From positions 11,368-75,367 of the forward strand of contig JBARVV010000042.1 of NCBI GenBank assembly GCA_049646445.1: DNA of 64,000 bases, in the 5' to 3' direction. The notes beneath the pieces are model-generated. The model saw only the letters and a list, made by a program, of their open reading frames with translations, did no database searches and was not told where the DNA came from. Below, in pieces: positions 1-64,000 of the stretch (the stretch's first letter is position 1; the number at the start of each line of letters is the position of its first letter). Both the position numbers and the translations under genes were made by a program. This DNA is from Nodosilinea sp. GTDB taxonomy: Bacteria; Cyanobacteriota; Cyanobacteriia; Phormidesmidales; Phormidesmidaceae.

Positions 1-537
1 GGTATGTTCCCTGAAATGGCGCGGGAATGTGCCTATAAGGGGGCTGAGATCATGATTCGGACGGCGGGCTACACGGCCCCAATTCGCAACTCCTGGCGGG
101 TAACCAATCAGGCCAACGCGTTCTGCAACCTGATGGTGACGGCCTCGGTTTGCATGTGCGGCAGCGATGGCACCTTTGACTCGATGGGCGAGGGCATGAT
201 TGTCAACTTTGATGGCGAACCCCTGGTGATGGGCAGCCACCGCCCCGACGAAATTATCACCGCTGAGGTGCGCCCAGATTTAGTCAGAGAAGCCCGCCTG
301 CACTGGGGCGTTGAGAACAACATTTACCAGTTTGGCCATCGAGGCTATGTGGCGGTGAAAGGCGGTGCCCAAGACTGCCCCTACACCTACATGAAAGACA
401 TGGTCGATGGATCTTACCGGCTGCCGTGGGAAGACCAGGTGGTGCATAGCGACGGCACCTCCTGCGGATTTGCGGCTCCAACCCGAGAGTACAGGGGTGA
501 AGAGGTACCCCCGGCGATCGCTAAAGTGATCAAATAG
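1..537 (+). CDS. Aliphatic amidase/formamidase (nitrilase superfamily, AmiE/AmiF-like), 3' part; the 5' end lies off the left edge
   Basis: The reading frame is open to nt 1. The product (FPEMARE..NQANAFCNLM..MGEGMIVNFDG..WGVENNIYQFGHRGYV..LPWED) matches by eye the C-terminal half of AmiE-type amidases. Confidence 0.8.
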   Translation, partial: GMFPEMARECAYKGAEIMIRTAGYTAPIRNSWRVTNQANAFCNLMVTASVCMCGSDGTFDSMGEGMIVNFDGEPLVMGSHRPDEIITAEVRPDLVREARLHWGVENNIYQFGHRGYVAVKGGAQDCPYTYMKDMVDGSYRLPWEDQVVHSDGTSCGFAAPTREYRGEEVPPAIAKVIK

Positions 538-574
538 CCTTACTCATGGTTTTGTGGCACTGAATTAAGCTAAG

Positions 575-708
575 GGACTCCGGCCACAACCACCAGGGAG
601 TGAACTCCCTGGCTGATCGCAAAAGTCTGCTGTAGCAGACTGGGGAACTCGTCTCCCAATCCTCTTCAGAGGATTTCGGCTTTGAGCCTGGGACTTCTAG
701 TCCTTGGC
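575..708 (+). repeat. Dispersed intergenic repeat, family R2 (copy 1), with a ccaggga/tccctgg hairpin
   Basis: Shares the blocks aaagtctgct..agcaga, cctc.t.ag..gatttc.gctttgag and ggctcag with 4334-4515. Confidence 0.45.
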
Positions 709-2508
709 TCAGGGCTCCACCACCATAGCCGTGCCGCCGCCGCGCCGGGTTGGTTCTGCTGCCGCCAAAATAAATCCGTCGGGTCGGATGATCAACCCGA
801 CAGCGGCCCCAATTTCAGACACAGGTTCTAGAGCCTGCCCCAGGGCGGTGAGCGATTGCGCGATCGCGCTCTGCTCAAAGCCGCCATCGACCTGGGTGGG
901 GCCGCCGTTGCGCTGGGAAATGCGGGGGGCCGCGATCGCCTCCGGTAAAGCCAGGCCAAGGTCGATCAGGTTGACCGCAATTCCGGCGACGGTGGTGATA
1001 ATGGTAGATCCGCCGGGGGATCCAAAGGCCAGCAGATCCCCCGTGGGGCTGCGGGCGATCGTGGGGGCCATACTGCTGCGGGGCCGTTTCCCCGGCTCGG
1101 GCGCGTTCGGGTGAGGGCTGACGGCATCGAAGTCGGTTAGCTCATTGTTGAGAATAAAGCCATAGCCCGGCACCACCATGCCCGACCCGCCAATCGATTC
1201 GAGGGTAAGCGTGTAGGACACGGCGTTGCCCATAGCATCGCTGGTGACAAGATGGGTGGTCGAGGTGCCAACCTGGCCGTCGGACTGGGCCACGGCGGGC
1301 AGACCCGTCAGGCTGGGGCTGGGGTCGTTTTGGTAGGGCAGGGGGTTGCCCGGAGCCGCGCGAAAGGCGGCATCGGCGGGGGCGCGATCGCCCATCAGGG
1401 CGCGGCGGGTTTGGATAAAGTCGACGCTTTGCAAACCCAGCAGGGGCACATCCACGTACTCTGGGTCGCCTAGGTAGGCGTTGCGATCGGCGAAGGCCAG
1501 ACGTTCGGCTTCAATTACCCGATGCCAAGCCTGGGCAGGTTCGCTCTGGCTCAGATCAAACCCCTCCAGAATCCGAAAAATTTCGCCCGTGGTGATGCCG
1601 CCGCTGCTGGGTAGCCCCATGCCGTAGAGGGTGTAGCCCCGGTAAGGGGTAACCGTCGGTGGTCGCACCCGCACTGCGTACCGATCGAGATCGGCTAGCG
1701 TTAGGCCGCCGGGGATGACGCGAAAGGGGGGCTGGGCCACCGTCGGGGGCTGCTGCACCGTTTGGGCGATTGCCGCGCCAATCTCACCCCGATAGAAGGC
1801 ATTTACACCCTGGTCGGCCAGCAGACGATAGGTGTTGGCCAGGTCAGGATTTTGGAAGCGCGACCCCACGGTGGGCGGACTGCCGCCGGGCAGATAGAGG
1901 GCCTGGGTGGAGGCAAAGGCGGCAAAGCGGGCCTGGTTTTGATCGACCTGGCTGGCAAAGTTAGCATCGACGTCAAAGCCCCGTTCGGCCAGGGCGATCG
2001 CGGGCTGCAGCGCCTCGGCCAGCGACAGCGTGCCGTAGCGACTTAGCGCTTCGGCCCATTCCAGGGGTGTGCCCGGTACCCCCACCGCCAGCCCCGACGA
2101 GATTCGGTTGGGGGCAAAGGGCAGCAGTTCGCCCGTGGGGCTGTCGGGGTCTTGGAACAGATCGACAGAGGTGGCGGCGGGAGCCTGCTCGCGACCATCT
2201 AGGCTAATGATGCGATCGCTGTGCTTGAGGTAAATCATCATAAAACCACCGCCGCCAATACCCGCCGAAAAAGGGTCTGAAACGCCTAGGGCCGCAGCGG
2301 CGGCGACGGCGGCATCAACGGCATTGCCCCCCCGCCTTAAAACATCAATGCCAATTTGGGTGGCGCGGGCATCTTCGGTGGCTACCGCCCCACCGTATCC
2401 TTCAGCGACAGCAGGGTTTGGCTGAGCTCGCAGCAGCGAATTTGCGGTAATGGAGTACCCCAGACACAAACAAATTGCCAGCACCATCCAAATTATTCGC
2501 CTAGCCAT
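709..2508 (-). CDS. ggt: Gamma-glutamyltransferase
   Basis: 599-aa ORF with a signal-like N-terminus, GGGGFMMIY, and a GTSTTHL motif like the autoprocessing-site Thr region of gamma-glutamyltranspeptidases. Confidence 0.9.
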   Translation of the reverse strand: MARRIIWMVLAICLCLGYSITANSLLRAQPNPAVAEGYGGAVATEDARATQIGIDVLRRGGNAVDAAVAAAAALGVSDPFSAGIGGGGFMMIYLKHSDRIISLDGREQAPAATSVDLFQDPDSPTGELLPFAPNRISSGLAVGVPGTPLEWAEALSRYGTLSLAEALQPAIALAERGFDVDANFASQVDQNQARFAAFASTQALYLPGGSPPTVGSRFQNPDLANTYRLLADQGVNAFYRGEIGAAIAQTVQQPPTVAQPPFRVIPGGLTLADLDRYAVRVRPPTVTPYRGYTLYGMGLPSSGGITTGEIFRILEGFDLSQSEPAQAWHRVIEAERLAFADRNAYLGDPEYVDVPLLGLQSVDFIQTRRALMGDRAPADAAFRAAPGNPLPYQNDPSPSLTGLPAVAQSDGQVGTSTTHLVTSDAMGNAVSYTLTLESIGGSGMVVPGYGFILNNELTDFDAVSPHPNAPEPGKRPRSSMAPTIARSPTGDLLAFGSPGGSTIITTVAGIAVNLIDLGLALPEAIAAPRISQRNGGPTQVDGGFEQSAIAQSLTALGQALEPVSEIGAAVGLIIRPDGFILAAAEPTRRGGGTAMVVEP

Positions 2509-2675
2509 TGCCTGCCCCGCTATCTCTAATCACAAAGCAATGCCCCTCACTGCAGCTAGCGAATTGCCGATAGTCTTAGTTCAGCGGCGCAAATTCGCAG
2601 TCGTGGGCCTCCGCCTCTTTTACCATAAAGAGCATAGATTTAACCGGCTGAAACCTCTTACTTCCCTATTTTTCT

Positions 2676-3380
2676 ATGGCTAAACTCATTTTGATTCGCC
2701 ACGGGCAAAGTCTGTGGAATGCGGCCAACAAGTTCACGGGCTGGGTCGATGTGCCCATGAGCGAACGGGGGCGGGCAGAAGCGACAATCGCGTCCTGTAA
2801 GTTGCGCGATGCGGGCCACACCGTCGATATTTGTTTCACCAGTATGCTAATTCGGGCGATTGAAACAGCGATCGTTTGCCTGACTGAATGTGATGAAGTC
2901 CGCAACGGTCGGATACCCTACGTCTGGCATGATCCGGCTGAGCCTGACTGGCACGGTTGGGATCACCATTTTGCTCAACCCGATCAAGAACTCAAGATCA
3001 TTCGCTCCCCCGCCCTAGACGAGCGCTACTACGGCGATCTCCAGGGTTTGAACAAAGCTGAAATGGCGGAAAAGTTTGGTGAAAAACAGGTTCACCTCTG
3101 GCGGCGATCCTACGACGTACGACCGCCGGGCGGCGAGAGTTTGGCCGATACGGTCAAGCGGACGGTTCCTTTTTTTGAGCAGGCCATATTACCAGAACTC
3201 CAGGCCGGAAAAAATGTAATGGTGGCAGCCCACGGCAATTCTTTGCGATCGATACTGATGTATATCGATCGCCTGGGCGAAGATCAGGTGGCCAGCCTAG
3301 AACTGGCCACGGGCGTCCCCATTCTGTACGACGTAGATGCCGAAGGCGCTTTTACCAACAAAGAAGTTTTGACACAATAG
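2676..3380 (+). CDS. gpmA: 2,3-bisphosphoglycerate-dependent phosphoglycerate mutase family protein (histidine phosphatase)
   Basis: N-terminal LIRHGQSLWNAANKFTGWVDVPMSERG (the RHG catalytic motif) and a later HGNSLR motif. Confidence 0.75.
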   Translation: MAKLILIRHGQSLWNAANKFTGWVDVPMSERGRAEATIASCKLRDAGHTVDICFTSMLIRAIETAIVCLTECDEVRNGRIPYVWHDPAEPDWHGWDHHFAQPDQELKIIRSPALDERYYGDLQGLNKAEMAEKFGEKQVHLWRRSYDVRPPGGESLADTVKRTVPFFEQAILPELQAGKNVMVAAHGNSLRSILMYIDRLGEDQVASLELATGVPILYDVDAEGAFTNKEVLTQ

Positions 3381-3681
3381 GGTGGCCCAGAGATGTCTAA
3401 AGTTTTGACCTGGTGGAGTAAAGTAGTGGGTAGGCTAGACTGCGTAAATCTGGGGCGATCGCATTTTGCCTGACTATTGAGCTCGAATATAGAGATCATC
3501 TAGCCTATTCCTAACTATAATCAATGTGGAATCATTCAAAAAAGGTTCTAACCCTTCCTTTAAGTCATTTGCCTTCAAGTCATTTGATAGAGTGGAAGGG
3601 CAATCGTACTAAAAGGCCCTAGAGAAAAATTTCTGGCGGTCATTACGAATTTTGATGTGTACCCTACGGACAGCGTGAACT

Positions 3682-4074
3682 ATGGCGGTAAAAAGTAAGG
3701 AAGCTCTGACAGGCAAAGAGCTTCTGACCAAAGTTAAAGAAAATGATGGCCTAACCAAGCGTGAGCTGGCTAGGGAATGTGGCTACTACACCACCGGCAA
3801 AGATGGTCAGGTTCGCGTAACTTTGGCCGAGTTTTATGATGCTCTACTGTCAGCCAAGGGCATTCAGCTTGAGCCTGAGAAAACTAAGGATGGTCGCGGT
3901 CGGGAAGCCTCTTACAACGTTACGGTGCATAAAAACGGCCAAATTGTGATTGGGGCCGCCTACACTCAGGAAATGGGGCTCAAGACGGGTGATGAGTTCC
4001 AAATTAAGCTTGGGTACAAGCACATTCGCCTGGTCAAGCTAGACGGCGAGGGGAATGAGGAAGGAGAAGACTAG
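3682..4074 (+). CDS. Cyanobacterial AbrB-family (cyAbrB) transcriptional regulator
   Basis: 130 aa with an N-terminal ALTGKELLTKVKE..LTK.ELARECGY region and a C-terminal SpoVT/AbrB-like segment (GDEFQIKLGYKHIRLVKL), as in CalA/Sll0359-type proteins. Confidence 0.8.
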   Translation: MAVKSKEALTGKELLTKVKENDGLTKRELARECGYYTTGKDGQVRVTLAEFYDALLSAKGIQLEPEKTKDGRGREASYNVTVHKNGQIVIGAAYTQEMGLKTGDEFQIKLGYKHIRLVKLDGEGNEEGED

Positions 4075-4209
4075 GCTTTAGGTGATTTCTGAACAAGTAG
4101 ATCCCAGCTTTGATCTCGTGATTTTAGCGGCTGTAGGGTGAGTAATATTCACCACCGGGAGACACCTTTTCAAGACATTGCTCTAGCTTGGTTGAACCAA
4201 ATTAAAATA

Positions 4210-4248
4210 CAGAAGTGGGGTTTTGCCGTTGGGAAAACCCCGCTTCTG
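4210..4248 (+). terminator. Strong hairpin downstream of the cyAbrB gene (candidate terminator, no U-tract)
   Basis: cagaagtggggtttt / aaaaccccgcttctg forms a 15-bp stem (one G-U pair) with a 9-nt loop, about 135 nt after the stop codon. Confidence 0.35.
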
Positions 4249-4333
4249 CATTGGGTAAAGCTGTACGAATTAAAGAGGTGCGATCGCCCTTGAGCTAGAT
4301 TGGGGCGATCGCACCCAACAGAATTTTATGGGT

Positions 4334-4515
4334 CGTCATGAGCTAGTCCCTGTCAGCAGGCGTACAGGGACTAGCTCATGACGAAAGTCTGCTCAAGCAG
4401 ATCGGGAGATCTTTCTCTCAAGGGCACAGGCCCTGCGCCCCTACGTGGGGGTATCTTCTTTTCCGGAAACCTCCTGAGTAGATTTCAGCTTTGAGGATTG
4501 GATTTTTAGGCCAAG
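4334..4515 (+). repeat. Dispersed intergenic repeat, family R2 (copy 2), starting with a perfect 20-bp stem hairpin
   Basis: cgtcatgagctagtccctgt (4334-4353) is the exact reverse complement of 4364-4383. The downstream blocks match 575-708. Confidence 0.45.
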
Positions 4516-4842
4516 GCTCAGCGGTCAATCGCAGGGATTGCGCCCCAATAATCCTGCTTTGACAGAGCTGGGTATCCTAGCCAATTTAGAGTTAGTTCTA
4601 TCCTCCGGCGGATTTGAGGCAGCGATGCCTGATCTAAGCTGGTAGGGATTTAAGAGAAATTAGCAGAGCTATCGCAGGCTTCAACTTGTCTTGCACACAC
4701 TGGTAAGATCAAATTCGCTCCCGACAGGATCTTGCACCATTTTTTTGCAGGCGAAATGCCTTTACCTTGGCTGCCTGGCTGTACAAGTTGCTGCTTTTAG
4801 AGTCATTGCTGCTGCATCTACTGGTCAAGCATTCACAAGCTT

Positions 4843-7731
4843 GTGCAGATCATGCTGAGAGATTGTCTATCGATCTTAATTATTAGCGCTTTGCCCGAAA
4901 ACCGCGACCTGGGCGAGATGTTTTGGGATCAAAATGTCACCGTTACCTACGAGGTGGTACCGAAGCCATATTCCTACCACGAGCTTGAGCAACACCTGCT
5001 TGAAAAATATCAGTCTCGACCGTTTGATGCCGTTGTTTTAGAGCTGGAGACGGCTGAACTCAGCGACCAATTCAGCCAGCTGGGTTTGCTCGATGGTCTG
5101 AGGCAGCAGATGGGAGATGGCTGCCCCCCAGTTGTGGTAGTGGGCGATGACGTCACGGCCCTGATTATTAAGGCTTTTAAGCTGGGGGCGGCTGACTATT
5201 TGGTAAAAGGCCGGTTTTCGCCTGCGGAATTGGTCTTAGGCCTGCAAGACGCGATCGCGACCGCCCAGGCCAAGCGATCGCGCGCCCTGGCTCAAAAACC
5301 ACAGCAAGTCGCCGCTACCTCAGGCCAGCAGCACCTCAGCCAGCCCCCTGCCAGCCTAGACACCCCCCAGCAGCACCTGTTAGCGGAAGCCATGCCCCAA
5401 ATCGTTTGGACGGCTGATGCCACTGGAACCATTGACTACTGGAATCAGCGCTGGTTTGACTACACGGGGTTGAGCGCCGCCGAGTCGCGGCACTGGCGCG
5501 AGCTAGAGGCGCTGCACCCAGCCGATCGCGATCGCGTTCTCCAAGCCTGGCAGATCTCGATTGCCCAGGGCGAACCCTTTGAAATCACCCACCGCATGCA
5601 GCGCCACGACGGCACCTACCACTGGTTTCTCAATCGGGCTATGCCCACCTGCGACAGCCAAAGCCAAGTTACTAGCTGGACGGGCACCCTGACTAATATC
5701 GATCGCCAAAAGCAGCTAGAAGAGCGATCTCAGCTGATTATTCATGCTGTCAATGGCCTGGTATTTGATTGGGACTTAGTTAACAACAGCCTCTATCGGT
5801 CTGAGCAGTTGCATCAGCTGGTGGGTGTTCATCCTGATGCAGCCCTACCCACCGTCGACTGGTGGCGCGATCGCATTCACCCTGAGGATATGGCCCGCCT
5901 CCAGCCTCAGCTGGAGGCCATGTTTAACAACGCTAGCGGGCTTTACGAAAGTGAATACCGGGTGCGCCATGCCGATGGACGCTGGATTGACGTGCGGGAG
6001 CGCAGCTGGTTGGTTCGCGACAACCTGGGGCACATCGTTCGTATCGTTGGATCTACCGTTGATATTAGCGATCGCAAACGGGTCGAAGCCGAACGCAAGC
6101 GATTCGAAGCCGCCCTCGCCGACAACGAATCTAGGCTCCAGAGTTTTGTCAACGCCAATGTCGTCGGCATTCTCTACGGCGATGCCCACGGCTACATCTA
6201 TAAAGCCAACGACGAGCTGTTGAAAATCATCGGCTACAGCCGAGAAGAACTGGCGGCTCGCCGAATTCACTGGGCCAACATTACGCCGCCAGAATACCTA
6301 CCGATCGATGAAAACGGGATTGCTGAATCGCGTCAAAAGGGAGCCTGCACCCCCTATGAAAAAGAATACATTCGCAAAGATGGCAGCCGCGTGCCGGTGC
6401 TAATTGGCTATAGCCAGGTAGGCGAAACCAAAGAAGAAACCATTGCCTTTGTGCTCGATTTAAGCGCCCTCAAAACAGTCGAAGCCCAGCGAGAACAGCT
6501 GCTGCGTCGAGAACAGATCGCCCGAGAGGAGGCCGAGCGCGCCAACCGGGTCAAAGACGAATTTCTGACCGTTCTTTCCCACGAGTTGAGAACGCCCCTC
6601 AACCCCATTTTGGGCTGGGCCAATTTGCTGCAAACCCGCCAGCTAGGTCAGGCCAAAACCGCTCTAGCGCTGTCAACCATCGAGCGCAATGCCAAACTAC
6701 AGGCTCAGCTCGTTGATGATCTGTTAGACGTTGCTAAAATCTTGCAGGGCAAGCTGACGCTTGAAACCGCTCCCGTCGATCTAAATACCGTGATTGCAGC
6801 GGCGATCGATACGGTTAAACCGGCGGCTACAGCAAAATCTATCGCCCTACGCTTTGCGCCGTCGGGGGCTGACGACAAGTCGGGCGATCGCGCCCTACCT
6901 GACCACCCAAATCTAACCTCCCAGGTGATGGGCGATCAGGCTAGGCTTCAGCAAATCGTCTGGAACTTACTCTCCAATGCCACTAAGTTTACGCCCGACG
7001 GTGGACAGGTAGACGTGCAGCTTGACCACAGCGATCGCCAGGTTAAAATCATTGTCAAAGACACCGGCCAAGGCATCAAGCCCGAATTTTTGCCTTTGCT
7101 GTTTGAGTCGTTTCGCCAGGAAGATATCTCGATCACCCGTCAACACGGGGGCCTAGGTCTGGGGCTATCTATTGTTCGGTATCTAGTCGAGGCCCACGGC
7201 GGCACGATCGCCGCAGCCAGCCCCGGTGAAGGGTTAGGCGCTACTTTCACAGTTAGTCTACCGGCGCTCAAGCCTCAATTTGCCGCTCACCCAGCGGGTG
7301 AACCAACCACACCAGCGCCAAACCTGAGCGACATTCGAGTTTTGCTGGTCGATGATCACCTCGATACCCTAGAGCTACTGGCAACGCTGCTTACCCAGTA
7401 CGGTGCCATCGTGCTGGCCGTCAACTCAGCGGTAGAAGCCATGGAAACCCTAGAGATATTTCACCCCGATTTGCTCGTCAGCGATATCGGCATGCCTGGC
7501 GCAGATGGTCACACCTTAATTCAGGGTATTCGAGCCTTACCCCCCGAAAAAGGTGGGCAGGTGCCGGCCCTGGCCTTCACCTCCTACTGTCAAGATGACG
7601 ACTACCAACAGACCATAACCAGCGGCTACCAGCGACTGATTGCCAAGCCGCTTGAAGTTGAGCAACTGATCAACGCCATTGCCGGGCTGGCCCATTCCGC
7701 CAAATCAACCTCTGATAGCTTTTGGCCATGA
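4843..7731 (+). CDS. Hybrid sensor histidine kinase: receiver-like N-terminus, several PAS domains, HisKA, HATPase_c, C-terminal REC
   Basis: Contains the H-box FLTVLSHELRTPLNPILGW, N/G boxes (NLLSNATKFTP, DTGQGI, GGLGLGLSIV) and a C-terminal REC (VLLVDDH..LLVSDIGMPGADG..IAKP). The ORF starts at GTG 4843; an ATG at 4852 is an alternative. Confidence 0.9.
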   Translation: MQIMLRDCLSILIISALPENRDLGEMFWDQNVTVTYEVVPKPYSYHELEQHLLEKYQSRPFDAVVLELETAELSDQFSQLGLLDGLRQQMGDGCPPVVVVGDDVTALIIKAFKLGAADYLVKGRFSPAELVLGLQDAIATAQAKRSRALAQKPQQVAATSGQQHLSQPPASLDTPQQHLLAEAMPQIVWTADATGTIDYWNQRWFDYTGLSAAESRHWRELEALHPADRDRVLQAWQISIAQGEPFEITHRMQRHDGTYHWFLNRAMPTCDSQSQVTSWTGTLTNIDRQKQLEERSQLIIHAVNGLVFDWDLVNNSLYRSEQLHQLVGVHPDAALPTVDWWRDRIHPEDMARLQPQLEAMFNNASGLYESEYRVRHADGRWIDVRERSWLVRDNLGHIVRIVGSTVDISDRKRVEAERKRFEAALADNESRLQSFVNANVVGILYGDAHGYIYKANDELLKIIGYSREELAARRIHWANITPPEYLPIDENGIAESRQKGACTPYEKEYIRKDGSRVPVLIGYSQVGETKEETIAFVLDLSALKTVEAQREQLLRREQIAREEAERANRVKDEFLTVLSHELRTPLNPILGWANLLQTRQLGQAKTALALSTIERNAKLQAQLVDDLLDVAKILQGKLTLETAPVDLNTVIAAAIDTVKPAATAKSIALRFAPSGADDKSGDRALPDHPNLTSQVMGDQARLQQIVWNLLSNATKFTPDGGQVDVQLDHSDRQVKIIVKDTGQGIKPEFLPLLFESFRQEDISITRQHGGLGLGLSIVRYLVEAHGGTIAAASPGEGLGATFTVSLPALKPQFAAHPAGEPTTPAPNLSDIRVLLVDDHLDTLELLATLLTQYGAIVLAVNSAVEAMETLEIFHPDLLVSDIGMPGADGHTLIQGIRALPPEKGGQVPALAFTSYCQDDDYQQTITSGYQRLIAKPLEVEQLINAIAGLAHSAKSTSDSFWP

Positions 7732-8078
7732 CCGTCTCCCCGCCCCCTTGCTTCTGCCTCAATGCCCTGGTGGCGCGGGGCCGTGATCTACGAAATTTGG
7801 TGCTGCTGATTTTGGGTATGAACTGATAGCTATAATGACTGAAATCTCGTTCAGATTTTGGCAAAATCATACCGCTGTTCAGCAACGCCAACAATCGCTT
7901 GACCTTTGCTTGACAGACGAGCGACTTCCATCCGTTATTGACCGTCGCAGGTAATACGTTGGTAAAGTTTCAGTACGCCACTCCTCCCTCGGCGGAGTTC
8001 CCAGTAGGTTGGTGTCGCTTCATTAGAACCACCCTTTACAATAGAAAGAAGTGCCAATTTTACGAGCATTCCTAAGTC

Positions 8079-9725
8079 ATGACTGACGCCGCTGTAACTG
8101 CCGCCGAGATTTCCGCCGACATCGCCGATGCGGTCGATCAGCGGCGCAATTTTGCCATCATTTCCCACCCCGATGCCGGTAAAACGACGCTGACCGAAAA
8201 GCTGCTGCTCTACGGGGGTGCCATTCAGGAGGCCGGGGCTGTTAAGGCCAAGCGGGCGCAGCGCAGCGCCACGTCCGACTGGATGGAGCTGGAGCAGCAG
8301 CGGGGAATTTCGATTACCTCGACGGTGCTTCAGTTTGCCTACGGCGGCTACACCATCAACCTGCTCGATACGCCTGGCCACCAAGACTTTAGTGAAGATA
8401 CCTACCGCACCCTGGCTGCCGCCGACAACGCGGTCATGCTTGAAGACGCCGCCAAGGGTTTAGAGCCTCAAACTCTGAAGCTATTTGAGGTGTGCAGAAT
8501 GCGCGGCCTGCCCATCTTTACTTTTTTCAACAAGATGGATCGCCCGGCGCGGGAACCCCTGGAGCTGCTGGATGAGATTGAGCAGCGGCTGGGGTTAGAA
8601 ACCTACGCAGTCAACTGGCCGATTGGCATGGGCGATCGCTTCAGGGGCGTGTTCGATCGCCGCCACCGCCAAATTCACCTGTTTGAGCGCAGCACTCACG
8701 GCAAGCGCGCCGCCAAAGATACCGTGCTCGACCTGGGCGACCCGCGCATTGAAGATCTGCTCGACCAGGACCTCTACTACCAGTTCAAAGAAGAGCTGGA
8801 GGTGATCGAAGAAATAGGCCCCGCCCTGGATCTAGAAGCCGTCCACGCCGGGCAGCAGACGCCGGTGTTTTTCGGCAGCGCCATGACCAACTTTGGCGTG
8901 CAGCTGTTTTTAGATGCGTTTCTCGACTACGCCCTCAAGCCCTCGGCCCGCAGCAGCACCCTGGGCGAGATTCTGCCCACCAGCGAAGATTTTTCGGGGT
9001 TTGTGTTCAAGCTTCAGGCGAATATGGACCCCAAACACCGCGATCGCATCGCCTTTGTGCGGGTGTGCTCCGGCAAGTTTGAAAAAGATATGGTGGTCAG
9101 CCACGCGCGATCGGGCAAGTCGGTGCGGCTGTCGCACCCCCAAAAGCTGTTTGGCCAGGGCCGTGAATCGCTGGAAGAAGCGTATCCGGGAGACGTGATT
9201 GGTTTGAACAATCCCGGCGTGTTTGCGATCGGCGACACCATCTACCAGGGCAAGCGACTGGAGTACGAAGGCATTCCCTGCTTTTCGCCTGAAATCTTTG
9301 CCTACCTTAAAAACCCCAACCCCTCCAAGTACAAGCAGTTCCAGAAGGGCGTGTCAGAACTGCGCGAAGAAGGCGCGGTGCAGATCATGTTTTCCGCCGA
9401 CGAGTCAAAGCGCGACCCAATTTTGGCGGCGGTGGGTCAGCTGCAGCTAGAGGTGGTGCAGTACCGCATGCAAAACGAGTACGGCGTCGAAACCCGCATT
9501 GAGCAGTTGCCCTACGCTGTTGCTCGCTGGGTCGATGGCGGCTGGGAAGCGCTCGACAAAGCCGGGCGGCTGTTTAACACAGTTACCGTCAAAGACAGCT
9601 GGGGTCGCCCTGTTCTCTTGTTCCGCAACGAGTGGAACTGTCAGCAAATCGAAGCAGACCACCCCGAACTCAAGTTCAGCACTGTTGCCCCAGTGGTCTC
9701 AGGCAAAGAACCCGAATCGCTATAG
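8079..9725 (+). CDS. prfC: Peptide chain release factor 3
   Basis: [52 protein letters not shown] and FNKMDR are the characteristic RF3 GTPase motifs. Length is 548 aa. Confidence 0.95.
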
Positions 9726-9775
9726 ATTTCAAGGGTTGAGAAAGCCGGTTTCTGCTTATTAATTGCGGAGCCTGT

Positions 9776-9864
9776 GATGAATGGCACTGAATTAAGGCTG
9801 GTGGGCGGTGCCCACCCTACGGTAAATCAAGGCTTTTGGCGATCTGCGAGAGCTTATTTCAGTG
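9776..9864 (+). repeat. MITE-like dispersed repeat, family R1 (copy a)
   Basis: Central palindrome ggtgggcGgtgcccacc. Terminal inverted repeats cactgaattaag / cttatttcagtg. Near-identical inverted copy at 62960-63047. Confidence 0.6.
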
Positions 9865-9920
9865 ATATTCGAGTCTATGATCGCTTGACTCCAAGGCAAA
9901 CCGGGTTTCTCTAAATCTCT

Positions 9921-10610
9921 TTACAGCAGCGGCGTCACGTCTTCGCCGCAGTCGTCGGCCAGGTACGACAGGGCGCGAAACCGCAGCCCCACCAGCTGAT
10001 CGTACAGCGGGTTAATTTTGCACATGGGCGGAATGTGCATCAGCTTCTTCTTAAACAGCACCACGTCGCGCTCAAACGGGCACTGCGACGGAATTAGTTT
10101 GCACACAAATCGGGCTAAACGAGGGTCGTGCACTTCTAGCTGGTCGAGCCATTCGCGGGCCGGTTTGAGGGGGTCGAGCTTGCTGCTGTGGTCGGTCGGG
10201 GGGCGCAACCCGGTGGCGACGGCAGTATTCTCAGGTTTGAGGCTGTATATAGTCGATCGCACCGAGGTGAGACAGGTGTCCTGCAGGTTTAGGGCCTCGC
10301 ACAGTGCCTGAAGCTGAGCGTCTTCTTCCACCGAGTAAACGCCGTCGGCTAGAGCCACCATTACCGCCATGCGCAAAAAGTTCTCGGCCACGTGGGGGTC
10401 GTCTCCCAACACCCGGGCTACCTCAGCCGGGGTGACGGGTTCAAAGTGCTTAAAGTCTAGCTCTGGGGCCAGTTCTTCCTCGGTAATGGCGGCAATCAGC
10501 GCCTTCTCTTCTTCGTCAAAATTGCCGTCTGCCCAGGCCAGGGTAAGCAGCCCCCGGAGCCAGACCTTAATCTGCTCCTGGGTGTAGGGAGACTCGGTGA
10601 CTACAGGCAT
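9921..10610 (-). CDS. TerB-like N-terminal domain / Mo-dependent-nitrogenase C-terminal (Mo-nitro_C-like) domain protein
   Basis: The C-terminus (CKLIPSQCPFERDVVLF..HIPPMCKINPLYDQLVGLRFRALSYLADDCGED) resembles the Mo-nitro_C family. The N-terminus (LAWADGNFDEEEKALI) is TerB-like. I chose the ATG at 10610, which has GAGGAAG upstream; the ORF extends to 10670. Confidence 0.65.
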   Translation of the reverse strand: MPVVTESPYTQEQIKVWLRGLLTLAWADGNFDEEEKALIAAITEEELAPELDFKHFEPVTPAEVARVLGDDPHVAENFLRMAVMVALADGVYSVEEDAQLQALCEALNLQDTCLTSVRSTIYSLKPENTAVATGLRPPTDHSSKLDPLKPAREWLDQLEVHDPRLARFVCKLIPSQCPFERDVVLFKKKLMHIPPMCKINPLYDQLVGLRFRALSYLADDCGEDVTPLL

Positions 10611-11438
10611 AATTCTTCCTCGGCAGATACACGGTACAGGCATCACCGTTGGAGATACTCGATAAAGCAATGCCTGAAATAGCGGGCTGTAACGCTTTAA
10701 TTTTAACCTCGTCCGCCAGAGACTGCCTTAGCCAGAGCAAATTTCTCCGCCTCTACTCGGAAGGGCGGCAGCGCCCCATAGGCTCTAAATCCCTAGACAG
10801 TATTAATCAAACCTATAGATAAAAATATATAAAATAAGCCCTATCTATTGTTTGGATTGGAAATTGCAGCCTGTTTAGCGATTCAGCAAGGTTCAATTTC
10901 TGCTCAAGATGCCATAGACTTGGTCATAGGAAAAAGAAAGGTTTAATTGATTGGAATCAATGAATTCCCCCATCGCATTTGGCTTGGCTTCTAACTCATT
11001 CCCAAGACTAGACTCCATAGCCAGTCTGATGACTCACATCCGTGATATGTCGCGCGGCCCTGAAGCTGTGACGGCATTAAGTTTGACCCCGCCAATTCTG
11101 GAGCGCACCTCAGCAGCTTTCAGATTAAGCGGGTCTAGGAAGAGAAAGGTGAATAAGCTGATCAGTGGGTGAGTAGAAGGGTGACGACCTACGCCCCCTT
11201 TTACTCACCCATCCATCCTTTTCTTCCCCCAGTTCTGGTTCGGAGAGAGATAACCAGCGTTGGGAGAATGTGGCCTCCATCGCCAACAGCAGCCACATTT
11301 TCCGGCGCTGGTTTCTGAACCAGCCTACCTCGGCCAGTCTCCCCAAAAGAAAGGCTGGGGTGGGTTTCCTCCTCCAAATTATGGAAGGCCCGCAGTACTA
11401 ACAGCTGCGCAACCACGCCCTCGATCTCTACAACTGCT

Positions 11439-12311
11439 TTGCCCACGACGATGACTAGACTAAGCGAGACCTACTTTGCCGGACGAGTAGCGGTGCTGGC
11501 GACCATGCATGGCAAAGAGCAGGCGATCGCACCCATTTTAGAATCTCAGCTAGGGGTAAGTGTGGCGGTGCCCGCTGGTTTTGATACCGATGCCTTTGGA
11601 ACCTTTACGGGCGATATCAAACGTCCGTCCGATCAGCTCACCACGGCTCGGCTCAAGGCAGCGGCGGTGCTGCGGCAGACGGGAGAAAGCCTGGCGATCG
11701 CCAGCGAGGGCAGCTTTGGGCCGCACCCGCAGATTCCGTTTGTGGCCTGCGATCGCGAGCTGATTTTGCTGAGCGATCGCACCCATCAGCTCGAAATTGT
11801 CGGCATGTGTCTCTCCACTGACACCAACTACCGCAGCCAGGTCATCCACAGCCCGGCCGATGCCCTGGCCTTTGCAGAGTCGGTGGGCTTTCCCCAGCAC
11901 GGGCTGGTGGTCAAGGGCGGCGAGGCCGAGCAAATCTTTGGGAAGGGCATTACCGACAAAGACCAGCTTTTGGCCACCGTAGAACAGGCTCTGAGCCAGT
12001 CGCCCCAGCGCGCCGCCCGGCTTGAAACCGATATGAGAGCGCTCTACAACCCCACCCGCATGGCCGTAATTGCCCAGGCCGTAGAGGATTTGGTGCGGGC
12101 GATCGCGCGCGCTTGTCCGAGCTGTGGGTGTCCCGGCTTTAGCTCGATCAAACAGTTTCCAGGGCTACCCTGTAGCCTCTGTGGCACCCCGACCCTGCTG
12201 ACGCTGGCGCAGCTCTATCGTTGCCAGCGCTGCCAGTTTGAGCAGCGCCTCCCCGGCGACCACGGCTTTTCGGCTGCCGACCCCAGCTATTGCTCCTACT
12301 GCAATCCCTAG
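11439..12311 (+). CDS. Conserved hypothetical protein with four C-terminal CxxC pairs (zinc-ribbon-like)
   Basis: 290-aa ORF with CPSC..CSLC..CQRC..CSYC in the last ~65 aa. I do not recognise the catalytic family. Confidence 0.55.
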   Translation: MPTTMTRLSETYFAGRVAVLATMHGKEQAIAPILESQLGVSVAVPAGFDTDAFGTFTGDIKRPSDQLTTARLKAAAVLRQTGESLAIASEGSFGPHPQIPFVACDRELILLSDRTHQLEIVGMCLSTDTNYRSQVIHSPADALAFAESVGFPQHGLVVKGGEAEQIFGKGITDKDQLLATVEQALSQSPQRAARLETDMRALYNPTRMAVIAQAVEDLVRAIARACPSCGCPGFSSIKQFPGLPCSLCGTPTLLTLAQLYRCQRCQFEQRLPGDHGFSAADPSYCSYCNP

Positions 12312-12374
12312 ATGCCCCCTGGCTCCCTCTCTTCTATCCATAGCCTCAGCACTCCAATCTTCGGCAGAGACGCT

Positions 12375-13052
12375 CTAGCGGCAGGATAGTGTGTGGGCGA
12401 TCGCAGACAGGGTATCGGGCTCATCTACCAGCCAGTTGGGTTGGGCTGCCATCAGCGCCTCGCGGCTGTTAAAGCCCCAGGTCACTGAAATGGGCCGAAT
12501 ACCCGCAAACCGAGCTGCCTGAATATCTCGCACCTCATCGCCCACATAAACCGTTTCGCCAGGGACGAGCTGGTGGCGCTCCAGACATTTAACAATCAGT
12601 CTCCCTTTGCCAAACAGGGTGCCACCGCCATCAATGCTGAAGAAACAGTGATCTAGAGCATGGGCAGTCAAAAAAGCATGAACCACCTCAGGGGTATTTG
12701 AGGTGATCACCGCCAGGGCGTGGTTTTGGGCGTGCAGCTGCCGAATGACGGCTGGCATTCCCTCACAGGGGGCGATCGGGCCACTGTGAGACTTCAATTC
12801 TGCCCGCAGGCGACGGAGCAGGGCAGGAATCTTCAGCACAGGAATGCCAGAATACCGGATCAGCTGTCGTGTGCTGTATCCCTTTAAAGCATCCACCTGA
12901 TCCAGGGGCGTAGGGCGATAGCCAAATTCTGGAGCCAACCGATTGGTAATGTCCACAATGGTCGACAAACTGTCTGCTAGGGTGCCGTCGAAATCAAACA
13001 AAAACGTGGTCAAAGTAGACTTACCCAAAACGCCACGCTTAGCCATCTCCAT
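12375..13052 (-). CDS. HAD-superfamily hydrolase (phosphoglycolate phosphatase-like)
   Basis: Motif I FLFDFDGTLADS, motif II ITSN and motif IV VYVGDEVRD. Confidence 0.8.
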   Translation of the reverse strand: MEMAKRGVLGKSTLTTFLFDFDGTLADSLSTIVDITNRLAPEFGYRPTPLDQVDALKGYSTRQLIRYSGIPVLKIPALLRRLRAELKSHSGPIAPCEGMPAVIRQLHAQNHALAVITSNTPEVVHAFLTAHALDHCFFSIDGGGTLFGKGRLIVKCLERHQLVPGETVYVGDEVRDIQAARFAGIRPISVTWGFNSREALMAAQPNWLVDEPDTLSAIAHTLSCR

Positions 13053-13322
13053 TCAAGAACAAGATTTATAGAGACACCCTCGACCAGCCCAGGACGTAGG
13101 GTTGCTGACCCGGCCCCAATCCCTATGCTAGACCAATCAGCACCATGGGGTAGACCATCACCACCGGCTGGCAAACCGAACCACCACTACCCGGCCCAGC
13201 GAGTCTAAGTTCTCTTCGGGTTGCGGCTGTCCCTGTGTCCCATTGCCAAAAATATGGGGCAATATGGGTGGGTTACCGTGGGCAGGGGGTTCTCATTCCG
13301 TTGAGGCTATGGTGTTGAGGCT

Positions 13323-14471
13323 ATGGTTTTAAGTGGTTTAACCAATTGCAGAAGCGCTGGGGCTACAGCTCGCTGCGCTTGGTGGTGGCTGGCTCTCTTA
13401 GGTGGAGGTCTCGTGGCCCTACCTGCGATCGCTCAGGTTCCAGTGCCCTTAAACTCGCCTATCGGCCCGCCCAACCTACCGATCAGAACCGATCCTGCTA
13501 CCGGCTTTGACACCACCTTTGACAGCTATCGCTTAGGGCCGGGTGACAGCATTTTTGTTGGGGTGCAGCGGTTTCCAGACCTGAGCTTTCCGGCCACCTT
13601 AGACATCCAGGGCAATGTGGTAGTGCCCCTGGCCGGCACCGTCAATCTGGCGGGGCTGACCCTAGACCAGGCCCGCGACCAGCTCTACAGCCGCTACGAC
13701 CAGTACGTGGTCAACCCCGATGTATCGCTCATTCTTACGGCCCAGCGGCCGGTGGAGGTGACGGTAGTGGGCGAGGTACCGCGTCCGGGGCTATACCCGC
13801 TGCAGGCTCCGCAGCTATCGGTGGCGCTGCTGACGGCGGGGGGCTCTACCGCTCTGGCCGATCTGCGCGTTGTCCAGGTCGATCGGCCCCTGCAGGATGG
13901 CTCGCTGCTGACGCGCCAGGTCGACCTATTCACCCCGCTGCTGCAGGGCGAACCCCTCCCCCAGGTGCTGCTCCAGGACGGCGATGTGATTACCGTACCC
14001 CGCCTCGCTCCCGATGATGTGGAGAGCTACGATCGCGATCTGGTCGCCACTTCCACCCTGGCGCGGCCCGAAATTACGGTGCGGGTGCTCAACCGGGCCT
14101 CGGGAGCGCGGGGGCTGGAGGCCCGCTTTGGGGCAATCAACCTGCGCAACGGCAGCCGCTTTTTAGATGCGCTGGCGGTGGCGGGGGTGAACCCCGATGT
14201 GGCGGCCTACAACCGGATTGCGGTGCTGCGCTTTAACCCTGAGACTGGCACGGCTGATACGATCATGGTAGACGCAACGGCGGCTGTAAATGGCGATTTG
14301 AGCGAGAATATTCCGCTCCAGGAAAATGACATTTTGGTGGTCGATCGCAATCTGCTGACGCGGGTAAGCTACGCCCTGAACACGTTCACTCAGCCCTTTC
14401 GCGATGTGCTGGGCTTCCTGCTCTTTTTCGACTCGCTGACCGACTCAGCCGATTCGTTATTTAGGCCCTAG
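13323..14471 (+). CDS. Polysaccharide export protein (Wza-like; Poly_export plus SLBB-type)
   Basis: Signal peptide, the YRLGPGDSIFV motif, and repeated soluble-ligand-binding beta-grasp-like segments. A Wzc-like gene follows 10 nt downstream. Confidence 0.8.
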   Translation: MVLSGLTNCRSAGATARCAWWWLALLGGGLVALPAIAQVPVPLNSPIGPPNLPIRTDPATGFDTTFDSYRLGPGDSIFVGVQRFPDLSFPATLDIQGNVVVPLAGTVNLAGLTLDQARDQLYSRYDQYVVNPDVSLILTAQRPVEVTVVGEVPRPGLYPLQAPQLSVALLTAGGSTALADLRVVQVDRPLQDGSLLTRQVDLFTPLLQGEPLPQVLLQDGDVITVPRLAPDDVESYDRDLVATSTLARPEITVRVLNRASGARGLEARFGAINLRNGSRFLDALAVAGVNPDVAAYNRIAVLRFNPETGTADTIMVDATAAVNGDLSENIPLQENDILVVDRNLLTRVSYALNTFTQPFRDVLGFLLFFDSLTDSADSLFRP

Positions 14472-14481
14472 GAAAACGGCA

Positions 14482-16650
14482 ATGGTTTCTCCGTTTGTTA
14501 AGCGCTATCTGCTGGCTCTCGATCGCTACAAGTGGCCCAGTCTGGCCACGCTGCTGGGCATTTTGGGCATTTCGGCAGTAGTGGCGATGCAGCCACCGCC
14601 GCCGCCCCAGTACCGGGCCGAGGGGGTGCTGGTGCAAAACGCCCCGGTGGTCGCCCTGACGACAACCGGCACCGAGGTACAGCTGCGGGGTCAGGGAATT
14701 ATCTCGGAGCAGTTTTTGCTGGCCGATGTGCTGCTACAGCAGGTGTCCCAGGAACTGGAGCGGCGGGGGCTGCCGATGGAGCCGGAGACCATTCGCGATC
14801 GCACTACGGTCAGGCTAGAGGGCCTCGAGGGCGAAGAACTTCAGGTACAGCGAGTGACGGTGGTGTTTCGCGGTGCCAGCGAAGAGCAAACTCAGCTCAC
14901 CCTCAGCCTGATGTTTGAAGCGATGGTCGAACTCAGCCGGGTGACCAACCGGGCGCGGCTGCGGGCCATTGTCACTGCCCTCGACGAGCGTCTGCCAGCG
15001 GTGGAGGTCGACCTGCGCGCCGCCGAGCAGGCCCTGGAGGCCTACGATCGCACCGAAGGCCCAGCCATCCAGGCGGCCCTCGACGGCAGCCTGCTGGGGG
15101 CGATCTCGGGCGGGCAGCAGCAGCAGCGTGAGAACCAGATTGCCCTGGCGGGGCTAGACTCCCAGATTCAGAGCCTGCAGCAGCGGCTGGGCCTGTCGCC
15201 GGGGCAGGCCTTTACGGCCTCGGCCCTGAGCGCCGACCCGATTATTGCCCAGCTGCGATCGCAAATTTTAGAAACCGAAACCCAGATCCAGCTGCTGTCG
15301 CCCACCCTGCGCGAGTCGCACCCGACCATGCAAGAGCTGCGCCAGAACCTAACGGCCTACAACGCCCTGCTGACGGAGCGAGCCCAGGAGGTGGTCGGTG
15401 GCCAAGACCTGGCAGCATTGCCCAGCGTCAGCGACGTGCGCCAAAACAGCACCCTTGACCCGGCCCGCGCCGCCCTGGCCAACCAGTTGGTCAGCCTCAG
15501 CGCCGAGCGGGCCGCCCTGGTTAGCCAGCAGCAGGCGATCAGCCAGGCCGATGGACAGCTGCGGCAGCAGTACTCCAGCCTGCCCAACAAGCAGCTCGAG
15601 CGCGATCGCCTGGCCCAGCAGGTCGGCCTCAACCAGGCCCTCTACGACCAGATCCAGGCCAAGCGCATTGATGCCCAGGCGGCTGAGGCCGAAACCGTCA
15701 GCAGTTTGACCGTGGCGGAACCGCCCACCGTGGTTGCCCAGGTTGAGGAGCCCACCAACCCGATCGTGGTCTTGGCCGTGGGCGGGCTGCTGGGGGTGGT
15801 CGCCGCCGGGGCGGTTGCCTTTCTGCTCGATATGCTCGACAGCACGGCCCGCACCGCCGAAGACATCCAGGGCATTCTGACTGACCAGGATGTGCCGCTG
15901 CTGGGGCTGGTGCCGAGCCTGGACGCCACCTCAGCCCAGGGCTGGCCCATGCTCTACCAACCGCACAGCCCCGATCTCGAAATCTATGAGCGATTGCGCA
16001 GCAGCCTGCGGCGGGCGGGCAGTCTGTCCGAATCGGGCGCTGCCCCACGGGTGGTGCTGGTGGTGAGCAGCCGGGCGGGCGAGGGCAAAACCACCAGCGC
16101 CTTTAACCTTGGCATTGCCGCCGCCCGCGCCGGTCGCCGCACGCTGGTGATCGAGGCTGACCTGCGCCAGCCCTCCTGCGGGCCACGGCTGGGGGTAAGG
16201 CTGGGGGCAGAAGCGATCGCTGAACCGCTCCACTACTACGCTGGTCGTCACCAAGAGCCCATTCAGCTGGCCCCCTGGGTCGAAAATCTCTACCTGGCCC
16301 CCAGCCCTGGCCCCCAGCCCCACCCAGCCGCGATTTTAGAATCGAGCGAAATGGGCCAGTTTTTGGCCGACGCCCGTGCCCGCTTCGACCTGGTGCTAAT
16401 CGACGCACCACCCCTAGGCCGCAGCAATGATGCCCTGCTGCTGGGGGCCGCCAGCGACGGTCTGCTGCTGGTCACCCGCCCCGGCATCACCGATAAAGCC
16501 GTGCTGGAGGCCCTGTTAGAGCAGCTCTTAGAAAACGAGGATCTGCCGGTGCTGGGGGCGATTGTCAACGTGGCCGATCGCGCCGCTACCCCCGGCCTCG
16601 CTGCGCCTGCTCCGGCCCCACCCCCGCTGATTCGCTCTGTCGACTTTTAG
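14482..16650 (+). CDS. Wzc/GumC-like polysaccharide co-polymerase with a C-terminal P-loop ATPase domain
   Basis: N-terminal TM segment, a long coiled-coil periplasmic region, a second TM segment, Walker A SSRAGEGKTT, A' VIEADLRQP and Walker B DLVLIDAPP. Confidence 0.8.
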   Translation: MVSPFVKRYLLALDRYKWPSLATLLGILGISAVVAMQPPPPPQYRAEGVLVQNAPVVALTTTGTEVQLRGQGIISEQFLLADVLLQQVSQELERRGLPMEPETIRDRTTVRLEGLEGEELQVQRVTVVFRGASEEQTQLTLSLMFEAMVELSRVTNRARLRAIVTALDERLPAVEVDLRAAEQALEAYDRTEGPAIQAALDGSLLGAISGGQQQQRENQIALAGLDSQIQSLQQRLGLSPGQAFTASALSADPIIAQLRSQILETETQIQLLSPTLRESHPTMQELRQNLTAYNALLTERAQEVVGGQDLAALPSVSDVRQNSTLDPARAALANQLVSLSAERAALVSQQQAISQADGQLRQQYSSLPNKQLERDRLAQQVGLNQALYDQIQAKRIDAQAAEAETVSSLTVAEPPTVVAQVEEPTNPIVVLAVGGLLGVVAAGAVAFLLDMLDSTARTAEDIQGILTDQDVPLLGLVPSLDATSAQGWPMLYQPHSPDLEIYERLRSSLRRAGSLSESGAAPRVVLVVSSRAGEGKTTSAFNLGIAAARAGRRTLVIEADLRQPSCGPRLGVRLGAEAIAEPLHYYAGRHQEPIQLAPWVENLYLAPSPGPQPHPAAILESSEMGQFLADARARFDLVLIDAPPLGRSNDALLLGAASDGLLLVTRPGITDKAVLEALLEQLLENEDLPVLGAIVNVADRAATPGLAAPAPAPPPLIRSVDF

Positions 16651-16745
16651 GCGACTTTTAGGCGACTTCTAGCCGGACTAGCCTAGGGTAAGCGCTTAGG
16701 ATAGGATCGTATGCTGTAGATTCTGTAGCCGTTTGGAGCGATCGC

Positions 16746-17462
16746 TTGCCTACCCTGGGAGTCAACATCGACCACATTGCCACCATTCGCCAGGCCCGCC
16801 GCACGGTAGAGCCTGACCCGGTGGCCGCAGCGGTGCTGGCCGAGCTAGCCGGTGCCGACGGCATTACCGTACACCTGCGCGAAGACCGCCGCCACATGCA
16901 AGACCGCGACGTGCGCCTGCTGCGGCAGACCGTGCACACCCATCTCAACCTGGAGATGGCCGCCACCGATGAAATGGTGGCGATCGCCCTCGATGTCAAG
17001 CCCGACTACGTCACCCTGGTGCCCGAGCGGCGCGAAGAGGTGACCACCGAAGGCGGGCTGGATGTGGCAGGCCAGGGCGATCGCATGAAAGCTGTGGTGG
17101 GTGCTCTCCAGGGGGCCAATATTCCGGTCAGTCTATTCATTGATGCGGCGGCTGACCAGATCGAAGCTTCCGCCCAGGTAGGAGCCCAGTTCATTGAGCT
17201 GCACACCGGCCCCTACGCCGAGGCCAAAGTAGAGCGCGACCTGGCCCAAGAACTCACCATCCTCGCCCAGGGTACGGCCCAGGCGTTAGCCCTCGGGCTG
17301 CGGGTCAATGCCGGCCACGGCCTCACCTACTGGAACACCACCCCCGTCGCCCGCATCCCCGGCATGGAGGAACTCAACATCGGCCACAGCATTATCAGCC
17401 GCGCCGTTTTGGTCGGCCTAGAGCGCGCCGTTCGCGAGATGAAAGCGTTGATTCAGTCATAA
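16746..17462 (+). CDS. pdxJ: Pyridoxine 5'-phosphate synthase
   Basis: [31 protein letters not shown] and NAGHGL motifs. TTG start as in the ORF track. Confidence 0.9.
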
Positions 17463-17539
17463 AGTGTAAAGCCTTATCCTTTACTCTTCCCCCTTTACCC
17501 TCGCCTCTCTTCACCCTCACCTCTAAGGAGATTTTCGAT

Positions 17540-17872
17540 ATGACCACCTACTACTACGCTGTCGCCAGCCAAAAATTTCTGCTCGAAGAAGAACCCCTAG
17601 AAGAAGTACTCAAAGAACGCCGCCGCTACTACCAGGAACAGGAGCAGGAAGTGAATTTTTGGCTGGTCAAGTCTCCTGCCTTCCTAGAGGCTCCCGAACT
17701 GGCCAGCGTCAAGACTCGCTGCCCGCAGCCTGCAGTGGCCCTGGTTTCGACCAGCAAGCAGTTTATTACCTGGGTGAAGCTGCGGTTTGAGTACGTAGGC
17801 ATCGGCGAGTTTGAAGCCCCCTCCAAAACAATTCCCGACCCGCTGGCCTCCTTAGATGCGGTAACATCCTAA
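17540..17872 (+). CDS. ycf54: Ycf54-like protein (Mg-protoporphyrin IX monomethyl ester cyclase-associated factor)
   Basis: 110 aa with MTTYYYAVASQKFLLEEEPLEEVLKERRRYY..FWLV..PAFL..WVKLRFEYV..FEAPS..IPDPLASL, which matches my recollection of Ycf54/DUF2488. AAGGAG lies upstream of the ATG. Confidence 0.65.
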   Translation: MTTYYYAVASQKFLLEEEPLEEVLKERRRYYQEQEQEVNFWLVKSPAFLEAPELASVKTRCPQPAVALVSTSKQFITWVKLRFEYVGIGEFEAPSKTIPDPLASLDAVTS

Positions 17873-17965
17873 CCATAGACAGATGACGCAGCGGATGAAG
17901 TTACGATCAAAACCTGGAATCTCTGCGCTGCGATCGGTGGTTTAGGCTAGAATCGCTGGCAGACT

Positions 17966-18817
17966 TTGGCAATAAAGAAATCAATGGTACAGGGTTTGAG
18001 ACGGAGCAGTAGAACGCGAGTACGGCTTTTTCAGCGGCATGTTCTCAGGCCGGGGGCCATTGTCCTGGGTTTGATGCTTGCCCCCGTGGTGGGTTTCTGG
18101 AACCCGGTAAAAGCTCAGTTTCCGCCCTGTCCGCCGCCGTCTGCCAACGAGTACCTGCTGCTGGTGCGCAGCAACACCGAGGCCGAGCGCGATCGCGTAC
18201 AAGATCTGCTGCCCTCAAATAGCACTGTCCTGGTCTGTGACTACCTCAACGATACGGTGGTGCGAGCGGGCGGGTTTACCAACTTGGAGAACGCCAACGC
18301 CTGGGCCCAGTACATGACCGAGGTAGAAGGCTTTCAGGCTTTTGTCGCCCGACCGGCCACCACCGTAGCCCAGCCTGCACCTCCCAGCGGCACCCCAAAT
18401 GGCGGCACAAATGGCGAGGCCCCAAATGGCGAGGCCCCAGAAACTCCGGCCAGTGGCGCTACCTCACCCGCTACGGGCACCGCCCCCGCCCCCGGTAGCC
18501 CCGCTAATGGCACTCCGGCTGCGCCTCAGCCAGCGTCAACCGCCTACGCGCCCCAGCCGCTGGGCACGGGCTTTGCGGTGCTGGTCGACTATCAGTATCA
18601 GCCCGAATCTGCGATCGCCATTCAGCGCCAGGTGGGTCAGGCCGTGGGGCTAGCGGTACACCGCCAGCGATCGTACCTGCTGATTGCCCACAGCCCCGAT
18701 GTCGATGGCGCGGCCTCTACTCTGGCGGTGCTTAACAGCCTGAATATTCCCGGCTTCATCGTCGATAGCCAGGACGTGGTGATGCTGACTCCGGCGGTAG
18801 CGCTGACGGCTCAGTAA
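17966..18817 (+). CDS. Hypothetical secreted protein: two SPOR-like modules joined by a Pro/Ala/Gly-rich linker
   Basis: Has an N-terminal hydrophobic segment and a low-complexity linker (NGGTNGEAPNGEAP..). The flanking ~70-aa modules resemble SPOR folds only weakly. The start is uncertain (TTG 17966 or ATG 17984). Confidence 0.45.
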   Translation: MAIKKSMVQGLRRSSRTRVRLFQRHVLRPGAIVLGLMLAPVVGFWNPVKAQFPPCPPPSANEYLLLVRSNTEAERDRVQDLLPSNSTVLVCDYLNDTVVRAGGFTNLENANAWAQYMTEVEGFQAFVARPATTVAQPAPPSGTPNGGTNGEAPNGEAPETPASGATSPATGTAPAPGSPANGTPAAPQPASTAYAPQPLGTGFAVLVDYQYQPESAIAIQRQVGQAVGLAVHRQRSYLLIAHSPDVDGAASTLAVLNSLNIPGFIVDSQDVVMLTPAVALTAQ

Positions 18818-18848
18818 TCGCCCTCTTATTTCCCAGGAAGGCAAAACT

Positions 18849-18991
18849 GTAGGGGCAAATGGCATTTGCCCTGCCGAATCGGGGACAACGAAGCAGGATT
18901 TGCCATAACACACTGGCGAGAGGGACATAAAGAGGGATAAAACCCTTGGTCTAAGCCAATACCCCAAGGGCAAACAACCGTTTGCCCCTAC
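18849..18991. repeat. Palindromic intergenic element, family R4 (outer inverted repeat gtaggggcaaa/tttgcccctac, two inner 8-bp hairpins)
   Basis: The hairpins gggcaaat-ggc-atttgccc and gggcaaac-aacc-gtttgccc lie between convergent genes. Confidence 0.5.
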
Positions 18992-19015
18992 GGGTCGGGA
19001 TTCAAGAAGATTGGC

Positions 19016-19483
19016 TTAATAAGCTGGGGCGGCTAGGTACGAGATCATCACGCCCAAAATTGACCCAGCAATTACCTGAAAAGGGGTGTGGCCCAGCAGC
19101 TCTTTGAGGCGGTCTTCGCGCAGCTCCGGCTTTTCTTGAAACAGCTCGTCAATAATTTGGTTGAGCACCTTCGCCTGCAGGCCAGCCGCCTGACGCACCC
19201 CCGCCGCGTCGTACATAACAATGATTGAAAATACCGATGTAGCCGCAAACAGAGGGCTGGCCCAGCCCAGGGTCTGCCCCACGCCACAGGCAAGGGCCGT
19301 CACTAGGGCCGAGTGGGCGCTGGGCATGCCGCCGGTGCCCACCATCACCCGCAGGTTGAACTTACGGTGGCGCACCAGCTCGATAAAGGCCTTCAGCACC
19401 TGAGCCGTAAGGCAGGCAATCAGAGCCACAATCAGCACGTGGTTGTTGAGAATATCGCTAATACTATCCATCGGCTCAGGCAA
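19016..19483 (-). CDS. Divergent PAP2 family membrane protein (DUF212-like)
   Basis: Contains GGMPSAHSALVTAL, YDAAGVR and multiple TM helices. Confidence 0.8.
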   Translation of the reverse strand: MPEPMDSISDILNNHVLIVALIACLTAQVLKAFIELVRHRKFNLRVMVGTGGMPSAHSALVTALACGVGQTLGWASPLFAATSVFSIIVMYDAAGVRQAAGLQAKVLNQIIDELFQEKPELREDRLKELLGHTPFQVIAGSILGVMISYLAAPAY

Positions 19484-19612
19484 CCCTAGGGCGTGTCATC
19501 AATTTTGGCTACAATCCTTATCCTATCAGCGCTGCCACGCCCAACCTCCAAAAACAAGCTAGGGGCTGTAGCTGCTGATTCTTAGGCTGTCAGCAATAGC
19601 TGATGGCAGCCC

Positions 19613-20542
19613 CTAGTAGGTGCGCGCAACAATGTAATCTGCGATCGCCAGCAGCGGCAGGCGCAAGTCGCCAAATCCGGCCAGGCTTTCTTTCGCGGCC
19701 TCAATCAGCTGGTTGGCCTGGCGGCGCGATTCGTCTAGACCCCAAAGACTAGGGTAAGTCACCTTCTGGGCGGTAATATCTTTGCCCACCGACTTACCCA
19801 GGGTTTCGGGGGTAGAGGTAATGTCGAGAATGTCATCGACAATTTGAAAAGCCAGACCAATGCGCTGGGCGTACTGGCGCAGATGATTGACATCGTCATC
19901 GCTGGCCCCGGCCAGCATGGCCCCAGAGGTGACCGAAATTTCGAGTAGCGCCGCCGTCTTGTGGTTGTGGATATAGGTGAGGGTTTCTAGGGTCACATCT
20001 GGGTTGCCCTCGCTGGCCAAATCGACAATCTGGCCCCCCACCAACCCTTCGCCGCCCACGGCTTTGCCCAGTCCGGCAATCACGCGCAGCATTTGCTCTG
20101 GGGCAGCCCCCCGAGTTTGGGTGGCTACGTGCTCAAAGGCGTAGGCCAGCAGGCCGTCGCCCGCCAAAATCGCCACGTCTTCGCCGTAGACCTTGTGATT
20201 GGTAAGGTGGCCCCGGCGGTAGTCGTCGTTATCCATGGCGGGCAGATCGTCGTGGATCAGCGACATGGTGTGGATCATCTCCAGGGCGCAGGCGGTAGGC
20301 ATGGCCATCTCGCTGCTGCCGCCAGCCAGTTCGCAGCTGGACAGACAGAGAATAGGCCGTAGCCGCTTGCCCCCCGCCAGCAGCGAGTAGCGCATGGCCT
20401 CGTAGAGCGTTTCGGGGTAGCGCAGGGCCAGGGCCTGGTCGAGGGCGACCTCGACCCGCTGACGCTGCTCTGCCAGGTAAACCTCCAGATCAAACTGGCC
20501 AGTAGGTGACGGTCTGGAATCGAGGGAGTTGGTTGGCACCAT
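19613..20542 (-). CDS. crtE: Geranylgeranyl diphosphate synthase (polyprenyl synthetase family)
   Basis: First DDxx(xx)D motif [17 protein letters not shown] and second motif FQIVDDILD. Confidence 0.85.
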
Positions 20543-20657
20543 AGCGGCAACAGGCAGGTTGAGAATAGATAAACAACAGGGCTGAACTGAAACAGGTCTG
20601 AACGGAGTCGTTCGCTCGACTGGCCTCTTAAATTAATTTAGAGGATTGATTTAGAGA

Positions 20658-21518
20658 TTAGAGTCGGCCGCGATAGCTGGTAACGGTGTTTTCAAGCAGC
20701 ATGGCCACCGTCATGGGGCCCACACCACCGGGCACTGGGGTAATGGCTCCCGCCACCGGCTGCACCGAGGCAAAGTCGACATCACCCACCAGCTTGGCTG
20801 ACCCATCGGGCTGCTCGACCCGATTGATGCCCACGTCAATGACCACGCTGTCGGGTTTAACATCGACCGCCGTAATCATGCCTGGGCGACCCACCGCCGC
20901 CACTAGAATATCAGCTTGCCGCATCAGCGCGGGCAAATCGATGGTGTGAGAATGGGCCAGGGTGACGGTGGCATTGGCCTCGATCAGCATCAGGGCCATG
21001 GGCTTGCCTACCAAAATACTTCGGCCTACCACCAGGGCGTTGGCCCCGACCAGGTTGATGTTGGCGGCCTCTAGCAGGCGGATGACGCCGTAGGGAGTGC
21101 AGCTGCGCAGGCCCGGTTCGCCGCGCACCAGCCGCCCTAGGTTAATGGGGTGCAGCCCGTCGGCGTCTTTATCGGGGTCAATGGTACTGAGCAGGGCGAC
21201 GGCATCGAGCTGTTCTGGCAGGGGTAGCTGCACCAGAATGCCGTCGACATTGGGGTCAGCGTTGAGCTGCTGCAGGAGGGAGGCGACCTCGGCCTGGGTG
21301 GCGGTGGCGGGCAGGTGTTTGCCATAGGAAGTAATACCTACGCGGCTACAGGCTCGCTCTTTGTTGCGCACGTAGGCGGCGCTGGCAGGGTTGTTGCCCA
21401 CCATTACCACCGCCAGCCCTGGGGGACGATAGCCCTGATCGGTGAGAGCTTGAATCTCCTGGGCTAGCTGGGCTTGAATTTGGTTGGCGAGGGCTTTGCC
21501 GTCTAGCAGTAGAGTCAT
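20658..21518 (-). CDS. folD: Bifunctional methylenetetrahydrofolate dehydrogenase/cyclohydrolase
   Basis: LDGKALA..., [22 protein letters not shown] and [14 protein letters not shown] motifs. Confidence 0.95.
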
Positions 21519-21711
21519 GGCCGGGTGCGCTAACCTGTATCTCGGATATCTCGATGTAGAGGGGGGTCGGCGCCCCGCAGCCAGGTTTTGCCAAAGCAGA
21601 GGATTCCGACGCTTTACAGTGTCTCAGATTTTGCTCCTCTGTTGCGTCCTTTTGTTGAGCTTCTTAGGGGCCAACGCGCCGGTTAAGTGCTGTAATCTCA
21701 CTCTTTATGAA

Positions 21712-22170
21712 ATGAAGGGCTCGATGACTGACCTAAAGCGCCGTTTAACTCGCTGGTTTACTCGCTATGGCATGGTTGGGGGCGGAGTTGGCTTAGCTCT
21801 GGTGGCGATGACCAGCTGCGGTGCCAGTCTCGATGCAGCGGTGGGCTATGGGCTGCGCGATCGCCTCAGCACCTGGCCCGGCCTGGCTCGTCTCGATCCG
21901 GTGACCCCGATCGCTGAAGCCAGCCAGAGCCAGCAGTCGCCGTTATATTTGGCGGGTATGGTAGAGCGGCAGCTGCCCCTGGTGGGCCAGGGACTCTACG
22001 AATTGGTGGATGAGTCGGGGGCCATTTGGGTGCTGAGCAGTGAGGCACCGCCCTCTGTCGGGACCTCGCTCGCCATTCAGGTTAACCTTCAGTACGAGCA
22101 GATTTTGCTGCAGGGTCAAGACATCGGCCAATACTATGCCCAAGAACTAGAGCGGCTGCCCCAAGACTAG
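21712..22170 (+). CDS. Hypothetical membrane-anchored or lipoprotein-like protein
   Basis: The ORF is open from 21484, but that part overlaps folD. The internal ATG at 21712 precedes a hydrophobic segment ending ..AMTSCG. No family recognised. Confidence 0.4.
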   Translation: MKGSMTDLKRRLTRWFTRYGMVGGGVGLALVAMTSCGASLDAAVGYGLRDRLSTWPGLARLDPVTPIAEASQSQQSPLYLAGMVERQLPLVGQGLYELVDESGAIWVLSSEAPPSVGTSLAIQVNLQYEQILLQGQDIGQYYAQELERLPQD

Positions 22171-22301
22171 CTGCCGCGACTAGGAAAATTTCCCTAATCG
22201 CCCAACGGCGTTCTTTCTCCGCTGCAGGGGCATGGAAAATGGTAGTCTCTTAGACATGCTGTGTTATAGACATTCAAACTGGTAGGAGAGGATTAGGGTA
22301 A

Positions 22302-22733
22302 ATGAAACAATTGGTTGGCCTACTCGTTGCGCTGGCAGTGCTGTTGGGTTGGGTGAGTAGCCCTGCTGTAGCGCAGCCCATTTCTGGAGCAGACCTCCTT
22401 AGCGCCCCCCTTGAGGCCACGGCCTGGCTGGCAGAAGCTTCGTCTCAAAATGCGGTCGACGCTAAATTAAACACCGAGTACGGCGCTAAACTCGACTTAA
22501 ACAATGCCAACGTGCAGGGCTTTAGCAAGTTTCCGGGCCTGTACCCCACCCTGGCTCGCAAAATTCTGCTCAACGCGCCCTATGAGAGCGTAGACGATGT
22601 TCTAGATTTGCCTGGGCTGAGCGAGCAGCAGCTCAATATTCTGAAGGCAAACCTCGACAACTTTACAGTTACTGTGCCTGACTCCGCTTTTACAGAAGGT
22701 GGCGATCGCTTTAACAACGGCGTTTATAAGTAG
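22302..22733 (+). CDS. psbU: Photosystem II 12-kDa extrinsic protein PsbU
   Basis: Signal peptide followed by [55 protein letters not shown], which is typical of PsbU. Confidence 0.9.
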
Positions 22734-22888
22734 GCAGCGGGTTGTTCCTCTGCTCACGCCTATTGGCCCTGGCTGGTCAAGTTGACCCTACCGGTCAACG
22801 ATGACTGGCTGGGGCCTTTAAATATTTATCCTTTTGTTCGAACCTCTATATACCCTTCAAATCATCACCACATAGTTGGGAGCTGCCC

Positions 22889-24571
22889 TTGACCAAGCCT
22901 GATTTAGCCTCAGCCCAGACCAACCGCTTTGATGTGTTGGTGATTGGGGGAGGGGCCGCTGGACTGTACGCTGCGCTGTCGGTTCCCCCCCAGTGGCGGA
23001 TCGGGCTGGTGACCAAAGACACCCTGTCGATTTCGGCTAGCGATTGGGCTCAGGGCGGGATTGCCGCGGCGATCGGGGCTGACGATGCGGTGTCGCTGCA
23101 CGTGACCGATACCCTGACAGCTGGAGCCGGGCTGTGTGATCCCAAAGCGGTAGAGCATTTGGCCAGCCATGCGTCTACCTGTATTGAGCGCCTGGTTGAT
23201 TTAGGCGTGGCCTTCGATCGCACCCAGGGCCAGCTGGCCATGACCCTGGAGGCAGCCCACTCGCGCCGCCGCGTGCTCCATGCCGCCGATACGACTGGCC
23301 GAGCGATCGTGTCGATACTGGCGGAGGCAGTGCTTCAGCAGCCCAATATCACCGTTTTTGAGCAGGCCTTTGCCCTCGACCTGTGGCTAGAGGCTGGCCG
23401 GTGTCGGGGCGCTTTGGTGGTGTACGATCAGCGGCTGTGCTGGCTGTCGGCCCAGGCTACGGTGCTGGCCACGGGCGGCGGCGGCCAGGTGTATGCCCAA
23501 ACCACTAACCCTGCGGCCAGCACGGGCGACGGGGTGGCGATGGCCTGGCGGGCCGGAGCGCAGCTGCGCGATCTGGAATTTGTCCAGTTTCACCCCACCT
23601 CGCTGGCTCAGCCGGGGGCACCGCCCTTTTTAATCAGCGAGGCGGTGCGCGGCGAGGGTGCCCATCTGGTCGATGGCCGGGGCGATCGCTTTGCCTTTGA
23701 GTACCATCCCGATGGCGAATTGGCCCCGCGCGACGTGGTCAGCCGGGCGATCTTTCACCACCTGCAAAAAACGGGCGATCGCCAGGTGTGGCTCGATCTG
23801 CGCCCAATTTCGCCCGATCGCGTGCAGTACCGCTTTCCCAATATTCTGCAGGTGTGTCGCAACTGGGGCTGGGATCCGCTGACTCAGCCTGTACCCGTTG
23901 CCCCCGCCGCCCACTACTGGATGGGGGGCATTACCACCGATATCCACAGCCAAACCTCAGTTCCGGGCCTTTATGCGGTGGGCGAAAACGCCAGCACGGG
24001 GGTGCACGGGGCCAACCGACTGGCCAGTAATTCGCTGCTAGAGTGCCTGGTCTACGGTGCTGAGCTAGCCCGCCTGCCGCTGCAGCCGGTGCCAGTCGAC
24101 CCAGCGCCAACGGCTGAACCGCCAACCGTATCCTCGCTAGATGTCTTAGCCCAGCCCTGGACTGAGATCACTGATGAGGTTGGGGCCGCCGTGCAGGAGC
24201 AGCGAGAGCGGCTAACTCTGCTGATGTGGGATGCAGCGGCCATTAGCCGCGACCAGGCCGGGCTTGAGGCTGCGATCGCCACCCTCAGCCAGTGGCGCAG
24301 CGATTGGCAACAGCACCCTCTACAAGCGCTCCACAATCTGCCGCCTGGGGCGAGCTACGCTTTACCAAAAGGGCTCAGCTGGCCGCTGGTGCGAGCCTGG
24401 GGCGAGCTGTGCAACCTGCACGACACTGCCTGGCTGATTCTTAACAGCGCCGCCTTTCGCACCGAGAGCCGGGGCGGCCACTTTCGCCAAGACTACCCCC
24501 ACCCCAGCCCTGAATGGCAGGTACATACAGTGGTCGAGGGCGATCGCTGGCAAAAATCTTCCTCCGTTTAG
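22889..24571 (+). CDS. nadB: L-aspartate oxidase
   Basis: FAD fingerprint FDVLVIGGGAAGL plus AQGGIAAA, HPT and GLYAVGE..TGVHGANRLASNSLLE motifs. TTG start. Confidence 0.9.
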   Translation: MTKPDLASAQTNRFDVLVIGGGAAGLYAALSVPPQWRIGLVTKDTLSISASDWAQGGIAAAIGADDAVSLHVTDTLTAGAGLCDPKAVEHLASHASTCIERLVDLGVAFDRTQGQLAMTLEAAHSRRRVLHAADTTGRAIVSILAEAVLQQPNITVFEQAFALDLWLEAGRCRGALVVYDQRLCWLSAQATVLATGGGGQVYAQTTNPAASTGDGVAMAWRAGAQLRDLEFVQFHPTSLAQPGAPPFLISEAVRGEGAHLVDGRGDRFAFEYHPDGELAPRDVVSRAIFHHLQKTGDRQVWLDLRPISPDRVQYRFPNILQVCRNWGWDPLTQPVPVAPAAHYWMGGITTDIHSQTSVPGLYAVGENASTGVHGANRLASNSLLECLVYGAELARLPLQPVPVDPAPTAEPPTVSSLDVLAQPWTEITDEVGAAVQEQRERLTLLMWDAAAISRDQAGLEAAIATLSQWRSDWQQHPLQALHNLPPGASYALPKGLSWPLVRAWGELCNLHDTAWLILNSAAFRTESRGGHFRQDYPHPSPEWQVHTVVEGDRWQKSSSV

Positions 24572-24654
24572 GCTTGGCCTTGTAGCGATTTTGGATTTGC
24601 GATTTTGGAGTACGGGCTTCAGGCGTCTAGAGCTACGGCTCCCCCATCCCTCAC

Positions 24655-25209
24655 CTATTTCCGCTTCCCCGACCGAGACGATCGCCGTTTTAGCTTGGGC
24701 TGTGCTTTTCGTCGCTTTTTCTTGGCGGCTGACGACAGCCAATCGGCGGCGTAGTGGCTGAGCGCACCCAGCTCTAACCCAATCACCAGGGCCAGCCACC
24801 AGGGCCAGTAGGTGACTAACGCCCAGCTTAGCCCCTCCGCTAGGTCGCCCCAGCTCAGGGCGGTGCGCTGGGCGCTATTGAGCAAATCGACGATAAGGAT
24901 GCCGCCCAGGCCCAGCCACAGCGATAGGTACAGCACCCGCACCACGGTGCCAATAATTGGCCCATGCGACCAGCGCGATCGGTGGCGAATTTTGCCCCGG
25001 TAGGGCAGCCAGATCCATCGCAGCCAGCCCCAGCGCTTGTACTGTACCGAGTGAATGTCAAGATCGGGGCCAAGCACCCAGCCGCCCAGCATAAACCCCA
25101 GGCAAACTACTGCCGTGAGCCAGCCGCTGAGGGTAACGCGCAGCGCAACTAAGACCACCAGGGGCAAGGCCCAGAGAGTAATGCGATCGTGGGTGCGGCC
25201 TGAAGACAT
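24655..25209 (-). CDS. Putative metal-binding membrane protein (DUF2227-like)
   Basis: N-terminal SGRTHDRITLW followed by several TM helices and a basic tail. The family assignment is from memory only. Confidence 0.5.
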   Translation of the reverse strand: MSSGRTHDRITLWALPLVVLVALRVTLSGWLTAVVCLGFMLGGWVLGPDLDIHSVQYKRWGWLRWIWLPYRGKIRHRSRWSHGPIIGTVVRVLYLSLWLGLGGILIVDLLNSAQRTALSWGDLAEGLSWALVTYWPWWLALVIGLELGALSHYAADWLSSAAKKKRRKAQPKLKRRSSRSGKRK

Positions 25210-25443
25210 AGCACAGGTGTACCAAAATTTGGGCCTGCTGGCAAGAGGGGTTTTTGACCTCGGGGCTGGGTGAGCTGGGGTTTATAGCCCATGGCGCGGC
25301 GATAGAGGTCATCCCCTAAAACAGGGGCACGTCCGTAGACCTGCTGCTGCAGCGCCACGATACGGCTCCCTTTACCCTTATCCATCAGCGGGCTACGGTG
25401 GTGGGTACAGATCACACTTCGATCGGCTCAATCGGCGTGGGCA

Positions 25444-27030
25444 TTAGGTCTGGTCTTCCGATGTCACATCGACATCGACCCATTCATCGTCGTCCGATTC
25501 AACCAGGGGCAGAGCCGCAAAGAGAGAGGCGATCGCATCTCTGGACTGGTGCAGTTCGTGGCTAGAGAGCCGCCCAGTTTTGGTGTCGTTGACCACCAGA
25601 GACTGCTGTTGCCCCTTACCTTTTTCGGTGGCGGTAACTGTCAAAATGCCGTTGATGTCGAAGTCAAAATGCACTTCAACCTGCACCGCTCCGGCAGGCT
25701 TGGGCGGAATACCCTCGATCTGAAATACCCCCAGGGGCACATTTTCTTTCGCAATGGGGTTCTCTCCCTGAAACACTTCGATTTCGACGGTCTGTTGACC
25801 ATGGGAAGCTGTGCCATAGATCTCAGACCGAGAGGTGGGAATGACGGTATTGCGCGGAATAATGGTGCTAAACATGCCGGGCATAGGCCCCATGGCGGTG
25901 TCCATCACCGCCGCGATGCCGAGAGAATGGGGGCTAACATCCACCAAAATGCTGTCTACCGCCGCCCCAGACAGCACCCCGGCTTGTAATACCGCCCCCA
26001 TACCCACACAGAGATCGGGTTCAAAGCTGCTGACGGGGGTATGGGGTAAGTGATTTTCGACCAGGTGTTGCACTAGAGGAATGCGGGTTGAGCCCCCGAC
26101 CAAAATCGCCCGATCGATGTCGTCTGCGGTCATATCGGCATCGCTCAAGGCCCGGTCGATCGCGTCGAGGGTGCCGCTCAGTAGAGGTTTGATCAAATTT
26201 TCAAAGTCTTCCCGAGTGATGTCGAGTTCCAGGTGCAGAGCGGTTTCGCCCTTACGCCCTAAAAATGGCTCGCGCACCGTGGTAAACACATGCTCGCTCA
26301 GGGCAATTTTGGCTTGCTCAGCGGCTTGCAGCAGCCGCGCTTGGGTGGCCATATCGTTGGGGACTTCAGTGCCGTGAACCTGTAAGAAGCGGTCGGCCAG
26401 GTAAAGCTGCAGCTGGCGGTCAAAGTCATCGCCGCCAAGGCGATTATTGCCGTGGCTGGCCAGCACCTCGGTGACATCGCCAGTAATTTCGACAATGGAG
26501 ACATCGAAGGTACCCCCGCCCAGGTCATAGACCAGAACGTTTTCGCTATCTTCGCTGTCTAGGTCAAAGACCAGGGCTGCCGCTGTCGGTTCATTGAGAA
26601 TTTGTAGCACCTCAAAGCCAGCGATCTCCCCAGCTTCCTTGGTGGCCTGCCGTTGAGCATCGGTAAAGTAAGCCGGTACGGTAATTACGGCCTGGGGCAC
26701 CTCGGCTTCGAGCATGGCCTCGGCCCGCTGCTTGAGCGATCGCAGAATAATGGCTGAAATTTCCTGGGGTCGATAGGTGCGATCGCCCAGCGTGACGGTG
26801 TAGTCAGTCCCCATGTGCCGCTTAATCGATTTGACGGTGCGATCGGGGGCGGCCGCATACTGCCGCCAGGCCGACTGCCCAACCAGCAATTCCCCGCTGT
26901 CGCTCAGGCCCACGTAGGAGGGCAGCAACATCGTCCCATCCTCGTCAGGAATCACCCAGGGTTGTCCATCCTCCAGGGCGGCAATGATTGAATTCGTGGT
27001 GCCTAGATCGATACCGACAATGTTTCCCAT
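25444..27030 (-). CDS. Hsp70-family ATPase, short form (NBD plus beta-sandwich substrate domain, no helical lid), acidic C-terminal tail
   Basis: Contains GIDLGTTNS, VITVPAYF, DLGGGTFDVS, VGGSTRIP and the linker/SBD segment VDVSPHSLG. The protein stops ~35 aa after the SBD-beta region, at 528 aa versus the ~630 aa I remember for DnaK. Confidence 0.9.
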   Translation of the reverse strand: MGNIVGIDLGTTNSIIAALEDGQPWVIPDEDGTMLLPSYVGLSDSGELLVGQSAWRQYAAAPDRTVKSIKRHMGTDYTVTLGDRTYRPQEISAIILRSLKQRAEAMLEAEVPQAVITVPAYFTDAQRQATKEAGEIAGFEVLQILNEPTAAALVFDLDSEDSENVLVYDLGGGTFDVSIVEITGDVTEVLASHGNNRLGGDDFDRQLQLYLADRFLQVHGTEVPNDMATQARLLQAAEQAKIALSEHVFTTVREPFLGRKGETALHLELDITREDFENLIKPLLSGTLDAIDRALSDADMTADDIDRAILVGGSTRIPLVQHLVENHLPHTPVSSFEPDLCVGMGAVLQAGVLSGAAVDSILVDVSPHSLGIAAVMDTAMGPMPGMFSTIIPRNTVIPTSRSEIYGTASHGQQTVEIEVFQGENPIAKENVPLGVFQIEGIPPKPAGAVQVEVHFDFDINGILTVTATEKGKGQQQSLVVNDTKTGRLSSHELHQSRDAIASLFAALPLVESDDDEWVDVDVTSEDQT

Positions 27031-27106
27031 GGGGGCCTACCCTCTTCATTGAACACAGTACATAGTTTATGGGATGACTTGATTGGGATAGCTTGATTGG
27101 GATGGA

Positions 27107-27661
27107 TTATTGATTCGATTCATCCGGAGCCACCGCTACAATCACCTGCGCCTCCCTCAGCACCCGGTCTTGCCAGCGATAGCCGCGTACCACCTCCTGC
27201 ACCACGGTGTTGGGGGTACAACTGGCATCTACCTGCTGTCCTAGGGCGTGCATTTGGGTCGGGTCAAAGGGGCATCCTTGGGACGGCATGGGCACGATCT
27301 GATGCTGGCTCAGTACCGTCAGCATGGAGTCACGAATTAGGTCCAATCCCTGCCGGGCACTGGTGACCACTTCGGCAAGGCTGTCAGACTGTTCAGACTG
27401 TTCGGGCTGTTCGGGCTGTTCGGACTGGGGACTGGGGCTAATCAGCGGGCACTGGGTCAGCCATTGCCGCCACCGTTGCCACCGGGTCAGTGCCGTAGGC
27501 GACTTCGGCTGAGCAAGCCGGTGCGAGTCTTCCGCCTGGTGCCAGTGATCAGCGGCTCGATCGAGGTCATCGATCACGCTCAACAGATCTCGCAGCAGGG
27601 TTTCCTGCTGTTTGCGCAGCTGAATTTTTTGATTGGCAAGGTCTCTAGGCGATCGGGTCAT
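27107..27661 (-). CDS. GrpE-like nucleotide-exchange factor (divergent, short)
   Basis: The C-terminal segment FDP..H.A......NTVVQEVVRGYRWQDRVLREAQVIVA resembles the GrpE beta-domain. The gene sits between the J-protein and Hsp70 genes. Confidence 0.65.
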   Translation of the reverse strand: MTRSPRDLANQKIQLRKQQETLLRDLLSVIDDLDRAADHWHQAEDSHRLAQPKSPTALTRWQRWRQWLTQCPLISPSPQSEQPEQPEQSEQSDSLAEVVTSARQGLDLIRDSMLTVLSQHQIVPMPSQGCPFDPTQMHALGQQVDASCTPNTVVQEVVRGYRWQDRVLREAQVIVAVAPDESNQ

Positions 27662-27716
27662 AGATGGGTAGAGGCTGTAGACTTCAACAATTTGGGTTAC
27701 GTTGGCACCAGCTAGC

Positions 27717-28010
27717 CTAAAACGTCAGCCGGATTAGATCCTCTAAGGTAACATCCACGGCGGCGATCGCCTGCTGCTGTAGCTGGTCTAGCAGAGCCTG
27801 ATCGAGTTCAGCCTGAATGGGCACAACCGCAAAAAAATCTGCCTCTCCCTGGGGTGCTTTGCGGAGAGCCTCGTAGGCGGCGCGAATCGCTTTGAAGTCT
27901 TGAGGATGGGTATGGGCCGGGAATTCTTTGAGTTTGGCGTGGTAAGCGGCTTTGATCTCAGCGGGGGCGGCCCCAGGCGACAGACCCAGGCGATCGTAAT
28001 GGTCTTGCAT
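27717..28010 (-). CDS. Stand-alone J-domain protein (97 aa) with HPQ in place of HPD
   Basis: DHYDRLGLSPGAAPAEIKAAYHAKLKEF..HTHPQDFKAIRAAYEAL follows the J-domain helix II-loop-helix III pattern. Confidence 0.8.
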   Translation of the reverse strand: MQDHYDRLGLSPGAAPAEIKAAYHAKLKEFPAHTHPQDFKAIRAAYEALRKAPQGEADFFAVVPIQAELDQALLDQLQQQAIAAVDVTLEDLIRLTF

Positions 28011-28054
28011 AGGTGCAGATGGCTGTATGTTATGGGGTCAAGGCTGGCTCAGAA

Positions 28055-30547
28055 CTAGAGCTCGTACCAGGGTTTGCGCTTCTTAGTCGATGGTTTCCCC
28101 CGCCCTGGCGGCGGCGGCAGGAAGAAGGGTGGAAAATCATCCTCTTCCTCGTCATCAAAATCATCGTCAAAGGGGTTAGCGCCTCCGCCCGTTTGGGCGA
28201 TCAGTTCCGGCAGCATCTGAGCGATCAGCTCGGGGGGCACGGTTTCGCCAAGGCTCTCCTGGGCCATCCGCTGGATGATGTCAATCATATTGATCGGGCC
28301 TAGATTGCCCACCGATCCCATTTGGCTACCCACCGCTCGGCGGGTCATCTCCTGGGCCTTAAACCACTCTTCTTCGCGACAGGCTTGCAGGGCGGCCGCA
28401 TCTTGCAGGCGGCGGGCAATCTCAAAGCTCTGGTCATAGAGCTCTTGGTACGCTTGGGAATGGCGGGGATGCAGCGTCGCTTTAGCCAGCAGCAGCAGGG
28501 GATTTTGGGGCTCCTGGCGGAGCTGCGCTTCGATCAGAGGTGCAAAGGCCCGGTTGGGGCCAAACCAGCTGAGCTGCAGCTGAGCCTGGGCCAGCAGATG
28601 CCCCGGCTGGGGCGATCGCCGCAGTGCTCCGGTGACGGCAGATTCAAAGCGTTCGGCAGATAGGCTCTTCAGGGGCAGCAGCGTCAGGTGAGCCAGGTTG
28701 GCCTCGGGGGCGGTGCCAATCAGATCAACGATCTGTTGAGCATAGCGATTTTGCTGGGCTACGATGCCCTTTTGGTTGCGCCGGGCGTGGTGCTGAATGA
28801 TCAGATAGATGGCTTTCAGGATCTCGACTTGCTCGCTGGGAGAGTGCGATCGCAGCAGTTCATCCCACTTCGGCACGGCGGCTTCCAGGTCAAGGCTAAT
28901 TTTCTGACTACTGCTGGGGGCATCCTGGGCTGAGTCTAGAAAGATTTGCAGCGCTTTGAGCGGTGGCGTCGGCGTTGTGTGGTCGGTTACAAAGTCTGCC
29001 ATCACCCCATAGTGTTGAAAGCTAAGGGCCTCTACCCATTCGGGGATCTCGACCTCAGTATCTACGCCGGTATCGCCGAAGTGCTTACCAAACTTGCGCC
29101 GCACCGATTTCAGCGTCGCTTTGTCCCCCTCCAGACATTTGGTCAGCGCCATATAGACCTCCTCATACCGGCACCCTGCCTCCAGAGCCTGGGTGAGCAG
29201 CGGTATGGCCTCTTGCTTTTTACGGTCGGCAAACAACTGCATCCCCTTGCGGCCAATCACCTCGGGGTGATCAGGGGCCAACTGCTCGGCCTTGCGCACG
29301 CTCCGGTCGGCATCGCGAGCGCGGCCCAAGCCCATCTGGTGATCCGCTAGCCAGCAGTACAGCTTCGCCTCGGTGGCATTTAAACGCTGCTTAGGCCAAG
29401 CTTGCTGGTCACGCGTAGCGGCTTTTTTCACCCAGTTCAGCAGCTGGTTGACCAATTGCTGAGCCGCCCGCAAATCTCGGGTCATCGACAGCACCGGGTA
29501 AAGCTGTACCGCCAGCTGGGGGTCAAACTCGGGCTGGTCTACGACCCCGCCCCAAAAGGAGGCCGTACAGCCCAGCTCTTGTTCCTGCAAGGCCTGCTGT
29601 CCCGCCAAGAGCATCAGGGGCCGATAGAGCGTTTTTAGCTCTGAGTAGTCCCTCATCACCTCTTTAGGAAAATCGAGGACGACGTGGGCCGCGTCGTGAA
29701 AATTGTCTTCCCGCAGATGGTATAGCAGTTCTAGAACCCAGGCCGCACTGCGGTGAGGCAGGTTCGGCTGGTCGAGATCACACACGTCGTCTATGCGGCG
29801 ACCGCTATGGCTGGCCAGGGCCAGGCGTAACGGCTGAACGGCAGGATGTTTAGGCCCCATGGCTTGAAAAGCTAGGCCACCGAAGGCGGGTGAGGGTATA
29901 CCCAGCAGGCGTCTGGCCCTGGGCCAATCTTCCAGCATTCGGTAAGCGTAGGCTTGCCAAACCAGCAAACTGTCACCAGGGCTAGCCAGTCGGCCCATCT
30001 TTTTGAAGTGCGTCAGGGCCGCGTTTGGGTCGCTGGCCTGCAGGGCCAAAGCCCCCCTAGCCCAGTGAAGGTGGGGGGCATAAAACCGCTTGGCCTGGCT
30101 TTTAACCAAGTTCTCCACCTGCTCAACCTGGTGATTAAGCAACAGCAGCTTTAGGTAGCAGCCCCCCAAATCCTTAGGCAGCGTTTTGCTATCAAAGGCA
30201 GACTTAAATAGATCCAGGGCTTCAGCCGCTTTATTTTGAGCCAGGTAGCATTTGGCCAACCAGTAGTAGGCATCTTCCTGCGGATCTAGGGCCAGCGCTT
30301 GGCCAAAGGAATTCTCGGCTTTGGTATACCGGGCGCGCTCATACTCGTACTGGCCTTGCTGTAGCCAGATATCGGCCTCAGTAATGCTGACAACCTGGTC
30401 AGGATCTCGCTTTTGAGCCTGCTGGAGCTTCCGTAGCGCTTGGGAATATCGGTTTTGCGCTATTAAGCCCTGCAGCTGCTTTTCTAAAGCTGGGCTAGCT
30501 GCTGTTTGAGAATTTTGCTGGCTGCCTACGCGCTTAGCCATGATCAA
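28055..30547 (-). CDS. Large all-helical TPR-like repeat protein (830 aa) with an acidic then basic C-terminal tail
   Basis: N-terminal TPR-like repeats (e.g. AENSFGQALALDPQEDAYYWLAKCYLAQNKAAEALDLF) and the tail FDDDFDDEEEDDFPPFFLPPPPGRGKPSTKKRKPWYEL. It is the first gene of the Hsp70 cluster. Confidence 0.7.
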   Translation of the reverse strand: MIMAKRVGSQQNSQTAASPALEKQLQGLIAQNRYSQALRKLQQAQKRDPDQVVSITEADIWLQQGQYEYERARYTKAENSFGQALALDPQEDAYYWLAKCYLAQNKAAEALDLFKSAFDSKTLPKDLGGCYLKLLLLNHQVEQVENLVKSQAKRFYAPHLHWARGALALQASDPNAALTHFKKMGRLASPGDSLLVWQAYAYRMLEDWPRARRLLGIPSPAFGGLAFQAMGPKHPAVQPLRLALASHSGRRIDDVCDLDQPNLPHRSAAWVLELLYHLREDNFHDAAHVVLDFPKEVMRDYSELKTLYRPLMLLAGQQALQEQELGCTASFWGGVVDQPEFDPQLAVQLYPVLSMTRDLRAAQQLVNQLLNWVKKAATRDQQAWPKQRLNATEAKLYCWLADHQMGLGRARDADRSVRKAEQLAPDHPEVIGRKGMQLFADRKKQEAIPLLTQALEAGCRYEEVYMALTKCLEGDKATLKSVRRKFGKHFGDTGVDTEVEIPEWVEALSFQHYGVMADFVTDHTTPTPPLKALQIFLDSAQDAPSSSQKISLDLEAAVPKWDELLRSHSPSEQVEILKAIYLIIQHHARRNQKGIVAQQNRYAQQIVDLIGTAPEANLAHLTLLPLKSLSAERFESAVTGALRRSPQPGHLLAQAQLQLSWFGPNRAFAPLIEAQLRQEPQNPLLLLAKATLHPRHSQAYQELYDQSFEIARRLQDAAALQACREEEWFKAQEMTRRAVGSQMGSVGNLGPINMIDIIQRMAQESLGETVPPELIAQMLPELIAQTGGGANPFDDDFDDEEEDDFPPFFLPPPPGRGKPSTKKRKPWYEL

Positions 30548-30892
30548 CGCCTCTTAGCATGCACAACTACACAAATAACATTTTCTGAGCTGTCGCTGCT
30601 GGGAGCTGGCTGAGACAGCGGTATCGGGTTGTGTCCGTTGAACCGAAGCAGACCGCATTCCGAGTGGATGCGGTATTTCTGCCGCCTAGGAATAGACCGC
30701 TGCGCCGGTTTGGTTTCTAGCCGTTCAGTTTTGGCGAAACGGCCTGTTGTACTGGTCTATTGTATCGGCCTGCTCAACGATGAGCGGCGGCTGATTGTTT
30801 ACCTGGTGGAGCCACCCGTTGAGCGCTATTACTACGCATCTGGCTTATGATTTGCCAACCTGCGAAATGCAGGATCGCAAGGGTCTGATTTT

Positions 30893-33800
30893 CTAGGCCA
30901 GCAGCATGAGGGGGTTGTCTCTACCGCTGAGAAAGCAGGTCTCAATGTCAGCCGCTGGCAGGGGTTTAGAGAATAAATAGCCCTGCCCCAGTTCGCAGTT
31001 GAGCTGCTGCAGTCGCGCCAGCTGGGGCTGGGTTTCGATACCCTCGGCGGTGACGGTCAAGCCCAGCTGCTGGCCCAGGGTAATAATGGTATCGACGACT
31101 TTGTATTTGGAGGTCAAGACTTGAATTTGGTTGGTAAACGATCGATCGATTTTGAGGTCGTTGACCAAAAACCGGTGCAGGTAGCCCAGGGAGGAATAGC
31201 CGGTGCCAAAGTCGTCGATGCTGATCTGAATCTGCCGCGATCGCAGGGCTTCCACTAGGTCAATGGCGGTTTCGGCATTGTCCATAATGGCGCTTTCGGT
31301 AATTTCTAGCTTGAGCCGGGCGGGGTTGATGCCGGTGGCGGCCAGAATCTGGTCAATATCGTCGAGCAGGGTGGGGCAGGCAAACTGCCGCACCGACAGG
31401 TTGACGCTCATGGTTAGATCGCTCCAGCCCTTCTGCTGCCAGCGGTGCAGCTGTTGACAGGCCAGCTTGAGAATTAGCAGGCCCACCGGCACCACCAGCC
31501 CGGTGGTTTCCATCAGGGGAATAAACTCGCCGGGGGAGACCAGACCCCGGCTGGGGTGCTGCCAGCGCACCAGCGCCTCAAAACCCACAACTTTAAGGGT
31601 TTTGAGGTGGACAATGGGCTGGTAGTACACCACAAATTCCTGGCGTTCGAGGGCGCGCTTGAGGTCATTTTCGAGGGCCAGGCGATCCACCATGGTTTGG
31701 TGCATTTCCGGGTCAAAAAATTGATAGCTGCCGGCCCCCTGCTGCTTGGCTCGGTACATGGCAACGCCAGCATCCTGGAGGAACTGCTCGGGGCAGGAGT
31801 AGTCGCTGTGGCCGAGGACAATCCCTAGACAGGCGGTGATAAAAATATCCAGCCCTGACGCGGTAAAGGGGGCCTTGAAGCTGTCTAAAATGGTTTGGAT
31901 CAGCGATTCGATGCGCTCTATATCGCTGGTTTGGCGCAGCAAAATGCAGAACTCGTTGCCCCCCAGGCAGGCCAGCAGCCCGTCGCTGGGCACCAGCTGC
32001 TGGAGCCGCTCTGCGATCGCCCTGAGCAGCTGATTGCTAAGGGCATAGCCAAAGGAACCGTTGATCAGCTTGAACTGGTCGCAGTCGAGGTAGATCACCG
32101 CAAGGGCCGAACGTTCACCCTGAAGCAGTCCGGTCAGAGTCTGGATCAGGGCGGCCCGGCTGGGCAGCTGAGTCAAGGCATCTTGGGAAATGATCGTCTG
32201 GAGCTGGGCCGTACGCTCTAGCACCTTGGCTTCAAGCTGGGCGTTAAAGGTTTCTAGCTGCCGGTACTGATCCCGCAGCAGCAGCATCGATTGCACCCTG
32301 GCGATCAGCTCTAGCCGGTTGATCGGCTTGCTAATAAAGTCGTTGGCCCCGGCGCTAAAGCAGCGGGCGAGGTCCTGTTTTTCGCTCAGGGCCGTCACCA
32401 TAATGACGGGCAGGGTGGCCCAGGTGGGCGAAGATTTGATCTGGCGGCAAACCTCAAACCCGTCGAGGCCGGGCATCATGACATCGAGCAAAACTAGGTC
32501 GGGTTCTAGGGAGTCTAGGGCAGCGATCGCCGATTCCCCCGTGCTGACGTAGTGCAGTTGATAACCCTGGACGTCGAGCAGAGTTTCGATCACATCAAAG
32601 TTATTGGGGTCGTCGTCAATGATCAAAATAGAGGGTGGCATGGGTTTATGGGTGAGTGAGGGGGTAGATGGCGCAAGGGGGGTGAGCAGGTGCTGAATGG
32701 CCGTAGCCAGCTGACTGAGCTTCAGCGGTTTGTCCAGGTGGTGGCTAGCCCCGGCTGTCAGGCAGCGATTGCGATCGATCGCCGCACTGCCTTCGGTGAG
32801 CGCAAGAATTGGGCGATCTACCAGGTGCGGGATGTCGCGGATACGGCGAATCGCCTCCAGGCCATCTAGCCCCGGCAGCGGCATATCGATCACGATCTGA
32901 TCGGGATTTTCGGCCTGGGCCAGAGCGATGGCTGCTTCGCCCCGGCGGGCGACCAGCAGGCGGTAGCCCTTAGCGGTTAAGTAGTTGACCACGGTGCTAA
33001 TCGTGTCCTCCTGGTCGCTCGCCAGCAGAATCAGGGGTGATAGCTGGGGCTGGGCGGCGGTCGGGGGGATACCCGTCGCGGCGGCATGCAGGTTGGCTGG
33101 TCGTAGTCCGGCCCCCAGGTCGTAGGGCAGGTCGATGGTAAAACAGCTGCCGCCCCCGACCTCACTGGTCAACCCCACCTGGCCACCGTGCAGCTCGGTG
33201 ATTTGCTTCACCAGGGTGAGGCCCAGCCCCGTGCCCTGGTACTGGCGGTTGAGGGCGCTGTCGATCTGAATGAAGGGTTGAAACAACGTTTGCCGGTCGT
33301 CGGGTGCAATACCAATGCCCGTGTCGCTAATGGTAAAGCGCATCATAGGCTGGGTTTCGTCGCCGGTTTGGCCCAGCTTCGGCGCGACCGTCAGGCTGAT
33401 ACGGCCCCCCTCGGGGGTAAATTTGACCGCGTTGGTGAGCAGGTTGATCAAAACCTGGCGGATGCGGCGCTCATCGATCACCAGGTCAGGCAGGTTGGGA
33501 AAAATGCAGTCCAGGAGCTGAATACGTTTTTTGTCGGCCTGATGCTGCACAAAGGTAAGGCTCGACTGGCACAGGGGCGCGATCGCCGTAGGAGTCAGGT
33601 GCAGGGAAATCTGGCCCGACTCAATTTTGGCCACATCGAGAATATCGTTGATCAGCGCCAGCAGGTGGGAGGCGCTGGTTTCTACGGTGGTGAGAGCCTT
33701 GAGCTGGCGATCGTTGATCGCACCAAACACCTGCTCTTGCAGCCCCTCGGTCATGCCCAAAATGGCGTTGAGCGGCGTGCGGAGTTCGTGGCTCATGTTG

Positions 33801-36781
33801 GCGAGAAACTCGTCCTTGAGGCGGGTAGCGCGGAGCAACTCGGCGTTGGTTTGCCGCAGTTTTTCCTCCGCGCACTTGCGATCGGTGATGTCTGCCAGGT
33901 AGCCAATAATTTCCTGGGGCTGGCCGCAGCTGTCGTAGGCGACGCGGGCCTCATCCTGCAGCCACAGGTAATGGCCATCTCGGTGCCGAAAGCGGAACTC
34001 CGTAGTGTAGAAGCCGTGCTCGAACATGGCGGGTATGCCCGCCCAAGCACTGTCAGCTTCGTCAGGATGGTAATACTCGCGCCAGTCGGTAAAGTTGGCG
34101 ATAAACGCCTCTGACTCGTAGCCGAGGATTTCCGCCAGGTTTTGGCTGATAAACGTAGGCCGGTAGCTGCCGGTGGGTTCAACGCTGTAGATAATGGCGG
34201 GGCTGGAGTCGAGCAAAAAGCCCAGGCGATCGCGCAGGCGCTGGTTTTCGGCTTCGATTCGCTGGCGATCGCTGACATCGCGAAAAATGCCCTGCACCAC
34301 TCGGGTCGTCCCCAGGGTGATGGTCGTCGCGGTAATATCTACCGGAATCCGGCGGCCATCGGCGTGCAGAATGGGGACGTTTAAGGCCTGAAAATGGGGG
34401 GAAGCAATCGACTCCTGAAAGAGGGCAATCAGCTCTGCATCGTGTTCTGGCGGATGCAGCTGGGATTGGTGCATCTGGGTTAGCTGATCGCGACAGTGGC
34501 CAAACAACTCCTCCGCCCGGCGATTCACTTCCAGAATATAGCCCTCCATATCGGCCACCAGAATGGCATCACTGGCTCCCTCCATCAGGCCCCGATAGCG
34601 GGCTTCGCGTTCCTTCAGGGCAGCAGTACGCTCCGCCACCTGCCGCTCCAACGACTGGTTGAGTTCCTGGAGCTGACGTTCGGCCCGGTCGCGTTCCCAT
34701 CGGGCCGCTTTCTGATCGCTGATGTCTCGCACTAGGGCCAGCACCTCATCGCCTCGGTAGGGCACCACCCGCACTTCTTCAATCTGCATTCTCTCTGCCG
34801 TAGACAGATCTTGCTCATAAAACTGGATGGTTTGAGTGGCCAGGGCCAGGGCGATCGCATCGAGCCGCTGCTGGGCCGCAACCGGGGGTAACGATTCGCT
34901 CACGTGGGTGCCGACCAACTCTGTCAGTTTGCCGACCATATTAAATGTGGGGCTAGCGACAAACTCCAGGTAGATGCCATCTTTGCTCAACCGCACCAGC
35001 AGATCGGGCAGGGCCTCGATCAGCGCCCGCTGGTGGGCTTCGCTCTGCTGAAGTGCCAGCTCGGTGCGCTGGCGTTCGGCTTCGCTGCGCTTACGCTCGC
35101 TGATGTCGCGAATCAAAAACAGCACCTCATCGTCGCCGCACCGCACCGCCCGCAGCTCTTCGTCTTGGACGCGATCGCCGATCACAAGCTGCTGCTCGTA
35201 GGTTTGCACCTCGTGGGTGGCTAGGGCCTGGTGGATGGCCTGCATCTTGCGCTCAGCCACCTCGGCGGGCAGCACCTCGGCCACGTAGCGGCCAACCCGG
35301 CTCTGGGAGGGGGAAACAATATCTAAGGGGTGGTTTTGGCTCAGCACTTCGCGGTACTTGCCATCGGCCCCCACTCGAATTAGCAGATCGGGCATAACCG
35401 AGAGTATGGCCCAGCTGTGGGCTTCCCGCTGGGCCAGCAGGCGCTCGGCCTGGAGCCGATCTTGGGCCGAGGCAATGGTCTGGGCCAGCACCTGCAACGT
35501 CTGCTGGATACTGTCATCCCACTGGGTGGCGCGATCGCGGGTGAGAAACCCCACGCAGCCCACCACGCGAGTTTTTTGAATCAGGGGCACCGCCAGCACC
35601 GCCCCGACCTTAAACCGTTGCCAACTGGCGCGATCGGTGGCGCAGTCGGCGGGCAAATCACCCACCTGGGCCACGTTGATCACCTCCCGCCGCCGCAGCG
35701 CCGCCGTAGCCCAGGGAAAGGCCGCTGCGGGCATGGTATCGGGCGGCTGGCGATCGGTAATGCAGCCGGGGGGGTGCCACTGGTGGGTGATTTGCATAGT
35801 GCCCGCCTCGGCGGCATCGGCGGCAGCCAGGGCCACCACATGGCCCTGGTCGGCCTGAATATAGGCCCCAATTTCTCCCAGGGCGCGGGTTACCTCGGCG
35901 TCAAACCGGGCGGCCCTCACCTCCACGAAGCGTTGGGTCACGGTCATCATTAGGTGGTTGAGGTCGCGCTGGCGGGTTGCGGTCAGCTCGGCCTGTTTGC
36001 GGTCGGTCACCTCTAGCACCATGCCAAACCACTGCACATCGCCGTTGGGCAGCTGCTCAGGCTGGCTGCGGACTTGAACCCATTTAGTCTGGCCCGAGGG
36101 GGTAACGATGCGCCCTTCGTAGTGCAGGGGGGTGAGGGCGATCGCACTGTGGGCAATGGCCTCATCGACCCCCAATCTGTCTTCCGGGTGCAGTAGGGCG
36201 GCGATGGCGCTAATGTCGGCCAGGGCAAGCTCAGCGGGAACCTCAAAGAGGCTGGCTCCGGTGTGGCTTAAATAGGTCAGCGCGCGATCGCCATTGACCC
36301 GCAAAACAGCCGTAAACAGGGTGCCCGGCTGGGTCTCCACCAGCTTTTGAAACCGGGCCTCGCTCAGCTGTAGAGCCTGGTCTGCCCGCTGGCGATCGCG
36401 CCGATTTTGGGCCTCCCGCAGCTCCCGACGCACCGCCTCTGGCAGGCGAGCCAGGTTGTCTTTCATAATGTAGTCCTGGGCACCGGCCTTCATCAGGGCC
36501 ACGGCCTGCTGCTCGCCAATCACGCCAGAGACCACAATAAAAGGCAGATCTAGCCCCTGCTCGCGCACAATGGCCAGCGCCGTTGGGGCATCGAACCCCG
36601 GCAGGTTGTGGTCAGCAATAATCGCATCCCAGCGGCGCGTCGAGAGCATATGGCCTAGGGCAGCGGCGGTTTGCACCCGCTCCCAGGTTGCCGCTAGGCC
36701 ATCCCGACGCAGCGTCTCAGCGATTAGCAAAGCGTCGTCTTCGCTATCGTCAACAATTAAAACCGTTAAGACTTCAGCCAT
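30893..36781 (-). CDS. Giant multidomain signalling protein: REC-PAS-GAF-PAS(x4)-HisKA-HATPase-REC-REC-GGDEF(degenerate GGNEF)-EAL
   Basis: Contains VLIVDDSEDD..IIADHNLPG, the H-box FLANMSHELRTPLN, NLLTNAVKFTP/DTGIGI/GTGLGL, two REC domains (IDMPLPGLDG; LLDVMMPGLDG), LGGNEFCILL, and EAL-domain motifs FEALVRW and DDFGTGYSSL. Confidence 0.9.
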   Translation of the reverse strand: MAEVLTVLIVDDSEDDALLIAETLRRDGLAATWERVQTAAALGHMLSTRRWDAIIADHNLPGFDAPTALAIVREQGLDLPFIVVSGVIGEQQAVALMKAGAQDYIMKDNLARLPEAVRRELREAQNRRDRQRADQALQLSEARFQKLVETQPGTLFTAVLRVNGDRALTYLSHTGASLFEVPAELALADISAIAALLHPEDRLGVDEAIAHSAIALTPLHYEGRIVTPSGQTKWVQVRSQPEQLPNGDVQWFGMVLEVTDRKQAELTATRQRDLNHLMMTVTQRFVEVRAARFDAEVTRALGEIGAYIQADQGHVVALAAADAAEAGTMQITHQWHPPGCITDRQPPDTMPAAAFPWATAALRRREVINVAQVGDLPADCATDRASWQRFKVGAVLAVPLIQKTRVVGCVGFLTRDRATQWDDSIQQTLQVLAQTIASAQDRLQAERLLAQREAHSWAILSVMPDLLIRVGADGKYREVLSQNHPLDIVSPSQSRVGRYVAEVLPAEVAERKMQAIHQALATHEVQTYEQQLVIGDRVQDEELRAVRCGDDEVLFLIRDISERKRSEAERQRTELALQQSEAHQRALIEALPDLLVRLSKDGIYLEFVASPTFNMVGKLTELVGTHVSESLPPVAAQQRLDAIALALATQTIQFYEQDLSTAERMQIEEVRVVPYRGDEVLALVRDISDQKAARWERDRAERQLQELNQSLERQVAERTAALKEREARYRGLMEGASDAILVADMEGYILEVNRRAEELFGHCRDQLTQMHQSQLHPPEHDAELIALFQESIASPHFQALNVPILHADGRRIPVDITATTITLGTTRVVQGIFRDVSDRQRIEAENQRLRDRLGFLLDSSPAIIYSVEPTGSYRPTFISQNLAEILGYESEAFIANFTDWREYYHPDEADSAWAGIPAMFEHGFYTTEFRFRHRDGHYLWLQDEARVAYDSCGQPQEIIGYLADITDRKCAEEKLRQTNAELLRATRLKDEFLANMSHELRTPLNAILGMTEGLQEQVFGAINDRQLKALTTVETSASHLLALINDILDVAKIESGQISLHLTPTAIAPLCQSSLTFVQHQADKKRIQLLDCIFPNLPDLVIDERRIRQVLINLLTNAVKFTPEGGRISLTVAPKLGQTGDETQPMMRFTISDTGIGIAPDDRQTLFQPFIQIDSALNRQYQGTGLGLTLVKQITELHGGQVGLTSEVGGGSCFTIDLPYDLGAGLRPANLHAAATGIPPTAAQPQLSPLILLASDQEDTISTVVNYLTAKGYRLLVARRGEAAIALAQAENPDQIVIDMPLPGLDGLEAIRRIRDIPHLVDRPILALTEGSAAIDRNRCLTAGASHHLDKPLKLSQLATAIQHLLTPLAPSTPSLTHKPMPPSILIIDDDPNNFDVIETLLDVQGYQLHYVSTGESAIAALDSLEPDLVLLDVMMPGLDGFEVCRQIKSSPTWATLPVIMVTALSEKQDLARCFSAGANDFISKPINRLELIARVQSMLLLRDQYRQLETFNAQLEAKVLERTAQLQTIISQDALTQLPSRAALIQTLTGLLQGERSALAVIYLDCDQFKLINGSFGYALSNQLLRAIAERLQQLVPSDGLLACLGGNEFCILLRQTSDIERIESLIQTILDSFKAPFTASGLDIFITACLGIVLGHSDYSCPEQFLQDAGVAMYRAKQQGAGSYQFFDPEMHQTMVDRLALENDLKRALERQEFVVYYQPIVHLKTLKVVGFEALVRWQHPSRGLVSPGEFIPLMETTGLVVPVGLLILKLACQQLHRWQQKGWSDLTMSVNLSVRQFACPTLLDDIDQILAATGINPARLKLEITESAIMDNAETAIDLVEALRSRQIQISIDDFGTGYSSLGYLHRFLVNDLKIDRSFTNQIQVLTSKYKVVDTIITLGQQLGLTVTAEGIETQPQLARLQQLNCELGQGYLFSKPLPAADIETCFLSGRDNPLMLLA

Positions 36782-36974
36782 CTGGTCTCTACAACGCTCG
36801 AAGACAAATCCACCTGGGGCGGTAAGCGGGTTGCCCGCACCTGGCCATAGAGTACCCGCCCCCAGCTCGCAACCCTTGCAGGTCAGTGAAATTGTGGCGA
36901 TGGGGTGCGGATGCGGCCCTATCTATGACCTTGCCAACGACCTTGCCAACGACGGTTGAGGCTGTCGGTCTCAA

Positions 36975-37160
36975 CCACAGCAGCTGTTGCAGACGTTCGG
37001 CGATCGCCAGGAGTAGCTGATTGCCAACCCCATGGCCAAAGGCACTGTTGACCAGCTTGAACTGATCGCGGTTTAAATAGACCACTGGCATTTAACTTGA
37101 GACTGGCAACGGGCTTGCTGATAAAATCATCGGCTCCAGCGGCAGCAGCGCGCTGGTTTT
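36975..37160 (-). pseudogene. Relic of a REC-GGDEF gene (REC C-terminus and GGDEF N-terminus in different frames, linker deleted)
   Basis: On the minus strand, ..AAAGADDFISKPVA.. corresponds to CFSAGANDFISKPINR of the neighbouring gene, and VVYLNRDQFKLVNSAFGHGVGNQLLLAIAERLQQL corresponds to VIYLDCDQFKLINGSFGYALSNQLLRAIAERLQQL. Confidence 0.6.
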
Positions 37161-37203
37161 GGGAAAACTAAACTGAGGTATAGATGTCCTAGAACCAGCT
37201 TGT

Positions 37204-40200
37204 ATGCATCACGCTTTTGTTGGCATTACCGCTTCTGTAGGCAGCACGACATCGGTGGCCGACGTTGTGCGTCTAATGGGAAGCCAACCGCAACTTTCCT
37301 GTGTTTTTATCGTTGACGGGGAAAGTTTGGTCGGTAGTTTTACCGAGGGCGCGCTGCTGCCGCTGGTGGCCCAGGGGCGATCGCTCGCCGAGCTGACCGT
37401 GGCTGAGGTAATGCAGACGCCGGTGGTCAGCGTGCGGCAGGCAGATCTCAGCGATATCTCAGTTCCGGCAGGGCTTCTACAGCAGCACGCTACCGACCAT
37501 CTGGCCGTGCTGGATGAGCAGGGTGCGCTAACGGGGGTAATTACCCGAGGGCGTTTGCAGCCTCACCTGTGGGAGGTGCTGCAGGCGCAGCAGGCTGAAC
37601 TCACTCACCAGCGGGAGTCAACCACGGCCCTTCGCCAAAGCACTGCTCATTACCAGTCTTTGCTCCAGGCGCTGCCCGACTTGATCATCCGCGCTTCGGC
37701 TGAGGGGGTCTATCTCGACTGCGTGGGATCTGCTGACTTCGAGCTCTACTGTGGCGATGCCAATCTGGTGGGCAAACGGGGCGACGAAATTTTGCCAGCT
37801 GAGCTAGCGGCCCAACGACTGAAGTCCATTCAGCAGGCTCTACAGACGGGAGATCTGCAAATATATGATCAGCAGATCGTCATCAACGGCACCCTGCGCA
37901 CTGAGGAAGTCAGAATCAACCTCTGCGGCGACGATGAAGTACTGATAATCGTGCGCGACATTACCGATCGCAAAACCCTAGCAGACACCAACCGCGCCAT
38001 CCTTGAAGCGATTCCCGATTTGATGGTTCGCGTCAATCGCGGGGGGGGATATTTAGGCATTTTGAAGGGCGACTCGGTGAAGAGAGTGCTGCTGCCTCCC
38101 CCAGATTTCTCTAACCACACTATCTACGACGTGCTGCCCCACACCCTGGCTGAGCAAAAAGTCCAGATGGCCCAGCAAGCTATCGATACAGGGACTGTTC
38201 AAATCTACGAGCAGCAGATTGAGATTGACGGTGAGCTGTGTTGGGAAGAGGTGCGGGTTAGCCCCGTCAATGGTGATGAAGCTCTGTTTATGATTCGCGA
38301 TATTAGCGATCGCAAACGCAGCGAGGCCGAGCGCCAGCGGGCAGAACTCGACCTGGCCCAAGTCGAGGCCACCCAGCGGGCCATTCTCGCGGCCATTCCC
38401 GATCTACTGGTGCGGGTAAGTGCCGAGGGGCGCTATCTCGATTTTATCGGCCCCGATCGCAGCTTTAATCTCTTTAATCCAGCCCTGGTGACCCCCGACG
38501 GTGCGATCGCCAATTTGCTGCCGCCGGAGCTGGCCCAGCCCCAGCTCGCCGCCATTCGTCGAGCCTTAGAAACCCAGGCGTTACAGGTTTGCGAACAGCA
38601 AATTCAGGTGGATGGTCGGCTTCGCCACGAGGAGTTACGGGCGATCTGCATTGGCGGCAATGAGGTGCTGTTAATGATTCGCGATATCAGCGATCGTAAA
38701 CGCAGCGAAGCTGAACGCAAACAGGCTGAAATTGCCCTCCAGGAGCTGAATTACGAGCTAGAGGCGCGGGTTGCCCAGCGCACCGCCGCCCTTCAGGAAA
38801 GCGAAGAGCGCTGGCAGCTCGCCCTCCAGGGGAGCAATGCCTCCCTCTGGGACTGGAATGTGAAAACCGGTCAGATCTTTCGCTCTGGACGCTGGCACGA
38901 GCTGCGGGGGTTGACAGCGGATGCGGTGAGGGGCACTTCTGAAGAATGGTCCGATCGCATCCATCCCGATGACTGCGATCGGGTTCTGGCGGCGATGGCT
39001 GACCATCTCGCCCAGAAGACGGCCTTTTACCAGCAGGAATATCGCCTCCGCCACGAAGATGGCCGCTACCTATGGATTTTGGATCGGGGCCAGGCCGTCT
39101 GGGATGAGGCCGGTAATCCAACCCGCATCATCGGCTCCGAAATGGACATTACTCAGCGTAAAAGAGCCGAACTAGAAGCCCAAACGCTGAAGCGGCAGCT
39201 GGAGTTTGTGCTCTCCTCTAGCCCGGCGGCCATCTTCACCTGCCAGCTCAACGGGGCCACCACCTTCATCAGCGACAACATTGTCAACCTGATCGGATAT
39301 ACGCCCGCAGAGTTTTTGTCTCGCCCTGATTTTTGGACGATCCACCTCCACCCTGAAGATACCCCGCGCCTGTTGGCAGAGCGGCCCACCCTGTTTGACC
39401 AGGGGCATTTCATCTATGAATATCGGTTTTTGCACAAAGCTGGACATTACATCTGGGTACGCAACGAACTGCGGCTGATTCGCGATGGTCAAGGCACAGC
39501 AGTCGAAATCGTGGGCTACTTTGCCGATATTGGCGATCGCAAAGCCATTGAGAACCAACTCCGCAAGAGCGAAGCTGCCCTGGCAGAAGCCCAGCGCATG
39601 GTGCATTTGGGCAGTTGGGAGGTCGATGCCGCCACCCGCCAGCTGAGCTGGTCCGATGAAGTGTTCCGCTGCTTTGGGCTTGACCCAAGTGAGCATGAAC
39701 CTGATTACGCGGAGCATTTCAATCTCATTCATCCAGAAGATCGCGCTCGCCTAGAGCAGTATGTGGAGCGGGCCATACAGGAAGGCATCCCCTTTCAAAT
39801 CGAGCTGCGGATTCTGCGGGTGGACGGTATCACCGGCTATCTAGACGCGCGGGGTGAAGCCAAACTGGATGACCAAGGACAAATTGTAAAAATCTTTGGG
39901 ACGGCCCTAGACATTACGAATCGCAAAGTTGCCGAACTAGAGCGGCAAAACCTATCCAACCGTCTAGCCCTCGCCCTAACCTCGGGAGCGATCGGCTGTT
40001 GGGACTGGGATATTCAGCAAAACACCATCCTTTGGGATGCGCGGATGTATGAACTTTACGGAGCCTCTGCCGCTGATGTGGCCGCCTCGGTGCCCTACGA
40101 AATTTGGGCCGACAGGGTTCATCCCGACGATCGCCCAGCGACCGAAACCCTGCTGCAACAGGCTGCCTTGGGGCAAGCCGTCTACGATCCTGAGTTTCGG

Positions 40201-41955
40201 GTGGTTCATGGCGACGGCAGCATCCACCATATCAAGGCCTACGGCATGGTGGTGCTTGACGCCGGGGGCAACCCCAAAAGCATGATTGGGGTAAACCTAG
40301 ACATTAGCGAGCGAAAGCGCAGCGAAGCCGAGCGCAAACAGGCCGAAGATCGCCTACAGCAGATCAATGAACGGCTCATGTTAACCAACGCCGAGCTCGA
40401 TCGCGCTACCCGCCTCAAAGACGAGTTTTTGGCCAACATGAGCCATGAACTCCGCACTCCGCTCAACGCTATTTTGGGCATGTCTGAGGGGCTCAAAGAA
40501 CATGCTTTTGGCAGTTTAAGCGATCGTCAAAAGCAGGCCGTCGAGACAATCGAGCGCAGCGGCACCCATCTGCTCGATCTAATTAATGACATTCTTGATC
40601 TCTCTAAAATTGAGGCCGACAAACTTGAGCTGGAGACGGCGTTAGTTAGTGTTCAATATCTGTGTGAATCGAGTTTAACCTTTGTCCGACAGCTGGCAAT
40701 CTCCAAAGGTGTTGGTTTGAGTCTAGAGAGCGTTCAGTCCATGCCAGATATTGTGGTCGATGAACGGCGCATTCGACAGGTTCTGATCAATCTTCTCAGC
40801 AACGCCGTCAAATTTACGCCCTCCGGCGGGCAGGTCACCCTGCAGACTCGCGTTGAACAGAAAAACAGCAAAAATTACCTCAAATTATCGGTAACCGACA
40901 CCGGCATTGGCATCGCCCCCGACGATATCGCCAAACTCTTTCAGCCCTTTGTGCAAATTGACAGTAGCTTAAGCCGTCAATACAGTGGCACAGGGCTGGG
41001 CCTAGCCCTGGTGCGCAAGATGGTTGAGCTGCATGGGGGCACGGTATCAATGACCAGTGAAGTCAATCAGGGCAGCTGCTTCACCCTTGATCTTCCCTAC
41101 CTTACAGACATAGCTCTACCGGCGATCGCCGCCCCAACGCCCCCCAGCCGCCGGCTCGATACCGACAACTGCCGCGTCCTTGTGATCGAAGACTCTGCCG
41201 CAGCGGTAGGCCTGATCGCTCGTTATCTTGAAGAGCAAGGGATGAAAGTTAGCATCTGCCCCACTGGCGATCGGGTGATGGCCGATGTTGCCAAGGTCCA
41301 GCCAGCCCTGATTATTCTCGATATTTTGCTGCCTAATCTGTCTGGATGGGTTGTGCTGCGACAGCTCAAAACCGCTCCCGAAACCCTCGCTATCCCGGTG
41401 ATTGTGGTGTCTGTCGTAGACGAGCGATCCTACGGGCTGTCTCTCGGCGCATCAGAGTATTTGGTCAAACCCATTAGCCGCCACCAGCTACAGCAGGCGA
41501 TCGAGAGACTGCGACACAGCCCCCAGGCATCCCCGTCTCCGGTGCTGGTTATTCCCTCGCCCGACTCGGCTAACTCGGTAGTCAAGTCGTCGCTCATTTT
41601 GCTGGCCGAAGACAATGACATGAATGTGGCTACGGTTTCTAGCTACCTCACAGCCCTAGGGTATCGGTTGATCTACGCAAAAGATGGCCAGGCCGCCGTC
41701 GAACTGGCCCAAACTCAGACGCCCGACCTAATCTTGATGGATATTCAAATGCCCGGTATGGACGGTCTAGAGGCCATGCAGCTCATTCGCAGCGATGCTC
41801 GCTGTGCCCATATCCCCATCGTGGCCCTAACCGCCTTGGCCATGCCCGGCGATCGAGAGCGATGCCTAGCCGCAGGTGCAAGCCACTATCTTTCCAAGCC
41901 CTTTAAAATGAAAGCGTTAAAGGGTTTAATTCAGCGGCTTTTGCAGTCGGTCTAA
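37204..41955 (+). CDS. Giant hybrid sensor histidine kinase: CBS pair-PAS(x7)-HisKA-HATPase-REC-REC
   Basis: N-terminal CBS-like pair and seven PAS-type modules, each ending in RDI(S/T)(D/E)RK-like junctions. H-box FLANMSHELRTPLN, NLLSNAVKFTP/DTGIGI/GTGLGL, and REC domains IILDILLPNLSG and ILMDIQMPGMDG. Confidence 0.9.
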   Translation: MHHAFVGITASVGSTTSVADVVRLMGSQPQLSCVFIVDGESLVGSFTEGALLPLVAQGRSLAELTVAEVMQTPVVSVRQADLSDISVPAGLLQQHATDHLAVLDEQGALTGVITRGRLQPHLWEVLQAQQAELTHQRESTTALRQSTAHYQSLLQALPDLIIRASAEGVYLDCVGSADFELYCGDANLVGKRGDEILPAELAAQRLKSIQQALQTGDLQIYDQQIVINGTLRTEEVRINLCGDDEVLIIVRDITDRKTLADTNRAILEAIPDLMVRVNRGGGYLGILKGDSVKRVLLPPPDFSNHTIYDVLPHTLAEQKVQMAQQAIDTGTVQIYEQQIEIDGELCWEEVRVSPVNGDEALFMIRDISDRKRSEAERQRAELDLAQVEATQRAILAAIPDLLVRVSAEGRYLDFIGPDRSFNLFNPALVTPDGAIANLLPPELAQPQLAAIRRALETQALQVCEQQIQVDGRLRHEELRAICIGGNEVLLMIRDISDRKRSEAERKQAEIALQELNYELEARVAQRTAALQESEERWQLALQGSNASLWDWNVKTGQIFRSGRWHELRGLTADAVRGTSEEWSDRIHPDDCDRVLAAMADHLAQKTAFYQQEYRLRHEDGRYLWILDRGQAVWDEAGNPTRIIGSEMDITQRKRAELEAQTLKRQLEFVLSSSPAAIFTCQLNGATTFISDNIVNLIGYTPAEFLSRPDFWTIHLHPEDTPRLLAERPTLFDQGHFIYEYRFLHKAGHYIWVRNELRLIRDGQGTAVEIVGYFADIGDRKAIENQLRKSEAALAEAQRMVHLGSWEVDAATRQLSWSDEVFRCFGLDPSEHEPDYAEHFNLIHPEDRARLEQYVERAIQEGIPFQIELRILRVDGITGYLDARGEAKLDDQGQIVKIFGTALDITNRKVAELERQNLSNRLALALTSGAIGCWDWDIQQNTILWDARMYELYGASAADVAASVPYEIWADRVHPDDRPATETLLQQAALGQAVYDPEFRVVHGDGSIHHIKAYGMVVLDAGGNPKSMIGVNLDISERKRSEAERKQAEDRLQQINERLMLTNAELDRATRLKDEFLANMSHELRTPLNAILGMSEGLKEHAFGSLSDRQKQAVETIERSGTHLLDLINDILDLSKIEADKLELETALVSVQYLCESSLTFVRQLAISKGVGLSLESVQSMPDIVVDERRIRQVLINLLSNAVKFTPSGGQVTLQTRVEQKNSKNYLKLSVTDTGIGIAPDDIAKLFQPFVQIDSSLSRQYSGTGLGLALVRKMVELHGGTVSMTSEVNQGSCFTLDLPYLTDIALPAIAAPTPPSRRLDTDNCRVLVIEDSAAAVGLIARYLEEQGMKVSICPTGDRVMADVAKVQPALIILDILLPNLSGWVVLRQLKTAPETLAIPVIVVSVVDERSYGLSLGASEYLVKPISRHQLQQAIERLRHSPQASPSPVLVIPSPDSANSVVKSSLILLAEDNDMNVATVSSYLTALGYRLIYAKDGQAAVELAQTQTPDLILMDIQMPGMDGLEAMQLIRSDARCAHIPIVALTALAMPGDRERCLAAGASHYLSKPFKMKALKGLIQRLLQSV

Positions 41956-42011
41956 ATCCAGTTCTGAGTCCAGTTCTAAGTCTGAAGGCGTGGAGTCGCC
42001 ATACCCTGAGA

Positions 42012-42449
42012 CTAGGTCATGCTTTTTTCAATGGGCTTTTGCAGGTATTTGGGCGACTCGACATAGCCCTGCCGGTAGTAAAACTGGTGGGCCAGTTCTC
42101 GGCGGCTGTGGCAGTGCACTTCCATGCGATCGCAGCCCCGCGCCCTGGCCAAACCGCAGGCGGCGGCTTCCAAAGCGGCACCAACGCCCAGACCGCGAGC
42201 CGCTGGGTCTACGCAAAAATAGCTGATCCGGCAGAAGTCGCCCGTCATTGCCAGCTGAGGAATAAAATTTAGCGAAATCAAACCAATGACAGCGTCATTT
42301 TCGACGGCAACGAGCAGTTCAGCGTCGGGGTGGGCCAGCTGGCGCGGCAGATTAGCGGCAACTAGGGCGGCGGTCGTGGGATAGCCGAGGTCGGTGAGCA
42401 GGGTTGCGATCGCCTCACTGTCGGCCAGCTCACCGGGTCTAATCTGCAT
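42012..42449 (-). CDS. GNAT-family N-acetyltransferase
   Basis: IRPGELADSEAI.., the acetyl-CoA binding loop VDPAARGLGVGAALEAAA, and the tail HQFYYRQGY. I prefer the ATG at 42449; the ORF extends to GTG 42458, which abuts the upstream stop. Confidence 0.8.
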   Translation of the reverse strand: MQIRPGELADSEAIATLLTDLGYPTTAALVAANLPRQLAHPDAELLVAVENDAVIGLISLNFIPQLAMTGDFCRISYFCVDPAARGLGVGAALEAAACGLARARGCDRMEVHCHSRRELAHQFYYRQGYVESPKYLQKPIEKSMT

Positions 42450-42458
42450 CGGCGGCAC

Positions 42459-43271
42459 CTACTTGAGCGGCCACCACGATACCTTGTCGCGGGTGGCACC
42501 GTACACCTCTTTGAGCCCCTCGGGGTCTACTACCTGCACCTGGTCGTTGGTCGATTCTGAAGTTTTGTTCGTCTGGATATAGCCCGCCTTGGTCAACCCC
42601 TTGAGCACCTGCTCCACGGTGCGGTGGTTGAGCTGGCAGGCGCGGGCAATCAGGTCGATCGGCAGATCAAAGCAGTAGGTTTGACCGTTGTCCTGGCCAA
42701 TCTCCTGAACGGCGGGACTACCCAGGCTGCGCTCCTGGTAGATCAGCGCTCGCAGCAGGGCCGCCACTGCCTGGGGCGGGTAGGTGCTGCAGTTGAGCAG
42801 GTGGTACTGAAACTTTTCGCGCAGCTCAAACAGCAGTATGTAGCGATCGCGAAAGGTTTCACTAGCGTCGTAGAGAGCCTGCACCGTTTGCACCGGCACT
42901 TTAATCACATCGGTAGTTTTGTAGGCCTCAACCAGGCTGGGGAAGGCGCGCACCCCAGGGCCAAACCCCACTGGCAGCGTGCGCATGCCAAAGCAGCCGC
43001 TGGGGTAGGTCATGGCAATCACCCGATCGAGGGGGGTGCTGCGCATGATCACAGGGCCGCCGTCGATCACCACGTACAGGTACTCCAGCCAGATCTGCGG
43101 GCGAAAGGCCGTATACACAGGCCGATTTGAGTAGAGCTTTTCAACCACCAGAGCAGCGGGGTCAAGGTCTTGCAGCGGCGCTTCATCCCCCAGACCCTGA
43201 AATAAAAAACTTTTGGTGGTCAAAGCCTCAACCGTTTCTAGCGGTAAACTCTGACCTTTTTGCCTAGCCAT
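42459..43271 (-). CDS. Crp/Fnr-family transcriptional regulator (in the position of CysR in cyanobacterial sulfate clusters)
   Basis: cNMP-binding-like N-terminus (FLFQGLGDEAPLQDL) and a C-terminal HTH (IDLIARACQLNHRTVEQVLKGLTKAGYI). It lies downstream of cysW and the NIL gene. Confidence 0.6.
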   Translation of the reverse strand: MARQKGQSLPLETVEALTTKSFLFQGLGDEAPLQDLDPAALVVEKLYSNRPVYTAFRPQIWLEYLYVVIDGGPVIMRSTPLDRVIAMTYPSGCFGMRTLPVGFGPGVRAFPSLVEAYKTTDVIKVPVQTVQALYDASETFRDRYILLFELREKFQYHLLNCSTYPPQAVAALLRALIYQERSLGSPAVQEIGQDNGQTYCFDLPIDLIARACQLNHRTVEQVLKGLTKAGYIQTNKTSESTNDQVQVVDPEGLKEVYGATRDKVSWWPLK

Positions 43272-43334
43272 ACTGCGCTACAGGTTCGTTACCCCGTCAT
43301 TGTCGCGCGAAAGCTACCAGGGCTCAATTATTCT

Positions 43335-43646
43335 TCAGTAACCATCGTCGGTTTCGGTGTCAAACCAGAGGTCGGCCTCTAGCTCAACTAAATCGAGCAG
43401 GGCCTCGTGAATGGCGGCCGCCCGCCCCTCGATCGCCAGATCAAACCAGCCGTCTTCCTGGCTGTTGGCCCCCAGTAAAGCCCCCAGAATAGTCACCTTG
43501 AGGCCGTAGCGGTTGACCAGGTTAGACACCACCGGGTCGGCGTGCCGGGCTTTAGGAATGCGAAGTTTGACCTGGGTTTGCAGTAAGCGATCGGGTGCGT
43601 GTAGCCGCAGGGCCTCAAGCCCATAGTCGGGACTAACAAATGCCAT
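43335..43646 (-). CDS. Stand-alone NIL-domain protein
   Basis: 103 aa with RIPKARHADPVVSNLVNRYGLKVTILGALLG..EDGWFDLAIEG, which resembles the NIL (MetN C-terminal-like) ferredoxin-fold domain. Confidence 0.7.
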   Translation of the reverse strand: MAFVSPDYGLEALRLHAPDRLLQTQVKLRIPKARHADPVVSNLVNRYGLKVTILGALLGANSQEDGWFDLAIEGRAAAIHEALLDLVELEADLWFDTETDDGY

Positions 43647-43702
43647 AAAAACCTCCTTAAATCCAAAATTACCAATCCAAAATCACCAATCTAAAATCGG
43701 TA

Positions 43703-44581
43703 TCAGTGGCCCCGGTGCTGAATACCAGCGCTGCGCTCTAGAAAATATTTGAGCACCAGGGTGACCACGGCCAGGCAGGCCAGCAGCAGCGCGGCGCTGT
43801 AGGCCGCCTGGGTGTTGTACTGAATGTGGGCCTCTTCGATAAACAGCGGCAGGGTTTGAGTTTTGCCCGCAATGTTGCCCGACACCACCGCCACCGCCCC
43901 AAACTCGCCCATCGCCCGCGCATTGCAGAGAATCAGCCCGTAGAGCAGGCTCCAGCGAATCGAAGGCAGGGTGACGCGCCAGAAGGTTTGCCAAGGGGTG
44001 GCCCCCAGGGTGGCGGCGGCTTCCTCCTGTTCGGTGCCCAGCTCCTCCAGGGCGGGCAGCACCTCGCGAGCAATAAAGGGCATGGTGACAAAAATGGTGG
44101 CCATCACAATGCCGGGCAGGGCAAAAATGACCTTGATCCCCGTTTCGTCGAGCAGTGGCCCAAACCAGCCCCGGTTGCCAAACAGCAGCACCAGCATGAG
44201 ACCGGCTACAACTGGAGAAATTGAGAAGGGCAGGTCAATGATGCTGATTAGCAGCGACCTGCCTGGAAAGGTTTTGTTGGCGATCGCGATCGCTGCACAC
44301 AGCCCAAACACCGTATTCAGCGGCACCGTAATCGCCGTAGCGATTACGGTCAGCTTGACCGCATTCAAAAAGGCGCGACTGCTAAAGGTATCTAGCAGGG
44401 CGGGCAGACCACCCTTTAGAGCTTGGGCAAACACATTGAGGGCGGGCACCAGCAAAATCAGCCCCAGGTAGGCAAACACAAAGCCCACCAGCAGCCACTT
44501 GCCCCACTGAAAATTTTGACCCACAGCCGGTTTCGCAGACTGAGCCGCCGCGATCGGTCGGTTCGACAACGAATTAGCCAT
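43703..44581 (-). CDS. cysW: Sulfate ABC transporter permease CysW
   Basis: CysW-type permease with the EAA-loop region EEAAATLGATPWQTFWRVTLP. I chose the ATG at 44581, 2 nt after the cysT stop; the ORF track starts at GTG 44596. Confidence 0.85.
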   Translation of the reverse strand: MANSLSNRPIAAAQSAKPAVGQNFQWGKWLLVGFVFAYLGLILLVPALNVFAQALKGGLPALLDTFSSRAFLNAVKLTVIATAITVPLNTVFGLCAAIAIANKTFPGRSLLISIIDLPFSISPVVAGLMLVLLFGNRGWFGPLLDETGIKVIFALPGIVMATIFVTMPFIAREVLPALEELGTEQEEAAATLGATPWQTFWRVTLPSIRWSLLYGLILCNARAMGEFGAVAVVSGNIAGKTQTLPLFIEEAHIQYNTQAAYSAALLLACLAVVTLVLKYFLERSAGIQHRGH

Positions 44582-45416
44582 AGATACGCCTCCCACGGGT
44601 TTGAATCAGGTTGATCACCAGCAGCACCGCCAGAGAAATCAGCAGCATCACCGTGCCGATTACTGTCGCCCCGGCGTAGTCAAACTGTTCCAGCCGCTGA
44701 ATTACCAGCACCGGCGCAATTAAGTCTTGAAACGGAATATTGCCCGCAATAATCACCACTGAGCCGTATTCCCCCACCGCCCGCGAAAAGCCCATCGCCA
44801 CCCCGGTCAGAATGGCGGGCAGCAGCGGCGGCAAAATCACCCGCCAGAAGGTCTGCCACCGGCTCGCGCCCATCGACCAGGCCGCCTCTTCCATTTCCAC
44901 CTCCAGGTCTTGCAGCACCGGCTGCACCGTGCGCACCACAAAGGGCAGCGAAATAAAAATCATCGCCACCAGCACCCCCAGCCGCGTAAACGAAACCCGA
45001 ATGCCAAAGGGTTCTAAAAAACCGCCAATCCAGCCGTTGGTGCTGTAAATGGTCGAGAGGGTCAGCCCCGCCACCGCCGTCGGCAGCGCAAAGGGTAGGT
45101 CAATGGCGGCATCGAGCAGGCGCTTGGCCGGAAACTCGTAGCGCACCAGCACCCAGGCGATCGCCAGTCCCGCAAAACCGTTGACAATCCCTGCCGCCAG
45201 GGCCGTCGCGAAGGTGATGTTGTAGGTCGAAAGCGCCACCGGGTCGGTGGCAATTCGCCAGATATCCTGGGGGTTGAGGGTAACGGCTTTGAGCATGAGG
45301 GCCGCGATCGGCAGAAACAAAAACAGGGTGAGATAGATCCAGGTCACCCGCCACGGCCAGGAGGCCTGGGCGATCTGGTGCCAAAGGCGGGACTTGTAGG
45401 GTTGGGTTGAAGTCAT
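44574..45416 (-). CDS. cysT: Sulfate ABC transporter permease CysT
   Basis: EEAAWSMGASRWQTFWRVILPPLLPA and six predicted TM segments, adjacent to cysW. Confidence 0.85.
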   Translation of the reverse strand: MTSTQPYKSRLWHQIAQASWPWRVTWIYLTLFLFLPIAALMLKAVTLNPQDIWRIATDPVALSTYNITFATALAAGIVNGFAGLAIAWVLVRYEFPAKRLLDAAIDLPFALPTAVAGLTLSTIYSTNGWIGGFLEPFGIRVSFTRLGVLVAMIFISLPFVVRTVQPVLQDLEVEMEEAAWSMGASRWQTFWRVILPPLLPAILTGVAMGFSRAVGEYGSVVIIAGNIPFQDLIAPVLVIQRLEQFDYAGATVIGTVMLLISLAVLLVINLIQTRGRRIYG

Positions 45417-45499
45417 CGGTTTAGGTCAGCGTATCAAGGGATATTTGTGTGTTGTGCTGAGGGGATCGCGTCGGGGTATTACAGTGCAAAGCCCCCACA

Positions 45500-45615
45500 A
45501 AATGGGTGTAATGCCAAACCCCGGATGAATGTCTCCGATTTGTAGGGGCGTAGCATGCTACGCCCCTACGGGGTCCCTGATCATGAATTGGGCTTACCAA
45601 ATCGGATTTGGTGTA
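45500..45615 (+). repeat. MITE-like palindromic repeat, family R3 (copy 1), in the sbpA-cysT spacer
   Basis: Central perfect palindrome gtaggggcgtagcatgctacgcccctac (45542-45569). The flanks match the inverted copy at 49345-49450. Confidence 0.6.
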
Positions 45616-45633
45616 CCCAAACAGGATCTGGCC

Positions 45634-46779
45634 TTACTTGCCAACCTTCGATTGAATCTGGTCAAACACGGCTCCATCGGCGAAAAACTTCTCCTGCACC
45701 GCATCCCAACCGCCCAGGTCGGCCACGGTAAAGAGAGTGTCAACCTTGGGATACTGCTCGGCAAATTCCTCCGCCACCCCAGGATCGACGGGCCGAAAGC
45801 CCACCTTGGCAAACTCGCGCTGGGCCTCGGGCGTAAACAAAAACGCCACAAAGGCTTCGGCGACCTCGCGGGTGCCGTGCTTGTCGACATTGGCATCGAC
45901 CACCGCCACTGGGTTGTCAATCGAAATATTGACGTCGGGAACGATGAAGGGCTGCTCTTCTCCGTTTTGGGCGGCCAGCAGCACCTCGTTTTCGTAGTTG
46001 ATCAGTACGTCGCCCTGGCCCCGCTGGTAAAACACATCGGTGGCTTCGCGGGCGTCTTTGGGCAGCACGGGCACGTTGCTAAACACCTTTGTAGAAAAAT
46101 CGAGGGCGGCGGCATCATCCTTGCCGCTCTGGGTACTTAGCCCCCACAGCGCCAAAAAGTTCCAGCGAGCGCCGCCGGAGGTTTTGGGGTTGGCGGTAAT
46201 CACCTGCACATCGTCGCGGGCCAGGTCTTCCCAGCCCTGAATATTTTTGGGATTGCCCTCGCGCGTCACCAGCGCCGCCACCGATTTGTGCACGATCGCA
46301 TCGTTGGGAGCTTCTTTTTCCCAGCCTGGTTCAATCAGGCCGCCCTCTTCCAGTTTTTGTGTATCCAAAGCCAGGGCCAGGGCCACCACATCGGCCTCCA
46401 GACCGTCGAGCACGGCCCGAGTCTGAGAGCCCGAGCCGCCGTAGCTCTGGTCAATGGTGACCTCTTGGCCAGTTTGCGCTTTCCACTGCTCAATAAACTG
46501 CGGAATGATTTGCTCGTAGGCGGCCTGGGTGACGGCGTAGGAGACCAGGGTGAGTTCTACCGGGGCAGCGGCAGCCGTTGTCGCTGCCCCGGCTCCCGCT
46601 TTTGAGGTGGGAGTGGTGCTACCGCAGGCAGCGATCGTACCCGCCAGGCCCAGCCCTGCTGCAAACAGCAGAGCCTGCCGCCGCGAAACCGAGCGTAGTA
46701 GTAGCGGCTGGCTGAAGAAACCAGGCCTAGGCAAAAGCGTTGACTGAGGGGGGCGGGGTGAATTTTGAGGTACAGCCAT
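45634..46779 (-). CDS. sbpA: Sulfate/thiosulfate ABC transporter substrate-binding protein
   Basis: Twin-Arg/lipobox-like leader (RRQALLFAAGLGLAGTIAAC) and the Sbp/CysP-type core (SYGGSGSQTRAVLDGLEADVVALAL..). Confidence 0.85.
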   Translation of the reverse strand: MAVPQNSPRPPQSTLLPRPGFFSQPLLLRSVSRRQALLFAAGLGLAGTIAACGSTTPTSKAGAGAATTAAAAPVELTLVSYAVTQAAYEQIIPQFIEQWKAQTGQEVTIDQSYGGSGSQTRAVLDGLEADVVALALALDTQKLEEGGLIEPGWEKEAPNDAIVHKSVAALVTREGNPKNIQGWEDLARDDVQVITANPKTSGGARWNFLALWGLSTQSGKDDAAALDFSTKVFSNVPVLPKDAREATDVFYQRGQGDVLINYENEVLLAAQNGEEQPFIVPDVNISIDNPVAVVDANVDKHGTREVAEAFVAFLFTPEAQREFAKVGFRPVDPGVAEEFAEQYPKVDTLFTVADLGGWDAVQEKFFADGAVFDQIQSKVGK

Positions 46780-47034
46780 GGTGAATCTCCAAGATTTTGG
46801 GTAGCTCGATCGGGGGTTCGAGGATTACGTCTACGGACTGTATCACAAGCTGAATTCAAAATGAATCCTAATTCATTCTCAAAACTTGTGCAGTTTAATT
46901 CGAGATAGATTTAGCAAAGATCGTGCTTTAATTGCAGGGAAGCACTGTTGCTGACTTAGGGGCTGCAAGGCTCCAGCCCGGTATCTGCTTAGCGAGCGCT
47001 GGTTGAGCTGCACTGTAGATTTTGGAAAATACCC

Positions 47035-48066
47035 GTGGGAATTAAAGTCGAAAATGTTTCGAAGCGGTTTGGAGAATTTCAGGCCCTCAAACCCATCGAT
47101 CTTGAGGTTAAGACCGGCTCTCTGGTCGCCCTGCTGGGGCCATCGGGGTCGGGCAAGTCAACCCTGCTGCGGGTAATTGCCGGTCTAGAGCAGCCCGACA
47201 CCGGCAGAATCTACCTCTCGGCCCAGGATGCCACCGCCAAGACAGTGCAAGACCGCCAGGTGGGCTTTGTGTTTCAGCACTACGCGCTGTTTAAGCACCT
47301 CACCGTGCGCAAAAACATTGGCTTTGCCCTGGAGCTGCAAAAGTGGCCCAAAGACCGGATTAAAAACCGGGTGGATATGCTGCTGGAGCTGGTGCAGCTG
47401 GGGGGCTTGGGCGATCGCTACCCCGCCCAGCTCTCGGGCGGACAGCGGCAGCGGGTGGCGCTGGCTCGGGCGCTGGCGATCGAGCCCCAGGTGCTGCTGC
47501 TCGACGAACCCTTTGGTGCCCTCGATGCCAAGGTACGCAAAGATCTGCGCGACTGGCTGCGCCGCCTCCACAACGACGTGCACGTCACCACGGTCTTCGT
47601 CACCCACGACCAGGAAGAGGCGATGGAAATTGCCGACGAAATTGTGGTGATGAGCCACGGGCGGGTCGAGCAGGTTGGCTCTCCGGCAGAGGTCTACGAG
47701 CACCCGGCCACCCCCTTCGTCATGAGTTTCATCGGGGCCGTCAACGTGCTCTCCCCCGACAGCACCTGGAAGTCGCTACACCACGATGCCCCCGCCCACG
47801 GCGAGGTCTTTTTGCGGCCCCACGATATTGAGCTCTTTGTCGACCACCAGCCCAGCAGCGCTGCCGCCACGGTCAACCACATTATTCACCTGGGCTGGAC
47901 CATTCGCATCGAGCTGACCCTCGACGACGGCCACCCGATCACGGCCCACATCAACCGTGAGCAGTACAGCGACCTGGGCATCGAGCCAGGGCAGACGGTT
48001 TACCTGAAAGCCAGGGCTGTTCGAAGTTTTGCCCCGGCCCCGAGCTATGCTGCGTCCGTATCGTAG
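47035..48066 (+). CDS. cysA: Sulfate ABC transporter ATP-binding protein CysA
   Basis: Walker [10 protein letters not shown], signature LSGGQRQR, Walker B LLLDEPF and a C-terminal TOBE-like regulatory domain. GTG start. Divergent from sbpA. Confidence 0.9.
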
Positions 48067-48111
48067 AACTCGCTCAGTCAGGTGTACATTGCAAATTACA
48101 GAACTGTTAAT

Positions 48112-48265
48112 CCTTGAGAAAAGCGCCCTGAGGTCTGCCTCAAATCCACCGCGGGCCTGGGCCTCAGCCTGGCCCGCGAAATTGCCCGCGCCTATGGGGC
48201 GGCGACCTGGTGTTAGCCCCCAGTGCGCCTGGCGAAGCCAGGTTTAGTCTGCACCTGCCATTCGC
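48112..48265 (+). pseudogene. Relic of the extreme C-terminus of a histidine kinase (G2 box onward), frameshifted
   Basis: Frame 1 reads ..KSTAGLGLSLAREIARAYG and then hits a stop. After a frameshift near 48196 the sequence reads GDLVLAPSAPGEARFSLHLPF. There is no upstream HisKA or N-box. Confidence 0.55.
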
Positions 48266-48432
48266 TAAGCCACATTGTTCTACGGGCAGAGAAATATTAG
48301 AGTTATGTAAACAACTGTTAACAAAGGTATAGACTAAGTCAAGGAATACGCTCCACTATTAGCTTGATCTCGGGCTGTCGGTGGGTTGCCTTCGTCGTTG
48401 TGGTCAATGTCATGTTTTTACGACAAGTCAGT

Positions 48433-49224
48433 ATGAGAAACGCGCTAAACGTTTTAGTCATTTGTGTCATCAGCCTTTGCGCCTGGCTGCCTATGGCACC
48501 GGCCCTGGCCTACGACAACCCCGAACTGCTGCCCGAAAGTCAGACCGCCATTATCGATCTAGCCCGGTCGCTCAGCTCCCGCCAAGAAGAAGACCTAGAC
48601 TCCCAGCTCAACCAGTTCGAGACCGAAACCGGCTGGAAGCTGCGGGTGCTAACCCAGTACGACCAGACCCCAGGCCGCGCCGTCAAAGACTTTTGGGGCC
48701 TCGACGATCGCAGCATTATGCTAGTGGCCGACCCTCGGGGCGGCAATCTGCTCAACTTTAGCGTCGGCGATGCCGTCTTTGACCTGCTGCCCCGCACCTT
48801 TTGGATTGAGCTGCAAACTCGCTACGGCAACCAGTTCTTTGTGCGCGAAAACGGCGAAGACAACTCTATTCTCAGCGCCCTAGAGTCGATTCAGGGCTGC
48901 CTGCGCCAGGGCGGCTGCAACGTGGTGCCCGGTCTGCCCCAGGAGCAGTGGGTGTTAACCCTAATTACCTCCGTGGTGGGCGGGGTAATCTGCGGATTTG
49001 CCGCTCACCCTCGCAAACCCGGCCAGATTTTAGCCTGGCAGTGGGTGCTAATTTTTTCGCCCCTGTGGGGAATTTTGTTCTTTGCCTTTGGTCTTGGCCC
49101 CGTGGTAACTCGCACCAGCGATTGGTTGCCCCTCACCCGCAATGTTTCTGGCTTCTTGATTGGAGCGCTGGTCGCTTACCTAACCCCGGCGTTCGGTGGC
49201 CAGGCCCCCAATTCGGAAACCTAA
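48433..49224 (+). CDS. TPM-domain membrane protein (Psb32/TLP18.3-like family)
   Basis: Signal/TM segment, then a TPM-like region (IIDLARSLSSRQEEDLDSQLNQFETETGWKLRVLT) and three C-terminal TM helices. The ORF is open from 48364; I prefer the ATG at 48433. Confidence 0.6.
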   Translation: MRNALNVLVICVISLCAWLPMAPALAYDNPELLPESQTAIIDLARSLSSRQEEDLDSQLNQFETETGWKLRVLTQYDQTPGRAVKDFWGLDDRSIMLVADPRGGNLLNFSVGDAVFDLLPRTFWIELQTRYGNQFFVRENGEDNSILSALESIQGCLRQGGCNVVPGLPQEQWVLTLITSVVGGVICGFAAHPRKPGQILAWQWVLIFSPLWGILFFAFGLGPVVTRTSDWLPLTRNVSGFLIGALVAYLTPAFGGQAPNSET

Positions 49225-49344
49225 CGGTTAGCCGTTCTGCAAAGTTTCGTTTGGGCGCTGTTCGAGTAGAACAGCGCCCATTCTGTTTGAGGCGGCATGA
49301 AGATCCAGTTTGAATCAATATCCGTAGAAACGTTCGTTTAACAC

Positions 49345-49450
49345 GAAATCCGATTTGGTAAACCCCGCTTCATAATCACGAACCCCGTAGGGGCTTAGCA
49401 TGCTAAGCCCCTACAAACCGGGGGTATTCAGTCAGGATTTGGTAAGCCGC
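49345..49450 (-). repeat. MITE-like palindromic repeat, family R3 (copy 2, inverted relative to copy 1)
   Basis: Central palindrome gtaggggcttagcatgctaagcccctac (49387-49414), flanked by gatttggtaa(a/g)cc repeats. Confidence 0.6.
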
Positions 49451-49481
49451 TGGCGGAGCCTTTGTTCAAAGCGCTAAGGCC

Positions 49482-51728
<2,247 letters not shown>

Positions 51729-51920
51729 CCTTACATTTTGAGACTGAATGTGCCTGTTGCGACGGGGTAAACGAGGGGGTCGGCGGAAGAAAGCCTTAAG
51801 GATTTGACCTCAGGACGTGAGAAACCTCATCGTAACTTTCGTTTTGGTGCAGCCCCGACATACGCTAGAGTTCCTTCAGATTTGTCGTTGCCCCCTCTGT
51901 TGTTACTTTAGAGAACGCCC

Positions 51921-54900
51921 ATGCATCGCTTAGCGGCCACCCCCGGCGGCTGGACTCCCGATACCGAGGGCGTGATTTTTGTTGAGCAAACCCCGGCTCC
52001 GCTGGTATTTTTAACCGCCGCCGATACCGATATTCAAAGCCTCAGCCGGGCCAGGTTTCCGACGGGTTTCCCGGCTCTGCGGGTGGCCAGCCTGCTACAG
52101 CTTCAGCAGCAGCTCGCCATCGACACCTACGCCGACGACGTGCTGCGCCCCGCCCAGCTGATCGTGGTGCGCCTGCTGGGGGGCCGTGCCTACTGGCCCT
52201 ACGGCCTGGAGGTCGTGCGCGAGGTCGCTGCCGACACCGGAGCCGCCCTGATTGTGCTGCCCGGCGACGATCGCCCCGCCCCCGATTTAATCAGCCACTC
52301 GACAGTGCCGCTGACGGTAGCCAACCAGCTGTGGCGCTACCTCAACGAAGGCGGCATTGAGAATATGGCGAATGGTCTGATGTGGGCCTGCGATCGCACC
52401 CTCAGCACCACCTACCACCCCCCCGCCCCCCAGCCCATCCCCAAAGTCGGCATCTATCCATCCGCTCCTCTCCCCATCCCCCCATCCCCGCCGCATTCTC
52501 GCTCTAAGATCGGCCTCCTCTTCTACCGCGCCCACTACCTAGCGGGCAATACCGCCCCCATCGACGCCCTTTGCGCCGCCCTAGCCCAGCGGGGGCTAGC
52601 GCCGCTGCCGGTGTTTGTGTCGTCGCTGCAAGACCCCGACGTGCAGGCAGAATTGGTTGACCTACTCAAGCCGAAGGATACTGAGGGCATTGAACTGCTG
52701 CTGAATACCACCAGCTTTTCGGTGGCCAAGCTCGACGGGGCCACCCCCAACCTTGCCCTCTGGGAACGACTGGATGTGCCGGTGCTTCAGGTGATTCTCA
52801 GCGGCGGCACCGAGGCGGCCTGGGCTAGCCAAACCCTGGGCCTGTCGCCCCGCGACATTGCCATGAATGTGGCCTTGCCCGAGGTGGACGGGCGGATTAT
52901 TACCCGCGCTGTATCGTTTAAGGCGACCAACCAGCGCAGCGAGGCGCTGGAGACCGACGTGGTTACCTACAAACCCGTGGCCGATCGCATCGAATTTGTC
53001 GCCGACCTGGCCGCCCAGTGGGCCAGCCTGCGCCGCACCCCCGCGCGCGATCGCCGCATTGCCCTGATTCTGGCCAACTACCCCAACCGCGATGGCCGCC
53101 TCGCCAATGGGGTTGGCCTCGATACGCCCCAGAGTGCGATCGAGGTTCTCCATGCCCTCAAGGCCGCTGGCTACGCCGTCGGCAACATCCCTACCGATGG
53201 CGACGAGCTGATTCGCCAGCTCACCGCCGGGGTGACCAACGACCCTGAGGGCCGCGATTTTCGCGAAGTTCGCCAGTCCCTTTCTATAGCCGATTACCTG
53301 GAGCATTTTGATGCTCTGCCGGAAGCGGTGCGGGCGGGGATGAGCGATCGCTGGGGCGATCCTGGGCTAGATGAAGGGGGGAGGGGGAGCGGGGGAGCGG
53401 GGGAGCGGGAAAGACTGGGGCCAGGGTATCTAGACTATGCCGTTGCCGGGTTGCAGCTGGGGAATGTCTTTGTTGGTGTGCAGCCCAGCCGGGGCTACGA
53501 CCTGGATCCTTCGCTCAACTACCACTCCCCCGACCTGGAGCCGACCCACGACTACTTCGCCTTTTACACCTGGCTCAGGCACAGCTTTGAGGCCCAGGCG
53601 ATGGTGCATTTGGGCAAGCACGGCAATTTAGAATGGCTGCCCGGCAAGGGCGTGGGCCTGTCGCAGAACTGCTACCCCGAAGCCATGCTCGGCCCCATGC
53701 CGCACCTGTACCCGTTCATCGTCAACGACCCCGGCGAGGGCTCCCAGGCCAAGCGCCGTGCCCAGGCGGTGATTCTCGACCACCTCACCCCGCCGCTGAC
53801 CCGCGCCGAACTCTACGGCCCGCTGGAAAAGCTGGAAGGGCTAGTAGACGAATACTACGAAGCCCAAAGCCTGGACCCGAGTCGGCTGGCGCTGATCGGC
53901 GATCGCATTCTCACCCTCCTCAACGACACTCACCTACTAGCCGATCTCACCCAACCACCCATCCACCCACCCAACCACCCAACCACTCCCCCCCTCCCCA
54001 CCCTCCTCCCCACCCTCGATACCTATCTCTGCGATCTCAAAGAGGCCCAAATTCGCGACGGCCTGCACATTTTTGGCCAGTGCCCTAGCGGCAGACAGCT
54101 GCGGGACTTGATCGTGGCGATCGCCCGCCACCCCGGCCCCAGTCGCCAGGGGCTGACCCGCGCCATTGCCGAAGCCTGGGGCCTCGACCTCGACCCCCTT
54201 ACCGCTGATCCAGGTGAGCGCTTTACCGCCCTGGCCAACTGCCGCATTGTCGGCGATGCGATCGAGGCCCTAGAAGAGGAAGCCTCTCGCTTGGTGGAAG
54301 GGTTATTGGCAGAAACCACTGCCCCGAGCCACCCTCACCCTAGTCCTCTCCCAAGGGGAGAGGGAACCGGAAGCGGCTCTAGCTCCCCTCTGCCTCAGGG
54401 AGAGGGGCTGGGGGTGGGGGCGACTGCCCTCGCTAACGAACTCCACTGGGTTCAATTGTTTCTTCTGCCTGCCCTCACGCGCACCACCGACGAAATCGCC
54501 AACCTGCTGGCGGGCCTCGCTGGGCGCTACGTACCCAGTGGCCCGGCGGGAGCGCCCAGCCGCAACCGACCCGACGTGCTGCCTACGGGGCGCAACTTTT
54601 TCTCGGTTGATATTCGCGCCATCCCCACTGAGAGCGCTTGGGATGTGGGACGGCGGGCAGCGGAAGTCTTGGTAGAGCAGTACACCCAGGATCACGGAGA
54701 GTACCCCCAAACCCTGGGCCTGTCGGTGTGGGGCACCTCGACCATGCGTACCGGGGGCGACGATTTGGCCGAAGCCCTAGCGCTGATGGGGGTGCGCCCG
54801 GTGTGGGATGGCCCCTCGCGGCGAGTGGTCGATTTTGAAGTGTTGCCGCTGTCGGCACTGGGGCGGCCCAGGGTTGATGTCACCCTCCGAATTTCAGGCT

Positions 54901-55799
54901 TTTTTAGGGATGCGTTCCCTAACTTGATTGACCTGTTCGACCAGGCCGTAGCGGCGGTGGCAGCGCTGGCAGAACCGCCGGAGCAAAATCCTTTGGCCGA
55001 TCGGGTGCGGCAGGAGAGCGAGGATTGGCAGCGCCAGGGGCTAACGGCGGAGCAGGCAGAGCAGCGATCGCGCTACCGTATCTTTGGCTCTAAGCCGGGG
55101 GCTTACGGAGCCGGATTGCAGGGGCTAATCGAGTCGCAAAACTGGACCACCGATGAGGATCTAGCTCGCGCCTACCTGAACTGGAGCGGCTACGCTTACG
55201 GGCGCAACGCCCAGGGTCACGCCATGCCCGAGGCCTTTGAGCAGCGGCTGCGCCACCTGCAGGTAGTGCTCCACAACCAGGATAACCGTGAGCACGACCT
55301 GCTCGATTCTGACGACTACTACCAGTTTCAGGGGGGGATGACGGTGGCTGCTAGAACCCTCCAGGGCCAGCAGCCCGCCACCTACTTTGGCGATAATGCG
55401 GTGACGGCCCAGCCCAAGGTGCGATCGCTGGCCGCTGAAATTGCCAAGGTCTACCGCTCGCGCGTGGTCAACCCCAAGTGGATTGAGGGAGTCATGCGCC
55501 ACGGCTACAAGGGAGCCTTTGAGATGGCCGCCACCGTCGATTATCTGTTTGCCTACGATGCCACCACCCGCTGCGTCGCTGACCACATGTATGAAGGGGT
55601 AGCCCAGGTCTACGTACTAGATTCGACCGTCCAGGCTTTCGTGCAAAACTCAAACCCCTGGGCGTTGCGCGATATGGCCGAACGATTACTGGAGGCCAAT
55701 CAGCGCGGTCTGTGGCAGTCGGCCACCGAAACCACGCTCGATGCCCTGCGGCAAATCGCCAACGAGGCCGAGGGAGTGCTAGAGGCGCGGCAGTCGTAG
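51921..55799 (+). CDS. cobN: Cobaltochelatase subunit CobN
   Basis: 1292 aa with the N-terminus MHRLAATPGGWTPDTEGVIFVEQTPAPLVFLTAADTDIQ and FYRAHYLAGNTAPIDAL, typical of CobN. CobN/Mg-chelatase family motifs run throughout. Confidence 0.85.
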   Translation: MHRLAATPGGWTPDTEGVIFVEQTPAPLVFLTAADTDIQSLSRARFPTGFPALRVASLLQLQQQLAIDTYADDVLRPAQLIVVRLLGGRAYWPYGLEVVREVAADTGAALIVLPGDDRPAPDLISHSTVPLTVANQLWRYLNEGGIENMANGLMWACDRTLSTTYHPPAPQPIPKVGIYPSAPLPIPPSPPHSRSKIGLLFYRAHYLAGNTAPIDALCAALAQRGLAPLPVFVSSLQDPDVQAELVDLLKPKDTEGIELLLNTTSFSVAKLDGATPNLALWERLDVPVLQVILSGGTEAAWASQTLGLSPRDIAMNVALPEVDGRIITRAVSFKATNQRSEALETDVVTYKPVADRIEFVADLAAQWASLRRTPARDRRIALILANYPNRDGRLANGVGLDTPQSAIEVLHALKAAGYAVGNIPTDGDELIRQLTAGVTNDPEGRDFREVRQSLSIADYLEHFDALPEAVRAGMSDRWGDPGLDEGGRGSGGAGERERLGPGYLDYAVAGLQLGNVFVGVQPSRGYDLDPSLNYHSPDLEPTHDYFAFYTWLRHSFEAQAMVHLGKHGNLEWLPGKGVGLSQNCYPEAMLGPMPHLYPFIVNDPGEGSQAKRRAQAVILDHLTPPLTRAELYGPLEKLEGLVDEYYEAQSLDPSRLALIGDRILTLLNDTHLLADLTQPPIHPPNHPTTPPLPTLLPTLDTYLCDLKEAQIRDGLHIFGQCPSGRQLRDLIVAIARHPGPSRQGLTRAIAEAWGLDLDPLTADPGERFTALANCRIVGDAIEALEEEASRLVEGLLAETTAPSHPHPSPLPRGEGTGSGSSSPLPQGEGLGVGATALANELHWVQLFLLPALTRTTDEIANLLAGLAGRYVPSGPAGAPSRNRPDVLPTGRNFFSVDIRAIPTESAWDVGRRAAEVLVEQYTQDHGEYPQTLGLSVWGTSTMRTGGDDLAEALALMGVRPVWDGPSRRVVDFEVLPLSALGRPRVDVTLRISGFFRDAFPNLIDLFDQAVAAVAALAEPPEQNPLADRVRQESEDWQRQGLTAEQAEQRSRYRIFGSKPGAYGAGLQGLIESQNWTTDEDLARAYLNWSGYAYGRNAQGHAMPEAFEQRLRHLQVVLHNQDNREHDLLDSDDYYQFQGGMTVAARTLQGQQPATYFGDNAVTAQPKVRSLAAEIAKVYRSRVVNPKWIEGVMRHGYKGAFEMAATVDYLFAYDATTRCVADHMYEGVAQVYVLDSTVQAFVQNSNPWALRDMAERLLEANQRGLWQSATETTLDALRQIANEAEGVLEARQS

Positions 55800-55837
55800 G
55801 GGCATTCGCAGATTGCTGCATTATTCCCGATGGCCAG

Positions 55838-56272
55838 CTACTCCACCGCCAGCGATACCCGGTTGCCGCCGATCGCCCGCAGGTCGGTCAGCAGGCCCGA
55901 GACCTGGCTGTAGGTCAGCTCGCGATCGGCCTTGAGCACCAGCTTGCCGCTGGGGTTTTGGTCAAAGTAGGTGCGCACCCGCAGGCTGAGCTGGGTGAAG
56001 GTAATTGGCTCGTTTTCGAGCACCAGGTTGCCGTCTTTATCAAGGCCCACCACCAGGGCGTCGACCTGCATCACCTGAGGCTCTGCGGTCGCCCCATCGC
56101 CAGCGACCGACTGGGGCAGGCGCACGTTGAGCAGCTGTTGCCCAGTCAGACTCATTGAAATAATGATGAAGAAGGTCAGCACCGTCATCAGCACGTCCAT
56201 CATGGGGACGAGGTTGACCTCGGGCACTTGCGCATTGATCTGACGACGGCGGCGAGAACGCATGGCATTCAA
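55838..56272 (-). CDS. exbD: ExbD/TolR-family biopolymer transport protein
   Basis: INAQVPEVNLVPMMDVLMTVLTFFII is the ExbD N-terminal TM signature, followed by a periplasmic domain. Length is 144 aa. Confidence 0.8.
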   Translation of the reverse strand: MNAMRSRRRRQINAQVPEVNLVPMMDVLMTVLTFFIIISMSLTGQQLLNVRLPQSVAGDGATAEPQVMQVDALVVGLDKDGNLVLENEPITFTQLSLRVRTYFDQNPSGKLVLKADRELTYSQVSGLLTDLRAIGGNRVSLAVE

Positions 56273-56452
56273 CAGAAAAGGGCACAGAAAGCAGGGCTTT
56301 AAGCCGGTCTAAAGCTAGCTCAGAGGCCGCTTAAAAATGATCCTAAAAGCCGTCATCCGACTTCTGGTAATGCCATTAGTATAGGGCCAACCTGGGGTGG
56401 CCAAGGGGAGTGATACCCCTCAAAACCCCAAAACTGGAGCAGGGGGTCTAGA

Positions 56453-58201
56453 GTGCTCAAGAATAATGTCAGGCATAGGATTAAAGATAAATTCAAAGAT
56501 GGTTTTAAGCTAATTTCCCTGCTGTTTTGGCGGTTGATGCGGCAGCCCTGGCTCTGGCTGCTGCTGTGGGTAGCGCCGCTGCTGGCGCTCAATAGCCCTC
56601 AGCAAAGTCTGTTAGCACCCACCGAGAGCATCTACGCCCAGCAGGCCTGGGAAATGCTGAGCTACAACAACTGGATTGGCCTGGGCTGGTGGGGCACGCC
56701 CCAGTTCGATCGCCTGCCGGGGCTGCATTGGCTAATGGCGCTGAGCTACCACTGGTTTGGCCGCAGTGAACTGGCCGCGCGGCTACCCAGTATGGTTGCA
56801 GGGGCGATCGCCATTTGGCTGACCTGGCGACTGGGCCAGCGGTTGGGCCAGCCTCAAGGCCCGATCCAGGTAGGGCTTTGGGGCGCGGGTATTTTTGCGG
56901 TCATGCCGCTGTGGATGCAGGCTACTAAGCTGGCCACCCCCGATGCGCTGCTGGTCAGCCTCACCCTGCTCGCCATTTGGGCACTGCTGCACAGCGAAGA
57001 TCACCCCACCCAGCGAGTGGGCTGGGGCATGGTGGCAGGCATAGCCCTGAGCTTCGGTTTTTTGGCCCAGGGAACACTGGTCGCCTTGCCCGTGGTGGCG
57101 CTTTTGCCCTACCTGATGCGGAGCCACAAAACCCACCGCCACCTGACCAACCTTGGCCTGTACTACGGGCTGGCTTTTGGTGCCGTACCTGCGGCAATCT
57201 GGCTAGTTCGCAGCGTGGCCCGCTACGGCAATTTGCCGCTGCACCAACTCTCAGCACACCTGACGGCCCAGCTCAATGGCCAGCTCTATGGGCTGGGCGT
57301 GGCCCCTCAAGCGGTAGGCCTGTTTCGGCTAGCTCCAAGGTCTACTCTAGAGGCCACCTACTATCTGTGGCACCTGCCTCTGGTGACCTTTCCCTGGGTG
57401 GGGTTTGCCCTGGTAGGGGCGTGGCTGGTGGGGCGCGATCGCAGCCTAGGCCGCCGCACTCTGTGGCTAGGCTATCCAGCGGTGCTGGTGGGGATCCTGA
57501 GCCTGTTAAACATTCGGGCTGGGTTTGAAGACTTGCTGGTCTATCCCTTTATCGCCCTGCTGGCGGCGGCGGGGCTAAACCACCTGGGGCGGCTGTTTCG
57601 TTCCAGAGCTTTGCGGCGCTACCGGGTGGCGGTGGGCCTGAGCTGGGTGGCGGGAGTGGTGGGCATTTTGCTGATGTCGGCAGGGGCCGCCATGCTGATT
57701 ACCCCCGGCGAGCTAATTGCCGCCGACCTGCGCCCCTACGGCTGGCTGGGGGTGGCGGGTGGGCTAGGCCTGCTGCTGCCGTGGCTGATGGTGCTCAACC
57801 GTCGCGGGCGGGTGAGCCAGCCGCAGCAGCGGCTGTGGCAGTGGGGCTGGTTGCTAGGGCCGTGGCTGGCCATCATGGCCGCCTTTGCAACGGGCATCTT
57901 TGGCGACTACAGTAGCGACGTTAAACTGGCCCTGCAAACGCCGCCTGTTATGGAGATTTTGGCGCACAACTCGGTGCATATGGTGCAGCCCAGGCAGGAT
58001 AGCCTGCCCATTTTGCTCACGGTCTACACGCCCCACCTGGGCAAGCCCCTGGGCAACTGGAGCCAGATCCCGTCTGAGGGCTACGCCTGGGGAAACCCTG
58101 ACGCAGTGCCGTTGAGCGAGGGCTATGAGGTGATCGCCACGGTTGAAGACTGGCAGCTGGTACGGGCTCCGCTGCTGCCTGCGGCGATACCGAGGGGGTG
58201 A
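56453..58201 (+). CDS. Glycosyltransferase family 39 (ArnT/PMT-like, lipid-carrier-dependent)
   Basis: Polytopic membrane protein with an N-terminal region typical of PMT_2/ArnT-like enzymes (..YAQQAWEML..W..G..RLPGLHWLMALSY..FG.SELAARLPS). The start is uncertain (GTG 56453). Confidence 0.7.
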   Translation: MLKNNVRHRIKDKFKDGFKLISLLFWRLMRQPWLWLLLWVAPLLALNSPQQSLLAPTESIYAQQAWEMLSYNNWIGLGWWGTPQFDRLPGLHWLMALSYHWFGRSELAARLPSMVAGAIAIWLTWRLGQRLGQPQGPIQVGLWGAGIFAVMPLWMQATKLATPDALLVSLTLLAIWALLHSEDHPTQRVGWGMVAGIALSFGFLAQGTLVALPVVALLPYLMRSHKTHRHLTNLGLYYGLAFGAVPAAIWLVRSVARYGNLPLHQLSAHLTAQLNGQLYGLGVAPQAVGLFRLAPRSTLEATYYLWHLPLVTFPWVGFALVGAWLVGRDRSLGRRTLWLGYPAVLVGILSLLNIRAGFEDLLVYPFIALLAAAGLNHLGRLFRSRALRRYRVAVGLSWVAGVVGILLMSAGAAMLITPGELIAADLRPYGWLGVAGGLGLLLPWLMVLNRRGRVSQPQQRLWQWGWLLGPWLAIMAAFATGIFGDYSSDVKLALQTPPVMEILAHNSVHMVQPRQDSLPILLTVYTPHLGKPLGNWSQIPSEGYAWGNPDAVPLSEGYEVIATVEDWQLVRAPLLPAAIPRG

Positions 58202-58296
58202 GGGGGCGGGTAGATGGGCTGATGGGCAGGCGGTTTGGGAATGGCGCTAGAAAGAATCCCTTGAAATAGGGGCTGCAAAGGATTTGAGGGCGATCG

Positions 58297-58722
58297 CTAG
58301 CCGGTAGCGATCAGCTGTTTTTTCACCCAAATATCTGCTTTGGCGTGGAGATAAATGGGGTCGGCGGCTAGGGCGATCGCGCGGTTGTACGATTCCACCG
58401 CGTTACCGTAGGCTCCCATGTCGGCCAGCAGCTTGCCCCGGTTAAACCAGGCCTGGTGGTACTGGGGGTTGAGGGCCACGGCGCGATCGTAGGCGGCCAA
58501 GGCGTCGGCCTGGCGGTTGAGGCCGCAGAGAGCATTGGCGCGGTTGTTCCAGGCGGTGCAGTAGGTGCCGTCGAGGGCTAGGGCCTGGTCAAAGGTGTTT
58601 AGGGCTTGAGCAAACTGGTTCTGTTTGCAGAGGGCACAGCCTTGGGCGTTGAGGGCGGCAGCGCTGTGGTCGTGGTCGTGAATAGGGTTCATTGGGGCAA
58701 GCTCTGGGGCAACAGCTTCCAT
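58297..58722 (-). CDS. TPR repeat protein (141 aa)
   Basis: There are three to four canonical 34-aa TPRs (AWNNRANALCGLNRQADALAAYDRAVALNPQYHQAWFNRGKLL..). Confidence 0.8.
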   Translation of the reverse strand: MEAVAPELAPMNPIHDHDHSAAALNAQGCALCKQNQFAQALNTFDQALALDGTYCTAWNNRANALCGLNRQADALAAYDRAVALNPQYHQAWFNRGKLLADMGAYGNAVESYNRAIALAADPIYLHAKADIWVKKQLIATG

Positions 58723-58813
58723 TATGAAGAGGCGGCAGGCGATCGCTACAGGGGGGGTACCCGCAGTTGGTACGGGTTACAGACTGGAGAGAATTTTTTC
58801 TATAGCGCACCCT

Positions 58814-58987
58814 ATGCCTCAAGTTGATCTGACAGAATTGGTTGCGGCGGTAGGCGCTGGTGATCTGGTCAGCTTCCCTACCAATACGGTGCCAGCGCGG
58901 GCGACGCGGCCCGAGGCGGGCGATCGCATTTACACCGCCAAAGAGCGCAGCCCCGACAAACCCTTGATTAGACCTCTTGCACATTAA
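58814..58987 (+). pseudogene. 5' fragment (~52 codons) of an L-threonylcarbamoyladenylate synthase (TsaC/Sua5/YrdC family) gene
   Basis: MPQVDLTELVAAVGAGDLVSFPTNTVPARA..AGDRIYTAKERSPDKPLI matches the family N-terminus (..FPTDTV....A..RI...K.R...KPLI). Similarity ends at ~58969 and a stop follows at 58985. Confidence 0.6.
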
Positions 58988-59016
58988 TCCGGAGTATCTC
59001 CGCTAATTGACAAAAG

Positions 59017-59205
59017 TAGGACTTACGCATTGACCCAAAAGAACAGGCGTACATTCACGTAATTACTGGGGTTCTAGCGTTTCTTAACAACGGCTCCAAC
59101 TGGAAGATTTGCCGGAAATCTCCTAAAAATCTGCTCCGAAATGTAGTTTTTGGCACCAAATTATAGGAGTGCATATTTCAGTTTCCTGTCAATGCGTAAG
59201 TCCTA
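59017..59205. mobile_element. 189-bp MITE-like element bounded by perfect 18-bp terminal inverted repeats
   Basis: taggacttacgcattgac (59017-59034) is the exact reverse complement of gtcaatgcgtaagtccta (59188-59205). The interior is AT-rich and non-coding. Confidence 0.5.
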
Positions 59206-59424
59206 AGAACCAGCAGTTATGAATTCAAACAGTATTAACAGATACAGACATAAGTAAGGCTGAATCAGGCGCCAATAATGGATCCAATGTCAGCATAGGT
59301 GTAGTTCAAAATTGTTGTTGGCAGTTAAATTTTCAGCTTTTTAGTGCGTTTTTAGGCCATGTGAGGAGGATTCTGTTTTTGTTAGAAAGGCTGAAACGCC
59401 CGTCTGGCGTCGAATTTACAATTG

Positions 59425-59552
59425 CTGTGTCGCGATCCATCCCGAGACCGAAGGTCAGTTTGACAAGGGCTATCAGGGTGTTCAGCGGCTCCATACCAAC
59501 AGTCGGATTCCTAAAAAGAAGCCAAAAGGCGGCTCGTTAACTCTGGGCCGTA
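59425..59552 (+). pseudogene. Fragment of an IS5-like DDE transposase
   Basis: The translation ..IHPETEGQFDKGYQGVQRLHTNSRIPKKKPKGGSLT matches the conserved (A)DKGYQG..K.H.NS..PKKK..G..L block of IS5-family transposases. The rest of the gene is absent. Confidence 0.5.
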
Positions 59553-59641
59553 CAGGGAGTTGCACTGGCCTCAGCGGGCACCAGCAAAAACTCGATATAG
59601 CGATCGCCCAGCGCTGTTATACTAGTTGACTGTAAATAATT

Positions 59642-59713
59642 GCCGATGTGGCTCAGTGGTAGAGCACTCGATTCGTAATCGAGCGGTCGCGGGTTCAAAT
59701 CCCGCCATCGGCT
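59642..59713 (+). tRNA. tRNA-Thr (anticodon CGU)
   Basis: Folded by hand: acceptor gccgatg/catcggc, D arm gctc/gagc, anticodon arm ctcga-ttCGTaa-tcgag, variable loop cggtc, T arm gcggg-ttcaaat-cccgc, discriminator t. CCA is not encoded. Confidence 0.9.
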
Positions 59714-59784
59714 TCCATTTGTACGTTCGCACGCTAAGTGTCGCGGTTCGCAGATTGGTGTCGTTCTAGCTGAAGTTGCGGCTT

Positions 59785-59808
59785 GCGAAGAGCAACTTTG
59801 CTCTTCGC
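59785..59808 (+). terminator. Perfect 10-bp stem/4-nt loop hairpin ~70 nt downstream of tRNA-Thr (candidate terminator, no U-tract)
   Basis: The hairpin is gcgaagagca-actt-tgctcttcgc. Confidence 0.3.
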
Positions 59809-60067
59809 AGATTACATGTCGCAAACCTTCTGGGAGCTGTCATTTTGTATGCAGAGTTACGAATCGAGTGCTCCTTTCAACCCTCTAACTGCTGCAGCGA
59901 CCGAAATCAGAGTATTTCGGGCCTCATAATGACAGTTCAATCCGCCCATTTCTGAGAGGGCTGATGCAACGCCATTGCTTCTACTATGGCATCCACGGTA
60001 GAGTAGAGGTTACGGCAAAACGAATTTATATTACTAAATTGTTGATTAATAAATTGAGGACTGATCC

Positions 60068-60490
60068 GTGCTGACTGAGTGGCTTTACGGCCTGTTTGGA
60101 GGCATTTTGATTGGTCTTAGCGCCACTCTGATGCTGGCCCTCAACGGGCGGATCGCAGGCATTAGCGGCATGGTCAATGGCGCGATCGCCTTCACCACGG
60201 CGGAAGTTTGGCGATCGCTGTTTTTGCTAGGGCTGGTAGCGGGAGGACTGGTGTATGAATATGCCTTCGCACCCCAGCCCACGCCAACCTATCCATTTGC
60301 CCCCGTCATCATGATCGCTGCGGGCCTGCTGGTTGGTTTTGGCACCCGTATGGGCAACGGCTGCACCAGCGGCCACGGGGTTTGCGGGCTGGGGCGACTA
60401 TCGATGCGATCGCTCGTCGCCGTGCTCACCTTCATGGCCACCGGCATTGTCACTGTCTTTATCACCCAGCACCTGCTGGGCTGGGTTTAA
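60068..60490 (+). CDS. YeeE/YedE-family small membrane protein (putative sulfur-compound transport), half-size
   Basis: 140 aa with four TM segments, [10 protein letters not shown], and a [12 protein letters not shown] motif typical of the YeeE/YedE family. Confidence 0.7.
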
Positions 60491-60513
60491 AGGCATTTAA
60501 TAGAGAACTAATT

Positions 60514-60963
60514 ATGACAACGCAGAATGTGTCTGAACAAAGCACCCTGGCTCAGAACCTGGTAGCCCTTGGCTCTGGTCTCTTGTTTGGCCTAGGCCTA
60601 GGCATTTCGCAGATGATTGACCCCCAGCGGGTGATCGGCTTTTTGAACCTGACGGGCCAGTGGGACCCAACTCTGGCGTTTGTGATGGGTGGGGCGGTGA
60701 TGACGACGCTGATCACCTTTCGCTTTGTGCTGAAACGGCCTGGCCCAGTGCTGGGCAGCAAGTTTTGGGTACCCAGCCGCAGCGATATCGATCGCCCTTT
60801 GGTGCTGGGAGCAGCGCTATTTGGTATTGGCTGGGGTCTAGGGGGCTATTGTCCTGGGCCTGCGATCGCCGCTCTAGGTCTGGGATCTGCCAACCCGCTG
60901 CTGTTTCTAGTGGCGATGATAGCGGGGTCGCTGGTCTACAAAGTTCTGAACCGTTCAGCCTAG
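60514..60963 (+). CDS. Second YeeE/YedE-related small membrane protein (partner of 60068-60490)
   Basis: ATG at 60514, 24 nt after the upstream stop. Four TM segments. The motif GGYCPGPAI is comparable to family members that occur as pairs. Confidence 0.65.
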   Translation: MTTQNVSEQSTLAQNLVALGSGLLFGLGLGISQMIDPQRVIGFLNLTGQWDPTLAFVMGGAVMTTLITFRFVLKRPGPVLGSKFWVPSRSDIDRPLVLGAALFGIGWGLGGYCPGPAIAALGLGSANPLLFLVAMIAGSLVYKVLNRSA

Positions 60964-61040
60964 TGCTGGCACAGATTAGTGCTGCGGCTGCCCAAAAATT
61001 CGCTACCCTAAACAGTCGTGTAGCGTAGGCAGCAAAAAAG

Positions 61041-61607
61041 ATGGCAGCGATGGGGCGTGTGGGCAAGATGGCGGTGGGGCTAACCCTGGGCATAACTCTG
61101 GTCAGCGGCGGGTTGGGGCAGGCTTTTGCAAAAGCCCTGATTCCCAATGCATCAGTGGCTGCGGTAGAGGCAGCCTCCCCAAATAGCCGCCTGAAACAAT
61201 CTAGGGCGCAGTCTTACCGCTACGCCATGTTGGCGGGCTACTCCGCTGCCGAGCGCAAAGACTACAACACGGCGTTAATCAACTTTCGCCGCGCCCTGGG
61301 GTTTCGACCAGGCGATCGCTACGCCACCGCCGCCATTCGCAACATGGAAACCTACCTGGCCCGAGAGCGAGCCGAGGCCGCCAAACTAGCCGAAATTGAG
61401 CAGCGTCAAGAAACCCTGGCCGAGGCGGTGGCGGCCAGCGACTGGGCCTGCGCCGCTGCCTCGGTCGATCGCCTGGTGGTGCTGATACCGCCCGACTCTC
61501 CCGATCGCGACCGCCTGATTGCCTACCGGGGCGAACTCACCGGCTTTATTCAGTCGCGGGCCAATCTCGACCAGTGGTCTACGGTGTGCCCTGGGGGGCA
61601 GACCTAA
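61041..61607 (+). CDS. Hypothetical secreted protein
   Basis: 188-aa ORF with a signal-like N-terminus (..GGLGQAFA) and one TPR-like helical hairpin. No family recognised. Confidence 0.45.
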   Translation: MAAMGRVGKMAVGLTLGITLVSGGLGQAFAKALIPNASVAAVEAASPNSRLKQSRAQSYRYAMLAGYSAAERKDYNTALINFRRALGFRPGDRYATAAIRNMETYLARERAEAAKLAEIEQRQETLAEAVAASDWACAAASVDRLVVLIPPDSPDRDRLIAYRGELTGFIQSRANLDQWSTVCPGGQT

Positions 61608-61616
61608 GGGGGCTTT

Positions 61617-62942
61617 GTGGAGTCATTTTCAGCCCCGATCTCAGGGTATGCTGCTGAAAACCAAGCCCCTGCTGTCATCCCCATGCCCTCTGATTTGCAA
61701 ATTATTAATGCTCGGCTGCCCGATCGCGACGGGCTGTGGAACCTGGTTTTGAGCCAGGGGAAAATTGCTGCGATCGCCCCCGCTAGCTCCAATCCCGCCC
61801 CAACAGCTGACCCCAGCCACACGCTCAACGCCAGCGCCAGTCTCCTAATTCCCGGCCTGGTCGATGGCCACATTCACCTCGACAAGGCCCTGCTGCTCGA
61901 TCGCCGCCCGGCCCAGTCGGGCACCTTTGCCGAAGCCATGGCCGAAACTCTTAAGCTCAAGCAGGGCTTCACGGGGGCCGATATTCAAGATCGCGCCCGC
62001 CAGGTGCTCGATCGCGCCATTGGCTTTGGCATTACCGCCATGCGTAGCCATGTAGAAGTCGACCCCACCGCCGGGCTGCGATCGCTAGAAGCACTGCTGC
62101 CCCTGCGCCAGGCATACGCCTGGGGCATTACTCTCCAGCTAGCGGTATTTGCCCAAGAGGGCATTACCCAACAGCCCGAAACCCTACCGCTGCTGCGCCA
62201 GGCCATGGCCCTGGGTGGCGATGCGATCGGATCGGCCCCCTACGTTGATGCCGACCCCAAAGCCAATGTGCAACACATCTTCGATATCGCTCAGGAGTAC
62301 GACTGCGATGTCGATTTTCACCTCGACTTTTTGGACGATGACGAGCCGCTTCTGCTGCCCTTTGTGGTTGCAGAAACCCAGCTCCGGGGCTGGCAGGGGC
62401 GAGTCTGCCTGGGGCACATGACCAAGCTAGCCGGGCTGCCACCAGAGCAATTAGCTGACCTAGCCGCTGCCCTCAAGGAAACCCAAATTTCGGTTTTGGC
62501 CCTGCCCGCCTCAGACCTGTATATGATGGCCCGCCAGGACACTCACAATCAGCGCCGAGGGGTAGCCCCAATTCATCGCCTGGCCGAACAGGGGGTCAAC
62601 GTGGGCGTGGCTACCAACAACATTCTCAATTTATTTACGCCCTTTGGCGACGGCGACGTGCTCAAAATTTGTACCCTGCTGGCCCAGGTACTGCATCTGG
62701 GCACTACCGCCAGCCACCAGCGCTGTTTGGCGATGGCTACGACCCAGGCTGCCCGCGCCATTGGCATTGCAGACTATGGCCTCACCGTCGGGAACCAGGC
62801 TGATCTGGTTCTGTTGCAGACCACCTCAGTATCGGAGGCCGTGGGGGCCGCACCCAGCGGACGAACCGTGATCAAAGCAGGGCAAGTAGTAGCTCAAAGC
62901 CGGTCTGAGCAGCAGCTTTTTGCCCCAGCCCCGGTATACTAA
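61617..62942 (+). CDS. Amidohydrolase-superfamily protein, cytosine deaminase (CodA)-like
   Basis: Metal-ligand pattern GLVDGHIHLD, ..HVEVDP, DVDFHLDF, GHMTKL and ATNNILNLFTPFGDGDVL parallels CodA-type deaminases. GTG start at 61617; alternative ATG near 61683. Confidence 0.7.
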   Translation: MESFSAPISGYAAENQAPAVIPMPSDLQIINARLPDRDGLWNLVLSQGKIAAIAPASSNPAPTADPSHTLNASASLLIPGLVDGHIHLDKALLLDRRPAQSGTFAEAMAETLKLKQGFTGADIQDRARQVLDRAIGFGITAMRSHVEVDPTAGLRSLEALLPLRQAYAWGITLQLAVFAQEGITQQPETLPLLRQAMALGGDAIGSAPYVDADPKANVQHIFDIAQEYDCDVDFHLDFLDDDEPLLLPFVVAETQLRGWQGRVCLGHMTKLAGLPPEQLADLAAALKETQISVLALPASDLYMMARQDTHNQRRGVAPIHRLAEQGVNVGVATNNILNLFTPFGDGDVLKICTLLAQVLHLGTTASHQRCLAMATTQAARAIGIADYGLTVGNQADLVLLQTTSVSEAVGAAPSGRTVIKAGQVVAQSRSEQQLFAPAPVY

Positions 62943-62959
62943 TCTCCTGTGATAAATGT

Positions 62960-63047
62960 TGCTGAAATAAGCTCTTTCAGATCGCCGAAAGCCTTGATTT
63001 ACCCTAGGGTGGGCACTGCCCACCAGCCTTAAGTCAGTGATATTCAT
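62960..63047 (-). repeat. MITE-like dispersed repeat, family R1 (copy b, inverted relative to 9776-9864)
   Basis: The reverse complement reads gatgaatatcactgacttaaggctggtgggcagtgcccaccctagggtaaatcaaggctttcggcgatctgaaagagcttatttcag, which aligns base for base with copy a apart from a few substitutions. Confidence 0.6.
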
Positions 63048-63198
63048 CTCAGGGGATCGCTGTCTTGAGAAATCGTTGCTGGCTCTGGGGGGCTTCGACG
63101 CCACTGAACCCCAGACCCGCCGAAGGGAAGAACGCCAACAAGGCATAATAACAGTTGGGTTTATCCCCGTTTTTCGTTTTGCCCCCTCACCATTTGTG

Positions 63199-63708
63199 AT
63201 GAACTACCTGGTCGCCGTTTTAGACAACCGCATCAAAGCCGAAGAGGCCTACAGCGCCCTGGAGCAGGCCAGCCTGCCCAAGGAAAATATTGATATTTTG
63301 GGCAAGGGCTTCAAAACCGCCGACGAGTACGGCCTAATCGACCCCGCCAGCCAGGCCTGGAAGCAAATTCGCCTGATGCTGCTGTGGCTGGTACCCTTTG
63401 GGTTTGCGGCCGGGTTTGTGTTCAATAACATCACCGGGCTCGATACCTTTGCGTTTGCGGGGCGGCTGGGCAACCAGATCATCGGCGGGCTGCTGGGGGC
63501 TGGTTCTGCGGCAATGGGAGCATTTTTTATTGGCGGCGGGGTCGGCATTGCGATCGGCAGCGGCGACGCGCTGTCGTACCGCAATCGACTCAACGACGGC
63601 AAGTTTTTGGTGGTAGTGCGCGGTTCTGAAGCCACAGTGCGCCAGGCTACCCCCATTTTGCGCCAGTTTCGCCCAGAGAATATCCAGGGCTACGCGGCCA
63701 AAGATTAG
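63199..63708 (+). CDS. Hypothetical membrane protein with a Gly-zipper region
   Basis: I prefer the ATG at 63199, because the upstream part of the ORF runs through repeat R1. The product has a soluble N-terminal alpha/beta-like module, then TM/Gly-rich segments (GGLLGAGSAAMGAFFIGGGVGIAIGSG). Confidence 0.5.
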   Translation: MNYLVAVLDNRIKAEEAYSALEQASLPKENIDILGKGFKTADEYGLIDPASQAWKQIRLMLLWLVPFGFAAGFVFNNITGLDTFAFAGRLGNQIIGGLLGAGSAAMGAFFIGGGVGIAIGSGDALSYRNRLNDGKFLVVVRGSEATVRQATPILRQFRPENIQGYAAKD

Positions 63709-64000
63709 CCTCGCCGGGGAACGGCCTGTACCCAATCCAAACTACATAATCCCGGTTCCCAATCGACCAAACTGTAGAGGCGTTGGTGCAGCCACGCCCG
63801 AGGCGTATGGCATTTGCCCAATCAAATCAGGAGTACGCAGGTAGGATTTGGTCTTAGGAGATTTCTAGGAAAGAAGATACCAACTTTAATCCAGCGACTA
63901 TAGCCACTGTAGGGTGGGCACTGCCCACCATTGGGGAAATTGTTTTCCAGAAGTCGCCTTAGATCAATTCCCCTAGCGTCCCATCAGTTTTTGGATCACC

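What the first reader, a model, noticed from the sequence alone, without database searches (positions are those of the whole stretch)
25444..30547. Self-contained non-canonical Hsp70 machine: TPR scaffold, mini J-protein, short GrpE-like protein and lidless Hsp70 in one operon
Four co-directional minus-strand genes are separated by only 44, 55 and 76 bp. Every component departs from the housekeeping DnaK-DnaJ-GrpE set. The Hsp70 is 528 aa with intact ATPase motifs and a beta-sandwich domain but no helical lid. The J-protein is a bare 97-aa J-domain with no Gly/Phe, zinc-finger or client-binding domains. The GrpE-like protein is 184 aa, and only its C-terminal beta-domain signature is recognisable. 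The operon opens with an 830-aa all-helical TPR-like protein that has no counterpart in the classical system. E. coli HscC-DjlC is a known lid-shortened Hsp70 with its own J-partner, but as far as I know it has neither a dedicated exchange factor nor a TPR partner. The arrangement suggests a dedicated remodelling or targeting machine in which the TPR protein supplies client or localisation specificity. I cannot name a described system with this four-gene composition.
Basis: partly seen in the sequence, partly recalled or inferred. Interest (0 to 1): 0.72.

Follow-up and report, generated by a model that had tools for sequence, protein, structure and literature searches.

The report
Private Hsp70 chaperone cassette with TPR scaffold
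Four adjacent genes encode a specialised Hsp70 chaperone with its own trigger protein, its own nucleotide-exchange factor and a large helical-repeat scaffold; the same gene set recurs in dozens of cyanobacteria and in an unrelated phylum, and I found no paper describing it.

Summary
Four minus-strand ORFs, separated by 44, 55 and 76 bp, encode an 830-aa (probably 828-aa) TPR solenoid, a 97-aa J-like protein, a 184-aa GrpE-like protein and a 528-aa Hsp70.

The order TPR→J→GrpE→Hsp70 is kept in 54 of 80 cyanobacterial genome loci, while the flanking genes differ. Distant copies in SAR324 and related bacteria (21-26% TPR identity) carry the same cassette plus a fifth gene for a small zinc-ribbon/TPR protein.

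The window holds a reduced form. Its clade has lost three things together: the fifth gene, the Hsp70 C-terminal helical domain, and about 80 N-terminal residues of GrpE.

The J protein has a J fold but no HPD motif. Cyanobacteria have invariant FPAH paired with Hsp70 Gln at the position of DnaK Arg167. Non-cyanobacterial copies keep xPD paired with Arg. This covariation falls at the canonical J-Hsp70 contact.

The most likely reading is an insulated, dedicated Hsp70 cycle working on a TPR platform. The client is unknown. No description was found in the literature searched. I class it as a new variant of a known kind.

The parts
28055..30547 (-). Large TPR-like solenoid protein (830 aa from TTG; probable true start ATG at 30541, 828 aa). 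It has about 42 helices spanning residues 17-786, followed by a disordered acidic-then-basic tail.
   Evidence: ORF. Pfam TPR_2, TPR_19 and TPR_16. There are 239 homologues of about 830 aa, and all the named ones are cyanobacterial. AF2 mean pLDDT 86, all-helical. Foldseek finds only generic long TPR scaffolds (Ctr9, Ski3, TTC21B, Naa15, OGT/SPY) at TM 0.15-0.24.
27717..28010 (-). J-like protein of 97 aa. Residues 1-55 form a J fold in which HPD is replaced by invariant FPAH. Residues 56-97 are a conserved extension ending in LIRLTF.
   Evidence: Pfam DnaJ 30.1 bits. Alignment of 77 orthologues. HMMER alignment to DNAJA1. AF2 model (pLDDT 80) with helices 2-8, 16-29, 36-51, 71-85 and 89-96. 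The top Foldseek hits are J-domains, rmsd about 2-2.5 A over about 54 residues.
27107..27661 (-). Truncated GrpE-like nucleotide-exchange factor of 184 aa. It lacks the long N-terminal helix, has an insertion of about 55 aa (with a WxxW motif) in the four-helix-bundle region, and has a conserved C-terminal beta domain.
   Evidence: Pfam GrpE 94 bits. It falls below all NCBIfam GrpE equivalog cut-offs. Alignments to GrpE structures 4ANI, 3A6M and 1DKG. Family alignment. The longest possible ORF is 184 aa here, against about 250-260 aa in Nostocales.
25444..27030 (-). Lidless Hsp70 of 528 aa. It comprises a complete nucleotide-binding domain, a hydrophobic linker (SILVD), SBD-beta, a helix of about 20 aa and an acidic tail. 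It has Gln at the position of DnaK Arg167.
   Evidence: Pfam HSP70 E=7.5e-153, model positions 1-506 of 599. PDB phmmer alignment to DnaK of Geobacillus. Catalytic residues D8, K70, E171, D194, T199 and D201 are invariant, and R167 is Q in 56 of 56. C-terminal comparison.
27031..27106 (-). GrpE-Hsp70 intergenic spacer (76 bp).
   Evidence: No terminator-like site on the minus strand here.
27662..27716 (-). J-GrpE intergenic spacer (55 bp).
   Evidence: No minus-strand terminator-like site.
28011..28054 (-). TPR-J intergenic spacer (44 bp).
   Evidence: No minus-strand terminator-like site.

Best explanation
This is a dedicated, self-contained Hsp70 chaperone cycle that is insulated from the housekeeping DnaK/DnaJ/GrpE network.

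The Hsp70 is an active ATPase with an intact peptide-binding beta-sandwich but no lid latch. The 97-aa J-like protein docks at the canonical J-domain site on the Hsp70 (NBD lobe IIa and linker), but through a rewired contact: His paired with Gln replaces the Asp35-Arg167 pair of DnaJ-DnaK. As a result it probably couples only to its cognate Hsp70.

The GrpE-like protein resets the nucleotide state.

The large TPR solenoid is always encoded immediately upstream of the J protein. It most likely acts as the platform. Together with the J protein it forms a split equivalent of TPR+J co-chaperones such as DNAJC7 or DNAJC3, and it brings a specific client or assembly (still unknown) to the Hsp70.

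The window carries a streamlined form. Its lineage has lost, together, three parts: the fifth component (a zinc-ribbon/TPR protein), the Hsp70 C-terminal helical domain that this protein probably binds, and the long GrpE helix that in canonical systems reaches towards the substrate-binding domain.

Shown: domain identities, conserved cassette, covariation, correlated losses. Inferred: physical contacts, the activator role of the J protein, the platform role of the TPR protein, and the existence of a specific client.
For: - Cassette conservation. The order TPR→J→GrpE→Hsp70 is complete in 54 of 80 cyanobacterial loci from many orders. None of the window's flanking genes recurs in any of these loci, not even in a Nodosilinea relative with 79% TPR identity.
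- Spread beyond cyanobacteria. The same cassette plus a fifth gene occurs in SAR324, in 'Deltaproteobacteria bacterium TL4' and in metagenomic contigs. There the proteins are only 21-26% (TPR), 31-36% (J), 26-28% (GrpE) and 52-55% (Hsp70) identical to the window's, and the flanks are again unrelated.
- Tight gene spacing. Genes are tightly spaced, and in two loci (L081, L083) the last two genes overlap by 4 nt.
- ATPase competence. D8, K70, E171, D194, T199 and D201, the hydrophobic linker, and pocket residues I401, V436 and I438 are conserved in 56 of 56 orthologues.
- J fold. Supported.
- Covariation. Cyanobacteria pair a J loop of FPAH (77 of 77) with Hsp70 Q167 (56 of 56). Non-cyanobacterial copies pair xPD with R167 (5 of 5). 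From my own knowledge of PDB 5NRO and the DnaK R167H / DnaJ D35N suppressor genetics, D35-R167 is the key J-Hsp70 contact.
- Correlated losses. The fifth gene is present in 25 of 25 testable loci whose Hsp70 carries the helical ...LYY C-terminus, and in none of about 30 short-form loci. The GrpE N-terminal ~80 residues are present in those same long-form loci and absent from nearly all short-form ones (L028 is an apparent exception).
- TPR structure. The TPR protein is a confident continuous solenoid resembling scaffold subunits.
- No sign of recent transfer or internal termination. No minus-strand terminator-like sites lie in the three spacers, and GC content matches the surroundings.
Against: - No expression, interaction or phenotype data exist. 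Every physical contact is inferred.
- The His of HPD is essential for ATPase stimulation in every characterised J-domain, and it is absent from the whole family. The J-like protein could therefore be a regulator or an adaptor rather than an activator.
- The covariation is a single evolutionary event (cyanobacteria versus the rest), so it is suggestive rather than statistical.
- In several Nostocales the Hsp70 (with gene 5) is separated from TPR-J-GrpE by 1-6 kb of unrelated genes, or lies outside the fetched flank. Strict co-transcription is therefore not universal.
- Copies on plasmids (Acaryochloris, and a 40-kb Nostoc plasmid beside an integrase and a transposase) and variable flanks give the cassette an accessory-gene flavour.
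- No client is identified.
Confidence: 0.58

Rival explanations
1. The cassette is a biological-conflict (anti-phage or abortive-infection type) module. The Hsp70, GrpE and J machinery would act as an NTP-dependent switch that thresholds or assembles a TPR-based sensor. This would be analogous to the HSP70/GrpE-containing GTPase systems predicted by Kaur, Burroughs, Iyer and Aravind (eLife 2020).
For: - That paper describes neighbourhoods with HSP70 and GrpE in which a partner protein is fused to DnaJ or to TPR repeats, enriched in multicellular prokaryotes.
- The flanks of the cassette vary even between close relatives.
- Copies occur on plasmids, and one lies next to an integrase and an IS607 transposase.
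- In Nostocales the GrpE-Hsp70 gap has acquired orthocaspase-like, endonuclease-like and PIN-like genes, identified by reading their N-terminal sequences only.
- One non-cyanobacterial locus has an extra Hsp70 plus Hsp70-DUF3731 pair upstream, and another has a vWA protein upstream.
Against: - There is no GTPase, no recognisable effector (nuclease, protease, pore-former, TIR and so on) and no hypervariable component in the cassette.
- PADLOC gives no hit for the TPR, J or GrpE proteins, and only a marginal one for the Hsp70 (E=9e-4).
- There is no homologue in phage genomes.
- Sequence identity tracks cyanobacterial taxonomy, and each listed genome locus shows one TPR match, as expected for a mostly vertically inherited cellular function.
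- GC content is not atypical.
Confidence: 0.12
2. The TPR solenoid is itself the client rather than an adaptor. The Hsp70, J and GrpE set would be a private assembly or disassembly factor controlling the oligomeric state, the localisation or the disordered tail of the TPR protein, comparable to Hsc70/auxilin acting on clathrin.
For: - The TPR protein ends in a conserved disordered tail with hydrophobic and basic stretches (PPFFLPP...KKRK). AF2 leaves this tail unstructured. Such segments are typical Hsp70 binding sites.
- The four genes are inherited as one unit with no fifth conserved partner in the window's clade.
- A lidless Hsp70 is better suited to acting on exposed segments of folded proteins than to folding.
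Against: - The tail differs completely in the non-cyanobacterial homologues, so it is not a family-wide client element.
- No evidence for oligomerisation was obtained.
- The hypothesis cannot be separated from the adaptor model with sequence data alone.
Confidence: 0.15
3. The J-like protein is not an ATPase activator. It would be an HPD-less regulatory or structural subunit, as Pam16 is for Pam18 or Ssz1 is in the ribosome-associated complex. The Hsp70 would then work mainly as an ATP-regulated holdase, or would be triggered by some other, unlinked J-protein.
For: The His of HPD is missing from the whole family, and the Asp is also missing in cyanobacteria. From established knowledge, mutating either residue abolishes stimulation in canonical J-domains. 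Cyanobacteria encode many other J-proteins; 14 are reported for N. punctiforme in PMC9239167.
Against: - The FPAH / xPD loop is invariant within each clade and covaries with Hsp70 residue 167. This argues for a functional contact at the canonical site.
- The R167Q change in the Hsp70 should weaken coupling to canonical HPD J-domains, which makes an unlinked canonical trigger less likely.
Confidence: 0.12

Closest known systems
Housekeeping DnaK-DnaJ-GrpE system
   Same: It has the same three protein families: an Hsp70 with conserved catalytic residues, hydrophobic linker and SBD-beta pocket; a J fold; and the GrpE four-helix-bundle helix and beta domain, including the Gly equivalent to E. coli G122.
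   Different: - The Hsp70 has no lid and no lid latch (R467 is replaced by A), and it has Q at position 167.
- The J protein has no HPD, Gly/Phe region, zinc finger or client-binding domains.
- The GrpE lacks the long N-terminal helix.
- An obligatory ~830-aa TPR partner is present.
- All components score below the NCBIfam equivalog cut-offs.
E. coli HscC with DjlC/DjlB (specialised Hsp70 with its own J partner; from my own knowledge)
   Same: Both are atypical Hsp70s encoded next to a dedicated J-protein and thought to be insulated from DnaJ and GrpE.
   Different: As far as I know, HscC has no dedicated exchange factor and no TPR partner, and its J partners keep HPD. I could not compare the sequences directly, because no HscC sequence or HscC model surfaced in the searches here.
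TPR+J co-chaperones DNAJC7 (Tpr2) and DNAJC3 (p58IPK), and TPR-clamp co-chaperones Hop, CHIP and Tom70 (from my own knowledge)
   Same: In those proteins a TPR array N-terminal to a J-domain recruits clients or Hsp70/Hsp90 tails. Here the gene order TPR→J mirrors that domain order. The Hsp70s of this family end in acidic tails (...EEE...NESE), reminiscent of EEVD.
   Different: - Here the TPR and J parts are separate polypeptides.
- The solenoid is far larger, about 42 helices.
- No carboxylate-clamp signature was identified.
- Foldseek similarity is generic (TM 0.15-0.24).
HPD-less J-like proteins (Pam16/Tim16; from my own knowledge)
   Same: They have a J fold without a functional HPD and act within a dedicated Hsp70 machine.
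   Different: Pam16 works by pairing with a true J-protein (Pam18). No second J-protein is encoded in this cassette, and here the altered loop covaries with the Hsp70.
GAP1-N2 GTPase-centred conflict systems with HSP70 and GrpE (Kaur et al., eLife 2020, PMC7159879)
   Same: HSP70 and GrpE are linked to a partner carrying DnaJ or TPR modules.
   Different: Those systems are defined by a GTPase and an FNIII-repeat protein and occur mainly in actinobacteria and firmicutes. No GTPase or FNIII protein is in or near this cassette.
DnaK1-DnaJ3-GrpE system linking type IV pili to polysaccharide secretion in Nostoc punctiforme (McDonald et al., mBio 2022, PMC9239167)
   Same: It is a specialised cyanobacterial Hsp70 system with a dedicated J partner.
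   Different: dnaK1 lies between the genome's canonical grpE and dnaJ11, and DnaJ3 is encoded elsewhere. No TPR protein is involved. The locus architecture is different.

Membership tests
Hsp70 (Pfam PF00012) | Actin-like nucleotide-binding domain with the catalytic residues (DnaK D8, K70, E171, D194, T199, D201) | tested here: met
   Pfam E=7.5e-153. All six residues are invariant in 56 of 56 orthologues.
Hsp70 (Pfam PF00012) | Hydrophobic interdomain linker and SBD-beta peptide pocket | tested here: met
   The linker is (S/A)ILVD, and I401, V436 and I438 are conserved. The alignment to DnaK runs through SBD-beta.
Hsp70 (Pfam PF00012) | Alpha-helical lid (SBD-alpha) with a latch to SBD-beta | tested here: not met
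   The Pfam match ends at model position 506 of 599. Only about 20 helical residues and an acidic tail follow SBD-beta, and the latch residue R467 is replaced by A.
DnaK proper (NCBIfam equivalogs NF001413, TIGR02350, NF009946, NF009947) | Score above the curated equivalog cut-off | tested here: not met
   Scores against cut-offs are 568 vs 648, 562 vs 822, 513 vs 1019 and 548 vs 1002 bits. RefSeq names the orthologues 'Hsp70 family protein'.
J-domain (Pfam PF00226) | Helical J fold (helices I to III, or I to IV) | tested here: met
   The Pfam score is 30.1 bits against a cut-off of 27.8. The AF2 model has helices 2-8, 16-29 and 36-51. The top Foldseek hits are J-domains, with rmsd about 2-2.5 A over about 54 residues.
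J-domain (Pfam PF00226) | His-Pro-Asp motif in the loop between helices II and III | tested here: not met
   The loop is invariant FPAH in 77 cyanobacterial orthologues. It is (Y/F/S/H)(T/P/S)PD in the non-cyanobacterial relatives.
GrpE (Pfam PF01025) | C-terminal beta domain and four-helix-bundle helices | tested here: met
   The Pfam score is 94 bits against a cut-off of 25.8. Residues 98-176 align to the beta domains of 4ANI, 3A6M and 1DKG, and residues 18-39 align to the LLPVxDxLxRA helix.
GrpE (Pfam PF01025) | Long N-terminal paired helix (thermosensor, reaches towards the Hsp70 SBD) | tested here: not met
   About 12 residues (at most ~17) precede the bundle helix, and the longest possible ORF is 184 aa. 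The helix is present in Nostocales (about 250-260 aa) and in non-cyanobacterial (241-309 aa) members of the same cassette family.
TPR solenoid | Repeated helix-turn-helix hairpins forming a superhelix | tested here: met
   Pfam TPR_2, TPR_19 and TPR_16 pass their cut-offs. The AF2 all-alpha model has pLDDT 86. The best Foldseek matches are TPR scaffolds.
GAP1-N2 GTPase / HSP70 conflict systems (Kaur et al. 2020) | TRAFAC-class GTPase and FNIII-repeat protein linked to HSP70 and GrpE | tested here: not met
   No such gene is in the window neighbourhood, in the 80 cyanobacterial loci or in the six non-cyanobacterial loci. The system is described.
Known anti-phage defence systems (PADLOC-DB 2.0) | Match to a defence-system protein model | tested here: not met
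   There are no hits for the TPR, J or GrpE proteins. The Hsp70 has only a marginal hit to candidate PDC-M61B (E=9e-4, 16 bits).
Cyanobacterial DnaK1/DnaJ3/GrpE motility system | dnaK1 flanked by canonical grpE and dnaJ11; J partner DnaJ3 encoded elsewhere | tested here: not met
   The architecture described in PMC9239167 differs from TPR→J→GrpE→Hsp70.

The most novel reading that the evidence does not exclude
A previously unrecognised, ancient five-component Hsp70 machine: a large TPR platform, an HPD-less J trigger, a private GrpE, an Hsp70 with an idiosyncratic C-terminus, and a zinc-ribbon/TPR escort. It is shared by cyanobacteria and SAR324-like bacteria. It uses an orthogonal, HPD-independent J-Hsp70 coupling (His-Gln in place of Asp-Arg) to run an ATP-driven remodelling reaction on a specific, still unknown cellular assembly, without cross-talk to the general chaperone network.
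Probability: 0.45. Interest if true: 0.8.

Novelty: new variant of a known kind. Interest (0 to 1): 0.68.

Why it matters
Bacterial Hsp70 biology is built almost entirely on DnaK, HscA and HscC. This cassette would add a widely conserved, self-contained Hsp70 system whose specificity factor is a giant TPR solenoid.

Its J partner works, if it works at all, without the HPD motif that is regarded as universal for Hsp70 activation.

The natural His/Gln versus Asp/Arg covariation gives a directly testable case of how paralogous Hsp70/J pairs become insulated from each other.

The clade-specific joint loss of the lid-like domain, the GrpE long helix and the fifth gene is a natural experiment on which parts of the Hsp70 cycle depend on each other.

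Identifying the client could uncover an unknown cellular process in cyanobacteria.

Tried and rejected
- **DnaK1/DnaJ3/GrpE motility system (PMC9239167).** I recalled it as a candidate. Its locus architecture is different, so I rejected it.
- **Synechocystis slr0086 ('similar to DnaK').** I followed this as a possible orthologue. Papers report only expression changes, and its sequence was not obtainable here, so the lead is unresolved.
- **Kaur et al. conflict systems.** These are an analogy only, because no GTPase or FNIII protein is present.
- **PADLOC and phage collections.** Neither gave a meaningful hit.
- **Foldseek of the TPR model.** It returned only generic TPR scaffolds at low TM, so it gives no functional clue.
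- **Weak Pfam EAD11 hit (E=0.16) at the TPR N-terminus.** I treated it as noise.
- **Domain-fusion search among divergent TPR homologues.** P0381, with a 230-aa N-terminal extension, showed no informative domain.
- **Promoter and terminator scan.** Counts were at the level expected by chance, so it was uninformative beyond showing no terminator-like sites in the spacers.
- **Conserved flanking genes.** None were found.
- **Reviews of bacterial Hsp70 systems and of DnaK paralogues.** Neither mentions this cassette.
- **A correction to my own earlier reading.** My first family alignment of GrpE used start codons chosen to match the window's length, so it understated the N-terminal extension in Nostocales. 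I corrected this with longest-ORF lengths and RefSeq annotation.

Full report
**What is in the window**

One search shows four co-directional minus-strand ORFs at exactly the reported coordinates:
- 28055-30547, 830 aa
- 27717-28010, 97 aa
- 27107-27661, 184 aa
- 25444-27030, 528 aa

They are separated by 44, 55 and 76 bp. Pfam assigns them to TPR (TPR_2 E=1e-15), DnaJ (30.1 bits against a cut-off of 27.8), GrpE (94 bits) and HSP70 (E=7.5e-153, model positions 1-506 of 599).

None reaches an NCBIfam equivalog cut-off for DnaK, DnaJ or GrpE. RefSeq accordingly names the orthologues 'Hsp70 family protein', 'DnaJ domain-containing protein', 'nucleotide exchange factor GrpE' and 'tetratricopeptide repeat protein'.

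The TPR gene probably starts at the ATG at 30541, giving 828 aa. The identical database protein has that length, and homologues begin MAKR.

GC content is the same as in the surroundings. No terminator-like site lies on the minus strand in the three spacers.

**The cassette is conserved; its surroundings are not**

A profile-guided scan of one genome per prokaryotic species found 149 loci encoding a relative of the TPR protein. The 80 best are all cyanobacteria. They include Nodosilinea, Leptolyngbya, Phormidesmis, Oculatella, Acaryochloridaceae, Chroococcidiopsis and many Nostocales.

tblastn with the four window proteins shows the order TPR→J→GrpE→Hsp70 on one strand in nearly every locus long enough to contain it. 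Fifty-four loci have all four genes complete.

None of the window's flanking genes has a homologue in any of these loci, not even in a Nodosilinea genome with 79% TPR identity. The flanking genes are a DUF2227 protein, nadB, psbU, folD and two giant sensor kinases. All-against-all clustering of the flanks finds no other widely shared family except the one described next.

**A fifth gene, and a reduced form in the window**

In 25 loci (Nostocales, Chroococcidiopsis, Oculatella and some unnamed lineages) a 120-160-aa protein is encoded immediately after the Hsp70. It has a CPVC...CRRC zinc ribbon and two or three TPRs.

These are exactly the loci whose Hsp70 is about 585 aa. That longer Hsp70 carries an extra helical C-terminal region ending in ...DFLYYxxxNExE. 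The one further long-form locus is cut by the end of the fetched DNA.

None of the roughly 30 short-form loci has the fifth gene, and the window is one of them.

The long-form loci also have a GrpE-like protein of about 250-260 aa, with about 80 additional N-terminal residues. In the window's clade the longest possible ORF is mostly 163-198 aa, and 184 aa in the window itself (RefSeq annotation).

They are not features of the whole family.

From established structures (1DKG, 4ANI), the GrpE long helix points towards the Hsp70 substrate-binding domain. Its loss together with the lid-like region is therefore mechanistically coherent. This is an inference.

**The cassette exists outside cyanobacteria**

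An exhaustive HMMER search with the TPR profile against 1.84 billion representative proteins gave 74 representatives at E<1e-30. It also gave a tail of full-length (820-875 aa) but very divergent relatives.

Three of these are from SAR324 cluster bacteria and from 'Deltaproteobacteria bacterium TL4'.

Five of their contigs carry the complete five-gene cassette: TPR (841-874 aa) → DnaJ-like (98-101 aa) → GrpE (241-309 aa) → Hsp70 (581-594 aa) → small TPR protein (122-137 aa). The genes are tightly spaced, and in two loci the last two overlap by 4 nt. The flanks are again unrelated. A sixth contig ends after the GrpE gene.

Identity to the window proteins is 21-26% (TPR), 31-36% (J), 26-28% (GrpE) and 52-55% (Hsp70).

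Conservation of gene content and order at this divergence is strong evidence for one functional unit.

**Anatomy of the Hsp70**

I checked its length (638 aa) and its landmark residues. The region around residue 167 is independently confirmed by the HMMER alignment to Geobacillus DnaK.

The catalytic residues D8, K70, E171, D194, T199 and D201 are invariant in 56 of 56 orthologues. So are a hydrophobic linker, (S/A)ILVD, and the pocket residues I401, V436 and I438.

The residues characteristic of the family, present in the cyanobacterial and the non-cyanobacterial cassette Hsp70s alike, are R467A (the lid-latch arginine), D481N, F426Y and L392V. This supports a single origin for the cassette Hsp70.

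After SBD-beta the window protein has only a helix of about 20 residues and an acidic tail.

**Anatomy of the J-like protein, and the covariation**

AlphaFold2 (pLDDT 80) models helices at 2-8, 16-29 and 36-51. The top Foldseek hits are J-domains at rmsd of about 2-2.5 A.

The loop between helices II and III is FPAHTH. Across 77 cyanobacterial orthologues EFPAH is invariant, and no HPD exists. HMMER aligns this loop to the HPD of DNAJA1.

In the five non-cyanobacterial cassettes the loop is YTPD, FPPD or SPPD. The His is again missing, but the Asp is kept.

Hsp70 position 167 is Gln in all 56 cyanobacterial orthologues and Arg in all five non-cyanobacterial ones. This is the Arg that contacts DnaJ Asp35 in the DnaK-J-domain structure 5NRO, and whose R167H change suppresses DnaJ D35N; both statements are from my own knowledge.

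Asp/Arg has thus been replaced by His/Gln on both partners at once. This is one evolutionary event, so it is not statistical proof. It is, however, what direct contact at the canonical interface predicts. It also implies that the cyanobacterial pair is poorly compatible with canonical HPD J-proteins and R167 DnaKs.

The C-terminal 40 residues of the J-like protein, ending in LIxLTF, are conserved across phyla. They are a candidate docking element.

**Anatomy of the GrpE-like and TPR proteins**

The GrpE-like protein aligns to solved GrpE structures over two regions: the beta domain, and the LLPVxDxLxRA helix of the four-helix bundle. It keeps the Gly equivalent to E. coli G122. Between the bundle helices it has a family-specific insertion with a W-rich motif, which is also present in shorter form in the non-cyanobacterial members.

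AlphaFold2 models the TPR protein with mean pLDDT 86. Residues 17-786 form an uninterrupted solenoid of about 42 helices, followed by a disordered acidic-then-basic tail.

Foldseek against the PDB returns only long TPR scaffolds: Ctr9, Ski3, IFT-A TTC21B, Naa15, OGT/SPY and APC/C subunits. TM-scores are 0.15-0.24. This shows a scaffold-like architecture and no specific relative.

**Most likely mechanism**

I consider the following most likely, with confidence about 0.58. It is a private Hsp70 cycle.
- The J-like protein engages its cognate Hsp70 at the canonical site through the rewired contact.
- The GrpE-like protein exchanges nucleotide.
- The TPR solenoid is encoded directly upstream of the J gene, in the same order as the domains of the TPR+J co-chaperones DNAJC7 and DNAJC3. 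It serves as the platform that brings a specific client or assembly to the machine.
- In the five-gene form, the zinc-ribbon/TPR protein probably binds the Hsp70 C-terminal helical/LYY region, because the two are always gained or lost together.

The domain identities, conservation, covariation and correlated losses are shown. All physical contacts, the activator role of the J protein and the existence of a specific client are inferred.

**Rivals**

(a) A conflict or defence module in the sense of Kaur et al. 2020.
- For: variable flanks; plasmid copies in Acaryochloris and on a 40-kb Nostoc plasmid beside an integrase and an IS607 transposase; variable insertions (orthocaspase-like, endonuclease-like, PIN-like by N-terminal sequence) between GrpE and Hsp70 in Nostocales.
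- Against: no GTPase or effector, no PADLOC hits and no phage homologues, and identity that tracks taxonomy.

(b) The TPR protein is itself the client.

(c) The HPD-less J protein is a regulator rather than an activator.

These cannot be separated without experiments.

**Comparison with the literature**

Seven full-text searches found no description of this cassette. I also read the most relevant papers: PMC9239167, PMC7159879, PMC11019930 and PMC8215388.

The DnaK1/DnaJ3/GrpE motility system of Nostoc punctiforme is a different locus, in which dnaK1 lies between the canonical grpE and dnaJ11.

The searchable library omits most subscription-journal papers, so an existing description cannot be fully excluded.

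**Verdict**

The finding is a new variant of a known kind of system (Hsp70 / J-protein / exchange factor) with several unusual features:
- an obligatory giant TPR partner
- loss of HPD, with compensatory change in the Hsp70
- a fifth zinc-ribbon/TPR component in the ancestral form
- a naturally streamlined version in the window

Interest: 0.68.

Noticed in passing
window 30541-30547: The longest ORF of the TPR gene starts at TTG 30547 (MIMAKR...). The identical database protein is 828 aa and homologues start MAKR, so the real start is probably the ATG at 30541.
   Followed up: partly
L031:13641-14027 and 24 other loci; L081:13724-14095; L088:14479-14931: A fifth cassette gene encodes a 120-160-aa zinc-ribbon (CPVC...CRRC) plus TPR protein directly after the Hsp70. 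It is present only where the Hsp70 has the helical ...LYY C-terminus, and it is absent from the window's clade. It may be an Hsp70-tail binding or escort factor.
   Followed up: partly
L054:11850-15000, L046:11900-17300, L059:11660-15150, L064:12038-13136, L058:4155-5942: In several Nostocales the gap between the GrpE-like gene and the Hsp70 gene holds 1-6 kb of unrelated, variable genes. Judged by their N-terminal sequences alone (no profile search run), these look like orthocaspase-like, Uma2-type endonuclease-like and PIN-domain proteins. The gap looks like an insertion hot-spot that splits the cassette into two modules (TPR-J-GrpE, and Hsp70 with gene 5).
   Followed up: partly
L083:554-5277: In one non-cyanobacterial metagenomic contig the cassette is preceded by two more divergent Hsp70-like genes. 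One (963 aa) carries a C-terminal DUF3731 'DNA-K related' domain. In another contig (L084:82-1053) a vWA protein precedes the cassette.
   Followed up: partly
L088 (Nostoc sp. UHCC 0302 plasmid, 40 kb); L089 and L090 (Acaryochloris plasmids): Complete cassettes lie on plasmids. The Nostoc one sits next to a tyrosine recombinase and an IS607 transposase. Acaryochloris sp. 'Moss Beach' has copies on three plasmids. At least one of these (pMB01) appears to be decaying: the TPR gene is split and no Hsp70 is annotated.
   Followed up: partly
window 30893-36781 (-) and 37204-41955 (+): Two very large multidomain sensor proteins flank the cassette on the upstream side, divergently oriented. One is 1962 aa; read by eye from its translation, it has receiver, PAS, histidine-kinase, GGDEF-like (GGNEF) and EAL regions. 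The other is 1583 aa with CBS, multiple PAS, HisKA, HATPase and receiver domains (Pfam). Neither is conserved next to the cassette elsewhere.
   Followed up: partly
window 24655-25209 (-): A DUF2227 'metal-binding' membrane protein gene lies 234 bp downstream of the Hsp70 on the same strand. It has no homologue in any of the 80 related loci, so it is not part of the cassette.
   Followed up: yes
window 19613-24571: Ordinary housekeeping genes lie downstream: polyprenyl synthase, folD, psbU and an L-aspartate oxidase-like flavoprotein. This confirms a cyanobacterial chromosomal context, and the closest relatives of the cassette proteins are Nodosilinea.
   Followed up: partly
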